A DNA stretch of 64,000 nt, taken from the NCBI GenBank assembly GCA_043228905.1, contig JBHGNT010000016.1, positions 16,120,001 through 16,184,000 on the forward strand. Reading direction: 5' to 3'. Source of the stretch: Azolla caroliniana. Its lineage: Eukaryota > Plantae > Polypodiophyta. Made by a program: the position numbers and the translations under genes. Each line of letters starts with the position of its first letter. Positions within the stretch are counted from its first letter, which is position 1. The notes under the pieces were generated by a model. That model saw nothing but the letters and a program-made list of their open reading frames with translations, searched no databases and had not been told where the DNA came from. Shown piece after piece: positions 1 through 64,000 of the stretch.

Positions 1-432
1 TGCTATCTTGCTATATCTTTTTATTGTTGAAGGTCCCATGCTATCTCGAGGACCTTGTAGTCTTGTGCTATCATTTAGGACTCCATATATCTAGAGTTTT
101 GATGCCTTTTCTGCTATCATTGCTAATTCTGATTTTCAGGTTTGATCTATATGATTAAGGTATAAAATATAACTTATAAGTAATATTATATCGATGTGAT
201 TGACTCGTAATGGATTTCAATTTTTTTGATTGATAACATTTTAAAATCTCAGATTTAACAACTTTGCGAAAGATATCAAAGTTGGCCAAACAATGTTTTA
301 GGTCACTTCCAAAGTTGTTAAAAATGATTTAGATGTTATATTAATACAACCCCCATGCCCCCATGAACAAGTCTTGGGAGTCAAGCAAGCCATAAAAGTC
401 ACAGAGATAAAAATATAATATCAATAATAAAT

Positions 433-434
<2 letters not shown>

Positions 435-495
<61 letters not shown>
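435..495. repeat. (GA)n microsatellite upstream of the kinase gene
   Basis: About 60 bp of near-perfect GA repeat. Confidence 0.95.
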
Positions 496-742
496 GGGAC
501 ATCATTTTGGATCGCCATTGTCATTGTCAACATTTTTGAAGATGAAACATCACTGTCCGCAACTTTTACTGAAACATGTGGGTTATATATAGACCATTCA
601 TTACACATGTGTGTGATATATAGAAGAGGGTATGGTGATGGAGAGCTTGGCTACTAATAATAGTGAGGATTACCATGGCGACCTACTTCATGTCGTTTGT
701 AGGGCATCCTCCTCCTCCTCCTCCTTCTGCTGGTGCTGCATC

Positions 743-3700
743 ATGGCCACGTGCTTACTCATATTATTACCAACATCCATTCCTCACGTTGCTGCCTTGT
801 CTGAGGACTTCTCCTATAACCTCCCCTCCTCCAACGTGAACGGCAGCGTCTTCTCCTATTCCAATGATAACGTGTTCGACATCTTGCAAAACGATCCTGT
901 GACCAGTCTACTCTCCTGCAACAACGACTCTATTCTAGAAGCATTGAGTAGCCAGGAGAGGCTGTATGGTCGTTCAGCTGGCGTTTCCTCCTTCAACTCT
1001 GTCTTCTTCGAGCTCTACTTCGTCATCTCCGCGGATGAGATTTGCACAAGAAACAACGCCAGCACCCCATCCTACTATCTCTCCCTTCTCGCCTACAATG
1101 AATACAGTGCACAACAGGACTTGAACAGAGCAAAAGTCGTGTGGACGGCCAACGCCGGCAACCCTGTCGGCGAGAATGCCTGCCTCCACTTCAGTCCTAA
1201 TGATAGCAATCTACGGCTCGTGGATTACGACAGGAACGGGTTGGATAACGTGGTGTGGCAGACGAATACGTCCGGTCATATCAATGCATCCCTGATCATC
1301 ACCTATGAAGGAAACATGGTCCTCTTCACTACCGACTCTACTACACTCCAACAGCAGATACTGTGGCAATCTTATGACCATCCCACCGACACACTCATGG
1401 TCTTGCAAGCTCTTGGATCCGGGATGAATCTCACCACCTCCACCACGGAATCCGGAAATAGCAACAAAACGGCCACATTCACGCTCCTGATGGAGGAGGA
1501 TGGAGCCCTTGCACTCTATGCCAAGTTTCAATACAAATCCTTCAATAATTCTATTTCTAATAGTACTATAAATTATGGCATGTATAATTATTGGTCTCTG
1601 CCTCTTAGTGGTACACGAGAATCCAATGGCCCCTATAATTATGCAGCAGCAGCAGCAGCAGCAGCATTGTGCTGGTATCCGGAGAATCCAAGGAGTCTCC
1701 AATTGGATATTGTTCAACCAACAATCAACGGGTTAGTAAGAATTTGCAATCAATTCCCTCCAGCTAGAATCCCATTGATATATAGATTTCGACCTTTTTT
1801 TTATCAAAATTATACAGATCTGAAGGAATTTCAAAATACAACCAAATCTCGCCGCAGGCCTGCAGCAGGCGCGTTAGTGAATCACAGAATGTATCAATTA
1901 TGTTCGCGGATAAACAAGGGACCATCTTCAACATAACATATGCCACATTCCTCCGGCTGGAGAGTGATGGAGACCTTCAGGCGTACACACTCAGCGTTAC
2001 CGGAATTGATTCCAGTACCATTGCGGGTTGGAGAAACTTTTCTAGCCTCTTCGATGGCAGCTCCGTAAATCCATGCAAATCGCCTCTCTTCTGTGGATTC
2101 TATGGTGTATGTGACGAGCAGATGGGAAATTGCACACAGAATTGCGGTGGTTTGAATGAGTTAGAGCTTCAGGATTCCAACAACAATGCCAAATTAGGCT
2201 GCAAGTTCAAGGCGGGCGATGGCAGATGGGAACCATACCCTTCTTCTTGTGGCGATGGATCTAATCATAAGAAACCGAAGGCTTCAATCATGGCAGGGGC
2301 CAGCTACTTCTCCAATGCATTCCTCCCTCCCGACCACACTGGAATCAATGCTCAAGACTGCTGGGAAAATCACTGTCTGGACAACTGCACTTGCACGGCC
2401 GCATTCTGGGAGTCGGAACGGAATGGTTCTTGTTTCCTCATCCAGGGTCCCGTAGCCACCATCATATTTAATGCTTCTGCAACTAAGGATGAATTCATGG
2501 GATACTTGAAGTTCATGGAGGACCCAGATACTTCTTCACCTACTACTCCTTTCGAAATAGGAGTATCATTAGGTGTCTTTGTTCTTATCGCCATATTGGT
2601 GGGTGGATATATGCACAGGAGAAGAAAAATAAAAGCCAGACAACTGGAAGATTATGAGATCGAAAATGAGCTGCTCCGTCTCTCACTTCTGGGCTCGAAA
2701 TCCCAACGATTCACATGGAAGGAGATGCACGAATACACATGTGGTTTCTCGGACCCGCTTGGGGGTGGTGGTTTTGGCAATGTCTTCCGAGGAGCTATGG
2801 AGGATGGCACGCCAATAGCCGTGAAGCAACTGATCGATGGAAGTCAACAGGGCAATAAAGAGTTCATAGCCGAGGTCTCAATTCTGGGCCGGACTCACCA
2901 TCTTCAACTGGTTCGCTTGGTTGGCTTCTGCCTAGAAGGTGCCACCCACAAGCTACTCGTGTATGAATACATGGAAAACGGATCTTTGGATGCTTGGATC
3001 TTCAGTAAAACGCCCAAATTTACTCCAGAATCCCAGGATATTAAGGCCGATAAGCAGAGACCGATCTTGTCATGGGAGCACAGGTTCGGTATAGCCTTGG
3101 GTACTGCAAAAGGCTTGGCGTACTTGCACGAAGAGTGTGAGGACAGAATCATACACATGGATCTGAAGCCGCAGAACATACTCTTGGGAGTCGATTTCGT
3201 CCCAAAGATATCGGACTTCGGGATGTCCCGGAGGGTGGTACGGGACCAACAGAGTGCGGTGGTGACCATATTGAGGGGAACCCCAGGGTACTTGGCGCCT
3301 GAGTGGCTAACAGAGGGGGCCATCACCGAGAAATGTGATGTGTACAGCTACGGGATTGTGTTGCTGGAGATCGTGAGTGGGAGGAGAGTGAGAGATTGGA
3401 GGGCATTGAGGAAGAAGCTGGAGATGAGACCGAATCGTGGAGAGGGTGTGATGGAGCTGGTGGACGAGAGGCTCATGAACTATGGCATGGGTGCGAAGAT
3501 ATATGATGAGGAGCAAGCCATGAGGATGGTGGAGGTGGCTATGTTGTGTGTGCAAAGCAATCCGAGGAGGCGGCCCAACATGAATAGTGTGGTGCAGATG
3601 CTGGAAGGGAAGGTGGGGGTCATACCCCATGCCCCCATTGATGATTACGAGCAGATGGGCCTCTTTCCAAGTGAGAAGATCATGAGGAGGAGGAGGGATG

Positions 3701-3852
3701 GGCTAGAAGAGCTAGAGCTAGATGTAGACTCTTGGAAATCCGGAGGGAACTCGACAATGAGCAGTAAGTCAAGGAAATCGATTTTCAGTAGCAAGACATC
3801 ATTTAAATATATGGAAATCTTGAGGTCTGAGGAATACATGGACGCACTCTAG
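743..3852 (+). CDS. G-type lectin S-receptor-like Ser/Thr kinase (SD-2 type, non-RD), split over two frames by a probable intron or a frameshift
   Basis: Signal-peptide-like MATCLLILLPTSIPHVAA starts at ATG 743 (an in-frame upstream ATG is at 632). Bulb-lectin motifs VVWTANAGNPV and LWQSYDHPTDTL. FLRLESDGDL, EGF-like CKSPLFCGFYGVC, PAN CLDNCTCTAAFW, TM IGVSLGVFVLIAILVGG. Kinase motifs GGGGFGNV, AVKQL, HMDLKPQN, DFG, GTPGYLAPE. ORFs 632-1936 and 1900-3852 overlap in different frames. Confidence 0.9.
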
Positions 3853-4094
3853 TTCAATGACCATTTATATAAAAAGAACAAGAAGAAAACATGTGATTCA
3901 TTCTAATGAACTACTCAATGACACTCATGTGTAATAATAATTGTAAGAAGCTTGTTGCAATATTCATCCATCAAAACTCCTATCCTATTTGCACAACCCA
4001 AGAAACATTGAATTGAATCACCTTCCTCGTGTACAAAGCGTTTGCAATACATAGCTATTCTAACTATTTTTTGCCTTTCAAATTAAGTGTATCG

Positions 4095-4343
4095 AGCACT
4101 TTGAATATCAACTTGTTTGTGCCTTTCAATATAAGTATGTAGGGTGTACATCTTTGAGTTTTGAATGAATATCCAACAAAAAACAATGACATACAACAAA
4201 GACATGGAATACACTCTAGCACTTTGAATATCAACTTGTTTGTGCCTTTCAATATAAGTACGTAGGGTGTACATCTTTGAGTTCTGAATGAATATCCAAC
4301 AAAAAACAATGACATACAACAAAGACATGGAATACACTCTAGC
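4095..4343. repeat. Tandem duplication, 2 x ~123 bp
   Basis: AGCACTTTGAATATCAAC...CATGGAATACACTCTAGC starts at both 4095 and 4218 and is near-identical. Confidence 0.9.
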
Positions 4344-4457
4344 TCATTGATTATTTATAAAAAAAATAAGAAGAAAAACATGTCATTGTGATGGACTCAT
4401 GGTATTTCTCATGTGTAATAATAATTGTAAAGAGCTTGTTGCAATATTCTTCCATCA

Positions 4458-4600
4458 TGTTGAGAAGCAAGCTCAACATGGGCCAGATCAGCTGAATAAG
4501 CCGAGACTAGAATCGGATGAAGACCGATCGGCTAGGCGTGGATTGGATCGGAGAATCGAATCCGCAGAGAGCCAACAGGCCATTAGAGCCCTATGCTCCC
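4458..4600 (+). mobile_element. Truncated Copia-family LTR fragment
   Basis: Begins TGTTGAGAAGCAAGCTCAACA and shares GAATCGGATGAAGACCGATC with the reverse complement of the LTR ending at 13929. Confidence 0.6.
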
Positions 4601-4619
4601 AGTTTAGTAGGTAGTTATA

Positions 4620-7600
4620 GCACTAAGGCTTCCGTCCTCGGTTCGACTTGTATTGGCTGACAAACCCTACAACATATGTAAGATTAGGTCGGGTCACCAC
4701 CATTGTGTATATCATACTTCCTACAGCTGATGCGTAGGGTATATTTCCATTGAGCTCTTTCTCTATGCCGGTTGAAGGAGAGTCCATGTCTGTTAGTCGT
4801 GTTGACATTGGGAGCGGAACTGGTGTTCATTTCGCGTTTTCAATGTTAAACTGTTTTAGCACCTTTTTTATATAGCCGGATTGGGAGAGCCAGAGGGTCT
4901 TCACTGTCCAATTTTGATCTATCCACATGCTCAGTATGTGTCTAGCTTGTTTGAGTTTCTTCATTGAATATTTGTCGTGAAGGCTCCGCTTTAGCTTTCC
5001 AATTCGGCTCATCCGGTAATGAGCATGTCATTGTTACCGTACGAGATGTACGGGTGATTGATAACTGTGATAAGTGTGGGTGAAAGATGTAATGTGTTGA
5101 TATGTATGTGTAATGTTATAAGATTATGAGTGTGAATGTAAGTGTGAGTGTGGTGGATACAAAGAGGTGTGAGTGAGTGGCTAGGTGTGAATGCCCAAGG
5201 GGCTTGCACCCTTGTGTATCTACCCCTCTGTACCTATTTTATAGGGAATGAATGAATACAATGATCATTTCTCTCTAAATCTCTCTTATCATCTCTTTCT
5301 CTCTCTCTCTCTCTCTCTCCCCCTTAACGTTGAACACCCTTGGGAGGGGGGTGGAGCCATTCAAGGCACCACCCCCCACCCCTCGATGCTTGTCTATTTC
5401 TTCATGATATCTCTCACCATTATACTCTCCATCATTTTCACTATTACGCCATCTCAATCATTATCATCAACAATCATCATAATAATATATTAACCATAAC
5501 CCTAAAACGTACAACACCTTTTGGCGACCACTAAGGCGACCCCCTTTTGAAGATGAAGTTGAAGACTAATACGCGACAAAGACATGGCAATGACGAAATG
5601 TGCAAGAAATGGTGATGGTGGTTGAAAGCCGTCGAGGAATGCAACAGGGTGATGTTGTGCACAAGGAAGATGAAGAATGTTGCGTGGTGATGATGTGCAA
5701 GAAATGGAATTGACGACAATGTGTAACAAATGGTGACCATGATGTGCATAAGAAGTAAGAAATGGCAGATTGATTGTTGGAACGATTGTGCAGCGAAATA
5801 ACGAGGAATGGCAGCAACATGTGCGAGTGTACAAGAAATGGGAATGAAAATGCCAAATTCATTGTTGCACGATTTTGCTGCGAACTAAGGTCTTTTCGAG
5901 TGTGTTTTGTTGGTTTTTCTTCGGTCTGTTTGGTATAGATCTAATTGCAAAAGAGAAGAGAAAGCAACGAGAAGGATGGGGTCCAAAGAAAAAATGGAAA
6001 GGCGACTAGAATGAACAGAGATACGAGATAGAAAAGAAACAGACAAACGGCCGAAACGAACAACGACCAAGATGAGTGACGGCTAGATCGCGACCAAGAA
6101 GAGCTACGATGGAACGATGCACACAGAGCGAGAGAAGATGAACAAAGATGGGAGCAGCCGAATTGATTGCCAGAAAACCGGTCGGTATGGACTGGAACGA
6201 GCCGGATTAAGACAGCTCGATGGCTAGAACAACGATATCGATAGACAAGAGGCTTGAGAAGCGCCGACCGGAGAGCGACCAAAGAGTGGTCGTAGTGGCT
6301 GAACGGCGCCGGAACGGAGGCGGCCAGACCGGACGACGCCAAACAACGACGAAGATGGAGACGGCCGGACAACAGTTCGAGCGGTCAGATAGACTGGAGA
6401 GTGATCGGACAGGAGCAACCAGAGCAGTCAAAGTGGCCGGAGAGTGGTCGGAATGGCTGGACAACTGCTGAAGAGCAGCCGGACAACAGTCAGAGCGGTT
6501 GGAGTGGCCGGATAGTAGCCGAACAACAACCAGAGTAGCCGGACAAAGGAAAACAACAGTCGGACAAGTGGCCAAAACAAGAGCGGCCAGAGTAACAACC
6601 GACCAAAATGGCCAGAGATGAAGGCGACTGAATAGTGGCCGGACAGTGACTGCCGGAATGGAGTGTCGAACAGAGACGGGATCGCGAACTGAAACGGCCT
6701 CACAGACAGGGATAGAGATGGCGATGAGACCCGAAATGGAGAAGCAGAGAAGAGAACGGGAAAGGCAAAGCAGAACAAGAAATGAATTGGAAGAGAACGA
6801 TGAAGTAGAAACAAGAGAAAGAAGAAAAAAGAAGAGAAAATGAAGAGAAGAAAGCTAACGAATCGCAAGAAGGTGGCAAGAAGAGAAAGATGCAGACAAT
6901 GGCAAGAGAGAAACGTAAGAAGTAGGAAGAAGACAAACTGAAAAAAGAAGGAAAGGAAAAAGACCTAATGCAAATTAATAAATAAATAATAAAATAGGAA
7001 AAAGAGAGGGAAAAGGAGAACGATAAGGAGCATCTAAGGAATTTTAAAAATCAAAGGGCACCTACAGAATTTCGAAAACTCATTAACCTAAAAGAAATGA
7101 ATCGTGATCCACACACAACTCACAAGATACAAAAAAGAACACACATACATACAACGTTTTTTTTGATGACCCGAATGATGTCACCGAAGTTCGTGAACCG
7201 ACAGAACAAGTATGTTCGTGTCCATGAAGATTCGCGGATTGACAAAGATGTTCGAGTCAAGCGCTCTGATCGAGGGAGTTGATCATTGAGAGGACCAATG
7301 GAAGTTCCGGTTGAAGAAAGATTATGATCAAGGCATGTGGGATCAACATGCAAGGCACTCTCCCACGGGCGTGCCGTATTGTGTTACCGTACGAGATGTA
7401 CGGGTGATTGATAACTATGATAAGTGTGGGTGAAAGATGTAATGTGTTGATATGTATGTGTAATGTTATACAATTATGAATGTGAATGTAAGTGTGAGTG
7501 TGGTGGATACAAAGAGGTGTGAGTGAGTGGTTAGGTGTGAATGCCCAAGCGGCTTGCACCTTTATGTATCTACCCCTCTGTACCTATTTAACCCCTTATG

Positions 7601-7643
7601 GGGAATGAATGAATACAATGATCATTTCTCTCTAAATCTCTCT

Positions 7644-7686
<43 letters not shown>

Positions 7687-10600
7687 CCTTAACATTGAAC
7701 CCCCTTGGGAGGGGGGTGGAGCCATTCAAGGCACCACCCCCCACCCCTCAATGCTTGTCTTGTTCTTCATGATCTCTCTCACCATTATACTCTCCATCAT
7801 TTTCACTATTACGCCATGTCTATCATCATCATCAATAATCATCATAATAATACACTAACCGTAACCCTAAAACGTACAACAGTCATCGACATATAGGATT
7901 AGGTACATCTAGGACTCATCGGCCAATTGCCGAATATACATGTATGGGTTGGAGTATGACATGGTCTAGCCAAGTTGCTGGATGTAGGTATCGAATTTTC
8001 GAGACCACATTTGTGGCACTTGTTTTAGGCCATACACGCTTTTCTTTAGTTTGTATACGAGGTGATCTTGCTCCCCGATTGCCGTGAAGCTTGCTGATCT
8101 TCATCGAGATCTCCGTGTAGGAAGGTTATTTTGATGTCAAGATGCATTGGTTGTAGGTCTTACGTCGCCACAACCCCGAGAAGGAGACGAAGGGTCGTCA
8201 TCTCAAGTCCATGTTCCTGTTTGAAATCTTTAGCAACGAGTCGAGCTTTGTATTTTGGCTTTTCTAAATAAGATACATATTTGTATCTGAATATCCTCTT
8301 CCATGGTAGCGGCTTCCTTCCAACTGGTAATTTGGCCATCTCCCATGTTTGATTTTGATGAATCGAGTTCATCTCAGATTTCATGGCTTGTAGCCACATG
8401 TCAACATCTAACGCTACATCTTCCTAGTAAGAGTTTGGTTCGCCTATGTCCTTGTAATTGACGTAGTTGAGACCTGGTTGATCAAACTCTATGGAGTTCA
8501 TCTCAGATTTCATGGCTTGTAGCCATGTGTCAAGATCTAATGTGGCTATAGCTTCCTAGTAAGAGTTTGGTTCGCCTACATCCTTGTAATTGACGTAGTT
8601 GAGACCTGGTTGATCAAACTCTATCGACCTTTGAACTCGTCTGGATCTTCTGGGTGATGACTTGGTTGGTTCAAATCCTTTCGATCAGCACCATCGGCTG
8701 ATCATCATTATTGGAACCATGGTAATTAGGAGTCCTTTTGGATGACTTGCCCTACAATAGGATTTCAGAGATGTCGAATCATCCTCCCCTTCGTCGGGCG
8801 ATTGACAAAGGGATTTGTGCCTTAGCAAATTCGGCTCAGCCTATTGGCATCTTAGCTTGTTTGGGCAATTTAGTCATTTTGACTCAGTCTCTTTTGGTTA
8901 TTGTCATTCTCTTAGTCAAATCGAATTCGACTAGGGGACCTGTTGCAGATTCAGAGTCAACAAAGGGGTCACTGGCTTGGTTGTCGTCAACTATTCATTG
9001 AATTGTCAATTTGGTCCGGTGGGCCGGTCCTTCTACGACATTTTAGTCGATATTGAAGGACCTTCTTGCTCATTTTTGGCTGGATCGGGTTGGAGAGTTT
9101 TGAGTCCTCATTAAAGACTATGTCTCTCCTCTAGATCAATTTCTGGTTCTCCAGATCCCACTGTCGATAGCCAAAGTCCCCATTGGTTCCATAATCAAGA
9201 AATATACACTTATTAAGTGCATGTGGTGCCAACTTGGCTTGGTTTGTTTCTCCCTATGGATGAATATGTAAGCTTCACATCCAAATATACTGAGCCTATT
9301 GTAAGTCAGTTGTTTGCTTGACCATAGGGCATGTGGCACTTTGAGCCGTATTGCTCTCGACGGTGATAGATTGATCAAGTATACTGCAATTTGCAATGCT
9401 TTGGCTTGGAATTCCAGTTTTAGTTTGGAGTGCTAGAGCATTGCTGTCATTCTCTCTTGGATAGTTCGGTTGATTCGTTCCGCCACACCATTTTGCATGG
9501 GAGTATAGGAAACGGTCTATTGATGCCAAATCCCTTTGTCGGATAGGTACTGTTTCAAGGCTTGGGAGGTGTATTCAACTCTATTGCTAGACTACAATGT
9601 CTTTACTAGGTGTCTTGATCAGTTCTCTACTAAGGCTAACCATAGAGAGAAGACCTCGAGCACTTTGTCTTTTGACCTAATTGAGTAGGCCTAGAACTTT
9701 CGTGTACATTGCAATTCGGATATGCTCACGACACCTTCTGGAATGATCACCATCAATGGGTACAAGTTATGGTACTTGCATCCATCCCTATTTTCATATT
9801 TTCTTGGCTGATCATCCATGATGACTCATTGAGAGTCGTTCTGAACCCGTCTTCAGCTAGCATGCTGATGGAGACGTGACTGCTTTTAAGATCCATTACA
9901 TTCCAAACATGGTGCAGGACAATCGTGTTGCCATTTGGCAATTGAATTGGTACTTCACCGATTTCGGCGATTTTGCATTCCTGCTCTTGTCGGGTCGGAC
10001 AATGTCATCGGCTCTAGCTGAATAGTTCACAAACCATTCGATATTTGTGGTCATGTGAAATGTGGCACCAGAGTCTAGTAGCCATAGAGGAGGCGCTATA
10101 GAGGACTTCTCCAGTTGACAAATCTTACAGGGAGAGGATTTATCCCGACCAGGATTCGGCAAGATTGATTTGGTTACTCATTAGAGAATGGTTTGAATCA
10201 GATTGTCCTAAATTCCTCTCGCATCATCGTCCGCCCTCCTTTTTGTTTATCGACCAATAGTCTACAATGTTGTGGCCGACTCAACATCATTGATTTGGTT
10301 ACTTGTTAGAGAATGGTTTGAATCAAATTGTGCTAAATTCCTCTTGCATCGTCGTCCGCCCTCCTTTTTGCAATGTGTGCAGTAGGCATTTGACTTACCG
10401 TTTTGTGACTTCCACCGCTGTCGATTATCATTCCTCCTCCTTGGTTGACTAGGGCTTCAATTGGTTCTTCCAACAAGCTTGGTCGAGAAGTGAACTTCTG
10501 TGGAATCATCAATGATGAGACCCATCAATTTTTTCCGAATATCCTCTATGAGAAACTATGTGATTGTTTCGTCCACGGTCAGATTTGGGCCGTTATTGGC

Positions 10601-11030
10601 GAATCTTGTGTAAAATACCTTCCAACACCCATAGGCTCGAAAGGAGAGCAAGAGCTTTAACTTCAAAGTTAATCCCTTAGGAGGAGAGTTTGGACAACAA
10701 CTGGCTAAAGATGTTGATCTAGGAGGTCACTGGATCGATCTCTCTCATCTTCGTATTGAACAGTTGCTTGATCAGTATGAGTTTGGATGAGGAGTACTTC
10801 TTTTTGTAAACGCCTTGGAGCTTCTCCCACAACGCAAATGGTGACGTCTCTTTGGCCATGCTAAAGTAGCCATTCTCAAAAAAATGCATGCAAATGGTCG
10901 ACTTGGTTATTTCATCCAGGGAATGTCATTAGTTTGTTGTCATCGAGGCTGGCTCGTTGGTGTGTTGTATTGTGTCGATTCGATGTTGGATGATCAATAC
11001 ATCCTATGTCATCTCCTTTTATAGAGGAAA
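4620..11030 (-). mobile_element. Old degenerate Ty1/Copia internal region (gag, protease, integrase, RT), interrupted by the 5032-7881 insertion
   Basis: Fragments WLLDSGATFHMT (protease), AVYLINLSPS...FGCEAY (integrase), WLQAMKSEMNSI...YKARLVAK, LILYVDD|ML and PYASAVGSMIY (RT). Many stops and frameshifts. Internal duplications near 8365-8620 and 10165-10370. Confidence 0.85.
5032..7881 (+). mobile_element. Non-autonomous LTR retrotransposon (N1) with no recognisable pol
   Basis: LTRs 5032-5516 and 7382-7881 (TGTT...AACA). 5-bp TSD GTCAT at 5027-5031 and 7882-7886. PBS-like TGGCGACCAC at 5522. Purine-rich interior with TGTGCAAGAAATGG and CCGGACAACAG repeats. Confidence 0.92.
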
Positions 11031-11032
11031 GT

Positions 11033-11680
11033 CAAAGTGAAGTACAACACCGAAGGCTCCTTCAATCGGTACAAGGCCTGATTGGTGGCCTAGGGCTAAA
11101 TGCAACACGACATTGACTACAATGAAACATTCGTGCCGGTTGCCAAAATGACAATTTTTTCGGTGCTGCTGGCAATAACGGTAGCAAAGGGATGGCACCT
11201 ACACCAAATGGATGTGAAGAACGTGTTCCTTCAAGGAGAGCTTGTGGAATAGTATACATGGTGCAACCTACCGGTTTTTAGTTCGGATTCAGCACATCGG
11301 CTATCTACCAACTTAAGAAGTCCATGTATAGACTTAAGCAAGCCCTACATGCTTGGAACATGAAGATCATGCAATAGTTGTGACGGATGGGATTGCTCTG
11401 TCAAAGTTAGACTCTTCACTCTTCATCCGATAGGGTCGTCATGGGCTGGTAAGCGTTCTGTTTTATGTTGATGACTTGGTCATCATTGGCGTTGACCTAG
11501 AGGAAATCAGCCGCATCAGGTCCTAGCTTGCCACATCGTTCGAAATGAAGGATCTGGGGCCCCTTCATTACTTCATTGGGATCGAATTGATCCACACATC
11601 GGAAGACATCTAGTCATTCAACGACACTATGTATAGAGTATGCTCTTCAAGTTCAAAATGATGGACTACAAATCCGCTCA
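11033..11680 (+). mobile_element. Degenerate Copia RT fragment, same family as 19985-25590, opposite orientation
   Basis: Reads KVKYNTEGSFNRYKA*LVA, GWHLHQMDVKNVFLQGEL, VLFYVDDLVI and FEMKDLG with stops. Confidence 0.8.
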
Positions 11681-11689
11681 TATTGTGCC

Positions 11690-12065
11690 CTGAATGCAGT
11701 TATTAATGTGTTCCATATTAGCTTAATAGAATCAACTGGAGACCGTTTGTTTGCTTAAAATACCCTGGTACATCTTGCCGTCCATATGCACCATATGATA
11801 ATGGGTGCAAGCAACATCCATAGATCTCCAATTTTCTGCTTTTGTGCACTAACTATAGGTGCCCTATTATTAATGATCAATTGAATAGTTCCAACAAGCA
11901 TGTCCCCATTTGTGGGTAAATGAGCTAGAGGTATGGCATATCAATCGTATTGCCCTTCCCCATACAACCGTTGGCTCGTGACATTCCCATAGACAATGGC
12001 AAATGCTTTCTTGGTATACACATGCACTATGAAAAAGATAACGTGCAGAAGCGTTGTGCGAGTAC
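11690..12065 (-). mobile_element. L1-type LINE ORF2 C-terminal fragment (zf-RVT region)
   Basis: ESICHCLWECHEPTVVW followed by WMLLAPIIIWCIWTARCTRVF on the minus strand. Confidence 0.55.
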
Positions 12066-12109
12066 ACAATTGGTTATTCGGGAATACAATAGTTAGGTAA
12101 ACAGAGGGT

Positions 12110-13570
12110 GAGAGAAAGAAAGAAGAAAGAAAGATGTATTAACGTCTTCTAAGGCCAAATTTGGCCCATGAGACAATTGGTTTACAACAATAGAGTATTT
12201 ATCCAGTCATCATAACTAAAAATAAAATTAAGTAAAAAAATAGAACTTAAACTAAAAGAGTTCTAGTAGTGTACAATATGTAGTATACTCGAAAGTGACT
12301 ATACACTAAGCCTAATTTTATTTCCACCCAAGCCTCTCGAAAAGAAGTGGGGGGTCAAAGGGTCTTGATGTGGGTTCCAATGTAGAGAGTGCCCTAGCCA
12401 TGACTTCTAGGCGGTGTAGCTCACGTTCCCTTATTTTTAATATTGCTTCCACATCACGTTGAGTTGTTTTGAAACCCGGCACCCGAGGACGTCTAGTTCT
12501 TCTCTGGTTTTTTGCCTCATCAATGGAAAGGCCGGGTGGTGCAAGTGTGTCGGCATTCGTTGTCTCCTTAGGTTCCTGAAAAACTGCATTTGTTACATGT
12601 TCGTGATCATTAGCAACATTATTGTCAACATTTTGTAATTTATTCTCTCTGTGTTGTTTTAGCTCTAGAATGTATTTGCCTAATTTCTTTATATCTAGAG
12701 TATCTAATAGTTTGGGGAGGGTGGGAGACGGACCAAGTATGTCTTGGTATTTTGCCCTTATCTCGGCATAGGTTGGACACTTGCATGTAAAGTGGTACTC
12801 ATCCTCTATCTCTATGTGACATAACCTACATATCCTTTCCTCCCTAGGGACTCCACTAGTACGGCCATTTTCAATCTCAAGTTGGTGAGACGATATTCTA
12901 AGTTGTCCAATGGCAACCCTTAGTGCATGTGGTAAGAATACATCTAGATATTTTGGCCGTGTGATAAAACCTAACTCAGAGAAGTGCATGAAGTGTTTCT
13001 TATAGTACGACATTTTAGATGGGAGTGGCTCTAGTGGGGTGATCCATTTACACCGAGTGTAAATTTGCCATATTTCTTGGCGTATTACTTTATTGCGGTT
13101 CTCATGAGAGATTAAGGTGTTATCACTCGTGTGGTTGTACCTATGGGAAGGTAGGTTATTAATGTCTAGACCATTCGCAAGAAGCCAAGTCACCATCATG
13201 CCATACCATGAGCTAGTATAGCCGGACTCATACAATGATCGAGAGGCCTTAAAGGCTTGATGAGATATTCTATCATGTGGTTGGCTATGTATCCTATCAA
13301 TAAAGACTACAAGTTGAAAAAGTGCCTCTACTAGCATTGGGGGTAACGTGAACTCGGCCCTAATAATGTCATGTGGTACAGTCGATTTGCTTCGGAGTTG
13401 GCGTGATAGCATCATCACCAATGGTCTCTCTAATTGCGTCCACATGAAGGATGGTAATCCTGGAGCCCAAACCGCTGATGCATACATGAGGGAGGGGGTC
13501 ACTAATGAGTCAAAGAGCCACCCTTTAGTCCGTGGCTCTTGAAAGTGTGCTTGGTGGCATTGTCTCTCTA
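12110..13570 (-). mobile_element. 5'-truncated RTE/RTEX-like LINE with an open ORF2 C-terminus (12318-~13570) and a TCTT-type tail
   Basis: LRISSHQLEIENGR...REERICRLCHIEIEDEYHFTCKCPTY CCHC-type motif. Homologous to 49082-50242. Simple-repeat tail at ~12110-12135. Confidence 0.75.
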
Positions 13571-13574
13571 GGAG

Positions 13575-14890
13575 AGAGAGACTGAGTGGAGCAGACAACA
13601 ATAAAATTCTATTACAAAATGACACTCAATATATACAAATGTGCTTAGAGAGCACTTTAAATAGATGTCGTGACAAGTTTTGACAAGTACTTGAATGCTC
13701 ATTAAGTAAGCCTGACACTAACAACCTATAATATTCCTATTTACTAAAATAGGAATATAGGCCCCTAACGGCCTGCCGGATCCCATCTGACCCGGCCTAG
13801 AGGATCGGTCTTCATCCGATTCGGCTCTCGAATTCTTCAACTAATCCGGGCCTAGCTGATCGTTCTTCATTGATATGGCTCTTGACTTCTTTAGCCAATT
13901 CGACACATGTTGAGCTTGCTCGCTCAACACTCCCCCTCAAGCTCAACTTGAGGTCGGTTCCTTGTGTTAGCATCCTCTAGTTCTTGCTTCCATCTTCTCT
14001 TGGCATCCTTACACTTTGTTTCCACTCCTCATATGGTCTGATCCTACATCCCACGACCTCTACGGTCGGTTGCTCCTGGACCTATCCGGTTCTGCGCACC
14101 TCGACCCCTTCAGTTAGCATGTTTGCTTGTCAGGATCTTTTCAACTCCCTCGTTGTCGCGACATTGGTGGCTTGGACCCGTCTACTCCATTTCAGTGTCG
14201 GCTTCGGCAACCCTCTCGTCTGATTGGCCTTCACCTGATTTGGCTCATCTAGATCACTCTTCTGTACAAATTCGGCTATCTCGGATTCATCTTTTCCTAG
14301 GCCCTCGACCAATCTAACCACATCCTAGTCTTGGTCTTTATCTTAAGGTTAGTTCTGCCATTCTTGGCTCTACCACCTGCCTCACTTCCCCCTTGTTCTG
14401 TTGGCTCCGACTCTGGCTCCTTCTTTTGGCCACTCCCTCTACATTCATCATTGGCTTCTTCAGTCATCCTGGCTTTTCCGACTTCAGCTCTCTCCCTCTT
14501 GCTCTTGCTTTCTCGACTTCTCGCCCTCAAGTTCGGCATGTCGAGGTGTTGTATGCCAAGCATGCTCGAGAATTGCCGCAACTTGTCCATGCTTAGAGGT
14601 TTGGTGAGAATGTTGGCCACCCGCTGATTAGTCGGAACATATCGCAGTTCCACTTCACCTCAGAGAACTCACTTACGGAAAAAATGATAGTGCACCTCAA
14701 TGTGCTTGGTCCAAGCATGGAAAATGGGTTCTTCGCAAGTTGGATGCTATTGAGGTTATCACAGTATATCACTATCACTCTAGACACCTCCACATGTAGA
14801 TCCTTCAAGAGCCTCTAAAGCCACATACGAAGCCACTCCTCAGTATTCGGCCTCCATGCTCTATAGTGCAACTATTGACTACTTCTTATT
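13575..14890 (-). mobile_element. Copia C0: truncated 3' LTR (to 13929), PPT, 3' region and RNaseH; host of the large nested block
   Basis: Minus strand GAGGGGGAG|TGTTGAG at 13929. RNaseH motifs IYCDNLNSIQLAKNP and ANILTKPL. Broken at 14890 by the C1 LTR. Confidence 0.8.
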
Positions 14891-15480
14891 TGTAAAAGAA
14901 TAGCGTGCGGAAGCAATAGAAAACCGAACACAGAAATGCAGGTTTAATGGAGAGCTTGAATATACAGAGTACGCGGGAGAGACAGATGTTGTCCGCCGGA
15001 ATAGTAATCGACGGCCAAAAGTGTAGGAATAAGAAACTATATAAGAGCATAACGTATGTAACGGTTCACGCAGGAAGCATGAACGGCTAATTAGACCTTG
15101 CATATATAAAGGGCAGAAAACCTCTTATGGAGGTGCGTGTAAATTTTGGGGAATGTAAAGAACGCCTGATAATAGAATTCTATCTTCTCTGAGTTTTTGT
15201 GTATAGTTGCGGCTAATTCAGTGTCTGTGTCTCGTATACTTAAGCGTAGTAGTACATAAGTGTAACCTGTGATAAGGATTCGGTTGTAGCCATCTTCCCT
15301 TATACGCGGAGGACTAACAGAGGTTCTCTCCTCACGCAGTACGCTTAAACCCAGTTCATTGTTCCACACCCACCTTGGGGTCTAGGTCGAAGGACTGACC
15401 ACAGACCGTGTTCCTAAGAGGCAATACTTTTGGCATGCTTGGTGATCTGTGTTTCCTCACAGACGAGCAACAACGGATGG

Positions 15481-17750
15481 ATGTTTAGCCGCAGAAGACC
15501 TAGAGAACCAACAAGACAAGACCGGCCAATAACAAGGTCCGTCACACGCCATGCAGAAGAACGCGCCCGACAAAAGCCGCGCATCAACGACCTTAGTACT
15601 ACCTGCCGGGAGTGCAAAGGGGATTCTTTGCTCCCCAAATACCTCGACGAGACGAGGGGACCACGCTCACCGCAGCCACCCGGTGACCTTTTCCGATCCG
15701 CCATAGCTCCCACGATGGCCTTTGCCTACCCTTGCTTTAACGGCGAAACCGACGCCGCAACTCATATTTGCATGTTCTTGAATGTTTGGAATGCGAACCA
15801 CATGGCGCAGAATCTCTCCGAGACGGTGGCACACCAGTCGAAAATGATGGAGTTCGGATTAACATTAGATAGGCATGCGGCGTTCTGGCATTCACAGATG
15901 GACTTACCAGCCATAACAACCTTCGATCAACTATAGTCCGCCTTCTTGCGATTCTTCCATCAGAGGGTTCCACAACGTGAGATTCTCGGGCAGTTTTATA
16001 CAATTATGAAACTACCGACCGAGACGATAGCAGACTTCAGCTTACGTTTCCAAAATTTACGACGGAAACTGGATCGAAGCCCCGCGGAGGAGGAGGCTCG
16101 GGAGACAATTCTGGCAGCGTTACGTCGGCCCATCCGGGCAACGCTCAACAAGAATAGCGTGAAAGGGGAAACGGCGGATATGGTGATTGAACGAGCGTTA
16201 CAGCTCAAGTTGGATGACGAGGAGGAGAGGTTTTCGATGTCATCCTTACGACAAGCGTTACCTCAGGATGAGGAACGCCAATTTCGTCAAGCAATCCAGT
16301 GCACGATTTGCTTGAACTCGGGGCATTCCGCGGTGGAGTGCAATATGCGAATCCACTACCCAATCTGGCACTCGAAGGTTCACATAGTCGACCAATGTGA
16401 GTACAATATGTTAAACAGAGCCACTCCCGCGGTCTGCAGCATGGACACACAACGTCAACCGCACCGGGCGGAACAAAGGAGGCAAGAAGACTGACCCCGG
16501 TATAAGGATCGCAACCCGCGGGAGGACCCGTACAACCGGAATCGCTGGAATCACAACGAGTCCGAGGAGGATGACCCGGAGGACGAGGATTATCGTGGAC
16601 ATCCGAGTTACGCCAAAGGGGGTCGGCGATACGAACATTAACGCTCGACAAACAAACGGGGCGGCTTCAATGGCTATTGGGGTAATCCTCGACAATATAG
16701 GGATCACTCACGTTACGACGAAAGCTCGGGGGACGAGCGGTACCAGGAACAACGACGGGACCAACAGCAGCCACCGCGTACATTCCGACAAACGAGGCCG
16801 GACCGCGAAGAGCAAGTAGCGCCCGGAGAGCAACACACTCCACCTGGGGCTGAGAAGGGAGAATCAAGGATCCATTGTTTTATTTGTCAGCAACTTGGAC
16901 ACTATGCCACGCAATGTCCAACACGCAAGGGAAAGGGGCCCACCGTTAATACGATTACGGCGGAGGTGCAACAAGTCACAACACGCCAACAAACAAAAAC
17001 GACGGATTGGGCTACGCATGACGAGGTACGAAGACAAGCCCAAGCCTGGGTGGAAAAAGCAAACGCGACCAATACGGAACGTATGCGGCAGGAGTCCGCG
17101 AACACAATGGAGCGAACAGAGAACGAAAGACCGGGGCCGGACCCCATTTGGCAGGTGTTAGCAGGCTGTGAAATCACGTTGACTATGGAAAAACTGCTAT
17201 AGCTAGTTCCATGTTTCCGCCAGACCATGGAAGCACAGGTGGCGGGCAGGCCCGGGGCGAGCGTTGCCACAAACCTAACAGACGTCAACGATGGACCACC
17301 GGTGCTGGATTAGCACAACCCGACTATTACAATAATATTGCACGAACAGGAAGTTCCTGGATGCGTAATCGACGACGGCTCAGGCGTCAATGTGATTAGC
17401 ACGAAAACTTGCGAACAGTTAGGCATTTCCGAATGGGAGGCGTGTCCATTCTGGCTCCGCATGCATGGCAGATACCCGATCAGTACGACCGTTGGGGCTA
17501 ATTCGCAGAATAGGCATCATCGTGGGCGGACACCGCTTCAACATATCGGCGATCGTCCTCGCTTTGGACGCCCCAGGAGCGTACCTAGTGCTTCTGGACA
17601 GACCATGGCTTCGGACAACAAATATCAAGCAGAGCTGGCAACACGAGTGTATCAATTTCCGGCATGGACGCACCAAGGTTCGTGTACCTACGGAAGGCAA
17701 CACGCCACAACCTTAGGGTATAACACCGTTATACGCGGAAGACATAAATA
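15481..17750 (+). pseudogene. G1 gag/protease (decayed) with up to three zinc knuckles
   Basis: FNGETDAATHICMFLNVW, CTICLNSGHSAVEC, a degenerate second knuckle, CFICQQLGHYATQC (~16875-16918), VIDDGSGVNVI. In-frame stops and a 4-bp duplication near 17461. Confidence 0.8.
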
Positions 17751-19357
17751 TGCTGGCTAGGGTGGAGGATGCCGAATTGGAAGCGTACCTTGACGAACAT
17801 CCTCGGATTATTCCGCTGTTCGAAATAGATGTCATCGCAAGTACGACAGAATATACTACGGCCATTGTTCCGCACGAAGAGCCGTACGAACCAAACCCAG
17901 AATCCATATTGGAACTCAACAGAGCACGGGCGGCATTCGAAAGGGAAATGGAGATTTCACGACGAGTCACCGCTTCCGCTCTCGACGAAGTGAATGTGGG
18001 TACGGAATCGGAACCCCGGTTCCTCTCCATAGCAAAGAAATTGAGGCCGGACCAGAGAATCACAATGATCGCACTACTCACGGAATATAAAGATGTGTTC
18101 GCTTGGGCTCACAAGCACATGAAGGGGTTAGATCCCAAGTTCTATCAGCATAAGATCAATTTAGCAACTGACGCGAAACCTGTCCAGCAGCGCCGCTACC
18201 GCATGAACCCCAATTACGCGACCCGCGTGAAAAAAGAAATTGACAAGCTGCTGAGGGCGGGGTTCATACGGCCAGTTAAACAAGCGACATGGCTAAGCCC
18301 GATAGTGGTTGTCCCAAAGAAAAACGGCAAAATATGGGTATGCGTAGATTACCGAAAATTAAACGCCGTAACCATTACGGACGCATTTCCCTTACCCTTC
18401 ATTGATAGCGTACTGGATGCCGTTGCAGGCCATGAGATGTACAGTTTCTTAGATGGCTTCAGTGGCTATAACCAAGTATGCATGCACCCCAAGGACCAGG
18501 AGAAGACAACGTTTGTCACGGACTGGGGAGTATATGTGGCGGTCGTCATGATGTTCGGGCTAAAGACAACGCCGGCAACATTTCAACGAACGATTACGGA
18601 GATCTTTGGGGAATACATTCCGGCGTTCATGCAAGTCTTTTTAGACGATTTTGCGGTACATGGGCAAACAAAAGACCATTTTTCGCACTTATGTCTATGC
18701 CTGGAATGTTGCCGCACCACACGCTTAAGCCTGAATCTCGTGAAATGTGCCTTCGGCGTGACCAACAGGACTCTCCTAGGCCACATTGTCAGCAAAGAAG
18801 GAATAGCGGTCGACCCAAACAAGATCTCCGCCATTACGCAAGCTAAAACTCCGACAAATGCTAAATCACTTAGCCGATTTTTGGGCCAAATACAGTGGCA
18901 TAGTCGGATGATACGGTATTTGGCGGACTTCGCCACGCCACTACACACTGCCGTACATCAGACTCCTTTCCAATGGACTGCAATAGAGGATACGACCTAT
19001 GAGGCACTTAAGATAATGCTCACACAGGCCCCCGTCGTACAACCTCCAGTTTGGGCGAAGCCATTCCACGTGTTCGTCGACGCCTCGGACATAGCAATAG
19101 GAAGCGCGCTAATGCAACTCACCGAACCAAACTGGTATAGGCCAGTATACTACGCAAGTCGTAAATTGTCAGTAGTAGAGCGTAACTATTCCACAACAAA
19201 GCGGGAGGCGCTAGGGATGATCTATAACATCAATAAATTCCGACATTATTTACTAGGACGGAAATTCACATTCCATGTGGATCATTCGGCATTATTGTAT
19301 TTGGTGGAGAAACAAGACTTGACAGGGAAATTGGCGCGGTGGATGCTGCTGCTCTAG
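17750..19357 (+). CDS. G1 reverse transcriptase-RNaseH; integrase continues at 19360-19984 and 25596-26450 with stops
   Basis: VCVDYRKLN, FLDGFSGYNQ, VFLDDF, VFVDASDIAIG. Integrase GLWWPT...CDLCQ, WGLDFVGP, TDYCTKWVEA, ISDQGSHF. Confidence 0.92.
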   Translation: MLARVEDAELEAYLDEHPRIIPLFEIDVIASTTEYTTAIVPHEEPYEPNPESILELNRARAAFEREMEISRRVTASALDEVNVGTESEPRFLSIAKKLRPDQRITMIALLTEYKDVFAWAHKHMKGLDPKFYQHKINLATDAKPVQQRRYRMNPNYATRVKKEIDKLLRAGFIRPVKQATWLSPIVVVPKKNGKIWVCVDYRKLNAVTITDAFPLPFIDSVLDAVAGHEMYSFLDGFSGYNQVCMHPKDQEKTTFVTDWGVYVAVVMMFGLKTTPATFQRTITEIFGEYIPAFMQVFLDDFAVHGQTKDHFSHLCLCLECCRTTRLSLNLVKCAFGVTNRTLLGHIVSKEGIAVDPNKISAITQAKTPTNAKSLSRFLGQIQWHSRMIRYLADFATPLHTAVHQTPFQWTAIEDTTYEALKIMLTQAPVVQPPVWAKPFHVFVDASDIAIGSALMQLTEPNWYRPVYYASRKLSVVERNYSTTKREALGMIYNINKFRHYLLGRKFTFHVDHSALLYLVEKQDLTGKLARWMLLL

Positions 19358-19984
19358 GAATTCGAGTTCGTAATTCAGCACCGACCAAGACGCAACACGC
19401 AGTCGCGGATTTTTTGAGCAGACTTGAGAATGGAGAAACAGTACAGAAGACGACGACGATTTTCCGGACGCCGACATCTGGCGAGTAGCGACACTTGTAG
19501 AAAAAACGGAATCCACCTTCCTGGACCGACGGCTTATGGAAATGACGTACTTTTTAACTACAAGACTACCTCCACCACAATTACGCACGGACAAGCAGAA
19601 ACGACTAGCTGTCCGAAGCTGTCACTTCTGCCTTGTCGAAGGAAATTTATATCACAAAGGAAGTGACGGCATTTGGTGACGTGGAGTCCGTCAGGATGAG
19701 AAAGAAGCAGTTTTACGAGAGGCACACTGCGGCACGGCCGACGGCCATTACATGGGCAACGTGACAGCCTGCAAAGTATGGCAGGCGGGCTTATGGTGGC
19801 CAACAACGCAGAAGGACGCATCCGAGTATTGTAGAAAGTGTGATTTGTGCCAGCGGACGGGTCAGCCCGCGGAGGATGCAAGGATGCCACACCAGCCCGT
19901 ATTACCGCTAGAGCCCTTCCAAAAGTGGGGATTGGATTTTGTTGGGCCCTTCACACCAGCAGCGGCCCGTACGGGCAACAAATA

Positions 19985-22900
19985 TGTAGAAAGTAATGTG
20001 CGGAAGTAAGTATGAAGACTGAACAGAAGGAAACTCAGGTTCAATGGAGAGCTTGAGCTTACACGGTATACACGGGAGAGACAGAGAGAGTGAGAGAGAA
20101 GACACAAAAAACTATATTCAACAATAATACTCAGTCTGTACATAAGACGTGCTCAGTGAACACTTTTATACAAGTCCTAGAAGGACTAACCGAAGTATTG
20201 ATAGTACTTCAATGCTCATCAAGAGCTCCTACACTAACTCCCAAATATATTCCTCACGGAATATCTTTCCTAACGACCTCCCGGTTTACGCACTCGGCCT
20301 AACCGATCGGTCCCAACCGATCCGGTCCTCGGCTTCTTCAGCCGATCCGGCCGATGTTGAGCTTGTCTCTCAACAGTCCCCCTCAAGCTCAACTCGAGGC
20401 TCTTCGGGATCCTCGGGCTCACAGCTCCGGTTCCTCCTGGCTTCACGCCTCGCTCGCGCTCCTCGACCTGTTCGACTCTGCGCGCTTCGACCCTTCCGGT
20501 CGGCTTGTCTGCTCATGCGGTCCTTATCAGCTCTTCTGCTGTTGCGGTGTTGACTCTTCTCCTGCTGCCTTTTCTTCCACTTGGGCCTCGGTTTTCGCTC
20601 TCGTCCGAGTTGGTTGTCTCCAACTCGTCTTCGGTCTTCTCGTCCTCGATTGCGTCATCTCCCCCATGCGTGGTTGGCTTCGGTTCTCTCCTTCGGTTGC
20701 TCCCCTTCTGTCTGCTTTCGGACTTTTCCGTGGGTTCGCCCTCGGCTTCTTCAGCTGATCCGAACTCGAACTCGACAACCGAGTCTACCGACTCGGACTC
20801 GGTGTCGCGGTCTCCGCTCCTTTCCTACTACCTTGCTTGGTCGTTCGGGACTGTTCTCCCCGTCAAGGTCGGCACATCGAGGTGACGCAACCCGAGCGCA
20901 CCTGAGAATTGCCGCAACTTGTCCAGACCAAGCGGCTTTGTGAAGATGTCGGCAGTCTGCCGATTCGTCGGAACGTATTGAAGTTCAACTTCACCGGAAA
21001 GGACACGCTCACGGACGAAATGGTAGTGCAACTCAATGTGCTTGGTACGTGCGTGGAAAACGGGGTTCTTCGTGAGCTGGATGTAGCTGAGGTTGTCGCT
21101 GTAGATCATCGTTGGATCTGACACCTCCACGTGCAGGTCCTTAAGTAGCCGCTTCAACCATATGGCTTCGCATGTCACGACAACCGCTCCTCGATACTCA
21201 GTTTCGATGCTCGACAGTGCAACTGTCGGCTGCTTCTTACTACTCCACGTGATCGCGGCACTCCCGAGGGAGAACGCGTATCCAGACGTGGATCGGCGAT
21301 CGGCGGTGTTGCCAACCCAATCAGCATCGGTGTAGCCAACTAACTGTGTGGCTGCACCGGTCCGATATAGCAGTCCTCGGTCCTTAGTGCCACTTACGTA
21401 CCGCAGTACGCATTGCGCACACTGAAGGTGCTCCTCGGTAGGTCGCGCCATGAACTGACTAATCACCCTGACTGGATAACTGAGGTCGGGTCGGGTGATG
21501 GTCAAGTATATGAGGCTTCCGACAATTTGTCGGAACCTCGTCGGGTTGCATACCTTTCCCGTATCGGGACGAAGCTTGACGGTTCTGTCCAGAGGAGTCG
21601 AGACGGACTTACAGTCGGCGATCCCGAGTTTTATCAATATGCCTTCGAGGGTACGGATCACTTCGATCCTGAGGAAGTAATGAAGGTCCGCCAGATCCTT
21701 CATGTCGAACGATGCCACAAGCTGGAGCTTCACGCGGTTGATTTCACCTAGGTCAGCGCCGGTGATGACCAAGTCATCAACATATAGTAAAATACTAACC
21801 GGTCCGAGTCGACCTTTCTGGATGAACAGGGAAGAGTCCGATTTTGTCGTGACGAAGCCCATCCGACGCAGTTGTTGCGTGATCTTCGCGTTCCAGGCAC
21901 GCGGGGCTTGCTTCAGTCCGTAAAGGGACTTCTTCAGTCGGCATACTGCCGAGGAGTTCGTTCCGGAGTGAAATCCGGGGGGCTGTACCATGTACACTTG
22001 TTCCTCAAGGTCACCTTGCAGGAATGCATTCTTTACATCCATTTGATGTAGGTGCCACCCCTTGGCCGCTGCTACTGTGAGCAAAACACGGACGGTTGTC
22101 ATTTTCGCGACCGGCGCAAACGTCTCATCGTAGTCGATGCCGTGTTTCTGCGCGTAGCCCTTTGCCACCAGCTGAGCCTTGTACCGGTTGACCGAGCCAT
22201 CGGTGTTGTACTTGACCTTGTACACCCACCTACACCCGATCGGTTTTACCCCTTTTAGTGCGTCAACTAGGTCCTAGGTCTCGTTCTCCGCCAATGCGTG
22301 CATCTTTTCCTCCATCGCGGCACGCCAATTCGCATCTTTAACCGCTTCTGCGTAGCTCTCCGGTTCACGCACTTCCGCTACACGGGTCATGCACGCATAA
22401 TGATGCGCCATGTACTCGTTGTATCCGAACCGCAAAACAAGGTTCTTCTGGCGGGTAGATCAGCGTAATCTCACATCAGCTAATGTCGAGGTCTTCTCGG
22501 TCGACGCGGTCTTCATCTTTAAAAACCCGTCACCGGTTCCGTCGGAGTCGGACTCGCGTCGGTCTAACTCGTTCTTATCCGTGCCGGAATCCGACACGTT
22601 CTTCTTCCCTTTCTCTTTGCGCGTAAGCCGTCTCCTCGGCTTCTTGCGTGGGGAATGCACGGCCGAGTCTCTACTACTCGCTGGCTCTTCATCGGACTGG
22701 TCGTACCGACTTCGTCGTCCAATCGGTCCACTTAACCGGAGTGAAATCGGACTCTCTTCGCGGGTCTCGATTTCGGGCTCATTCGGAGGCATCTCGGCCT
22801 CGCTGACCTCATCGTCAGAGCTCGGATTGGGGGCAGGGTTCAGAGTTGGGGGCAGGTACCAGGATGCGGACTCGTCAAACACAACGTCGCGGTTGACACG

Positions 22901-25590
22901 CGCTTGTTTGGTGCGAGGGTTATAGCACTTATAACCCTTCTGCTCGTTCGAGTAACCGACCAAGATGCATTTCTCGGCCTTTGCGTCCAACTTCCTCCTT
23001 TTCTCCTTCGGTACATGCACATATGCAATGCTACCGAACACCCTCAAGTGTCGTAAGTTCGGCTTCGTTCCGAAATATAGCTCGTGCGCTAACACTTTGT
23101 CTCCGATCCGGTTCTGGATGTATACCGCGGTCCTTACCGCCTCGGCCCAATAGAACTTGGGCAAGCTCTTCTTCTCCAGCATTGCCTGTGCCGCTTCCAC
23201 AACTGACCGATTCTTCCTCTCGGCCACGCCGTTCTGCTCCGGCGTGTATCTACAATTGAATTCACGCCGAATTCCCATTTGCTGTAGATAACCGTTGAAT
23301 TGACCAGAAAAGTACTCTTTCCCGCCATCCGACCGCAGGCAGTTGATCTTTCGTCCTGTTTCCGTTTCCACGAACCCTTTGAGGTCCCGGAAACAGTCGA
23401 AGACTTCGCTCTTCCTCTCAATGAGGTAGATCCACGTGTGCCGCGTGTGGTCGTCGATGAAGGAGACGAAATATCGGCTCCCGCCAAGACTAACGTTTTG
23501 TGCCGGCCCCCATACATCGGAGTGTATAAGGTCGAGCTTGTTCCGCCTCCGGTTTCGCTCGTTGGGGAAGGGAAGCCGATGTTGCTTCCCGAGCTGGTAG
23601 GCTTCACAAATTTGTGCCTTTCGGCCACTAAATTTGGGCAATCTAAACACTACCTGTTTCGATTGCAGATCTTGAAGCCGCTGGTAGTTGACGTGGCCTA
23701 TCCGCTTGTGCCACAAGTCGATGTCCGACTCGTTTTTTTGTCCCTTCGCGAACATTGCGGTGCCGCCATCAGTGGAATCGAGGATGAACATCCTCCCGTC
23801 TCTGCGCCCTTGCGCAATCACACGGCCTTCTTCCTCAATGAAGCACCCGAGGTGTGTAAACCGAACCTCCATCCCTTGGTCGACGATCTGTCCGACCGAG
23901 ACCAAGTTTTTCGTGATTGTCGGAACGTGCAGTACGTTCATGAGTTTCCCTTTCTGCCCGACATGGCTAAGGGGAACTTCTCCGACATTCGCGATCGGAT
24001 GCGGAGTGTCGTCTCCAGTTGCGACTACTCCAGGTTGTATCGGTTTTTCAAGGTACGAGAACCACTCTTTATGGCTCGTCATGTGGTTTGACGTGCCAGA
24101 GTCTACGTACCACACCTCGTCTGATCTCGGGGTGGTCTGTTTCATTGAGTTTGCTTCGTGTCTCGTCACGAAGGCAGACCCTTCTCCGTCTCTCCCGGAG
24201 TCTTCGGCGTAGTGCGATCGCTGCCGACTTCCCTTGTCGGTATGTCCGGAGCCGTTTCTGGAACCGGTTCTCTCCGAATCGGCGCGCTTCTTCTAGCACT
24301 CACTTTCCCTGTGGCCTTTCTTGCCACAGTACTAGCACTCCGCGATGGCCTTCCCTTGCTGGTTCTCATCGCTTCGACTCCCCCTATTTCCGGAGGGTCC
24401 GGAGTTGCTGTCCGCATCACTTCGGTGCCTTCTTCCTTGATATCGTCGGCCGCCTCCATTGTACGCCGACTCGCCTCGTCCTCCACGTCCACGGGGCCTA
24501 TCTTCCTCCGTGTACAACATTCTGATGTCGGTGTGCGTGCTTGTAGACGCACCCGCGTGGTTCTCCTCTACTAGGAGCATCGACTGTAAGTCAAAAAAGG
24601 ACGGCGTATTCTCCCGGGTACACACAGCCGTTCGGAACACTCCGAACTTCGACGCCAAACCTCCGAGACAGATCTGGACCATCTCGCTCTCCTCGATGTT
24701 CACCTCTATGGAGGCGAGGGAGTCGAAGATATCCTTGATCTTCGAGGTATAGTCCGCCACCGACAAGTCGCGTTGTCGTAGGTTGCTCAACTCCTGTCGG
24801 AGCTGAAGCTTCCTGGCTGTGGTGCTCGCGGCGAAAATCTTCTTCAGATTTTCCCACGCACCCTTCGGCGTCTTTGCATCCCGAACATAGCTCAATAGCT
24901 GTTCGCCCACACACGACGCGAAGAAATACAATACCCTGCTCGCCGATTGCTCCCACGACGGGAAGTCTCTGTGTGTCAATTCGGGTGCCGCGTCATTAGC
25001 TCCTTCGACATAACTCCAGTAGCCGTGCCCGAGCAGGTACTAGTGCATCTTGTAGGACCAAGACGCATAGTTGGTTCTGTCGAGCTTCTCTGTTGGAAGC
25101 GAGCTCGCCATGCCTCTATCCATCGTTCTTCTTGTTCTTCTTCGTCAAGCTGTGTCGGCTACAGAGAGGTTCTCAACCTTCGCGCTCTAGTACCATGTAG
25201 AAAGTAACGTGCGGAAGCAAGTATGAAGACCGAACAGAAGGAAGGAAACTCAGGTTCAATGGAGAGCTTGAGCTTACACGGTATACGCGGGAGAGACAGA
25301 GAGAGTGAGAGAGAAGACACAAAAAACTATATTCAACAATAATACTCAGTCTGTACATAAGACGTGCTCAGTGAACACTTTTATACAAGTCCTAGAAGGA
25401 CTGACCGAAATATTGACAGTACTTCAATGCTCATCAAGAGCTCCTACACTAACTCCCAAATATATTCCTCACGGAATATCTTTCCTAACGACCTCCCGGT
25501 TTACGTACTCGGCCTAACCGATTGGTCCCAACCGATCCGGTCTTCGGCTTCTTCAGCCGATCCGGCCGACGTTGAGCTTGTCTCTCAACA
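19985..25590 (-). mobile_element. Near-complete Copia C2 inserted in the G1 integrase
   Basis: LTRs 19985-20375 and 25196-25590. TSD AAATA. PBS TGGTACTAGAGC. gag 24332-25111, PR/INT 22460-24169 (WYVDSGTSNHM, HSDVWGP), RT/RH 20828-22225 (LLYVDD, GYTDADW). A few TGG-to-TAG type stops. Confidence 0.95.
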
Positions 25591-26518
25591 AAATACATAT
25601 TGGTAGCCACGGATTACTGCACCAAATGGGTAGAAGCAAAGGCACTACGTGAAAATACGGCGACCGTCACAACCAAATTTCTTTATAAGCACATCTGGTG
25701 CCGGTTCGGCTGTCCGATTGAGCTCATCAGTGACCAGGGGAGCCACTTCCTCAATACGGTGGTTCGGGAACTAACACAACATTACGCAGTAGTCCACAAG
25801 AAGACCACGCCATACTACCCGTAGGCGAATGGATTAGCGGAATCCACGAACAAAACTTTACAGACCATTTTGAAGAAAACCGTCAACGAAAATAGAACGG
25901 ACTGGGATACCAAACTCTAGAGTGCGTTATGGGCATACAGAACTAGTTACAAAACAAGCATACAGTCAACACTGTTCCGGCTAGCATTTGGACTAGAGGC
26001 TGTGATGCCGGTCGAATTTCGGGTACCTAGTTTGCACCTTCAGGTATGGAACCGATTATCAGAAGCCAAGTCGGAGGAGGAACGGCTCTACCAACTCCTC
26101 AAACTAGGGGAAAAACGCGTCCACAGCATGGCTGTGTTGGAACAGGAACATCGATGGCATAAAGCGTTTGTTGATCGACATTGGAGCGCAAGGGAAAAGG
26201 AGTTCGCCGTGGGCCGAGCGGTGCTAGTGTTTCAAACGCGCATGGGCCATATGCCGGGGAAGTTACGTTTCTGCTAGACCGGCCCATACTGGATAATTGG
26301 AGCGAAACAGGGCACGTTCCAACTAGGAACGCTGGCTGGAGAAATAGTACGGCAAAAAGTGAATGGGTTTTGGCTCAAACCTTACCTGGGCCCTACGCCA
26401 CCTAACCCATTCACCGCCGAATGGGACAAAGCCGGAGAACACGCAGCGTAAAATGGACAGTCCCATTTGTACTATAATGTAAAAACAGGTTGTACTATAA
26501 TGAACACGCGGCACCACG

Positions 26519-29477
26519 TTGGCTCACCGCCCAATGAACCCTAAGCCACAAAAAGAAGGAAATAGAAGATTTTCTGCACAAAGCAGAAACCCATCTTCTA
26601 GCTATCAGCGCTGCCATCGCTCCTCCTCCTCACCTTCTTCCCCATCCTATCTCAAAGCTCCAACTCACCACTACTACCCGTCTGCTCTCTACGAACCTAC
26701 TCTAGCGATGCCGATCTTCATCTCTACTACCCTACGCCGATGGCTCGTGGAGAAACGCTTGGATGGTTACATTTGGGTCGCAGAAGCACCTCCGCAACCA
26801 GACGCCATGGACATCGCCAGGCAGCTTACCATCGACACGGTCACCAACTCTTCCATTCGGAGGAAGTTGGACCTATCCTCACTAGGCGAAAGACATTTCG
26901 AAATACCTCCTGCAGAGGCGCTGCAACGGTATTTTGGCCCATATTCATCCTCCGCCAAGGCCTATAGAACAAAACAGATTCCGGATCCCTTCTTCCGTGA
27001 AGTTGCCAAGTTCCTACTGGAAGTGAGCTGCGTCCATGTCAACGCATACGGGATGCCCAAGCAGAAGGCGGGCATCATTATCGACACCTTTGAAGGGCGT
27101 ACAGTCGACTGGGGGGTCATCACAAGGCCAACGTTAAGGGAAGGCTTGCATGCGTACCTAGCACGCAAAAAGCTCAGGCCAATCATCCAACAATACCTTA
27201 CGATACTGTTTCGAACCCCGAGGCCTACCAGCACCGCAGCCCAGCCAACCCACGGCCCTGCCCCGATCCGCGAAATGTAGGTTAGCGGAGGTAGCGGCCC
27301 AAGAGTGGGAGGAGGAACCCCAACCGGCCCAGCCAGGCCCAAGGGCAACACCTCCTACCGACCAACCGGACAGACGGGCGACGCAGGAGGAACAGCTGAG
27401 ACGCCCCATGGAAACAGCCCCAGAACCAGACACCGAAGCATAGCGAGAAAGCCCTAGCCCAAAACGGCGCAGATTGGACAGGAAAGATGCATGGGGGTTG
27501 GTAAAAAATGCCCCCACGGCTCCGGAGGCACCGACCGAAGGTGAAGGCTCCGCAACAGCAGAGCCGAATACCACCTTCGAAATCATCCGGGAGCCGCGGC
27601 CAATTATTACGACTCAGTCCCAACGAGGGAAAGCCGTATTGACGGCAGAAAGTGAGGTTTTGGCATATCCGGATATCCCGAATATGGCTCACGAATTCAG
27701 CGCCCTCTTGCAGTTCGGTACCTCGTTTGAGCTCATGGAGTTCCTGGCAACACAACAGGTCAAAGCCGCCCAACGAATGGCTGAGGAGCATGCGGAACGT
27801 GAGAGATAGAGCACGCGCTAACACAAACAACGGAGAGTGACGATGAGGATCGGCTGGCTAGGGTCGGCAGACAGAGGAACGCCGGGGTACGGTGAGTAGG
27901 GATGGAGATACCACCTTTAAACACGGCCCTAATCGAAGTCCATCGGGAACTGGCAAAGGTCAGCACGGGCGCCAAAGAAATGGCCATAAAAAATAAGAAT
28001 GTCTGGAAGAAGGTTAAACTGACCAAAGCCAAACTACAAAAGGCCAACGCACGCATCGCGGAGTTGGAAGCTCACGCGACTACGACGCAACACGAAACCC
28101 CGCCACCGAACCACGTTATCGACGCTCTAAAAGAAGAAATCGAGGCTCAGATAGCCATCACCTCAAAAGCAAAAAGGGCCGTGCAGCTAGCGGAATCCGA
28201 AATTGACCGGCTTCGAGCAGAACTACGCCAATCCTCCAACAGAGAAAAGGAGATACGGGCTAACGGACGGAAGGCCGTACAAACTCTTGAAGAGAAACTA
28301 GCTACGGAGGTAACCCATCACATCCGGACAAAAGACGACAACGCCCAATTACGAGAGGACGCGAAGAAATCAGAGGTGGCAATAGCGGGCCTTCGAGGCC
28401 TTATTAGAAAAAAAGAAGGTATGGTTCGATGAGCAGTTGGTGGTCGAACAAGACAGAAGGCATCAACTCGAAATCCTCCTAAACAATGAAATGGGGAGAT
28501 TAGAAGAACAACATGCAAAGGAATCCCAGCTGTGGGTGGGCCTGAAGGCCACGTATGAGGAAGCAGCAACCGTTAAACAACAGGAAATCGCGAATCTCTA
28601 GAAGTTGATGGAAGACGCACGCAACCGCTGCCAGGCCATCACGGATAACATGCGCATCCTTCTCCAAACCAATCGGGAAAGGTTCACTGCGCAATTGAAA
28701 ACGACGCTGGACAAAGGATGGAAGGCGTGGGCAACCCAAGCAGCAGAATTGCACGCGTATCGTGCGGATTGGGAGAACCGACGGAAAGACGACCGAGGGT
28801 TTTATAAGCTAAATGAGGAGAGCATTGCGACCGTACGGGAGGACCTAGCGCAAGACTATCGTGCGCTAGCAGACCAACACTCCGAAGAACTCGCACAACT
28901 CCTAGATGATTTTGGTGAAAGTCAGGAGGAGCTTTTTCACCAGATCACAGAAGCCGGCAACATGGACACAAACGAGGAACCCAGCGGGACACCAATTCCG
29001 GTCACAACCGAAGAAGAGGAACCTCAGGCCCGATCACCAAGGATGACAACAGGGGAGAATAGCGGGGACGAACGAGCGGAGTTCCCCACAGGACCAGACA
29101 ACGAAACCATTGCCCAACAAGAGGTCCAGCCGCACCAACCCACACCATCTTCAGAAAACACGGAAAATAGTGCGGACCAGGCGGAATCCTCGCCCCACGC
29201 CCAGGGACACACAAAAACGGCCAACACCGCGGAGGACGTAACAATAGAGGCGGAGCTGCAGCCGACGGCAAGCACGCCAACGGCGGAGCCCAGCCCACTA
29301 ACTCAAGAAGAGCCCACTGTACCCGGACCACCCGCACACAGCGAAGGCGACTCCGGGAGAAACCAGGCCGACCAAGCAGAGGAGCCGCACCACGATGCAC
29401 CTACGGGCCCTACATCAACTCTGGAGGAGGACACAACAACAGAGCCGAACATCCGGGCCCATTTGGAAGAAGATTAA
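26519..29477 (+). pseudogene. G1 additional ORF downstream of pol (~950 codons, interrupted)
   Basis: Consecutive sense ORFs 26519-27280, 27474-27809, 27902-28432 and 28605-29477. A globular N-terminal part (EGRTVDWG...YLTILF), a long coiled coil, then an acidic Pro/Thr tail ending 47 bp before the 3' LTR. Confidence 0.75.
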
Positions 29478-32096
29478 CGGGATGGGTCCAATGTGCAAAG
29501 GCATTGTCCCACAGACGTGCCAAGTGTTGTCCGCCGTAATAGTAACCGACGGCCAAAAGCGTAGGAGTAAGAAACTATATAAGAGCATAACGTATGTAAC
29601 GGTTCACGCAGGAAGCGTGAACGGCTAATTAGACCCTGCATATATAAAGGGCAGGAAACCTCTTATGGAGGTGCATGTAAATTTTGTGGAATGTAAAGAA
29701 CACCTGATAATAGAATTCTATCTTCTCTGAGTTTCTATGTATAGCTACGGCTAATTCAGTGTTTGTGTCTCGTATACTTAAGCGTAGTAGTACATAAGTG
29801 TAACCTATGATAACGATTCGGTTGTAGCCGTCTTCCCTTATACGTGGAGGACTTACAAAGGTTCTCTCCTCACATAGTACGCTTAAACCCAATTCGTTGT
29901 TCCACACCCACCTTGGGGTCTAGGTCGAAGGACTGACCACGGACCGTGTTCCTAAGAGGCAACAACAGATAGAGAGAGAGAATGCACACAAAGCTTAATT
30001 CAAAAATAATACTTAGTCTATACATAGGATGTGCTCAGTAAGCATTTTTATACAAGTCCATATAGACTGATAGAACTATTGACATGTATTTCAATGCTCA
30101 TTAATGAGCTCTACACTAACTCCCAAAATATATTTCTACGCGTAATATCTTTCCAACGGCCTCACGGTTTACGCACCGCTATGGCCTCTCATTGTGTACT
30201 GGTTTGCGTAATAGTTTACGCACCCGGTTTACGCACTGGTTTGGCCTAACCGATTGATCCCAACCGATCCGGTTTTGGGCTTGCACAGCTGATCCGACCA
30301 ATGTTGAGCTTGTCTCTCAACACTCCCCCTCAAGCTCAACATTGAGGTTCCATCGGCTCTTCAGGATGTACACTCCGGTTCCTTCTGGCTTCACTCCTTG
30401 CTCGCGCTCCTCGACCTATTCGATTCCGCGCACCTCGACCCTTCCGGTTGGCTTGCGTGCTCATGCGGCCCTTCTCAACTCCGTTGTTGTCGCGGTGTTG
30501 GCACTTCTTCTGCTGCCTTCTCTTCTGCTTGGCCCTCAGTTGATTCGATGTATTCGAATCAAGCATCTGAACAGACTCGGCTTCCTCTGATCAGTTTTTG
30601 CTTTCGTCCAAGTTGGCTGTCTCCAACTCATCTTCGGTCTTCTCGCCCTTGATGGTTTCGTCTCCCTCACGCTTGGTTGGCTTCGGCTCTTTCTTTCGAC
30701 TAGTCCCCTTATATTCACTTTCAGACTCCTCCGCGGATTCTCCGTCACCTTCTTCAGCCGATCCAAAATCGAATTCTTCATCTGATTCGTCGCAGTCTCT
30801 CCCCCTTCCGTGGTCATTCAGGACGTCTCTCCCCTCAATATCGGCACGTCGAGGTGACGCAACCCAAGCGCACTCGAGCATTGCCGCAACTTGTCCAGAC
30901 CAAGAGGCTTGGTGAAGATGTCGGCGGTTTGCCGATCCGTCGGAACATATTGAAGTTCGACTTCACCGGAGAGGACTCGCTCACGGACGAAATGGTAGTG
31001 CACCTCAATGTGCTTGGTACGGGCATGGAAGATGGGGTTCTTTGCTAGCTGGATGTTGTTGAGGTTGTCGCAGTAGATTGTTGTTGGATCGGATACCTCC
31101 AGATGCAGATCCTTAAGTAGCCGCTTCAACCATATGGCTTTGCATGTTGCGATAGCCGCTCCTCTATACTCGGCTTCGGTGCTCAACAATGCAACTGTCG
31201 GCTGCTTCTTGCTACTCCACGCGATCGCGACACTCCCAAGAGAGAACGCAAAACCGGACGTGGATCAGCGATCGGTGACATTGCCGGCCCAGTCGGCATT
31301 GGTGTAGCCAAAAAACTACGGGGTTGTACTGGTTCGATATAGTAGCCCCCAGTCCTTAGTGCCACTTACGTACCGCAGTACGCGTTGCGCACATTGAAGG
31401 TGCTCCTTGGTAGGTTGGGCCATGAACTGACTAATCACCTCGACAGGGTAGCTGAGATTTGGTCGGGTGATGGTCAAGTATATAAGGCTTTCGACTATCT
31501 GTCGGAACCTCGTCGGGTCGCATACCTTTCCGGAATCGGGGCGAAGCTTGATGGTTCTATCCAAAGGAGTCGAGACGGACTTATAGTTGGCCATCCCGAA
31601 TTTGACGAGGATACTTAACAAGTAATGCCGTTGGCTGATCAGTATGCCTTCGGGGGTGCGGATCACTTCGATCTCGAGGAAGTAGTGAAGGTCCCCCAGA
31701 TCCTTCATGTCAAATGATTCTGCAAGTTGGAGCTTCACGCGGTCAATATCACCTAGGTCGGTGCCGGTGATGACCAAGTCATCAACATAAAGTAAAATGC
31801 TAGCTGGCCCGAGTCGACCTTTCTAGATCAATAGTGAGGAGTCCAATTTTGACGTTGCAAAGCCCATCCGATGCAATCGTTGTGTGATCTTCGCGTTCCA
31901 GGCATGTGGGGCTTGCTTTAGTCTATAAAGGGACTTCTTCAACCGGCACACCGCCGAGGTGTTTGTTTCAGAGTGAAATCCAAGGGGCTGTACCATGTAC
32001 ACCTGTTCCTCAAGCTCACCTTGCAGGAATACATTCTTGACATCCATCTGATGTAAGTCCCACACCTTTGCCGCAGCAACTGCGAGCAAAACGCGG

Positions 32097-32674
32097 TGTC
32101 GTGAAGAATTTCGGCCAGAGGCGGAAACCGGGAAACATTGGCTACATCGGCGGGTGCAGCGTGTGTACGCACCCATGTACATTTAGTGTGAATATCGAGG
32201 GCGCATTTATGGCGCCCAAGAGTAGTCAAGTCGGGGCAGACGATCCCATGTAAGGCGGGATTTGTTCCACATTGTAACACATCCCTTTCCTTGTTCTATA
32301 AAAGGAAGGGAACGCCCTTTGTGAAAGGGTTGCCCATTTTGCATTCGAGGGTATACCGTTAGGTTTAGAGTTAGGTTCTTCTTCTTCTTCTTCTTCTTAT
32401 GTGTGTTCGCTTAGGGTTTGCTTTTGGTTCAGCCTCCTGTGCAAGACCCCGCTCGGCGCGACGAGCCCATGAGCTCCCCGACGGCGGCTTGGCAGCAGAC
32501 GACTACTGTAACCTACCTCAGTCCGGCTCGAAGCCGGGAATGTATTCTTCATATATATACATACATATACGTTTACGTTTGTCAGTGTATATTCGCGTCG
32601 CTGTTGGCGTCGGGTGCTTACCCTCTCCTGCGTTTTCTGTACATAAGGCGCGAGTCGGGTTGAGCTGTGTGTAC

Positions 32675-32728
<54 letters not shown>

Positions 32729-35700
32729 CGGTGTTAAGCTCTCTCTCTCTCTCTCCCTTCGGTTGCTTCCGGTGTGTTTCTGGGATGCCCCGGAAACAGT
32801 GAAGCACGACTTCCTACGCTCCATCGCTCTCTAGTCCAAGACCCCCGTGGTCCCGCCTTTCTCCACGCACGCACGTAACAACGCGACATATTTGGTGACC
32901 CCGACGTGAAAGGTGGCAAGGGAGGATGGAGTCGGAAGACGACAACCTTGCGGAGATGGTGGCTGAAGTGGTGTTGGAGTCGGCACGAGTGGTGATGAGG
33001 CGAGAAGCAGCGCAACATGCAGTTGAGCGAGTGGTCGAAAGAGTCGGTCGTTTCAACGGGGACAAAGTCCCATCTTACTTGGAAGCCGACAACGCGGAAA
33101 TGGAGGAGTGTGGCGTAGACGAGGCGTTGAGGCTGGAGTTCTTCTGCCAGGTCGTAGCTGTCCGGATGCATGCGGAAGTAAAGGAGCTCCGTGAGGCTCA
33201 TAGTTTGTGGGAGGCCTTCGAAGAGGCGCTCCTGAAGGCATACGGAGGACGGCGGAAGAGCCGGGGACGGCACGACTTCGACCAGTGGGTAGCATCGACA
33301 AAGACCCATCGGGGCGCGACGAAGGCGTTCCGAGAGTTCGAGCGACGGCTTGCTTGGCTCCCAGAGCGGGAACAAGGTTTGGTGGGGGCGGACAAAGTCC
33401 TTTTGTTCGTCAGGTCGATCGACCGAGCGGAACGGGAAGTCATCAGGATTGCGCTCGAAGACGATGATGGAGCGAATGGGCTTACGGAGGACTGGTCGAA
33501 GGTCGGAAGGGTGTGCCAAAGGCTAGATGATGAGCGAGCCGAGAAGGCTAAGAGGAAGGTACGCGACGGCGTGCCATCATAGCGGGAAGAGGCCGAACGG
33601 CAGAGGGAGTCGGCAAGGGTCGGCGTTGGGGCCAGGATTGCGGAGGCGTACGCAGCTCTCGAGGCGATGATCGAGAAAGAGGCGAGACGGACTTGCCCCA
33701 CGCGACGACGGAAGATCGGTATGACGGTACCACGAGAGAGGGTGCGGAACGAAACGCCCTCTCGACTTGCAGAGATAGAACGGCCAAGGACGAGGCCGAG
33801 ATACTGATCGCGGAATCGGAACGTTGGGACCAGTGGTTTCGGGCGTGTCAGCCCAAGATCCCGGTCATTGGAGAAGCAAGCCCAGACAGGGCTTGCGTGA
33901 TCGATAAGAAGACGACAGCCGACCACGAAGACTCAGTGGCTACGGACAAGGGCGTAAAACGGACGGGCGATTCTTTGTGTCTTCCCACACTTGCTCCCGA
34001 GATGATGGCAGTCGGGCATGAGTGCCCACGCGAGTCCTAAGCGGAGGAAGGCGGCGGAAGGCCAAGAATCATCGGCGAGATGATACGGGGAAGGAGCGGA
34101 CAAAAGCCCACGAACCCAATTCCGGAGAACTGGGCATTCGGGCCCGTATGCCCATGTAAAACCGAGGAGATGGATGGCGGTACTGAGGAGTCCTGGCACG
34201 ATGCCAGTGAAGTCGGATGGGAAACGGCCTACGAGGAGGCCGAGGACAGACGCGGCACGAGGAGATCGGCGTTTCGATTCGTATGGAGCAGAATCCGGTC
34301 GTGGATGGTTCGATCCGGGCCGGATTCGGCATGAAGGTGCCGATACGGGAGAGGGTGCGGGACGAGCCGCCCTCTTTTACATGGGGAGAAAGACCGACCG
34401 GGCGAAGGTCGAGAGAAGGAAGGACGAACGGACCCGGACGAGAATCGGGCGGAGCGGACTCCCGGATGACGATTCTGGGAGGGAGGAAGAGAGCGTGCCT
34501 ACGAAGAGGCCGAGGACACGGTACGTCGGTACCATGGGAGAGGGTGCGGAGTAAACCGCCCTCTCGGCATGCGGAAAAGGACGACCCGCGACAGGGTCGG
34601 GAAGACGGATCGAAGGCCTGCGGAGGATCCTTCACACCGGTTCTAGAGACTTCGGCAGTCGGCAACGCGGTCGACGTAAGACCAAGATACTAACGGTGAC
34701 GGCAAGCTGACGAAGGCAATGGGCGTAAGGAAGTCCAGTCCTATGGGATCCCCACACTTAATCGGAGACTCCGGCTGTTCGGCCAACGTGGCAACGTAAG
34801 ACCGAGGGAGAAGGAAGCTGGCGGCGGGAAACGGGACCCGGCTACGCGGAAGACATGAGGAGAGTCCGGGAGGGACTCAAACAAAAGTCACCCAAATTAC
34901 GGCAGGCATAGAAACGGAGTCCGGTCCTATGGGACCCTCACACCGTTCCGGAGACTCCGGCTGTTCGGCCAACGTGGCAACGTAAGACCGAGGGAGAAGG
35001 ATGGTGGCGGTAGGGAACGGGACCCGACAACATGAGGTTTCGAAAGGAGCCGGTAGGGGCAAACTCGGGGAGGTGTGTCAGGCCGGAAAGGCACACCTTG
35101 GACAAAACAAGAGTCTCGCAAGTGGCCATCGTGGGCCGGATCAAAGCGTGACTACGGGACGGTGTTCGGCGCGGGCGGGGCCGAACGAAGGAAGCGGAAG
35201 ACGGCACAAGGGAGGTGCTGGGAACGAGGTGACAAGTGCCTAGTAGACTGCACAAGGTCGGAGTCAGGGGATGGCAAGAGAGGCCAGAGGAGGATCCTCC
35301 ACACTCGCTTCGTAGATCTCGGTAGCTCCGTCGAAGTAGCGAAGACTTACATGGCAAGCCCGGGGTGACAAGCTGGTGGGGCGAGGGGACGACGGCAAGC
35401 GGGAGACTCAGGACCTATCGCGGCAGCACGAAGACGGGAAGGGCCAAGCGGGCTACTATGGGGTGTTCCTCGGATGCAAAGGACACCGGTATGCGGGTGA
35501 GCGGCGATGCACGATCTGGCCAAAAAGGGAGCCGACAAGGCGTGCAATGAACCGGAGTACGGCATAGGCGGTGCCAAACAACGGACGAGGATATGTGGCA
35601 CACGGAGGTGCCAGAGCGGAAAGGCGAGCGTAGAGATAGGTTGCGCGGTTCGGAGGTATCGCGGAGAAGACTGGAAAGGGATCCCCACACCGTTCCGGAG

Positions 35701-36914
35701 ACCATGGCGGTTCGAGCCGACGCGGCGATGTAAGACCATGGAGAAGGAAGGTGGCGGCGAGAGGACGAGGGCAACGCGAAATGACAAGGGACGACAATCA
35801 GGACGACGCGAACGATTAACAGAGGCCAAGCAGGCCACTACGGGTATGCCTCAAGCGGAGGACATCGGGCATACGACGAAAGCGGGGTGTTCATACGACC
35901 GAACAAGGGCCAACGGAAGTACGCGTACTACGAAGATCGCAGCTGAGGGCCCATCGACGGGTCGAACGAGCCTATGGGGAGGCGAGCGCGAAGGAAGACT
36001 CGAAATCGTCGGGTCAAACCGGCAGCGAACCAGGATGCGGATCACGGAAGACCGGTTTCTCACCGGCCAAAATCTCTCACCGTTCAACCGGACTTGGCAC
36101 ATACCGGTGGATGTGCAGTTAGGTGGGGGCGGATGTCGTGAAGAATTTCGGCCAGAGGCGGAAACCGGGAAACATTGGCTACATCAGCGGGTGCAGCGTG
36201 TGTACGCACCCATGTACATTTAGTGTGAATATCGAGGGCGCCTTTATGGTGCCGAAGAGTAGTCAAGTCGGGGCAGACGATCCCATGTAAGGCGGGATTT
36301 GTCCCACATTGTAACGCATCCCTTTCCTTGTTCTATACAAGGAAGGGAACGCCCTTTGTGAAAGGGTTGCCCATTTTGCATTCGAGGGTATACCGTTAGG
36401 TTTAGAGTTAGGTTCTTCTTCTTCTTCTTCTTCTTCTTCTGCGTGTTCGCTTAGGGTTTGCTTTTGGTTCGGCCTCCTGTGCAAGACCCCACTCGGCGCG
36501 ACGAGCCCGTGAGCTCCCCGACAGCGGCTTGGCAGCAGACGACTACTGTAACCTACCTCAGTCCGGCTCGAAGCCGGGAATGTATTCTTCATATATATAC
36601 ATACATATACGTTTACGTTTGTCTGTGTATATTTGCGTCGCTGTGGACGTTGGGTGCTTACCCTCTCCTGCGTTTTCTGTACATAAGGCGCGAGTCGGGT
36701 TGAGCTGTGTGTACGAGTGTGTGGTTGTGTGTGTGTGTGTGTGTGTGCGTGAGTCGGTGTTAAGCTCTCTCTCTCTCTCTCCCTTCAGTTGCTTTCGGTG
36801 TGTTTCTGGGATGCCCCGGAAACAGTGAAGCACGACTTCCTACGCTCCATCGCTCTCTAGTCCAAGACCCCCGTGGTCCCGCCTTTTTCCACGCACGAGC
36901 GTAACAACGCGACA
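32097..36914 (+). mobile_element. Non-autonomous Gypsy G2n (gag-like ORF only)
   Basis: LTRs 32097-32888 and 36134-36914 (TGTCGTG...CGCGACA). 4-bp TSD GCGG. PBS TGGTGACCCCGACGTGAA at 32893-32910. PPT AGGTGGGGGCGGA. LTRs contain (TTC)n, (GT)n and (CT)n. Confidence 0.93.
32926..33582 (+). CDS. G2n gag-like protein, homologous to the G2 gag N-terminus
   Basis: DKVLLFVRSID...LEDDDGANGLTEDWSKVGRVCQRLD aligns with G2 DKTLYFLKAVD...LEDDTQANGLVADWIAVKRACNRLD. Confidence 0.85.
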   Translation: MESEDDNLAEMVAEVVLESARVVMRREAAQHAVERVVERVGRFNGDKVPSYLEADNAEMEECGVDEALRLEFFCQVVAVRMHAEVKELREAHSLWEAFEEALLKAYGGRRKSRGRHDFDQWVASTKTHRGATKAFREFERRLAWLPEREQGLVGADKVLLFVRSIDRAEREVIRIALEDDDGANGLTEDWSKVGRVCQRLDDERAEKAKRKVRDGVPS

Positions 36915-37820
36915 GCGGACGGTTGTCGTCTTTGCGACCAATGCAAACGTCTCATCGTAGTCGATGCCGTGTTGCTGTGCATAGCCTTTCGCTACTAACC
37001 AAGCCTTGCATCGGTTGACCGCGCCGTCAGTGTTGTACTTGAACTTGTACACCCACCTACATCCGATCGGATTCACACCTTTTGGTGTGTCAACCAGGTC
37101 CCAGGTTTCATTTTCCGTCAATGTGCGCATCTCTTCCTCCATTGCGACATGCCAATTTGCGTCCTTCGCCGCTTCTGCGTAGCTCTTTGGCTCATTCACT
37201 TCCGCTACACGCGTCACGTACGCATAGTGATGCGCCATTTACTCGTTGTATTCGAACCGCAAAACAGGGTTATTTTGGCAGGTTGATCGACGTAACTGCT
37301 CATTAGCCGATGTTGAGGCCTTTTTCACTGACGCAGACTTCGCTTTCGAAGGCCCGTCATCGTTCATCTTGGAGTCGTATTCGCGTCGATCCGACTCGCC
37401 CTTATCCATGCCATACTCCGGTGTCGTGAAGATTCGTCGCTACGCGCGGATCGTGAGTCGGAACCGCCGGGGTTCTGGACCAGAAGGATTTAGAGTCGAT
37501 ACAAGCTTTGGCGAGAAAGTACTTAAGATAGATTGGGAAAGAGAGAAGATGAGATTGCAGAATTGATTTGAAAACGAATTTCTTCCTCTTAATTTTCATA
37601 AAAAAAAAACCATCTTTTTCTCCTCCCCCTTCCCTCTTTTATAGATGCTCTCATGCATATGATGCATGTGAGGGTACAAGACATGCATAAATTGCATGTT
37701 TGCCATTTGGCGCTTAAGTATTACATGTGGTGCATGCTAACCATGTCACTCATTTTAGCACTCATGGATGAGAATTTACATGTAAAAGTACAATGATAGA
37801 AATATAATTTCAACTAAATA

Positions 37821-37886
37821 CGATGGCTTAATGGTAAGCCATTTGACTCCTAACTTGGAGGTGCAAGGTTCGAATCCATACTTGCC
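37821..37886 (+). ncRNA. tRNA-like Pol III module in the G2 3' LTR
   Basis: A-box TGGCTTAATGG at 37824-37834 within a GGCTTA/TAAGCC stem. B-box GGTTCGAATCC at 37867-37877. T5 run near 37913. Confidence 0.65.
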
Positions 37887-38496
37887 CTCCTTGTATATGT
37901 AAATATGTATATATTTTTATATATTTATTTTATCTAGTCGCCGGTTCGCCGGATGCCGCCGCCGGATACCGACGCCGGATACCGGTGCCGCATGCCGCCG
38001 CCGGATTGCGGTCGGATGCCGTCGGATCACCGGCTCCATCGCCGGTCCGGTTTTGGTTGGCCAAAACCCTTTTCGAGTAGCTAACCACCTCCACTCTAAG
38101 TTCAAGTTACCTTGAACTGTCTATGCTCCACACATAGACACAAAGATAATATCTTTTGCTCCACCTTATATATGATGAGAGCCGTATTTGTCGTGCCTAT
38201 GTGGGATATCTCACAATTTTCTCTTTTCTTTTCACAAAATTTATACCCTCATATCTTGACATTTAGTTGTTCATTTCTCGTGTAATAAAGTGCATTCGAA
38301 ACCTTCATCATTTTGTACTTAGATATTAAAAATGTTATCTTCACAATTATTGTATTACGTGATTCATACTCGATTTTGTACGTTTTATGGGATTTTCACA
38401 CTATTGCCGAAAATCTTCACGACATCCTCCCCCACCAAACCGCACGTCCTCCGGTACGTGCCAAGAAGAGAAGAAGTGAGATTTCGGCTACGATGA

Positions 38497-41400
38497 TCAA
38501 TTAGATTCCTCCATGACTTCATTTTCATCCGGCGTATTATGTTCATCGTCGAGGTAATCGAGGTCAGGATCCTTGTCTTGTCCTTTCTTGAAAAGCTTTA
38601 CTCTTTTTCCCGCAATGGGTACGGCCAACCTTGATCCGTCTAGTTCCGCAAGGTGGTATGTGGCATTATCGTTGGCACTTGTCACCACATACGGCCCGAA
38701 CCATCTTCTTGCGAACTTCCTTGTTGTACTATGTTGATCGTTAAGGGTGCTGTCGTAAACCAAAACCCAATCCCCTTCTTCAATCTTCTTGGGACAAAGT
38801 CGATGCGTGTTGTCGAACCGAACTTTGTTCTTTACTCGGGCTGCCTTCATCATCTTTCGCGCTTTTTCTAAATCTTCAGGTCTTCTTTCAAGTTGCCTTA
38901 TCCGCGCCGCTAATAACTCTTCTCGGCTCATCTCGTTCTCCCACGGTATCGCTACCCATGAGGCGATCGTCCTTTCGATGGGCATAATCGGCTTTTGTCC
39001 ATAAATAAGCTCCGTCGGCATATACCCTGTCACCGAGCTATGTGTCGTTCTATCGGCCCACAAGGCATAGGGTAATAGTCGTGGCCAATTCCCGACTCGA
39101 CCGTTGCATGCCCGTACGATGGCTTTAACGATAAGTCCATGCCCTCGCTCGATCTTCCCATTTGCTTCCGGATTGTAGGCAGTCATGAGGGAGAGCTTCA
39201 CGCCTAGTCTTTCGAAGAGCTCCGTCGCTTCGTGCGCATCCAACTCCCCTCGGTCGGCCACTATCTTCCCTACACATCCATATCGGCAAACAACATCTTC
39301 AAGTAAAAATTTACAAACGGCAAAAATCGTCTTATTTGTCAAGGCTCATCCTTCCACTTGATTTGTCAAGTCTTCCCTTGCGAGCGCTAAGTACTTCATT
39401 TGTCCCACTCCCATTGGCATCGAGACCAAATCCACCATCCATTTGAAGTGAATGGTGAGTGGGTATGTCGGCTTTAACTCATCACGATGACGTATATTTG
39501 AATATACTTGGCAAGTTTCGCATGTGGACACGAAATGGAGTACATCTTTGTACATGCTTGGCCACCAGTACTTCTCCTTCAACTTTTCGAACGTCGCCCA
39601 TGTTCCTCTATGACCTGCCCAAGCACTCTCGTGGAATTCGGTCATCAGCGTCTCTTGCTCTTCTTTCTTTACCACCACTCGACGTGGTATTCCTGTCCTT
39701 CTTTTTGGATGTCGCCAAAGGAATCCTCCCTTCAAGAAGTATCGATAAGCTTTCTTCCGGATTCGTAGGGACTCCTCCTTTGTCAACGAAGCATCGGTCG
39801 TCAATGTTCTTAGGAATCTACCGATGAGTAACCACTCTCCTTCGTACTCGTTCTCGTTGAAGGCGTGGAGGGTTTGCGTGTCCTGGTCTTCCGCCGACAA
39901 TCGAGCCATCTTGAAGAAGTCGAGGGCGACATCTTCATCTTCCGAAACCATGTTACTTTCATTTGAAAATCTTGCCCTCGACAGCATGTCAGCCATGGCG
40001 TTCTTCTTCCCTGCGATGTGACGGATCTCTGGGTTTAAAGACTTGATGTAGGTGATCCACCTTAGCATAGCAAGATCTGGGGTCGCACATCCCGAGACCA
40101 TTCCGAGAATTGGGAGACAATCTGTCTCTATTATCACTTCTGACCCGATCAGGTAATCTTTGTCCGTCTTCACTGCCGACACAATACCCCAAAGTTCCCG
40201 CTTGACTTGGGCATATCTTTGTTGCCGTTCGCTGAGAACCATTGCTCCGAACCGGACGGCATATCGCGCATTATCTTCACCTTCTTGATTGATGACCCAC
40301 CCGATTCCGGTTGGGCTCGTATCTACGGTCACGTAAATTGGTTTCCCTTCAGCATAGTCGGCCTTCCTTAATGCCGGAGCTTCAAGAAGCAGTTTCTTTA
40401 ATCTTCGCATCGCCTCTGTGTGCTCGTCTCGCCATTCGAACTTTATTCTTTTCTTTAGTAGTCCATATAACGGTTCGGCGACATGAGCGTAGTGAGGAAT
40501 CCATATATGATAAAACGCGCACGCTCCAAGGAACCTTCGAACCTCCGTTTGGTTTTCGCATTCTTTTTTCATGTCTTGGATTGCGTTCACTTTGGATGGC
40601 GAGGGCTTCCGGCCGTATGCTCCACACAAGTGACCTACCACCAAGATCTCCGGTTTGCCCGAATGCGGATTTTTCTCCCGAAAATGTCAAATTCGCATCT
40701 TCGAGCCTTTGAAGCACCTTCTCGCAATCTTTCATATGATCCGCAACGAACTTTCTACAACCTTCCTTATCTTTCGATTCATCTTTCTCCTCATCTGAAC
40801 ATCCTTTTATCGGAATATCATCCAAGAATGGCATCGTGATGTCCGGAATGCAATCCTTCAAGACTTTATTCATGGCATTCACCATATGAGCCACCGAGTT
40901 CGTTGCGCCTTGGGGTAAGGTACACATCCGCACAAGCCCGATCGGAGTCCTCATGGTTGTAATGTCCCGACTGTCGATCGCCAATTGGAATTGGTCATAT
41001 CCGGAGTAGAGATCGCCAATGGAGTAGATGGACCGGCCCGCAAACGCTTCGGCAAATTCGTCCACGCTCGGACCGATTCCGGCATTTCGAATTGTCACCT
41101 TGTTGACGGGTTGAAGATCTTGGATGAATCGCAATGATCCATTCTTTTTCGGCACCGTGAACCACCTATTGGAATAAGGAGCATTCGACGGTTCTAGAAT
41201 TCCCATACTCACCTTCTCCTTTAAGAGCTCGATCAACTTCAGAAGGTGTGCTCTCGGAACCGGTATCGGTTTCAAATTCCAAGGCACATGAGGCACCGTG
41301 AAGATCACCATTGGCTCTATAACCTTTGGGTCGGCGCATCCAATTTCTCGTGGGAAGAATGCGAAAGCCTTCCCATGTCTCTCAAGCATATCACGAAACA

Positions 41401-41992
41401 TTCGCTCCTCTTCAGGGAGAAGGAAATCCTCCTTTCCAACTCGTAGCTTCCCCTTCGTCTCTTTGGTGAAGTCATTACCTATCTTCTTCGGATCTCTTAC
41501 GTTTCGATCGTTAGGGACTTCCTTCATCTTTTGCCAGCTATCTTCCGGTAGCGGAACCGCAACTGGCTTGATCTTCTTATCCACTGTTTTATATTTCGTG
41601 TTGATGTCAGCTTCATTCATCGAGATGCCACGACGGTATTCATCGATGATAGTGTACATGTTGACGGAGTTAACCGAAATCACACGTTGGTTGTGAAGAT
41701 AGCTCAAGTCCACGACGTCCTTGATTTCGCCGATGGTGTCGTTAAATGAGGCTTCTTCCATAATATGAGTCACGAACTCCCCTTCTTCTATTATGTTCTC
41801 TTCTTTCAGCATCTTCTCGAATTCTTGTATCTGGTGCTTGTGCTTCTTGTCGGGTAGTACTAGTTTACATGCGCCACTAGGTGTGACACATGTTGCTTCT
41901 CCTTGCAATCCACGCACTCTTCTTTCTTGTGGGGTCTTGTGATTGCTCGGACTATTTGTGCCCCATGCTTCAATAGTCCACTCTAAAAATCC
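38497..41992 (-). CDS. G2 pol (RT-RNaseH-integrase) in the -1 frame, with one 1-nt insertion (~40655) and one stop (39346)
   Basis: FIQDLQPVN, DLYSGYDQ, PFLDDIPIKG, VTVDTS, GHRG...CETCQ, VADRGE, YNPEANGKIER, WFGPYVV. Confidence 0.9.
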
Positions 41993-44187
41993 GAGGATTC
42001 GCCTCCGAGACTATCTCTATTCCTTTCATGATTGGCTCGCACTGTTAGGAATTGGACCGATCTTTGGTTGTCAAGACTCTTTATTCGTGCGAAGGCTGCT
42101 CCATTATCGAACACTTTGGTCTCCATCCGAGATGATGTGATATAAGGTTGCCCTAGGATGACAGAATGCGACACCGATTCTTGTACGAAGAAGTGTTGAT
42201 CCATCTCCACATCCCCGATCGTGACTTTGACATTGGGACAAGCTCCGTACAAATCCTCCGTAGACTCTGTTGCCGCGCGAATCTTCCATCCGTGGTTTGT
42301 ATTGATTGGCCATCTTCCCTTTTTGTAGAAGTCGGTTGACATGAGGTTGATCTCCGAGCCGTGGTCGATCAAGGCTACGACGGTCTCTTTCTTCTCCCCG
42401 ATCTTCACCGGCGTCTCCGTTGTCGCTCGTGCCCAATGAGGTCGAGTGTAGTGGCTGTCCACCATATCTTCATCGATTTCGTCTCTTGCCATCGTTATGG
42501 CATTCGTTTTTGCTTTCTGCGGCTTCTCTTCTTCCTCGTCCGATTGTTGTCTCTTTCTCTTAACAAGGTCCACGATCGTGTCATGGAACTCCTTCTTCGT
42601 AATGCCAAGCAATTCCCTCAAGGACAAAGTTACGTGGCTATCAAGAACTCGTTCTTCGAGAATCTTCTTTAGGTCCGTCGTCTGCTCTATGTCCGACCTT
42701 AGCTTATAGGTAGGTATGGTCCTTGTCCTCCGAGCGGGGTTTTCGACACCAACCTTCACGGGCCGAACCGTTTCTTCAACTCGTATGCTCGGCTCCCCTT
42801 TTCGGCTTGATTCTCGTTCCTCCGTTTGTAAAGGTCGACTCGTCTCCGCATCGTCCTTCTTTTTCGCGTTCCTTGTTTCATGTCTTTTTGATGGCCCTTG
42901 CTCTTCTATTCTCTTTCTCTTTTCTTCGACGAACACCTCGTGGTTGTCGCACATCACCTCTGCGAGTATGGTGTTGTCGTCCACCGGATCCGACCACCCG
43001 GTTATGCTTTGCACGCTTCGGTCCGCAAGCTCTACCTCGTTCGATGTGATTTTTCCCTTCTTCTCATATTCGAGAACGGAAGTCCAAAACTTTGCTCCCG
43101 CTCTAGCAGCTTCAGTCTTGTCTTTCCCGACTCTTATTCCGGCCGACGCAGCATAGTGCATCGCATCCACATGAGTCGCATCGGCATCCTCCATAGATCT
43201 CTTCATTCCTCCTCTTCCGAAATTCACCCGTAGGGGTCTTCTAGTCTCGCTTGAGCAGATCATGTTGTCCTCTATGTATACGATATTTTGTCGAATCGCC
43301 TCTCGAAGGCTCGCACAATCCCTTCTCATGTGGTCCATGCTATCGCACCACACGCATCTAAAGGGTTCTTTTCCTTTAGGGCCCCGACGATTCATGTTGG
43401 CTAGAGTGACCTTCTCGAACTTCTTCGCTAGCTCTTCAATGATGTCATCATCAATCTTCTTTTCTTCCACGTTACTTTGTCTTGGCGGCTCAGCTACTTT
43501 CGGCTGTCTTACTTTCTCCGTGGTAGTCGGTCCCATCAAGTCGGTGTCATCAACCCATTGGCGACGCTTGTCGAGCCTATTGCATGCCCGCTTCACCGCG
43601 ATCCAGTCCGCTACGAGCCCATTTGCTTGGGTATCATCTTCGAGAAGAGTCCCCAACTCCCGTCTATCCTTTATGTCCACGGCCTTCAAGAAGTACAAAG
43701 TCTTGTCCTCTTCAAGCAACACTTGGTCCGTATTGGGGAGACGACCAAACATCTGGTCGAATTCGTCGTACACCCTCGAGATGCTCATCTTCTTATTCTT
43801 CTTCTCTATCCACTTCATCAGGGCATGTCGAGTCATCCTCGTTGAGTCTTCAGTCACGAACTCCGCTAGTATCGTTTTCTCGAACTTGGACCATGTTGTC
43901 TTTCCTTCTTGAAGCTCGATGACGCGTCTTTGGATGTTGTTGGCGACAACTCTCTTGAAGCTTGCGATTTGACGTGCCTCGGACACATCCCTTTGATTCA
44001 TCTCCCTCTTATATGCATCAAGGAACTTCGTAACGTTCCTTCCATCGAATTGGCCCTTGAGCTCTACGACACGATCGACAGCCTTCTCCACGCTCGCGTC
44101 GTTGTCCCGAGATCTCATCATTTGCTCGATGATTAGCATCATCCTTTCGAGCTCTCCTGCTTGGTTGCTTGAGGACGCCATCTCCAA
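41983..44187 (-). CDS. G2 gag-protease ORF1 (734 aa, open)
   Basis: CVWCDSMDHMRRDC knuckle. Protease VALIDHGSEINLM...ILGQPY. Confidence 0.9.
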   Translation of the reverse strand: MEMASSSNQAGELERMMLIIEQMMRSRDNDASVEKAVDRVVELKGQFDGRNVTKFLDAYKREMNQRDVSEARQIASFKRVVANNIQRRVIELQEGKTTWSKFEKTILAEFVTEDSTRMTRHALMKWIEKKNKKMSISRVYDEFDQMFGRLPNTDQVLLEEDKTLYFLKAVDIKDRRELGTLLEDDTQANGLVADWIAVKRACNRLDKRRQWVDDTDLMGPTTTEKVRQPKVAEPPRQSNVEEKKIDDDIIEELAKKFEKVTLANMNRRGPKGKEPFRCVWCDSMDHMRRDCASLREAIRQNIVYIEDNMICSSETRRPLRVNFGRGGMKRSMEDADATHVDAMHYAASAGIRVGKDKTEAARAGAKFWTSVLEYEKKGKITSNEVELADRSVQSITGWSDPVDDNTILAEVMCDNHEVFVEEKRKRIEEQGPSKRHETRNAKKKDDAETSRPLQTEERESSRKGEPSIRVEETVRPVKVGVENPARRTRTIPTYKLRSDIEQTTDLKKILEERVLDSHVTLSLRELLGITKKEFHDTIVDLVKRKRQQSDEEEEKPQKAKTNAITMARDEIDEDMVDSHYTRPHWARATTETPVKIGEKKETVVALIDHGSEINLMSTDFYKKGRWPINTNHGWKIRAATESTEDLYGACPNVKVTIGDVEMDQHFFVQESVSHSVILGQPYITSSRMETKVFDNGAAFARIKSLDNQRSVQFLTVRANHERNRDSLGGESSDF

Positions 44188-44647
44188 GTATAAATCTCGA
44201 CTTGATCCTTCCTACCGCCTCTTTCACGTCGGGTTCACCACTTTATTATGTCGTGAAGATCCGTCACTACGCGCGGATCGTGAGGCGGAACCGCCGGGGT
44301 TCTGGACCAGAAGGATTTAGAGTCGATACAAGCTTTGGCGAGAAAGTACTTAAGATAGATTGGGAAAGAGAGAAGATGAGATTACACAATTGATTTGAAA
44401 AGGAATTTCTTCCTCTTAATTTTCATAAAAAAAAACCATCTTTTTCTCCTCCCCCTTCCCTCTTTTATAGATGCTCTCATGCATATGATGCATGTGAGGG
44501 TACAAGACATGCATAAATTGCATGTTTGCCATTTGGCGCTTAAGTATTACATGTGGTGCATGCTAACCATGTCACTCATTTTAGCACTCATGGATGAGAA
44601 TTTACATGTAAAAGTACAATGATAGAAATATAATTTCAACTAAATAC

Positions 44648-44712
44648 CATGGCTTAATGGTAAGCTATTTAACTCCTAACTTGGAGGTGCAAGGTTCGAA
44701 TCCATACTTGCC
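44648..44712 (+). ncRNA. tRNA-like Pol III module in the G2 5' LTR
   Basis: TGGCTTAATGG at 44650-44660 and GGTTCGAATCC at 44693-44703. Confidence 0.65.
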
Positions 44713-46684
44713 CTCCTTGTATATGTAAATATGTATATATTTTTATATATTTATTTTATCTAGTCGCCGGTTCGCCGGATGCCGCCGCCGGATACCGACG
44801 CCAGATACCGGTGCCGCCGCCGGATGCCGCCGGATGCCGCCGCCGACGCCGGATATTGACGCCGGATACCGGTGCCGCCGCCGGATGCCGACGCCGCATG
44901 ACGCCGCCGGATTGCGGTCGGATGCCGTCGGATCACCGGCTCCATCGCCGGTCCGGTTTTGGTTGGCCAAAACTCTTTTCGAGTAGCTAGCCACCTCCAC
45001 TCTAAGTTCAAGTTACCTTGAACTATCTATGCTCCACACATAAACACAAAGATAATATCTTTTGCTCCACCTTATATATGATGAGAGCCGTATTTGTCGT
45101 GCCTATGTGGTATATCTCACAATTTTCTCTTTTCTTTTCACAAACTTTATACCCTCATTTCTTGACATTTAGTTGTCCATTTCTCGTGTAATAAAGTGCA
45201 TTCGAAACCTCCATCATTTTGTACTTAGATATTAAAAATGTTATCTTCACAATTATTGTATTATGTGATTCATACTCGATTTTGTACGTTTTATGGGATT
45301 TTCGCACTATTGCCGAAAATCTTCACGACACCGGCATCTTCGTCTTCCCTTTTTCCTTGTGCGTAAGCCATCTCCTCGGCTTCCTTCGTGGGGAATGCAC
45401 GGCCGAGTTCTCGTCACCTTGATTTCCCCTGTTTTCGGAGGGTCCGGAATTGCTGTCCGCTTCACTTCGGTGCCTTCTTCCTTGATCTCATCGGCCGCCT
45501 CCATTGCGCACTGACTCGCCTCGTCCGCCACGACCATGGCGCCTATCTCCCTTTGTGTACAACATCTTGCTGCCGGCATGCGTGGTCGTCGACGCACCTG
45601 CGTGATTCTCTATAAGGAGCATTGACTGTAGGTCGAAAAACGATGGTGTATTCTCTTGTGTACACACAACAGTTCGGAACACTCCGAACTTCGACGCCAG
45701 TCCCCCGAGACAGATCTGCACCATCTCGCCTTCCTCGATGTTCACATTGATAGAGGCTAAGGAGTTGCATATCTCTTTGATCTTCGAGGTGTAATCAGCC
45801 ACCGACAAGTCGCGTTGTCGTAAGTTGCTTAGCTCTTGTCGGAGTTGAAGCTTCCTGGCTCTGGTGCTTTCGGCAAAAATCTTCTTCATATTTCCCCAAG
45901 CATCATTAGGCGTTTTCACATCCCGAATATAACTCAAAAGTTGTTCGCCCACACAAGACGCGAAGCAGTAGAGAACCCTGCTTGCCGATTGTTCCCAAGC
46001 CAGGAAGTCTTTGTGTGTCGAATCGGGTGCTGTGTCATTTGCTCCGTCGACGTAGCTCCAGTAACCGTGCCCGAGTAGGTACTGGTGCATCTTGTAAGAC
46101 CAAGACGTGTAGTTGTTTCTGTCGAACTTCTCTGTTGGAGGCGAGCTAGCCATGCCTCTATCCATTTTTTTTTGTTCTTTACGAAGGTTAGGTTTTCTTC
46201 TTGAGCTGAGATCGGTTTTAGAGGTTCTCAACCCTCTCACTTTGATACCATGTAAAAGAATAGCGTGCGGAAGCAATAGAAAACCGAATACAGAAACACA
46301 AGTTTAATGGAGAGCTTGAATATACATAGTACGCGGGAGAGAGAGAGAGAGAGAGAATGCACACAAAGCTTAATTAAAAAATACTACTTATTCTATACAT
46401 AGGATGTGCTCAGTAAGCACTTTTATAAAAGTCCATATGGACTGACAGAAGTACTGACATGTACTTCAATGCTCATAAATGAGCTCTACACTAACTCCCA
46501 AAATATATTTCTACTCGGAATATCTTTCCAACGGCCTCGCGGTTTACGCACCGCTATGGCCTCTCATTGCGTACTGGTTTGCGTAATAGTTTACACACCG
46601 GTCTGGCCTAACCGATCGATCCCAACTGATCCAGTTCTCGGCTTGCACAGCCGATCCTGCCAATGTTGGGCTTGTCTCTCAACA

Positions 46685-49080
46685 CTCCCCCTCAAGCTCA
46701 ACATTGAGGTTCCATTGGCTCTTCCGGATGTACGCTCCGGTTCCTTCTGGCTTCACGCCTTGCTCGTGCTCCTCGACCTGTTCGATTCCGCGCGCCTCGA
46801 CCCTTCTGGTCAGCTTGCGTGCTCATGCGGCCCTTCTCAACTCCATTGTTGTCGCGGTGTTGGCACTTCTTCTGCTGCCTTCTCTTCTGCTTGGCCCTCA
46901 GATGATTCGACGTATCCGAATCAAGCATCCGAACCGACTCGGCTTCCTCTGATGAGTGTTCGCTTTCGTACGAGTTGGTTGTCTTCAACTTGTCTTTGGT
47001 ATTCTTTCCCTTGATGCCTTTGTCTCCCCCACGCTTGGTTGGCTTCGGCTCTTTCTTACGACTGCTCCTGTTATATTCGCTTTCGAACTCTTCTGCGGAT
47101 CCGTTGTCGGCTTCTTCAACCGATCCGAAATCGAATTCATAATCCGATTTGTCACGGTCTCTCCCCCTTCCGTGGTCATTCGGGACATCTCTCCCCCACA
47201 AATTCAACAATGCCTTGTCCTTAGTGCTATTGACATATGTCAAGATCCTTTGCACTCAATGAAGGTGTTCGATCTTCGGTTGCAACATAAGTTGACATAT
47301 CAGTCCGACCAAATAATTGAGATCTAGTCGGGTCATGGTCAAATAGATGAGGCATCTGATAATCTGTCAGAACTGTGTCAGGGCACATGCCGTCCTTGAT
47401 CCTTGGTGAAGCTTCATGTTTTGGTTTAGAAGAGTTGAGATGGATTTACAATTTGTCACCCCGAACGTGAAGACAATACTTGGCACGTAATATCGTTGGC
47501 TGAGCAGTATGCCTTCCGGGGTGTGGATCACTTCGATCCCGAGGAATTAATGAAGGTCCCCTAGATCCTTCATTTTGAACGATGCAACAATCACTGCATA
47601 ATCTTCGTGTTCCATGCAAGCGGGGCTTGATTTAGTCCATAGAGGGTCTTCTTCAGTTGGCAAACGGTTGACGTGTTCACTCCAGATTGAAATCCAGGAG
47701 GTTTCACCATATACACTTGTTCCTCAAGTTCTCATTATAGGAACTCATTCTTTACGCCCATCTGATGCAAATGCCATCCCTTTGCCTCCGCTACCGCCAG
47801 CAACACCCGAACGATAGTCATCTTGGCAACTGCGCAAAGTCGATAGTGTGATGTTGTGCGTAGCCTTTGGCCACTAGTCGGGCCTTGTACTGGTTAACAG
47901 GCCCATCGGCATTGTACTAGACCTTGTACACCCACCTACATCTGATTGACTTCACACCCTTGGGGGCATCAACTAGATGCCATGTTTCGTTTTCCATCAG
48001 TGCCCGCATCTCTTCCACCATAGCGGCACGCGAATTCGCATCCTTCACTATTTTTGGGTAACCCTCGAGCTCACGCACCTATGCCACCTTTGCCATGTAT
48101 GCATAATGATGAGAGATATATTTTTTGTACCCATACCGAATGACGGGGTTCTTCTGGTGGGTCGATTAGCACAACCTATACTTTGTCAATTTCAAGGCCT
48201 TCTTGGCCACCTACAAACTTGTTTTTGGAGGTTCATCTCCACTATGGGCCACTTTGGATTCACTCTGATCTAATGCACCGTCCTCTGTGCCATATTCCAA
48301 CATCTTCATCTTCCCCTTCTCCTTGTGCATAAGCCGTGTCCTCAACTTCTAGCGCGGGGACTGCACAACCAAGTCTCCACTACTCATTGACACCTCATCT
48401 TACTGGTCGTTCTTACTAAGCCTCTCAATTTGCCTGCTTAGCTGGCATGAGATTCGAATCTCTTCTAGAGTTCCGATGTCTCCCTCATTCAAAGGTTCGG
48501 CCTCATTGGCATCACCTCCAACAATTGACTCGGAGTCTTTGGGGGTCAGAGATAGAAGGGAATACCACGATGCTGATTTGTCAAAGACGACATCACGACT
48601 CACTCCAACTTGTTTCGTTTAAGGGTTATAACAATTATAACCCTTCTGCTCACGGGAGTAGCTGACTAAGATGAACTTCTCGGCCTTGGCATCCAACTTT
48701 CTCCACTTCTCGTCCAACACATGCACATAAGCAATGTTGCTCAACATCCTTAGATGTCCCAAAATTGGCTTGCGCCCAAAATATAGCTCATGCGATGACA
48801 TCTTTGCTCTGGGAGTAGAGATCTAATTTTGTATATAAACGGCCATTCGGATTGCTTCAGCCCAATAGAGTCTAGGCATGCTCTTCTCCTCTAGTATTGC
48901 CCTAGCTGCCTCTACTAGCATCTGGTTCCATCTCTTGGCCACAACGGTTTGCTCCGGTGTGTATCTAGAAGAGAACTCCCTTCGGACTCCCTTTGTCTGC
49001 AAATAGCTAGTGAACTAGCCAGAAAAGTAGTCTTTCCCTCCATCCAACCATAGATACTTGATTTTCCTGTCTATTTCCCT
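46685..49080 (-). mobile_element. Second PPT and 3' region of the C1 family (46685-47197) fused to an older Copia RT/integrase (47198-49080, probably C0)
   Basis: CTCCCCCTCAAGCTCAAC directly after the LTR repeats the sequence from 30323 onward. Abrupt junction at ~47197 into QRILTYVNSTKD. HELYFGRKP...KLDAKAEK at 48619-48801. Confidence 0.75.
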
Positions 49081-50606
49081 TTCAATTAGGGAGGTCAAAG
49101 GGTTGAGGTGTGGGTGTGACCTGTGGTCCCGATGAAGGTACCCCAACCATGGCTTGTAGGCAGTGTAACTCACGTTGCCTTATTTTCTTAATTGCTTCTA
49201 CACCACATTGAGTTGCATTGAAACCTGACATCCGAAGGCGTTTTGTTCTTCTTTGGTTTTTTGCTTCATCAATGAAGATGCTGAGTGGTGCATGTGTGTG
49301 CACATTCATTGTCTCACCCTGTCCTTGAAAAACTTCATTGGCTACATGATGGTCAATATTAAAAAAGTTATTGTTAACATTTTGTAGTTTATTCTCTTTA
49401 TTTTGTTTAGCTCTAAGATATATCTACCTAATTTCCTTATATCTAGAGTATCTAATAGTCTGGAGAGGGTGGGAGAGGGTCTGAGTATGTCTTGGTATTT
49501 TCCCCTTATCTCGGCATAAGTTGGACACTTGCATGTAAAGTGGTACTCATCCTCTATCTCTATGTGATATAATCTAAATATTCTTTCCTCTCTAGGGACC
49601 CCATTATTATGATTATTCTCAATCTCAAGTTGGTGAGACGATAGTCTAAGTTTTCCAATGGCAAGCCTTACTGCATTTGGTAAGAATACATCCAGATATG
49701 TCTTGTAATAAAGCCTAACTTAAAGAAGTGCATGAAGTGTTCTTTATAGTACAACATTTTAGATGGAAGTGGCTCTAGTGGGGTGATCAATTTATATCGA
49801 GTGTAAATTTTTCATATTTCTTGGCATATTACTTTATTACGGTTTTCATGAGAGATTAAAGTTTTATCAATCTCGTGATTGTACCTAAGCGGAGCTAGGT
49901 TATTAATGTCTAAGTTGTTTGCATGAAGCCAACTCACCATCATGCTATACCAAGACCTAGTATATCTGGACTCATAAAGTGATTGAGATGCCTCAAAAGT
50001 GTAGTGAGATATCCTATCTTGTGGTTCGCTATGTATCCTATGAATAAAGATTACAAATTGAAAACGTTCTTCTACTAACATCGGGGGTAAAATGAACTCA
50101 ACTCTAATAATGTCATGTGGTATTGTTGATTTACTTCGGAGTTGACTTGATAACATCATCACCAATGGTCTCTCTAATGGCATCCACATGAAAGATGGTA
50201 ACCCTAGAGCCCAAACCACTGGTGCATGTACATGAGGGAAGCTGTCATGGACGTAGACGATGGCAAGTTCAAGTAGGCGAGCTCAATATTAAGAATGAGA
50301 GAAAGATAGATATATAGATAGAGAGGAGCATAGACAAGAGAACAAGAGAGAGAGAGAGGGTAGACCAAAGAGCGAGAACTAAAATATGCTTCCGTAACTG
50401 GTGTTGTTCACCTTGACTGTAATCAAGGTGCACCGAAGTATTTATACAAGAATGTGGTGGTATGCATGTAAGCTAGGAAACATCTAGAGAATGCATGGAA
50501 ACTTCTACAGAGTGCACGTCCATGCATTCTCTAGAAGTTTCTTGAAAGTTCTAGCGATTAACTTACAATGTAATAAGTTGAAACTTATCCAATATAATAA
50601 TGCATA

Positions 50607-50681
50607 GATGGAATGTAGCTCAATTGGTAAGGTTGCCCAATAAGAACAAGAGGTCATGGGTTCAACCCCCTACATTCCATC
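50607..50681 (+). ncRNA. tRNA-like module at the U3 end of the G3 3' LTR
   Basis: 12-bp inverted repeat GATGGAATGTAG/CTACATTCCATC bounding TAGCTCAATTGG (A-box) and GGTTCAACCCC (B-box). Confidence 0.65.
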
Positions 50682-53600
50682 ATGTCTATGACATTATCCT
50701 CCCTCTAAGGCTGCATTCCGTTGATGAAAATCGTAGTTGGCTTATGTGGTCAACCTTATATTCTTCGCCCGTCGACAATTCCACAGGTGGCGGTGGAGGA
50801 GGGTGTCATCCTGGAATTTGAGAAGGATGGTAGAGTTCGTGGAGGGAAACGTGATAAACATCGTGAATCTTGAATGTTTGAGGAAGTGCTAACCTAAAGG
50901 TGACTGTTGATCTGCTCGATAATACGAAAGGGGCCTAGTCTTTTGTAGTCCAATTTTGCACAAGGACGTGTGGTGGCGATGTGACGACGTAACAACCTAG
51001 CCATGTCCCCGATTGCAAACGTCGGTGCAGCTAAGTGATGTCGGTCCGCTTGATATTTATAGTGGTCACCAGCAACATGGAGCTCCAAGGAGAGGTCACG
51101 ATGGACATCGTGTAAAAGTGCGGGCACACATCTTTGCCAAAGGATTGATTGAAGTTGCAGGTATGGAAATGCTGAAACGAGAGTGAAATCCATAGTTTGC
51201 AAAGAAGGGGGAAATCTTAGTCGAAGCATGGATACTATTATTGTAAGCAAATTCCACCATTGCAAGGAAGTCCACCCAATCCTCCTGTTGGTAGCTCATG
51301 GTACACTGAAGGTATTGTTCGAGGATTTGGTTGACTCGCTCCATTTGTCCATCAGTTTGAGGATGGTATGCTGAGGACAAGTTGACAGAAGTCCCGAATG
51401 TTTGCATAAGTCATCGCCAAAAGTGGGAAATGAACTGAGAACCTCGATTAGAGGTGATATCCTCGGGTAAGCCGTGTAATCGAATAACATTTTTAAGAAA
51501 AAGATCCGTTGTCTCTTCCCCGGAAATGGTTTTGGAACATGGAACCAAGTGAGCCATCTTCGAAAACCGATCAACAACGACTAGCACCGTGTCATGTCCA
51601 CCAACTAGAGGGAGGTCAATGATAAAGTCCATGGATAGAGAGACCCATGGTCGACATGGAATGGGGAGCGAGTGGAGAAGACCATATGGCCGATGGTGAG
51701 GTGTTTTGGACCGAGCACATACATCACATGTCTTGATAAATTCCTTGACAAATTTCCATGGTTGGGGCCACCAAAACCCTCGAGATAGCAATTCCAAGGT
51801 TTTCGTAACCCCAAAGTGGCTGGCAAGAGGATCATCATGACAGTTTTGTAGAACCCGTCCCGTGTATGACATGATCCTTCGAGAACGTACAAGAGATGAT
51901 TATGATATAGTAACCCATCTCGGGTTGTAAATTAGTTGAGATATGAGCTTTTCATGTCCGGAGATGGTTCCTTAATGCGGCCCATGATTTCTTTGGCGAA
52001 TGGGTTTGACACAGTTGTCGTGGCGATCTCGTTGAGCAAAGAATCATCATGTAACATGCAGGTGGCGAACATCTGAAGTTGATCGGGCCACAATAAAAAA
52101 TGGGATTGTTGTGAATATGCATCATCTCCTGGGCGCAATGCAAAATCAAGTCGCCGAGAGAGGGCATCAACTTTCCCATGTTGAACTCCGGGTCGAAACA
52201 AGATCTCAAAGTCGTAGTCGGCGAGAAAAGATGACCATCGGGCTTGCCTCCGATTCAATGTACAATTGATTGTGAAGTAAATTAGATTTTTGTGGTCGGT
52301 CAACACTTGGATACGATGTTGGGCCCCAACCAAATAGGGTCAACATTTGGTGAAGGCATATATGATTGCTGCCAGCTCCTTATCGTAGACTGGATAATTA
52401 ATTTCCGGGGTGGTAAACTTCCGAGAGTAGAAGGCAATAGGACGTAGTATTCCCTCATCGTCTGATTGGGACATGACAACTCCAATGGCAAAGTCGGAGG
52501 CATCGGTTTCGACTTGGAAGGGCCTTGTGGGGTCGGGGTGGACCAACACTGGGGCTATCAGAAAAGTTGCCTTGAGGGCATCAAAAGCACGTTGCGCCAC
52601 AAAGGTCCAAAGAAATGGAGTATCTTTTCTTGTAAGGATGATTAGAGGTTGTACTAAAGTCGAAAAACCATTGATAAATTGTCGATAGAAATTTGCAAAA
52701 CCAAGAAATGATTGTACCTCTTTTAACCGAGTAGGGACAGGCCAATCGGTGATTGCCGCTACCTTGCGTGCATCCATTGTGATCCAAGAGGGTGAAATCA
52801 CGTAGCCTAGGAATTGAACAGAGATCCGATCAAATTCACATTTCTCCCTTTTGGCGTAAAATCCATGTTCCCGAAGTCTGGATAGGACCAATCGGACGTA
52901 TCGGGTGTGCTCCTCTATGTTGGAAGAAAAAACTAAAATGTCGTCAAGGTAGATCACCACGAAGTGATCGAGATACTCCCGGAATATATTGTTCATCATG
53001 TACTGAAAGATCGCAGGGGCGTTGGTGAAACCAAAAGGCATCACCTTGTACTCGAAATGTCCATAGCGTGTTTAGAAGGCCGTTTTCCACTCATCTCCTG
53101 GCTTGATACACACCAGATTGTAGGCTCCCCACAGGTCGATTTCGGAGAAGATACGCCCGGTTCGAAGTCGGTCAAGAAGTGTTGGAATTAAAGGCAAGGG
53201 GTAACGATTACGTACCGTAATTTTGTTGAAGCCCCGATAATCCACACATAGGCGTAATGAGCCGTCCTTCTTCTTGACAAATAAGATTAGGGCTCTAGCC
53301 GGTGATTTGGAGGGTTGAATGAATCCCTTGGCGAGGTTTTCATCTAGATATGTGCGAAGGGCCTCAAGTTCGGGTTCAGATAACCCATAGATGGGCCCAA
53401 ATGGTGGGTGTGCGCCATCTTGGAGTTCGATTGGTCAATCATAGGGGCGATGTGCCGGCAACCGGTGTGCATTTCATTTTTTGAACACGTCCAAAAAATC
53501 GCTATATCTTGCGGGCAAATTGGTAACATGAGTAGGGGCGTCCTGTGACACAACAGGCACGGAAGCGACCACGCTAGAATCGGCCACAACGGAATCGGAA

Positions 53601-55603
53601 GCATCAGAGACTGAGTTGAAATCAGAAGAATGTGCACCCAAGCTGAAAGTAGCCCCCACACAAGGAACAATGTTTGTGGAAAGGGCCCGTGCTGGTGTTT
53701 GTGGAAAAGTGATGGAGTGGCTACACCAATCCACCATCGGATTGTGTGTTTCCAACCAGGAGAGCCCTAAAACAATTGGATGACGAGGGGTTGCAATGAG
53801 GTAGAATGTTAATACCTCCTGGTGGAACCCGACTTGAAATACCAACGGGACAATGGCTTCGGTAACTGCCCTTGAAGAGAGAACCCATCCGTCGCTAGCT
53901 TCAACAGATATGGGTTGTGTTGTGCGGACGGTTGGAATTTTATGTGCTCGGACGAACGCGATATTGATGAAACAAGTAGATGCACCAGAATCGAGCAAGG
54001 CATGGGATTTTATTGAAATAGACCCAAAACAAAGACTTACTTGCAAAGTAAAACCTTTTGTTGTCGTGACTGAATTGTAGGAGCACGAAGAACTAGGGCG
54101 ACAGGAAGTGTCCAATGGCATGGCTCCTACTGCAGCCAGACTTGCTTGTTTTCTTGTTGTCCAGAAACCTCTGCAAGACGTGCACGGTCGTTTTCTTGTT
54201 GTCGAGAAACCTCTGCAAGACATGCATGGTGGGATTGATGATGAGGGCCATGCATCGGGCAGTGGCGGATGACATGGTTGGGGGTACCACAATAGAGGCA
54301 AAGGCCATTGTCACATCGATGTTGATGTTGGGCATCGGTTAATGGTTGGAACCAAGCATGGTCGATCTCCATTGGGGTAAGGGGATCGACCTCCATCGGG
54401 GTATGAGCACTATTGGAAGATGGCAATCGTGGCGTGCTTGGCGAAACTGATATATATACAACCTTGTGAGTGGAGCATTGTGGGAGGAAGATGGAAAACC
54501 TCAAGTCCCCCGTTCCTCTTGTCGAAGCTCAAAAAGATGATTATCATATTGAACGGCTTGGGAGATTACCTGGGACAATGATGTGAGCTTCGGAAAGTTT
54601 AAGAGAAGAGTCTTGATATCATTTTGGAGGCCTCGACGAAACTGGTCGCATAAAGCTTGCTCATCCCAATTGACATCGCACGTGATCTTACGAAACTCTG
54701 AAGCATAAACGGAAGCTGAACGAGAGCCCTGTTGTAAGGAATAGAGTTTCGTGAGTGCCATTCATCGTCGATCTGTCTCTCCGAATGTGGCTTCAAGCTC
54801 CACAAGGAAGGCAGGAAAGTTGTCTAGGAGGGGTGATGAGGTCTCGATCAATGGTGCAAATCAAACTTGTGCCGGCCCAGAGAAAAGGCTGCCAACGAGG
54901 CCAACCCAGAGAAATCACTAGCATAACGTTAGGGTTGTAAGCGGATGATAAGCCGAATTTGATTGATGAAGCCACGAAGATACGCCCTCAAGCCGTTGAA
55001 TTTGTCAGGTAGGTGGACGTTAGGTTCGAGGACATATGAATGGGAAGAGGAAGGGGTTGGGTTAGATGCTGACAGAAGGTGAGGCTGAACGGGTGAAGGA
55101 TTGTTGGCTGTGCTATTTTGAAGCTCTCACAATGACTGACGAAGGCTTTCATTTTCTAATTGAAGTTGCTCCAAGGCTGCCATTACTTGGTTTAAGGCCG
55201 AGTCAGACATGTAACAAGAAGGGAAGGTGAACAAACTATCACGGACGTAGACGATGGCAAGGACAAGTAGTCGAGCTCAATATTAAGAAAGAGAGAAAGA
55301 TAGATAAATAGATAGGGAGGAGAATAGACAAGAGAACAAGAGAGAGAGAGAGAGAGGGTAGACCAAAGAGCGAGAACTAAATTATGCTTCCGTAATTGGT
55401 GTTCACCTTGATTGTAATCAAGGTGCACCGAAGTATTTATACAAGAATGTGGTGGTATGCATGTAAGCTAGGAAACATCTAGAGAATGGATGGAAACTTC
55501 TACAAAGTGCATATCTATGCATTCTCTAGAAGTTTCTTGAAAGTTCTAGTGATTAACTTACAATGTAATAAGTTGAAACTTATATACAATATAATAATGT
55601 ATA

Positions 55604-55678
55604 GATGGAATGTAGCTCAACTGGTAAGGTTGCCCAATTAGACCAAGAGGTCATGGGTTCAAACCGTTACATTCCATC
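55604..55678 (+). ncRNA. tRNA-like module at the U3 end of the G3 5' LTR
   Basis: GATGGAATGTAGCTCAACTGGTAAG...GAGGTCATGGGTTCAAACCGTTACATTCCATC. Confidence 0.65.
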
Positions 55679-58060
55679 GTGTCTATGACAGAAATGGTCA
55701 CTGATGAGTCGAAGAGCCAACCCTTAGTCCATACCTCTTCAAAGTATGCCTAGTAGTATTGTCTCTCTAAGAGTGAGAGGGATGCATATGCTCTCGAAAA
55801 TCTATCCTTTGTTGCCTATGCCATTGAAAATTTACATGAGCGGGCATTGGAAGTGACTCCACGATATACGTATGATCCAACTACCTCAATTGGTCTATGA
55901 GAGAGGGCTAGGTAACACTTAGTTTTAACTCGAGCTGTTGTGTGAAGATAGAGAATTTAGTTATTTGTTAATGCATTACCAATCCTTGTTGTGTGGAAAA
56001 GTCACCTAAGGCATTAAGGCGTCTTTGTAGGTTGTATTCAGACTCAGAGAACAAAACTATGTCGTATGCATAAAGCAAGATACTAACTTGTGTACCTCCA
56101 AGGACTATCCATTGCCTCCCTTACGAGCATTAAAATCCGTGATCTTATCAATGTAGATCCCAAAAGGAGTTAGTGATAGGAGGAAATCTTGTTTTATACC
56201 AATGGTGCTAGTGAAGCACGCAACTGTCATATAGTGAGTAGATGGCCCAAATCATGTCATCTGGTATCTTCAAGCTTTTTAAGTCTATTAAATAAACACT
56301 CTCAAAATTCCACAAAACAACAATATAACTTCTCCTTGTAAGCGTTTGTCTAGTCAATTAAGCATCTAAGCGTGAAGATATGGTCAATATTAGAGAAGCC
56401 TCGTCTAAAACTAGCTTGTTCAAGTGATCAAAGACTTAAGGTCTCCATATAATTGTTGAGCTCTACTTCCATTACTGCACCATATAATTTAGTGAGTGTA
56501 TGACCTATCATAATGGTCCTATATGTATTTGGCTCCATGGAGTCCCCCCCCCCCCCTTTATGTATGGGGACCATTGTGTTCATGGTCCACCTCAGCGAGG
56601 GCACCATTGAAGATTAAAGTTAGAAAAAGAGCTAGGCACGCTTGTGCATATATGATGTGTTCTGCTTGCAATTCTAAGTGGTCCATGGACTTCCTATGTT
56701 GTAATTTCCTTTTGACCTTTGTGATCCAAGACATTGTGAAAATTGTCCCCATGGTAGGTTGGGGTGTACAAGGCATGGGAATGGGTGGGTCGTTCAGGAC
56801 TTGATAAAGTCTCTTTGTATATGTGTGCCAAGTGTTGGGATTCTCGATGGGTGTTTGTGGTCTTGGTTCGAGTAGTCTCTTCTATGTGGTGGCCCCTTCG
56901 CTACTCATGAGCATATGGTAGAGTTCCCAATATTGAGATGTCTCCCATGCTCGTCTCTTACGACGTCTCATCTTGTGCATTTCTTTGCAAGCCTGTACTG
57001 AGGTAATAATACCATTGAGTCGCAATACTTTAAGTTTTCTATATAAGTCTTCACAATCCTCATCATACAATCTATTTTGTGGCATAAACCCTATTCTACC
57101 CTAGTTTGAGTATTTCGTGGGAAACTACTAATTGTTGCGGAGTGAAGGATGTGTGTGAATTCCATAGCTAGGTTTTCTAAAGGCAAGGAGGAATCAAGAG
57201 AGGAGTTCTGGGCTTGAACATATCAGAAGTAGATGTCAGAGAGCTCACGTGTGACATGTATTTTGGTGTGATGGCTTGGCTAACTAGAGTTACTAGCGTT
57301 GGACATATTGCCTGGCCAAATATAACATGGGGTCACTTGGAAGGAGTTAATCATGTGGATAACTTTAGGGCATCCTATTAGGTAATCAACTGTGCTTTCC
57401 CTCCTCCATGTGGGAAGCATGTGAGATCTTTTGAGCCCACCCACTTGGCTAAACCATTATATATGATCATCCGGTGCCGACTACCAAGTTCGAGCAAATG
57501 ATGGCCAAAGCTCATGGCATCTGCACCTTGATCTTTTGATCTACGTGTGACGCCTATGGCTAAAGGATCGACATTTACAATTTCTAGGTTTCCATCTATC
57601 TGAAATGTTGTGCGCTATTGGGTTTTGGTTCGTGCATTGAAATCTCCTACGAGGAAAACTTCTCCCTATGAAGAATATCAACCATGCGGTAGGAGGGAAA
57701 AATACTTTAGTACAAATTCCAACAATTCCCCCTTAGGTAAATCTTATTGACTTTGTGTATGATATAGCTAAAGATTGTTATGTTGCACATATTAAGATAT
57801 GTAGTGCATCACATAAAAATAAAGAGTTGGGAGGAGAGTCTAGTAACTCTCAACAAAAGAAGAAGTAAGGGGGAGGAAGAATAAGAAGGCTAGAAGAAGT
57901 GAAAGGAGTCTTAGTAGAAGAAAGAGAGAAGAAGGAAAGAATATTATGGACTAGTGTCATTGAGACTATTTTGGTGCTCCAAGGAGGCTCAATTCTCTCC
58001 GTACCCCAAGGAGGGCTGATTCTTTGCATACCCCACGAAGGGTAGATTCCTTCCATATCA

Positions 58061-58322
58061 TTGGAAGCCAATATGTCTTTTCAATTTGTTTTTGCAGGTG
58101 ACGGGGTCCAAGCTGTCGGATCTTTCTTGGCCACCTTCGAACATCATGCAGTATCAATAGGGAAGATGACAGAATTTGAGAAGCTTCCTCTATTGTTGGC
58201 CACTTTTTATGGAGGAGCAAGGGATTGGCATGAGTCCTTGCTACCAACCCAACAAGATACTATCTATCGGTGAAAAAATGTAAAGCTAAGTATATTCCAT
58301 GTCAAAATGGAATGGAAGTGCC
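58061..58322 (+). pseudogene. Gag-like fragment, apparently continuing after 63931
   Basis: FAGDGVQAVGSFLATFE...EKLPLLLATFYGGARDWHESL, and REELFRLRM after the G4 3' LTR. Confidence 0.45.
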
Positions 58323-61300
58323 TGTCATGATATGGCAAGACTCGAACCCATGACCTTATGTTGTATGGGTTGAGCTCTTGACCATTATACCATCTATTGT
58401 AATACATAGGATATTATTTTCATCTAAGTTTTATTATAGGAAATTAATGTATATTCCAGATTTCTCTAGAACATTCTTGAAGCTTCAAGACTCCTCCTGA
58501 GAACACTATAAAAGGAGGCACAAAGCATTATGTTGAACCAAATTGGTTCAACGCCAGTCTTAAGCCTCATAGCCTTTTTGCACTTACTCTTCATATAATA
58601 TATCATCTGTTATCATCATCTCTCTCTCTCTCTCTCTTTTGGGAGTCTTATGCAATCCCCTCCTCTTAGTACTAATAGTACTTCCCTTCTCCAGTACTAA
58701 TTCTCTCTCTATTTTAGTACTATTCCTGATAGTTTGAACCAATTTGCCTCTAGTCTTCTTTTCGGTTTCCCTCATCCTCTGACCCCCCTTTTTTCCAATA
58801 CTATGGCTACTATTAACGCCCAAGAATATCAATCAGTTTTCTCCGAGCTATAGGGTCTAAAAGAAAAATTTGTTGCCTTGGAACAAGAAAACCAACGATT
58901 GTTAGGGGATTGTCAACAAATCGCTCTAGAAAAACAACAAACGCAACAACAACATGGGGAGTTAGCGTTACGTGTACAACAACTCGAAGCAATCATCGTA
59001 GCGTTGCAACAACAAGGATCAAGACCCCAAGGATTTCATAAAGAGCACAAGATTGGACTTCCTATGAAATTCGATGGAACGTGATCACAATTCAGGGGAT
59101 TTCTTAATCAGGTCCGCTTAGTCATTCAAATGCATCCTTCCTAATACCCCACTGATGCATCCCGAATCGGCCTAATAGGCACGTTGGTTAGTGGCTCAGC
59201 CTTGGCATGGTTCGCTCCGCTTCTAGAAAAACAATCGCCCTTGCTTAATAACTTTGATGACTTTATTAGCGAGTTTAAAGCTTGCTTTGGAGATATCGAC
59301 AACATCAGGACGACGATCAACAAAATCTGACGATTGCGTCAAGGTGATCGTCCAGCCTCTGCCTACGCGGCGGATTTCCGTCTACTCGCCTCAGATATCC
59401 CCTGGGATGATCAGGCACTAATGGAGCAGTTTCGCTACGGCCTACGAAACGATGTCAAAGATTTACTCTTAACCTTCCCCGAAGAACCAAAGTCTCTTAC
59501 AGAGGCAATTAGTCGAGCAATCTGATGCGACAACCGCCTTTTCGAACAACGTTTTGAACGTCAATTACAAATACCACGCCTCAGTCACGGCTAAACCGTT
59601 TGCACGAGATGTATCTCAAGCAAATACTTCGACACCGATGGAGATCGGCACCATGTGTTGATGTGGCCCGTTATCGGAAGAAGAAAAGCAACGACGACAT
59701 ACAAATCGATTATGTCTTTATTGCGGTGGACCTGGGCATATTGCAATCAACTGTCCCCATAGGCCAAGAAGACAGGTAAATCAAAATCGTAGTCTGTACT
59801 AAACCCGAATCAATTCTTCCCTTACAAGTGTCTGATAGTATTAATAGTACTAATAGCCCAGGTATCTCAAACAAATTTGAAATCCTTAGTCAATTAGGAG
59901 AAGAGTTAAACGACTGAGTCCAACCAAAATAGGAGCTGTTTGGTTGGACAGCCCTAGATCTGTACAACCCATTAGTGGTTCCATTCCCTCCAAGAAAGTT
60001 AGCAATGTGTTCTTAGCCCAAGTCATGGTTAGTACTAAATGTACTCCTCTAGTACACGTCCTAACACTTTTAGATTCCGGAGCTGATTCTTGTTTTATGG
60101 ATCGAAATTTTGCCCAAGTTTCTCAGATATCCCTAAGAAAACTTCCTTGTCCCACATCTGTAGTAGGGATTGATGGTCGTCCTATTGCTTCTGGGAATAT
60201 TGTAGAAGAGTCAGAACCAATTCAGGTTGTCCTAGGTTGTTTTGTGGGTGTGGTATCATTTAATATAATTAGTAGTCCAGAGCATCCCATTGTCCTAGGA
60301 TTACCTTGGTTTGAATTACATAATCCAGACATAGATTGGAGAACAAGAGAAGTCCAGTATCGACAACCCCAAGAATCTACTCATCGAGTTTTGACCATTC
60401 ACTCCATCAATTACGTGAAGAAGGACACAAGGAGGCAATGTTTTTATTTGCAATATCAGTACATCCTTCCAACAATATTCAGAAGGAATCCTTAGTGCAA
60501 CTTCTGGCGAAATATCATCCTTATGCCAATGTATTTGACAAGGTAAAAGCCATTACTCTTCCTCATCATCGTCCCTACGATTGTCCCTACGATTTAAAAC
60601 CAAGAACAGAGCCACCATGGGGACCAATTTACAACTTGTCACCAACCGAGTTAGAAGTCCTTCGAGCCTACATAGAGGAGAATTAGGCAAGCGGGTTTAT
60701 TCGTCATTCGAGATCTCTAGCCGGTGCACCCATCTTCTTTGTCAAGAAGAAAGATGGATCACTTCGTCTCGTCGTTGATTACCGTGGCTTGAATAAGGTC
60801 CCCATCAGGAATAGGTATGCACTTCCTCTTATATTAGTCTTTTAGAGCGAGTAAATGGTGCAAAGTTTTTAACAAAAATCGATCTATGAGGAGCGTATAA
60901 CCTCGTGCGGATCTGACTGGGAGATGAATGGAAGATCGCCTTTCACACGTGGTATGGGCATGTCGAGTATACCGTTATGCCGTTCGGTCTAACCAATGTG
61001 CCCGTAGTCTTCCAACACATGGCAAATGATATATTCAAAGACCTCTTGGATATCTATTTGATCATCTATCTGGATGATCTATTGATTTATTCAAAGACCC
61101 AGGAAGAGCATGATTCTCATGTACTATTAGTACTAAAATGACTCCGAGAGAATGGTCTTTATGCCAAACTAGAAAAATGCAGCTTTGACTGCCAGCAAGT
61201 GGAATTTCTAGGCTACATCATCTCCTCAAAGGGCATCTCCATGGATCCGGCTAAAGTCAAAACTGTGCTAGAGTGGCAAACTCCATATTCGTTACGAGAT

Positions 61301-63789
61301 GTACAATGTTTTCTTGGTTTTGCTAATTTCTGCCGCAAGTTTATACAAGATTACTCGAAGATTATTTTACCTCTCACACAGCTTACGAAGAAGGGACAGG
61401 CATTTCTTTGGTCCAATGAAGCAAACATGGCTTTTCGGCATCTTAAGAAAGCCTTTACATCAGCTCCTATTCTAGCTCATGTGGATACAAACAAACCATT
61501 CATCATGGAGGCCGGCACATCGGATTTCACCCTTGGTAGCATCCTTTCTCAACAAGGAGATAAAGAAGAGTTACATCCTGTGGCTTTCCATTCGCGCAAG
61601 TTTGATGCCACGGAAATCAAATACGAGATACATGACAAGGAGTTATTAGTCATCGTGGATTCATTTGTGTAATGGCAGCACTTCTTAGAGGGCTCTCCAC
61701 ATCAGGTCATCATCTTCAGTGATCACAAAAATCTTGCTTATTTCCAGAACGCTCGTGTACTAAATCGACGACAAGGTCAGTGGGCCCAATTCCTCACGCA
61801 TTTTGACTTCAAAATCACATATCGATTGGGGAAGAAGAAAGGAAAAGCAAATGCACTATCGCGACGTTCATATCTTGCACCTCGTCCTAGTGATCTAGCG
61901 TTTGATAATCAAAAGTAGGTAATCTTGGGACCAACATGTTTGCACACAACGCGGATTTTTCACTCTCTACTAGATTCCCGAATTATCCATACCATACGTG
62001 CTAACTTGAAGACAAACAGTTTTGCTCAAGCCATTCTAGCGCACATTGATACCTCTCGGGCATCCTGTTCCCAGTTTCAACAACTAGGTATGGACTACTG
62101 ACAATTCGAATATCAGGATGGTTTATTGTACTTTAAAAAGCTCGTATAAGTTCCCAATTGCTCCTATCGCCTTCAAATCGTCCAAAATTGTCACGACACC
62201 CATACAACGGGACATTTCGATAGTACAAAGACGTTGGATCTAGTTCAACGATATTTTTGGTGGCCCCATATGCGATGTTTTGTCGATGACTACATTCGGA
62301 CCTGTGATGCTTGCTGCCGAGCAAAGATGCCACGACATCAATATGGCTTGTTGGAACCCTTACCGATTCCAAGTAAGACGTGGCAGTCTATTTGTCTTGA
62401 TTTTATCACAGATCTACTGGTCTCGAAGGGTTTCGATGTTGTTTTAACCGTTGTTGATCGATATACTAAGATGGCACATTTTGTGCCGTGTACTAAGGCC
62501 ATCACTAGTGAGGAAACCGCCGCCATTGTCATGCGTGAGGTATTTCGGCATCATGGCCTCCCAGACAGTATCATCAGTGACTGAGGATCTCAATCCGTCT
62601 CCAAATTTTGGAAGCATCTCTTCAAGATGGTCAAGGTCTCTTGTAACCTCTCCTCCGGCTACCATCCCTAGACCGACGGGCAGGTGGGACGAACAAATGA
62701 AACACTGGAACAATACCTCTGGTGTTTTCTGAGTTATCAGTAGGATGATTAGGCTGATATTCTCCACTTTGCAGAGCTTGCTTATAATAACGCTATTCAC
62801 TCCTCGACTCGGGTCTCCCCATTTTACGCTTATACTAGTTCTCATCCTTGTTGGTCTGTGATCGACAACCCGGAGCTACCTACCAATCCTCGTGCCGAGG
62901 ATTATTTGGAGAGGCTAGGCAAGATTCAGATGGATCTCTCTACTCATCCTCGTCATGCTCAACACACACAAAAGACTTATGCGGATCGTCATCGGCTTCC
63001 CTCCTCTTTTGCCATCGGATACCGAGTATGGCTCTTACGTCGTCACATCAAGACTATTCGATCGTGCGAAAAGTTGGATTATCGACGATTCAGTCCTTTC
63101 CGTATTAATGGTAAGGTTAATGATGTCACATTTCGCCTTGATCTTCCCCCGCGTCTTCAGATACATCTGGTCTTCCATAGTTCTCTTCTTGAACCTTATA
63201 AAGCAAACACTATTCCCGATCGTGTTACACAACCGCCGCCCCCACTTGAGTTAGATGCCGACCTAGAGTATGAAGTTGTTGCCATCCTCGACTCCAAATT
63301 TATTCGCAACAAACTTTATTATTTGGTCGATTGGCTTGGCTATAGTTTGAGCGAACATACTTGGGAACCCGCCAAGCATGTCACCAATGCCTAAGATCTT
63401 CTTGCTGATTTCCACCGATAGTATCCGGACAAACCCGGTCCTCAATCAGTGCCGACTCGTTACACTCATCATCGTAAGGGGGGGATAGTGTCATGATATG
63501 GCAAAACTCAAACCCATGACCTTATGTTATATGGGTCAAGCTCTTGACCATTATACCATCTATTGTAATACGTAGGATATTATTTTCATTTAAGTTTCAT
63601 TATAGGAAATTAATGCATATTTCATTATAGAAGCTTCAAGACTCCTCTTGAGAACACTATAAAAGGAGGCACAAGGGATTATGTTGAACAAAATTGGTTC
63701 AACGCTAGTCTTAAGCCTCATAGCCATTTTTTACTTACTCTTCATATAATATATCATCTGTTATCATCATTATCTCTCTCTCTCTCGTC

Positions 63790-63825
<36 letters not shown>

Positions 63826-63931
63826 CTCTCTCCCTCTCTCAAGAGTCTTATGCAATCCCGTCCTCTTAGTACTAATAGTACTTCCCTTCTCTAGTTCTAA
63901 TTCTCTCTCTATTTTAGTACTATTCTTGACA
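58323..63931 (+). mobile_element. Gypsy chromovirus G4 (Tcn1-like), decayed, with chromodomain
   Basis: LTRs 58323-58731 and 63489-63931. PPT AAGGGGGGGATAG. LLDSGADSCF, IYLDD, FLGFANF, CLDFITDL. Chromodomain YEVVAILDSK...YYLVDWLGY...TWEP. Weak TSD GTGCC/ATGCG. Confidence 0.92.
58330..58397 (-). ncRNA. tRNA-like module at the U3 end of the G4 5' LTR; the second copy is at ~63496-63563
   Basis: Minus strand ATAGATGGTATAATGGTC (A-box)...AGGTCATGGGTTCGAGTC (B-box), followed by the LTR terminus ATGACA. Confidence 0.6.
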
Positions 63932-64000
63932 ATGCGAGAGGAACTCTTTCGTTTACGAATGTCATCAACATTGGAGTATACCGATTATGAGAGGGAATTT

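Follow-up and report, generated by a model that had tools for sequence, protein, structure and literature searches.

The window, as the whole stretch of DNA analysed here is called, comprises 64,000 nt of Azolla caroliniana (GCA_043228905.1, contig JBHGNT010000016.1, positions 16,120,001-16,184,000, forward strand), and the element under study, G1, occupies 14987-29964 on its + strand. G1 is bounded by two 440-bp LTRs, at 14987-15426 and 29525-29964 (both +), with the target-site duplication (TSD) ACAGA on both sides. The LTRs differ at 27 positions, and this divergence of 6% identifies G1 as an old, mutated copy. In the window copy the 5' LTR ends in CAATA; in the G1-family contigs of public runs, position 15425 is C in more than 99% of the depth, which gives CAACA and restores the terminal CA. 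A 4-nt spacer, CTTT (15427-15430, +), separates this LTR from a 14-nt primer-binding site (PBS) of the Arg(UCU) type at 15431-15444 (+). In the family depth of this site, 15436 changes from T to C in about 89-96%, 15439 stays T (C in 0-3.5%) and 15440 shows no change among the family changes listed.

The same strand carries gag (15418-17202; ORF list and domain search), which is broken by stops and frameshifts and holds a zf-CCHC domain, followed by RT and RNase H (17717-19357, domain search), by an integrase (19437-26451) split by a nested Copia, and by a broken extra sense ORF (26504-29477) whose stop codon ends 4 nt 5' of the motif described below. The 3' LTR then starts with TGTTG and is followed by the TSD. 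The zf-CCHC, RT, RNase H and integrase pieces, the last on both sides of the insert, together with the PBS-like TGGCATGCTTGGTG that begins at 15431, bear out the + orientation assigned to G1 in the preliminary description. The nested Copia lies at 19985-25590 on the - strand (TSD AAATA) and is related to the Copia that holds G1: G1 was itself inserted inside a Copia LTR, its flank 14891-14986 matching 46251-46346 and the sequence from 29967 onward matching that from 46342 onward.

Two LTRs, TG...CA ends, a TSD, the order RT-RH-INT and an RVT_1-type RT are Ty3/gypsy features, and G1 shares LTRs, a tRNA PBS after the 5' LTR (here the 14-nt Arg-type site beyond a 4-nt spacer), the gag-PR-RT-RH-IN order and a 5-bp TSD with the canonical Ty3 of S. 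cerevisiae as the available text of PMC5371799 presents it. The Tat clade (Ogre, Retand, TatIII), to which the preliminary description had likened G1, also has an Arg-type 5' PBS, a 5-bp TSD and an extra ORF, but is defined by an aRH domain (available text of PMC6317226). No RNase_H/RVT_3 Pfam match that would indicate an aRH was found in the pol ORFs of G1, nor was one found among the 120 homologues listed, and only about 100 codons lie between its RH and the integrase zinc finger; Tat membership was rejected for lack of this domain. Athila and other OTA non-chromoviruses resemble G1 in having no aRH, a 5-bp TSD and a long 3' extra ORF, and no chromodomain was found; the PBSs of Athila are mostly of the tRNA-Asp, -Asn or -Ala type, whereas that of G1 is Arg-type (Neumann et al. 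2019, available text of PMC6317226). Phygy and Selgy, which are short, with 4-bp TSDs, Trp or Ala PBSs and no extra ORF, were rejected because G1 has a 5-bp TSD, a 3-kb extra ORF and an Arg-type PBS. In an RT-RH tree of 33 of the 120 homologues, which has a very long outgroup branch, weak deep nodes and no labelled reference elements, G1 groups with unnamed environmental sequences beside Riccia and Adiantum proteins, outside a 100%-supported seed-plant clade of Pinus and angiosperm proteins. G1 is probably best called an Athila-like, aRH-less non-chromovirus of non-seed plants.

A tRNA-Arg-like motif at the polypurine-tract site

One feature of canonical replication, a polypurine tract (PPT) abutting the 3' LTR, is missing from G1. 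The 15 nt 5' of its 3' LTR are 60% purine, compared with 73-87% and G-rich tracts in the same stretch of five other elements of the window (E32, G37, G50, G58 and the nested Copia), which confirms the absence reported in the preliminary description. The nearest purine run measures 9 nt and ends 52 nt upstream, within the extra ORF; as a PPT it was rejected, being coding and misfitting the TSD-defined LTR end. Whether other copies have a normal PPT was tested in G1-family contigs from four runs, and none was seen. The loose ends listed for these contigs at 29525 (8 contigs in X3, with an agreement of 0.4, as random insertion flanks would give) include no purine-rich alternative.

The sequence before the 3' LTR is a 41-nt motif, at 29482-29522, that ends 2 nt before the LTR and consists of a T-arm piece, a 4-bp hairpin and 17 nt ending in CCA. 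Specifically, 29482-29491 (+) aligns with the T-arm 5' strand and a piece of the T-loop (tRNA positions 49-58); 29493-29504 (+) is an inserted hairpin, GTGC-AAAG-GCAT, placed between tRNA positions 58 and 59 and seen in the family contigs; and the 17-mer GTCCCACAGACGTGCCA (29506-29522, +) is a sense copy of the 3' 18 nt of tRNA-Arg minus one base. The spacer AG (29523-29524, +) lies between the CCA and the 3' LTR. Seen on the minus strand, 29506-29522 is a putative inverted PBS, and the distance of such sites from the LTR, 2-5 nt, lies within the 1-6 nt range of PBS geometry. An inverted tRNA-3'-end site had been proposed in the preliminary description, and its core stands, as a 17-mer ending in CCA that is found family- and lineage-wide; its extent has grown to 41 nt, starting at 29482, and the GGCAT/GTGCC hairpin suggested there is replaced by the conserved hairpin GTGC/GCAY.

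The motif is present a second time in the window, in element A (5032-7881, +; TSD GTCAT), a short LTR element of 2.85 kb whose LTRs are unrelated to those of G1 and in which a domain search found no pol. Its 5' PBS, TGGCGACCAC, lies at 5522-5531 (+), and its copy of the motif (7336-7376, +) ends in CCG and is followed by the 5-nt spacer TATTG and by the 3' LTR at 7382. A 15-nt core of the motif is exact at these two window sites, both of which abut a 3' LTR, and the window scan yielded one more match, with 2 mismatches, in a Copia; by chance 0.17 matches are expected and none of 100 shuffles reaches 3, a chance count that is partly circular as the pattern was built from its two exact sites. 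The interior of element A is repetitive and purine-rich. Its LTR family occurs in metagenome loci with both PBS types (L011 and L056 versus L060), possibly a primer switch within one family.

The tRNA that the motif resembles is tRNA-Arg(UCU). Patterns of the motif minus its hairpin matched two viral and three prokaryote loci, and all five are tRNA genes called by ARAGORN (two Arg-UCU, one Arg-UCG, one Glu and one called Asp-ATC). One of the tRNA-Arg(UCU) genes, in L124, is a bacterial reference and not the host's; its 3' end reads TTGTGGGTTCGA GTCCCACCGGGCGTGCCA, and the motif of locus L008 reads TTGTGGGTTCGA, a 13-nt insert and then GTCCCACGGGCGTGCCA. In every form of the motif one tRNA base is missing and the insert falls between positions 58 and 59. 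The 3' end of the plant nuclear tRNA-Arg(UCU) is presumably nearly the same as that of the bacterial reference. Without its hairpin, the motif matches the bacterial tRNA at 17 of 18 positions with one gap, and the unbroken 3' match is 11 nt in L008 and 7 nt in G1; taken strictly, the match of at least 12 nt to a host tRNA that the preliminary description anticipated is thus not found, the longest unbroken one being 11 nt and the reference bacterial. The G1 site can form 17 bp with the L124 tRNA, including one bulge and two G-T wobbles, or, if the hairpin is looped out, about 27 bp. Calculated with RNA parameters, a rough proxy for tRNA on DNA, the duplex energies are -35.0 kcal/mol for L008 and -30.1 kcal/mol for G1.

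Of the Arg/Lys-type assignment made initially, the Arg half agrees with these 17 bp and -30.1 kcal/mol, whereas the Lys half fails: the G1 site has 4 terminal nt in common with two tRNA-Lys genes of L043 (-19.5 and -19.8 kcal/mol), and tRNA-Lys was rejected as a model on these 4 nt and roughly -20 kcal/mol, as against 17 bp with Arg. In 121 metagenome loci ARAGORN called these two Lys genes but not a single Arg gene, and the window contains no tRNA gene. A plant tRNA-Arg sequence was not found in the literature text, the supplements of PMC5389709 or the rows listed from PMC8750796. The two tRNA-Lys-like genes (L043:1062-1137 and 2756-2828) sit on one 3.2-kb repeat contig together with the motif; their sequences appear degenerate, and the pair could represent the heads of SINEs.

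Conservation and spread of the motif

The G1 family was sampled as contigs of four public runs (1017, 835, 784 and 152 contigs) with at least 80% likeness. The junction of motif and 3' LTR is covered by family contigs of all four runs, and the motif is kept. Position 29515 changes from A to G in 98-100% of the family depth, 29490 from A to G in 92-95% and 29492 from T to C in 93-96%, and the family is nearer to the tRNA than the window copy. Among the changes listed, two others in the 17-mer reach 5%: C>T at 29512 (3-15%) and G>A at 29514 (2-12%). The hairpin keeps its stem; its loop is free to vary at 29497 and 29499, and T or C is read at 29504. Within the same runs, the motif side of the LTR has about 0.5-1.0 times the depth of the PBS side; depth does not equal copy number, and this ratio is only a hint that most full-length family copies carry the motif. 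A chance resemblance, or private PPT decay in the G1 copy, would be conceivable for an element so old and mutated, with LTRs 6% diverged. The probability of this explanation is negligible: it is refuted by the four-run family contigs, which keep the motif in a form closer to the tRNA than that of G1, and by the metagenome set, in which the motif recurs across many families.

That set comes from a scan of metagenome contigs in which the 15-nt core was sought together with the hairpin, giving at least 122 matches in at least 121 loci; being selected by the motif itself, it says nothing on relatives with a PPT. Among the matches listed, 111 (110 loci) come from one series of public assemblies, whose loci may represent one host or close relatives, and the other 11, of different origin, resemble chance matches in microbial DNA. 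Viral contigs scanned for the motif gave 0 matches. The base that completes CCA, the T-arm piece and the LTR-like start lay outside the scan pattern and so provide independent tests. Among the matches listed, CCA is complete in 111 of 111 from the series compared with 4 of the 11 others. The T-arm piece, scored as at least 7 of 9 nt against tRNA positions 49-57, is present in 103 of 108 series matches listed (three more were too short), compared with 0 of the 11 others and 230 of 20000 random positions. An LTR-like start, called by motif and not by TSD, follows the CCA after 2-5 nt in 103 of the 111 series matches listed (2 nt in 79, 4 nt in 10 and 5 nt in 14; 8 nt in one; none, or a contig too short, in 7).

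The LTRs 3' of the motif are of many kinds among the loci listed, and that of G1 has no blastn match among them at 1e-10. Of 110 loci searched, about 40 of which had 300-nt flanks only, 19 have a homologue of the G1 extra ORF (31-43% identity) 5' of the motif and in the same orientation. L075 combines such a homologue with an RT-RH at 72% identity to G1, L014 and L039 hold the integrase end, and the order in L039 is integrase end, extra ORF, motif, LTR, PBS and gag. Because homologues of the extra ORF, RT-RH and integrase share its loci, the motif can be taken, from sequence, to mark the lineage of G1 and its short derivatives. The extra ORFs of motif-bearing loci are intact and encode 915-1109 aa (for instance L014:71-3397, L054:172-3330 and L016:30-2774). 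Their N-terminal 250 aa and a block near the C-terminus are conserved, and the middle is long and coiled-coil-like. No Pfam family scores above cut-off, and the Atlas gives weak leads only, to ATHILA (PF03078) and Transposase_32 clusters (scores 0.83-0.84).

Could the motif be what is left of a tRNA fragment captured long ago, or a signal bound by Gag, integrase or the extra ORF product, with a non-specific RNase H remnant acting as primer? Drift of the T-loop part in some families and an extra ORF without known domain would suit such an origin, which is nevertheless quite improbable, given that CCA persists in 111 of 111 matches listed, at 2-5 nt from the LTR, amid divergent flanks, LTRs and extra ORFs (the last 30-57% identical).

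Priming of the plus strand

The data establish that a PPT is absent and that a conserved motif with a match to the tRNA-Arg(UCU) 3' end stands in its position, which raises the question of what primes the plus strand. The best explanation, which has about an even chance of being correct, is that plus-strand synthesis starts from the CCA end of a host tRNA-Arg annealed to minus-strand DNA. Because the motif has the tRNA's own polarity in RNA, a tRNA could bind it only on minus-strand DNA, and there its CCA would point into U3, exactly at the required plus-strand start. After first-strand transfer, RT would copy the motif and RNase H would clear the RNA. The minus DNA could then fold back on itself, forming a stem (GTGGG/CCCAC) and the hairpin, and this folding would help to shed RNA remnants and expose an 11-nt site at which packaged tRNA-Arg would anneal. 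The duplex may subsequently lengthen to 17 bp and gain as many as 10 bp more towards the T-arm; the hairpin would then be looped out across from position 58, where the modified base m1A58 permits no Watson-Crick pairing. Starting at the CCA, RT would copy across the 2-5 nt spacer and on through the LTR, after which RNase H would remove the tRNA and integrase would trim the spacer to the terminal CA, as at the PBS end. Each end of the linear DNA would then be defined by the CCA of a tRNA.

Several of the above observations argue for priming by tRNA-Arg in trans. Specifically, the position is fixed on CCA, with an LTR-like start 2-5 nt on; the T-arm piece accompanies it in 103 of 108 matches listed, though outside the pattern; and all five hairpin-less pattern matches are tRNA genes, three of them Arg. 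Against it stand the short unbroken match (11 nt, and 7 in G1) with a tRNA base bulged in every family, the susceptibility of any DNA-bound tRNA to RNase H, and the single-strand folding of isolated 53-mers of the two window copies, which is no better than that of shuffles (z -0.40 to 0.54).

Sequence alone cannot separate this reading from a primer in cis, because the sense RNA is equally complementary to the site. RNase H, whose cut at the junction of tRNA and DNA takes off the first primer, might likewise cut the element's own RNA after its tRNA-like CCA, with T-stem and hairpin refolding to shield the fragment and a 10-bp hybrid resembling a tRNA on a 10-nt PBS, so that the PPT would be replaced without a second host tRNA. 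This is possible, though on balance doubtful. It would account for the retention of both T-stem strands and of the T-loop pattern, the missing base would let the T-stem stack directly on the 10-bp hybrid, the 5' PBSs of short families mostly match 10 nt only and, in the available text of PMC5371799, the tRNA is taken off by Ty3 RT at the junction or close to it. It is burdened by the 13-nt insert within the T-loop, which spoils the tRNA fold, and by the need to release the hybrid RNA before folding.

The base changes bear on both readings. A tally of 107 matches listed, which leaves out two that were mis-parsed, two cut short and the 11 outside the series, gives a conservation of 90-98% at tRNA positions 49-53, 77-93% at 54-57, 65% at 58 and 54% at 59. 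Position 57 is a purine in 105 of the 107, and the outer hairpin pair is G-C in 93, with a variable loop. The changes G49A (in the G1 family), G51A (7 loci), T55C and G57A are wobble-compatible with a tRNA on minus DNA, which supports priming in trans; T54A (16 loci), C56T (12) and G49T (8) mismatch the tRNA and count against it. G51A is fixed in one family without compensation and would break the RNA stem by a mid-stem A-C mismatch, but not the DNA-side one. This change and G49A, which would weaken the RNA stem and leave wobbles on the DNA side, speak against the cis primer. Overall, the pattern leans toward tRNA on DNA and does not decide, because the scan pattern fixed the 3' 16 nt, so that reverse changes, 3'-strand variation and T-stem compensation are invisible outside the G1 family; a relaxed search of the loci added only two motif copies, too few for a compensating-change test.

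The two ends of the elements offer a further comparison. The spacer base next to the LTR is G at 98 of 104 3' junctions and C at the 5' junctions listed, and the spacers measure 2-5 nt and 1-6 nt, respectively. Read on opposite strands, the ends appear as mirror images (CA, a C-starting spacer, TGG), a symmetry that supports tRNA priming at both. Among contigs in which an Arg-type PBS precedes the motif, position 10 of the PBS covaries with the corresponding motif base in 14 of 14 (C/G in 9, T/A in 5, with T/A in G1). These contigs are collapsed repeats from about six related families and C-to-T decay may explain part of the pattern, so the covariation is no more than suggestive; it is what priming in trans would predict if both ends track one tRNA form, and serves no obvious need of a cis primer.

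The same covariation, with the 10-bp complementarity of motif and PBS, would also be expected if the motif paired with the 5' PBS in genomic RNA, for strand transfer, packaging or a translation switch, while another signal primed the plus strand. Such pairing is an improbable explanation. Element A and L039 have the PBS TGGCGACCAC, which pairs over only 4 nt, and yet keep the Arg(UCU) motif; 5'-PBS pairing is therefore not what keeps it, and circularisation of the RNA through the 5' PBS, an option raised in the preliminary description, does not hold as a general rule. The 5' and 3' spacers are moreover unequal in length and unpaired, and the T-arm piece, the hairpin and the missing PPT would be left unexplained. 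Retention of the Arg(UCU) motif beside another 5' PBS fits priming by tRNA-Arg in trans. The evolutionary scenario that follows, whose chances are roughly evenly balanced, is that a Ty3/gypsy lineage of non-seed plants dropped the PPT and that host tRNAs prime both of its strands, the plus strand at a structured, bipartite, inverted tRNA-Arg site on minus-strand DNA, sometimes with a different tRNA for each end, both DNA ends being set by a tRNA CCA.

Known systems and other elements of the window

The available text of PMC5371799 presents PPT priming of plus strands as the general rule among retroviruses and LTR retrotransposons, and that of PMC6317226 reports no PPT replacement in Athila or OTA elements. 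The bipartite or second PBSs of Ty3 and Drosophila Gypsy are, as in G1, tRNA-related sites near the 3' end that involve the T-arm; they are complementary to the tRNA on genomic RNA, whereas the G1 site has tRNA polarity and a CCA and could bind only on minus DNA. These sites serve the first primer or a tRNA bridge, and the PPT is still present (available text of PMC5371799 and PMC1635307). The TRIMs Helenus and Cassandra likewise hold tRNA- or 5S-derived sequence inside an LTR element, but within the LTR, as a Pol III promoter, and with PBS and PPT present; their author found no priming role for it (available text of PMC10886601). The literature searched, from which subscription papers and Repbase reports lay outside scope, contained no matching description of a second or inverted PBS, of PPT-less elements or of tRNA-primed plus strands. 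Either leading mechanism would be new, be it tRNA priming on DNA or reuse of the RNase H primer-removal cut on a tRNA mimic. A high-copy lineage with a tRNA copy at the PPT site would imply that the plus-strand priming step can be swapped. In addition, annotation that relies on PPTs would overlook this lineage or give it the wrong orientation; the motif provides a sequence marker for it, as well as a second site that tRNA fragments could target.

The window holds further elements. Two related gypsy elements at 32093-36914 and 37422-45330 carry long terminal inverted repeats within the LTRs (TGTCGTGAAGAT...ATCTTCACGACA for the second element); their PBSs are separated from the LTR by 4 and 8 nt, and their PPTs are normal and G-rich. 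Another gypsy, at 58323-63929, has a clear PPT, and no TGG-type PBS was seen after its BLAST-delimited 5' LTR; it may be self-priming, or the LTR boundary may be off. Finally, two overlapping frames at 617-3852 encode domains of the B-lectin and Ser/Thr kinase types and represent a lectin receptor-like kinase gene.

Follow-up and report, generated by a model that had tools for sequence, protein, structure and literature searches.

Within a 64,000-nucleotide stretch of Azolla caroliniana DNA (the window), the LTRs of three gypsy-type retrotransposons, designated G3, G4 and F3, were found to carry a tRNA-like pair of A- and B-boxes, which is oriented antisense to pol in 6/6 cassette copies. Typically, the two boxes face outward and lie 124-204 bp upstream of a Pol II TATA box. 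The bases of the boxes and the distance between them are retained, while cloverleaf, closing stem and terminator are not preserved in most cases. Based on position, orientation, spacing, cross-family conservation and loss of tRNA structure, the pair is proposed to represent a DNA-level site for TFIIIC, acting jointly with TFIIIB and Pol III, through which the LTR promoter would stay open or remain bounded against silent chromatin. The probability assigned to this reading is about 0.45.

The G3 element (50243..55690, minus strand) is a Tcn1-like Ty3/gypsy element with a broken pol and is nested in another repeat. Its target duplication is imperfect (3/5 bases match), and an empty-site copy is compatible with a 5-bp duplication. 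The 3' LTR (50243..50693, minus strand) differs by 6.0% from the 5' LTR (55237..55690, minus strand), in which a TATA box (55441-55436) and a heat-shock-element-like array (55529-55546) were observed. Cassettes are located on the plus strand at 50607..50681 in the 3' LTR (A-box 50616-50627, B-box 50659-50668) and at 55604..55678 in the 5' LTR (A-box 55613-55624, B-box 55656-55665). The perfect 12-bp closing stem described in the earlier note is present at 50607-50681, but the other copy contains one G-T pair. Furthermore, a polypurine tract (50694..50709, minus strand) adjoins the U3 tip, and a primer site of the self-priming type (55224..55233, minus strand) is complementary over 10 nt to the element's own LTR, ~32 nt past the TATA box.

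The second Tcn1-like element, G4 (58323..63931, plus strand), encodes RT, RNase H, integrase and a chromodomain (PF00385, E 6e-10) in a broken pol, and its target duplication is likewise imperfect, with three matching bases out of five. Its 5' LTR (58323..58731, plus strand) contains a TATA box at 58507, a heat-shock-element-like array at 58469-58486 and, on the minus strand, the cassette at 58330..58397 (A-box 58392-58382, B-box 58348-58339), which is predicted to fold into a long hairpin rather than a cloverleaf. The 3' LTR cassette (63496..63563, minus strand) has kept its A-box (63558-63548), while the B-box (63514-63505) is decayed, with two mismatches including one at the invariant C. 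The self-priming-type primer site (58732..58746, plus strand) is complementary over 13 nt to 58539-58551, 32 nt past the TATA box, and the polypurine tract is located at 63476..63488 (plus strand). The antisense boxes reported earlier for G3 and G4 were thus confirmed, at distances of 12 bp (G3) and 7 bp (G4) between cassette end and LTR terminus. Both elements are assigned to the Tcn1-like chromoviruses. The window copy of G3 is truncated before the full chromodomain, and a sister locus (L048) matches through the chromodomain region.

A third LTR pair had been overlooked. F3 (37422..45330, minus strand; 7909 bp) is a non-chromovirus gypsy element with Phygy features, whose LTRs (37422-38424 and 44249-45330) are 2.1% diverged. 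It is flanked by a 4-bp target duplication of the NCGN type (CCGG), no Chromo match was obtained for it in the domain search, and its primer site is of the tRNA type and TGG-initiated, possibly matching tRNA-Trp. Its cassettes, both on the plus strand, are located at 37824..37876 in the 3' LTR (full A-box 37824-37834, B-box 37867-37876, T-run 37 nt downstream) and at 44650..44702 in the 5' LTR (A-box 44650-44660, B-box 44693-44702). The latter diverges from the TATA box at 44469, lying ~190 bp upstream of it. The outer U3 tip, to which the earlier note had assigned the module, therefore applies to G3 and G4 and is not invariant, since the F3 cassette occupies a mid-LTR position, separated from the LTR end by several hundred bases, with the same spacing from the TATA box (A-box GG to TATA: G3 182, G4 125, F3 191 nt). 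F3 relatives were found neither in viral contigs (0) nor, at >40% identity, among the fetched loci, so that the case for this cassette rests on a single element.

Using a two-box matrix trained on 12 other families, six sites of >=16 bits were detected across both window strands versus none in five shuffled strands. The cassettes combine an A-box and a B-box at tRNA spacing, as in a type 2 Pol III promoter, with A-box G10 mostly lost. A functional tRNA gene was rejected on the basis of the cloverleaf and anticodon arm: ARAGORN predicted no tRNA gene in the window and called none of the cassettes in 60 loci a tRNA, and the best window cassette copy reached 24.3 bits with Rfam, below the cut-off of 29. 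A function of the cassette as reverse-transcription primer was also rejected, given that a self-priming site and a polypurine tract are both present. Heads of tRNA-derived SINEs are degenerate tRNAs in which the boxes are kept. Unlike SINEs, the LTR cassettes are surrounded by no body, tail or target duplication of their own, and the cassette moves within the LTR. No free-standing cassette copy was found within the window. In the fetched loci (435 kb), seven extra two-box sites were detected, of which six look like LTR heads and one is unassigned. Some read contigs combine a G3-type cassette with different flanking sequence and an A-rich tail, which may point to a SINE-like relative existing in free form. 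The exact G3 cassette pattern had no match in viral contigs.

In order to evaluate the spread of the module, 27 related families with sequences originating from metagenomes were compared. The label Tcn1-like refers to integrase chromodomain, self-priming and size, and the tree comprised the relatives and fungal outgroups only. Leave-one-family-out scoring detected the module in antisense orientation in 22/27 families and in sense orientation in 0/27, although these families are related and their counts do not equal independent events. Absence from most family members, named in the earlier note as speaking against a retained module, was thus not observed at the family level. A strict consensus scan was positive in 19/27 families versus 40/13800 shuffles. 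Among controls, 23/718 internal 135-nt windows were positive, 18 of these from one family (4/280 at one member per family), as were 3/122 at LTR positions 136-270. The module is lacking in five of the 27 families, and since these include the family with the most fetched copies (21), 29/69 copies score negative. It spans two deep clades, between which integrase ends are ~55-60% identical, and U3 alignments of >100 nt were obtained for only 14/231 pairs. Six distant Tcn1 relatives were found in viral contigs and none in a further viral-contig search. Prokaryote assemblies contributed two, of which the one scored (L084) has no cassette, and by eye no module was recognized in Selaginella SM-Tcn1.

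Between-family identity amounts to 0.68-1.0 in the boxes versus 0.27-0.36 in spacer and flanks, which supports the earlier proposal of a retained, LTR-embedded module. Conservation extends to bases outside the search pattern, namely AGGT at 8-5 nt 5' of the B-box (19, 17, 19 and 19 of 19 families) and T8, R9 and Y11 of the A-box (14/19, 17/19 and 17/19 versus backgrounds of 0.35, 0.53 and 0.47). G10 is retained in only 5/19. The A-to-B spacing is 33-35 nt in 16/19 families, and the distance of 124-204 nt between A-box GG and TATA was determined for the 11/19 families in which a TATA box and a primer-type hairpin were found. The B-box CpG is kept in 13/19 families, the CpG observed/expected ratio elsewhere in U3 being 0.45. 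RNA features, in contrast, are not retained: T-stem pairing declines outward (19, 17, 15, 10 and 5 of 19), folding reached z < -2 in only 3/19 families, and in L058 only 6 nt separate the end of the B-box from that of the LTR. Other features previously attributed to the module did not hold: a full 7-bp acceptor stem occurs in 1/18 scorable relatives, so that the closing stem is no general feature. The motif ATAGATGG, described as common to both families, occupies one tRNA register in G3 and another in G4 and was found in 1/19 family representatives. ATGACA represents the LTR terminus, as 26/28 families start with TGTCA regardless of the presence of a cassette.

For the TFIIIC site proposed here, we infer that the boxes would be under selection while the element replicates, that TFIIIC would bind the box pair and that TFIIIB would occupy the AT-rich tract within U3, on the side of the A-box that faces the TATA box. 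The outward direction would keep the TFIIIB site within the LTR at any insertion place and would point Pol III in the direction opposite to the Pol II promoter. Since both ends receive a copy of U3, the 5' LTR copy is proposed to be the working copy. Heterochromatin targeting has been suggested for chromodomain elements (PMC7466625), tDNA barriers are reported to require TFIIIC and Pol III (PMC2040200), and TFIIIC sites to influence neighbouring Pol II transcription (PMC4228148). The fission-yeast tDNA barrier works in either orientation according to PMC2040200, so that a barrier function by itself would leave the module's fixed direction unexplained. Several further observations count against this reading: methylated heterochromatic tDNA clusters of Arabidopsis are described as silenced and not acting as barriers (PMC7544208), and the 3' LTR cassette is located within the region transcribed by Pol II, so that a Pol III complex assembled there might obstruct the genomic RNA. 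The five families without module and the frequent loss of G10 were also counted against it. As a broader scenario, put forward tentatively and regarded as doubtful, gypsy elements inserting in silent chromatin may have co-opted a tRNA promoter that serves their own Pol II promoter as a portable TFIIIC insulator. This insulator would have been kept across the whole radiation, renewed through LTR exchange or fresh capture, and gained separately in Phygy.

Alternatively, the RNA product may be what matters, with Pol III antisense or read-out RNA tuning element copy number or modifying flanking chromatin. Both boxes, their tRNA spacing, the AT-rich upstream tract (0.62-0.90 AT) and a CA-type motif near +1 (13/19 families) are consistent with such transcription, RNA from the 3' LTR would span the polypurine tract and the integrase end, the cassettes of the three window elements give better folds than shuffled sequences (z < -2 in 4/5 copies), and F3 possesses the T-run mentioned above. 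However, structure, length and terminator are not common: hairpins vary among families, and the first T4 lies from 11 to >500 nt away, within the LTR in 5/19 families. Moreover, antisense RNA would be expected to feed silencing of its carrier element, and this explanation is considered rather unlikely. A role on the linear cDNA or in the integration step, in which TFIIIC bound close to the end of U3 would anchor the integration complex to integrase or to chromatin related to Pol III, appears quite improbable. The distance between the end of the B-box and that of U3 is 6-65 nt in Tcn1 families, Ty1 integrase is reported to bind a Pol III subunit (PMC12786077), and one locus (L077, a single case) contains an element plus a tRNA-Pro gene. 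The distant position of the F3 module, the nesting of G3 in another repeat and the window without a tRNA gene argue against it, as does the finding of a tRNA gene in 1/60 scanned loci, most of which have little flank.

Little weight is also given to the idea that the tRNA-derived motifs now serve a Pol II transcription factor or a reverse-transcription step near the polypurine tract. The drift of the A-box 5' half (as seen at G10) and the retention of non-textbook bases (AGGT; TTA after GG) would fit another binder, but boxes and tRNA-like distance are retained jointly, as expected for one two-part factor, and the textbook A-box of F3 lies far from its polypurine tract. Finally, a functionless passenger, derived from a single ancient insertion of a SINE or tRNA into the U3 of an ancestor and from an independent insertion in F3, would account by one event for the common place and direction in Tcn1 and would agree with the SINE-like contigs, with loss of the module in several families and with the tRNA-like pieces reported in many LTRs (Kojima, PMC10886601), but it appears largely refuted by the cross-family pattern, in which conservation is restricted to boxes and spacing across two deep clades and the mutable B-box CpG is kept in most families yet gone from the inserted G4 3' LTR copy, and it is accordingly held to be very improbable.

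Among known systems, Helenus (TRIMp3; Kojima 2024, PMC10886601) is the closest in carrying A- and B-boxes of tRNA origin in both LTRs, with the boxes kept and a functional tRNA unlikely. Helenus elements are described as non-coding, 311-1263 bp long and tRNA-primed, with the boxes proposed as their own promoter. For plants, the report gives one family, from Selaginella, and mosses are not mentioned in its available sections. It covered only elements of <1 kb and expected autonomous partners to use Pol II. In contrast, G3, G4 and F3 measure 5.4, 5.6 and 7.9 kb, contain gag-pol with RT, RNase H and integrase, and retain a TATA box. Their cassettes and those of the 22 positive families face outward, whereas the Helenus LTR sequences compared carry a sense cassette. 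Moreover, the primer sites of G3 and G4 are self-complementary, that of F3 however being of the tRNA type as in Helenus. Within their LTRs, the TRIMs Cassandra and Ajax also harbor a Pol III promoter taken from the gene for a small RNA, but according to the same report these are 5S-derived and non-coding, and Cassandra's promoter was shown to transcribe the element itself. The analogy to Cassandra drawn earlier is therefore weak, as the module described here faces away from the element.

Regarding classification, G3 and G4 resemble Tcn1 chromoviruses in chromodomain integrase, self-priming site (reported for 83% of Tcn1) and size of ~5.5 kb, while F3 resembles Phygy in its 4-bp NCGN duplication, its length within 7.7-10 kb and the absence of a chromodomain (REXdb, PMC6317226; PMC2864245). 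The available sections of these two sources mention no Pol III LTR module for Tcn1 or Phygy. Taken by itself, the Tcn1 plus Phygy content would suggest a moss as host. A kinase search gave matches of 88-91%, and named seed plants reached at most 51%. By analogy, the proposed product-independent action on chromatin and nearby Pol II transcription would be like that of yeast tDNA barriers and extra-TFIIIC sites (PMC2040200, PMC4228148), which are fixed fungal host loci, whereas the module is borne by mobile elements of a plant. No description of an antisense Pol III module in such LTRs was found in the literature searched.

These results bear on the question of how chromodomain retrotransposons remain expressed after insertion in heterochromatin, for which the module provides a concrete, mutable candidate, with cassette-less sister families as natural controls. 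They also extend Pol III promoter capture from mini-elements, in which it serves as own promoter, to autonomous elements needing another use for it. If bound, thousands of LTR copies would constitute dispersed TFIIIC sites and possible read-out promoters. If the insulator interpretation is true, the module would provide autonomous LTR elements with a protein-free means of countering silencing and would be, within the literature searched, the first natural tDNA-barrier test system in plants, in which TFIIIC barrier activity would become testable.

Nested LTR retrotransposons occupy the window, and a lectin receptor kinase gene adjoins them (617-3852; G-type lectin receptor-like kinase, lectin and kinase domains in different frames). 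The Tcn1-like chromoviruses G3 (50243-55690, minus strand) and G4 (58323-63931, plus strand) each have a broken pol, a polypurine tract and an LTR pair diverged by 6.0% and 7.2%, respectively. Their primer sites, complementary to the element's own LTR 32 nt past the TATA box, are like those of self-priming Tcn1 elements. A chromodomain is present in G4, and the corresponding region is truncated in the window copy of G3. The third element, F3 (37422-45330), is a non-chromovirus gypsy element matching Phygy in its 4-bp NCGN duplication and its length of 7.9 kb. REXdb (PMC6317226, in part) lists Tcn1-like and Phygy-like elements for mosses and club-mosses, and this element content would point to a moss as the probable host. 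A second Phygy-like element (32097-36914), with a 4-bp GCGG duplication and a tRNA-type primer site, lacks the cassette; two ORFs tested had no Pfam match, and it is probably non-autonomous. Furthermore, one repeat is present twice (12321-13625 and 49138-50247), one copy harboring G3; the 435-codon open frame of this repeat has no match in Pfam. Long open frames, likewise unmatched in Pfam (26504-29474), lie towards the 3' side of a gypsy element (14987-29962), within which a copia element is nested.

The four cassettes, i.e., tRNA-type A-box and B-box pairs in U3, that the earlier note had located in G3 and G4 were recovered in place, all antisense to pol. With a two-box matrix trained on 12 other families, six window sites reached 16 bits or more, namely these four and two in F3, and none did in five shuffled strands; a score of 1.0 was not exceeded by any of the ten further LTR copies delimited in the window, among them four copia LTRs and the pair of the second Phygy-like element. 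The F3 cassette is likewise antisense but lies mid-LTR, and the outer-tip position given in the earlier note for G3 and G4 follows only from the short Tcn1 U3. In blastn, the F3 LTR lacked similarity to the G3 and G4 LTRs, so its cassette is possibly an independent capture; no relatives of F3 were found among viral contigs, nor any above 40% identity among the fetched loci. Further details of the earlier note held in part: the B-box has decayed in one G4 LTR, both boxes being present elsewhere, and the perfect 12-bp closing stem exists in one G3 copy and is imperfect in the other. The supposedly shared ATAGATGG has a different register in G3 than in G4, and just one of 19 family representatives contains it; ATGACA is the ordinary LTR end. 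As functional tRNAs, the cassettes were accepted by neither ARAGORN nor Rfam.

Relatives were collected using an alignment of integrase C-termini, and 77 metagenome loci were obtained from the best 80 of at least 466 confirmed matches, a choice by which the sample leans toward G4. LTR starts were located in 70 loci; with the two window 3' LTRs this gave 72, three of which were too short. The resulting 69 copies represent 27 families (85% nucleotide identity across 300 nt upstream), which do not count as independent events. The fetched contigs are probably collapsed from many copies. Two chromovirus integrase fragments from bacterial assemblies (L084, L085) are likely eukaryotic contamination. 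A leave-one-family-out matrix detected the module antisense in 22/27 families (40/69 copies) and never in sense. Applying a strict generic consensus, it was found antisense in 19 families (34 copies), again with no sense match; controls gave 40/13800 for shuffles, 23/718 for internal windows and 3/122 for LTR positions 136-270. One family (L049-L083) accounts for 21 of the 29 matrix-negative copies; units of ~30 bp, arranged in tandem, make up most of its U3 tip, and Selaginella SM-Tcn1 likewise carries tandem repeats there. U3 could be aligned over 100 nt in only 14/231 pairs of positive families.

In a tree of 46 rows, comprising representatives and outgroups rather than every locus, the module occurs in both deep clades, those of G4 (16 rows, 100/100) and G3 (15 rows, 99/95), between which L064 and one cassette-less family branch. 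This pattern is consistent either with loss of an ancestral module in some lineages or with its gain more than once. LTR exchange between families is also likely, since the integrase of locus L072 groups with that of L063 and its LTR (3801-4220) is 79% identical to the G3 LTR. Regarding the free-standing SINE copies that the earlier note proposed to seek, a lead was obtained: the cassette type of 50613-50680 recurs in contigs of read runs X1, X4 and X20, there in a different sequence context that includes an A-rich tail, possibly a free SINE-like family. In addition, a lone A/B-box pair followed by a T-run lies outside any assigned LTR (L066:12930-13010), a possible SINE or tRNA relic.

Conservation was assessed in 19 representatives picked by the strict scan. 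The AGGT preceding the B-box, outside the search pattern, is kept in 19, 17, 19 and 19 of 19. A-box T8, R9 and Y11 occur in 14, 17 and 17 (backgrounds 0.35, 0.53 and 0.47) and G10 in only five, counts with a small circularity because the register of a few rows was chosen by the motif itself. In the 14 families whose boxes are 34-35 nt apart, identity averages 0.68 in the A-box, 1.0 in AGGT and 0.85 in the B-box, values partly set by row selection, and 0.27-0.36 in spacer and flanks. The B-box CpG is kept in 13/19, the rest of U3 being CpG-depleted. This conservation amid diverged surroundings, together with the spread over families, upholds the earlier view of a retained, LTR-embedded module.

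Conserved boxes and spacing, with the RNA unconserved, point to a candidate DNA site for TFIIIC. The cassettes of G3, G4 and F3 fold well, yet their hairpins differ, and a functional outward RNA is unlikely: T-stem pairing decays outward, a full acceptor stem occurs in 1/18 scorable relatives, folding z is below -2 in 3/19, a T4 terminator lies within the LTR in 5/19, and the L058 B-box ends 6 nt short of the LTR terminus. In the genuine tRNA-Pro gene of locus L077, by comparison, the leader is AT-rich and contains CAA, and a T-run lies close by. A role at the cDNA end or in integration appears less likely still, considering the mid-LTR cassette of F3. With the boxes kept and their surroundings diverged, a neutral relic is improbable. 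Use of the boxes by another binder, in favor of which the weak G10 would count, is improbable to the same degree.

The module faces away and hence is not the element's own promoter. From A-box GG to TATA, 182, 125 and 191 nt were counted in G3, G4 and F3, and 124-204 nt in 11/19 representatives in which TATA and a primer-type hairpin were found (the L011 match, a different palindrome, was left out); by this geometry, the module lies upstream of the Pol II promoter and is a promoter of divergent direction. The predicted transcription start (G3 55400-55430, G4 58530-58551, many relatives) lies inside a hairpin of 9-12 bp; since the 3' arm of this hairpin pairs with the primer site, its 5' arm is similar to that site. 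Moreover, perfect four-unit arrays resembling heat-shock elements lie between cassette and TATA (50534-50551 and 55529-55546 in G3, 58469-58486 in G4). Six of the seven perfect window matches fall in this interval of G3/G4 (shuffle mean 0.62); one or more three-unit matches occur in 14/28 family representatives, and CATGCA or GCCAAnTGGC repeats take their place in others.

Based on sequence, we infer, at a probability of about 0.45, that a TFIIIC-bound module would keep the LTR promoter stretch open and bound silencing from the flank. TFIIIC, probably with TFIIIB on an AT-rich tract inside U3, is predicted to occupy it; the bound module would hold the DNA open as far as TATA and limit silent chromatin entering from the flank, and the outward direction would retain the TFIIIB site within the LTR. 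Sections of PMC4228148 and PMC2040200 provide yeast precedents for TFIIIC/tDNA sites acting on chromatin and neighbouring Pol II, and RLG1, a chromodomain element of moss, is described in part of PMC7466625 as heterochromatic and also expressed. However, the module is missing from five families, none was seen in SM-Tcn1 inspected by eye, heterochromatic tDNA clusters of Arabidopsis are silenced (PMC7544208, in part), and the 3' LTR cassette sits in Pol II's path.

The nearest kind is the non-coding mini-element Helenus (parts of PMC10886601), from which the window elements differ in coding capacity, orientation and, for G3 and G4, primer type, F3 having a tRNA-type site; the same portions mention tRNA-like sequence in 'not a few LTRs' within an analysis restricted to elements <1 kb. 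In the openly accessible full-text literature searched, no antisense Pol III module was described for autonomous moss elements, and term checks gave none in the portions covered of PMC2864245, PMC6317226, PMC7466625, PMC3729371 and PMC12786077. The antisense module is real and clade-wide, its mechanism being what we infer; with no earlier description found, it represents a variant beyond Helenus-type LTR cassettes, carried antisense by autonomous elements.
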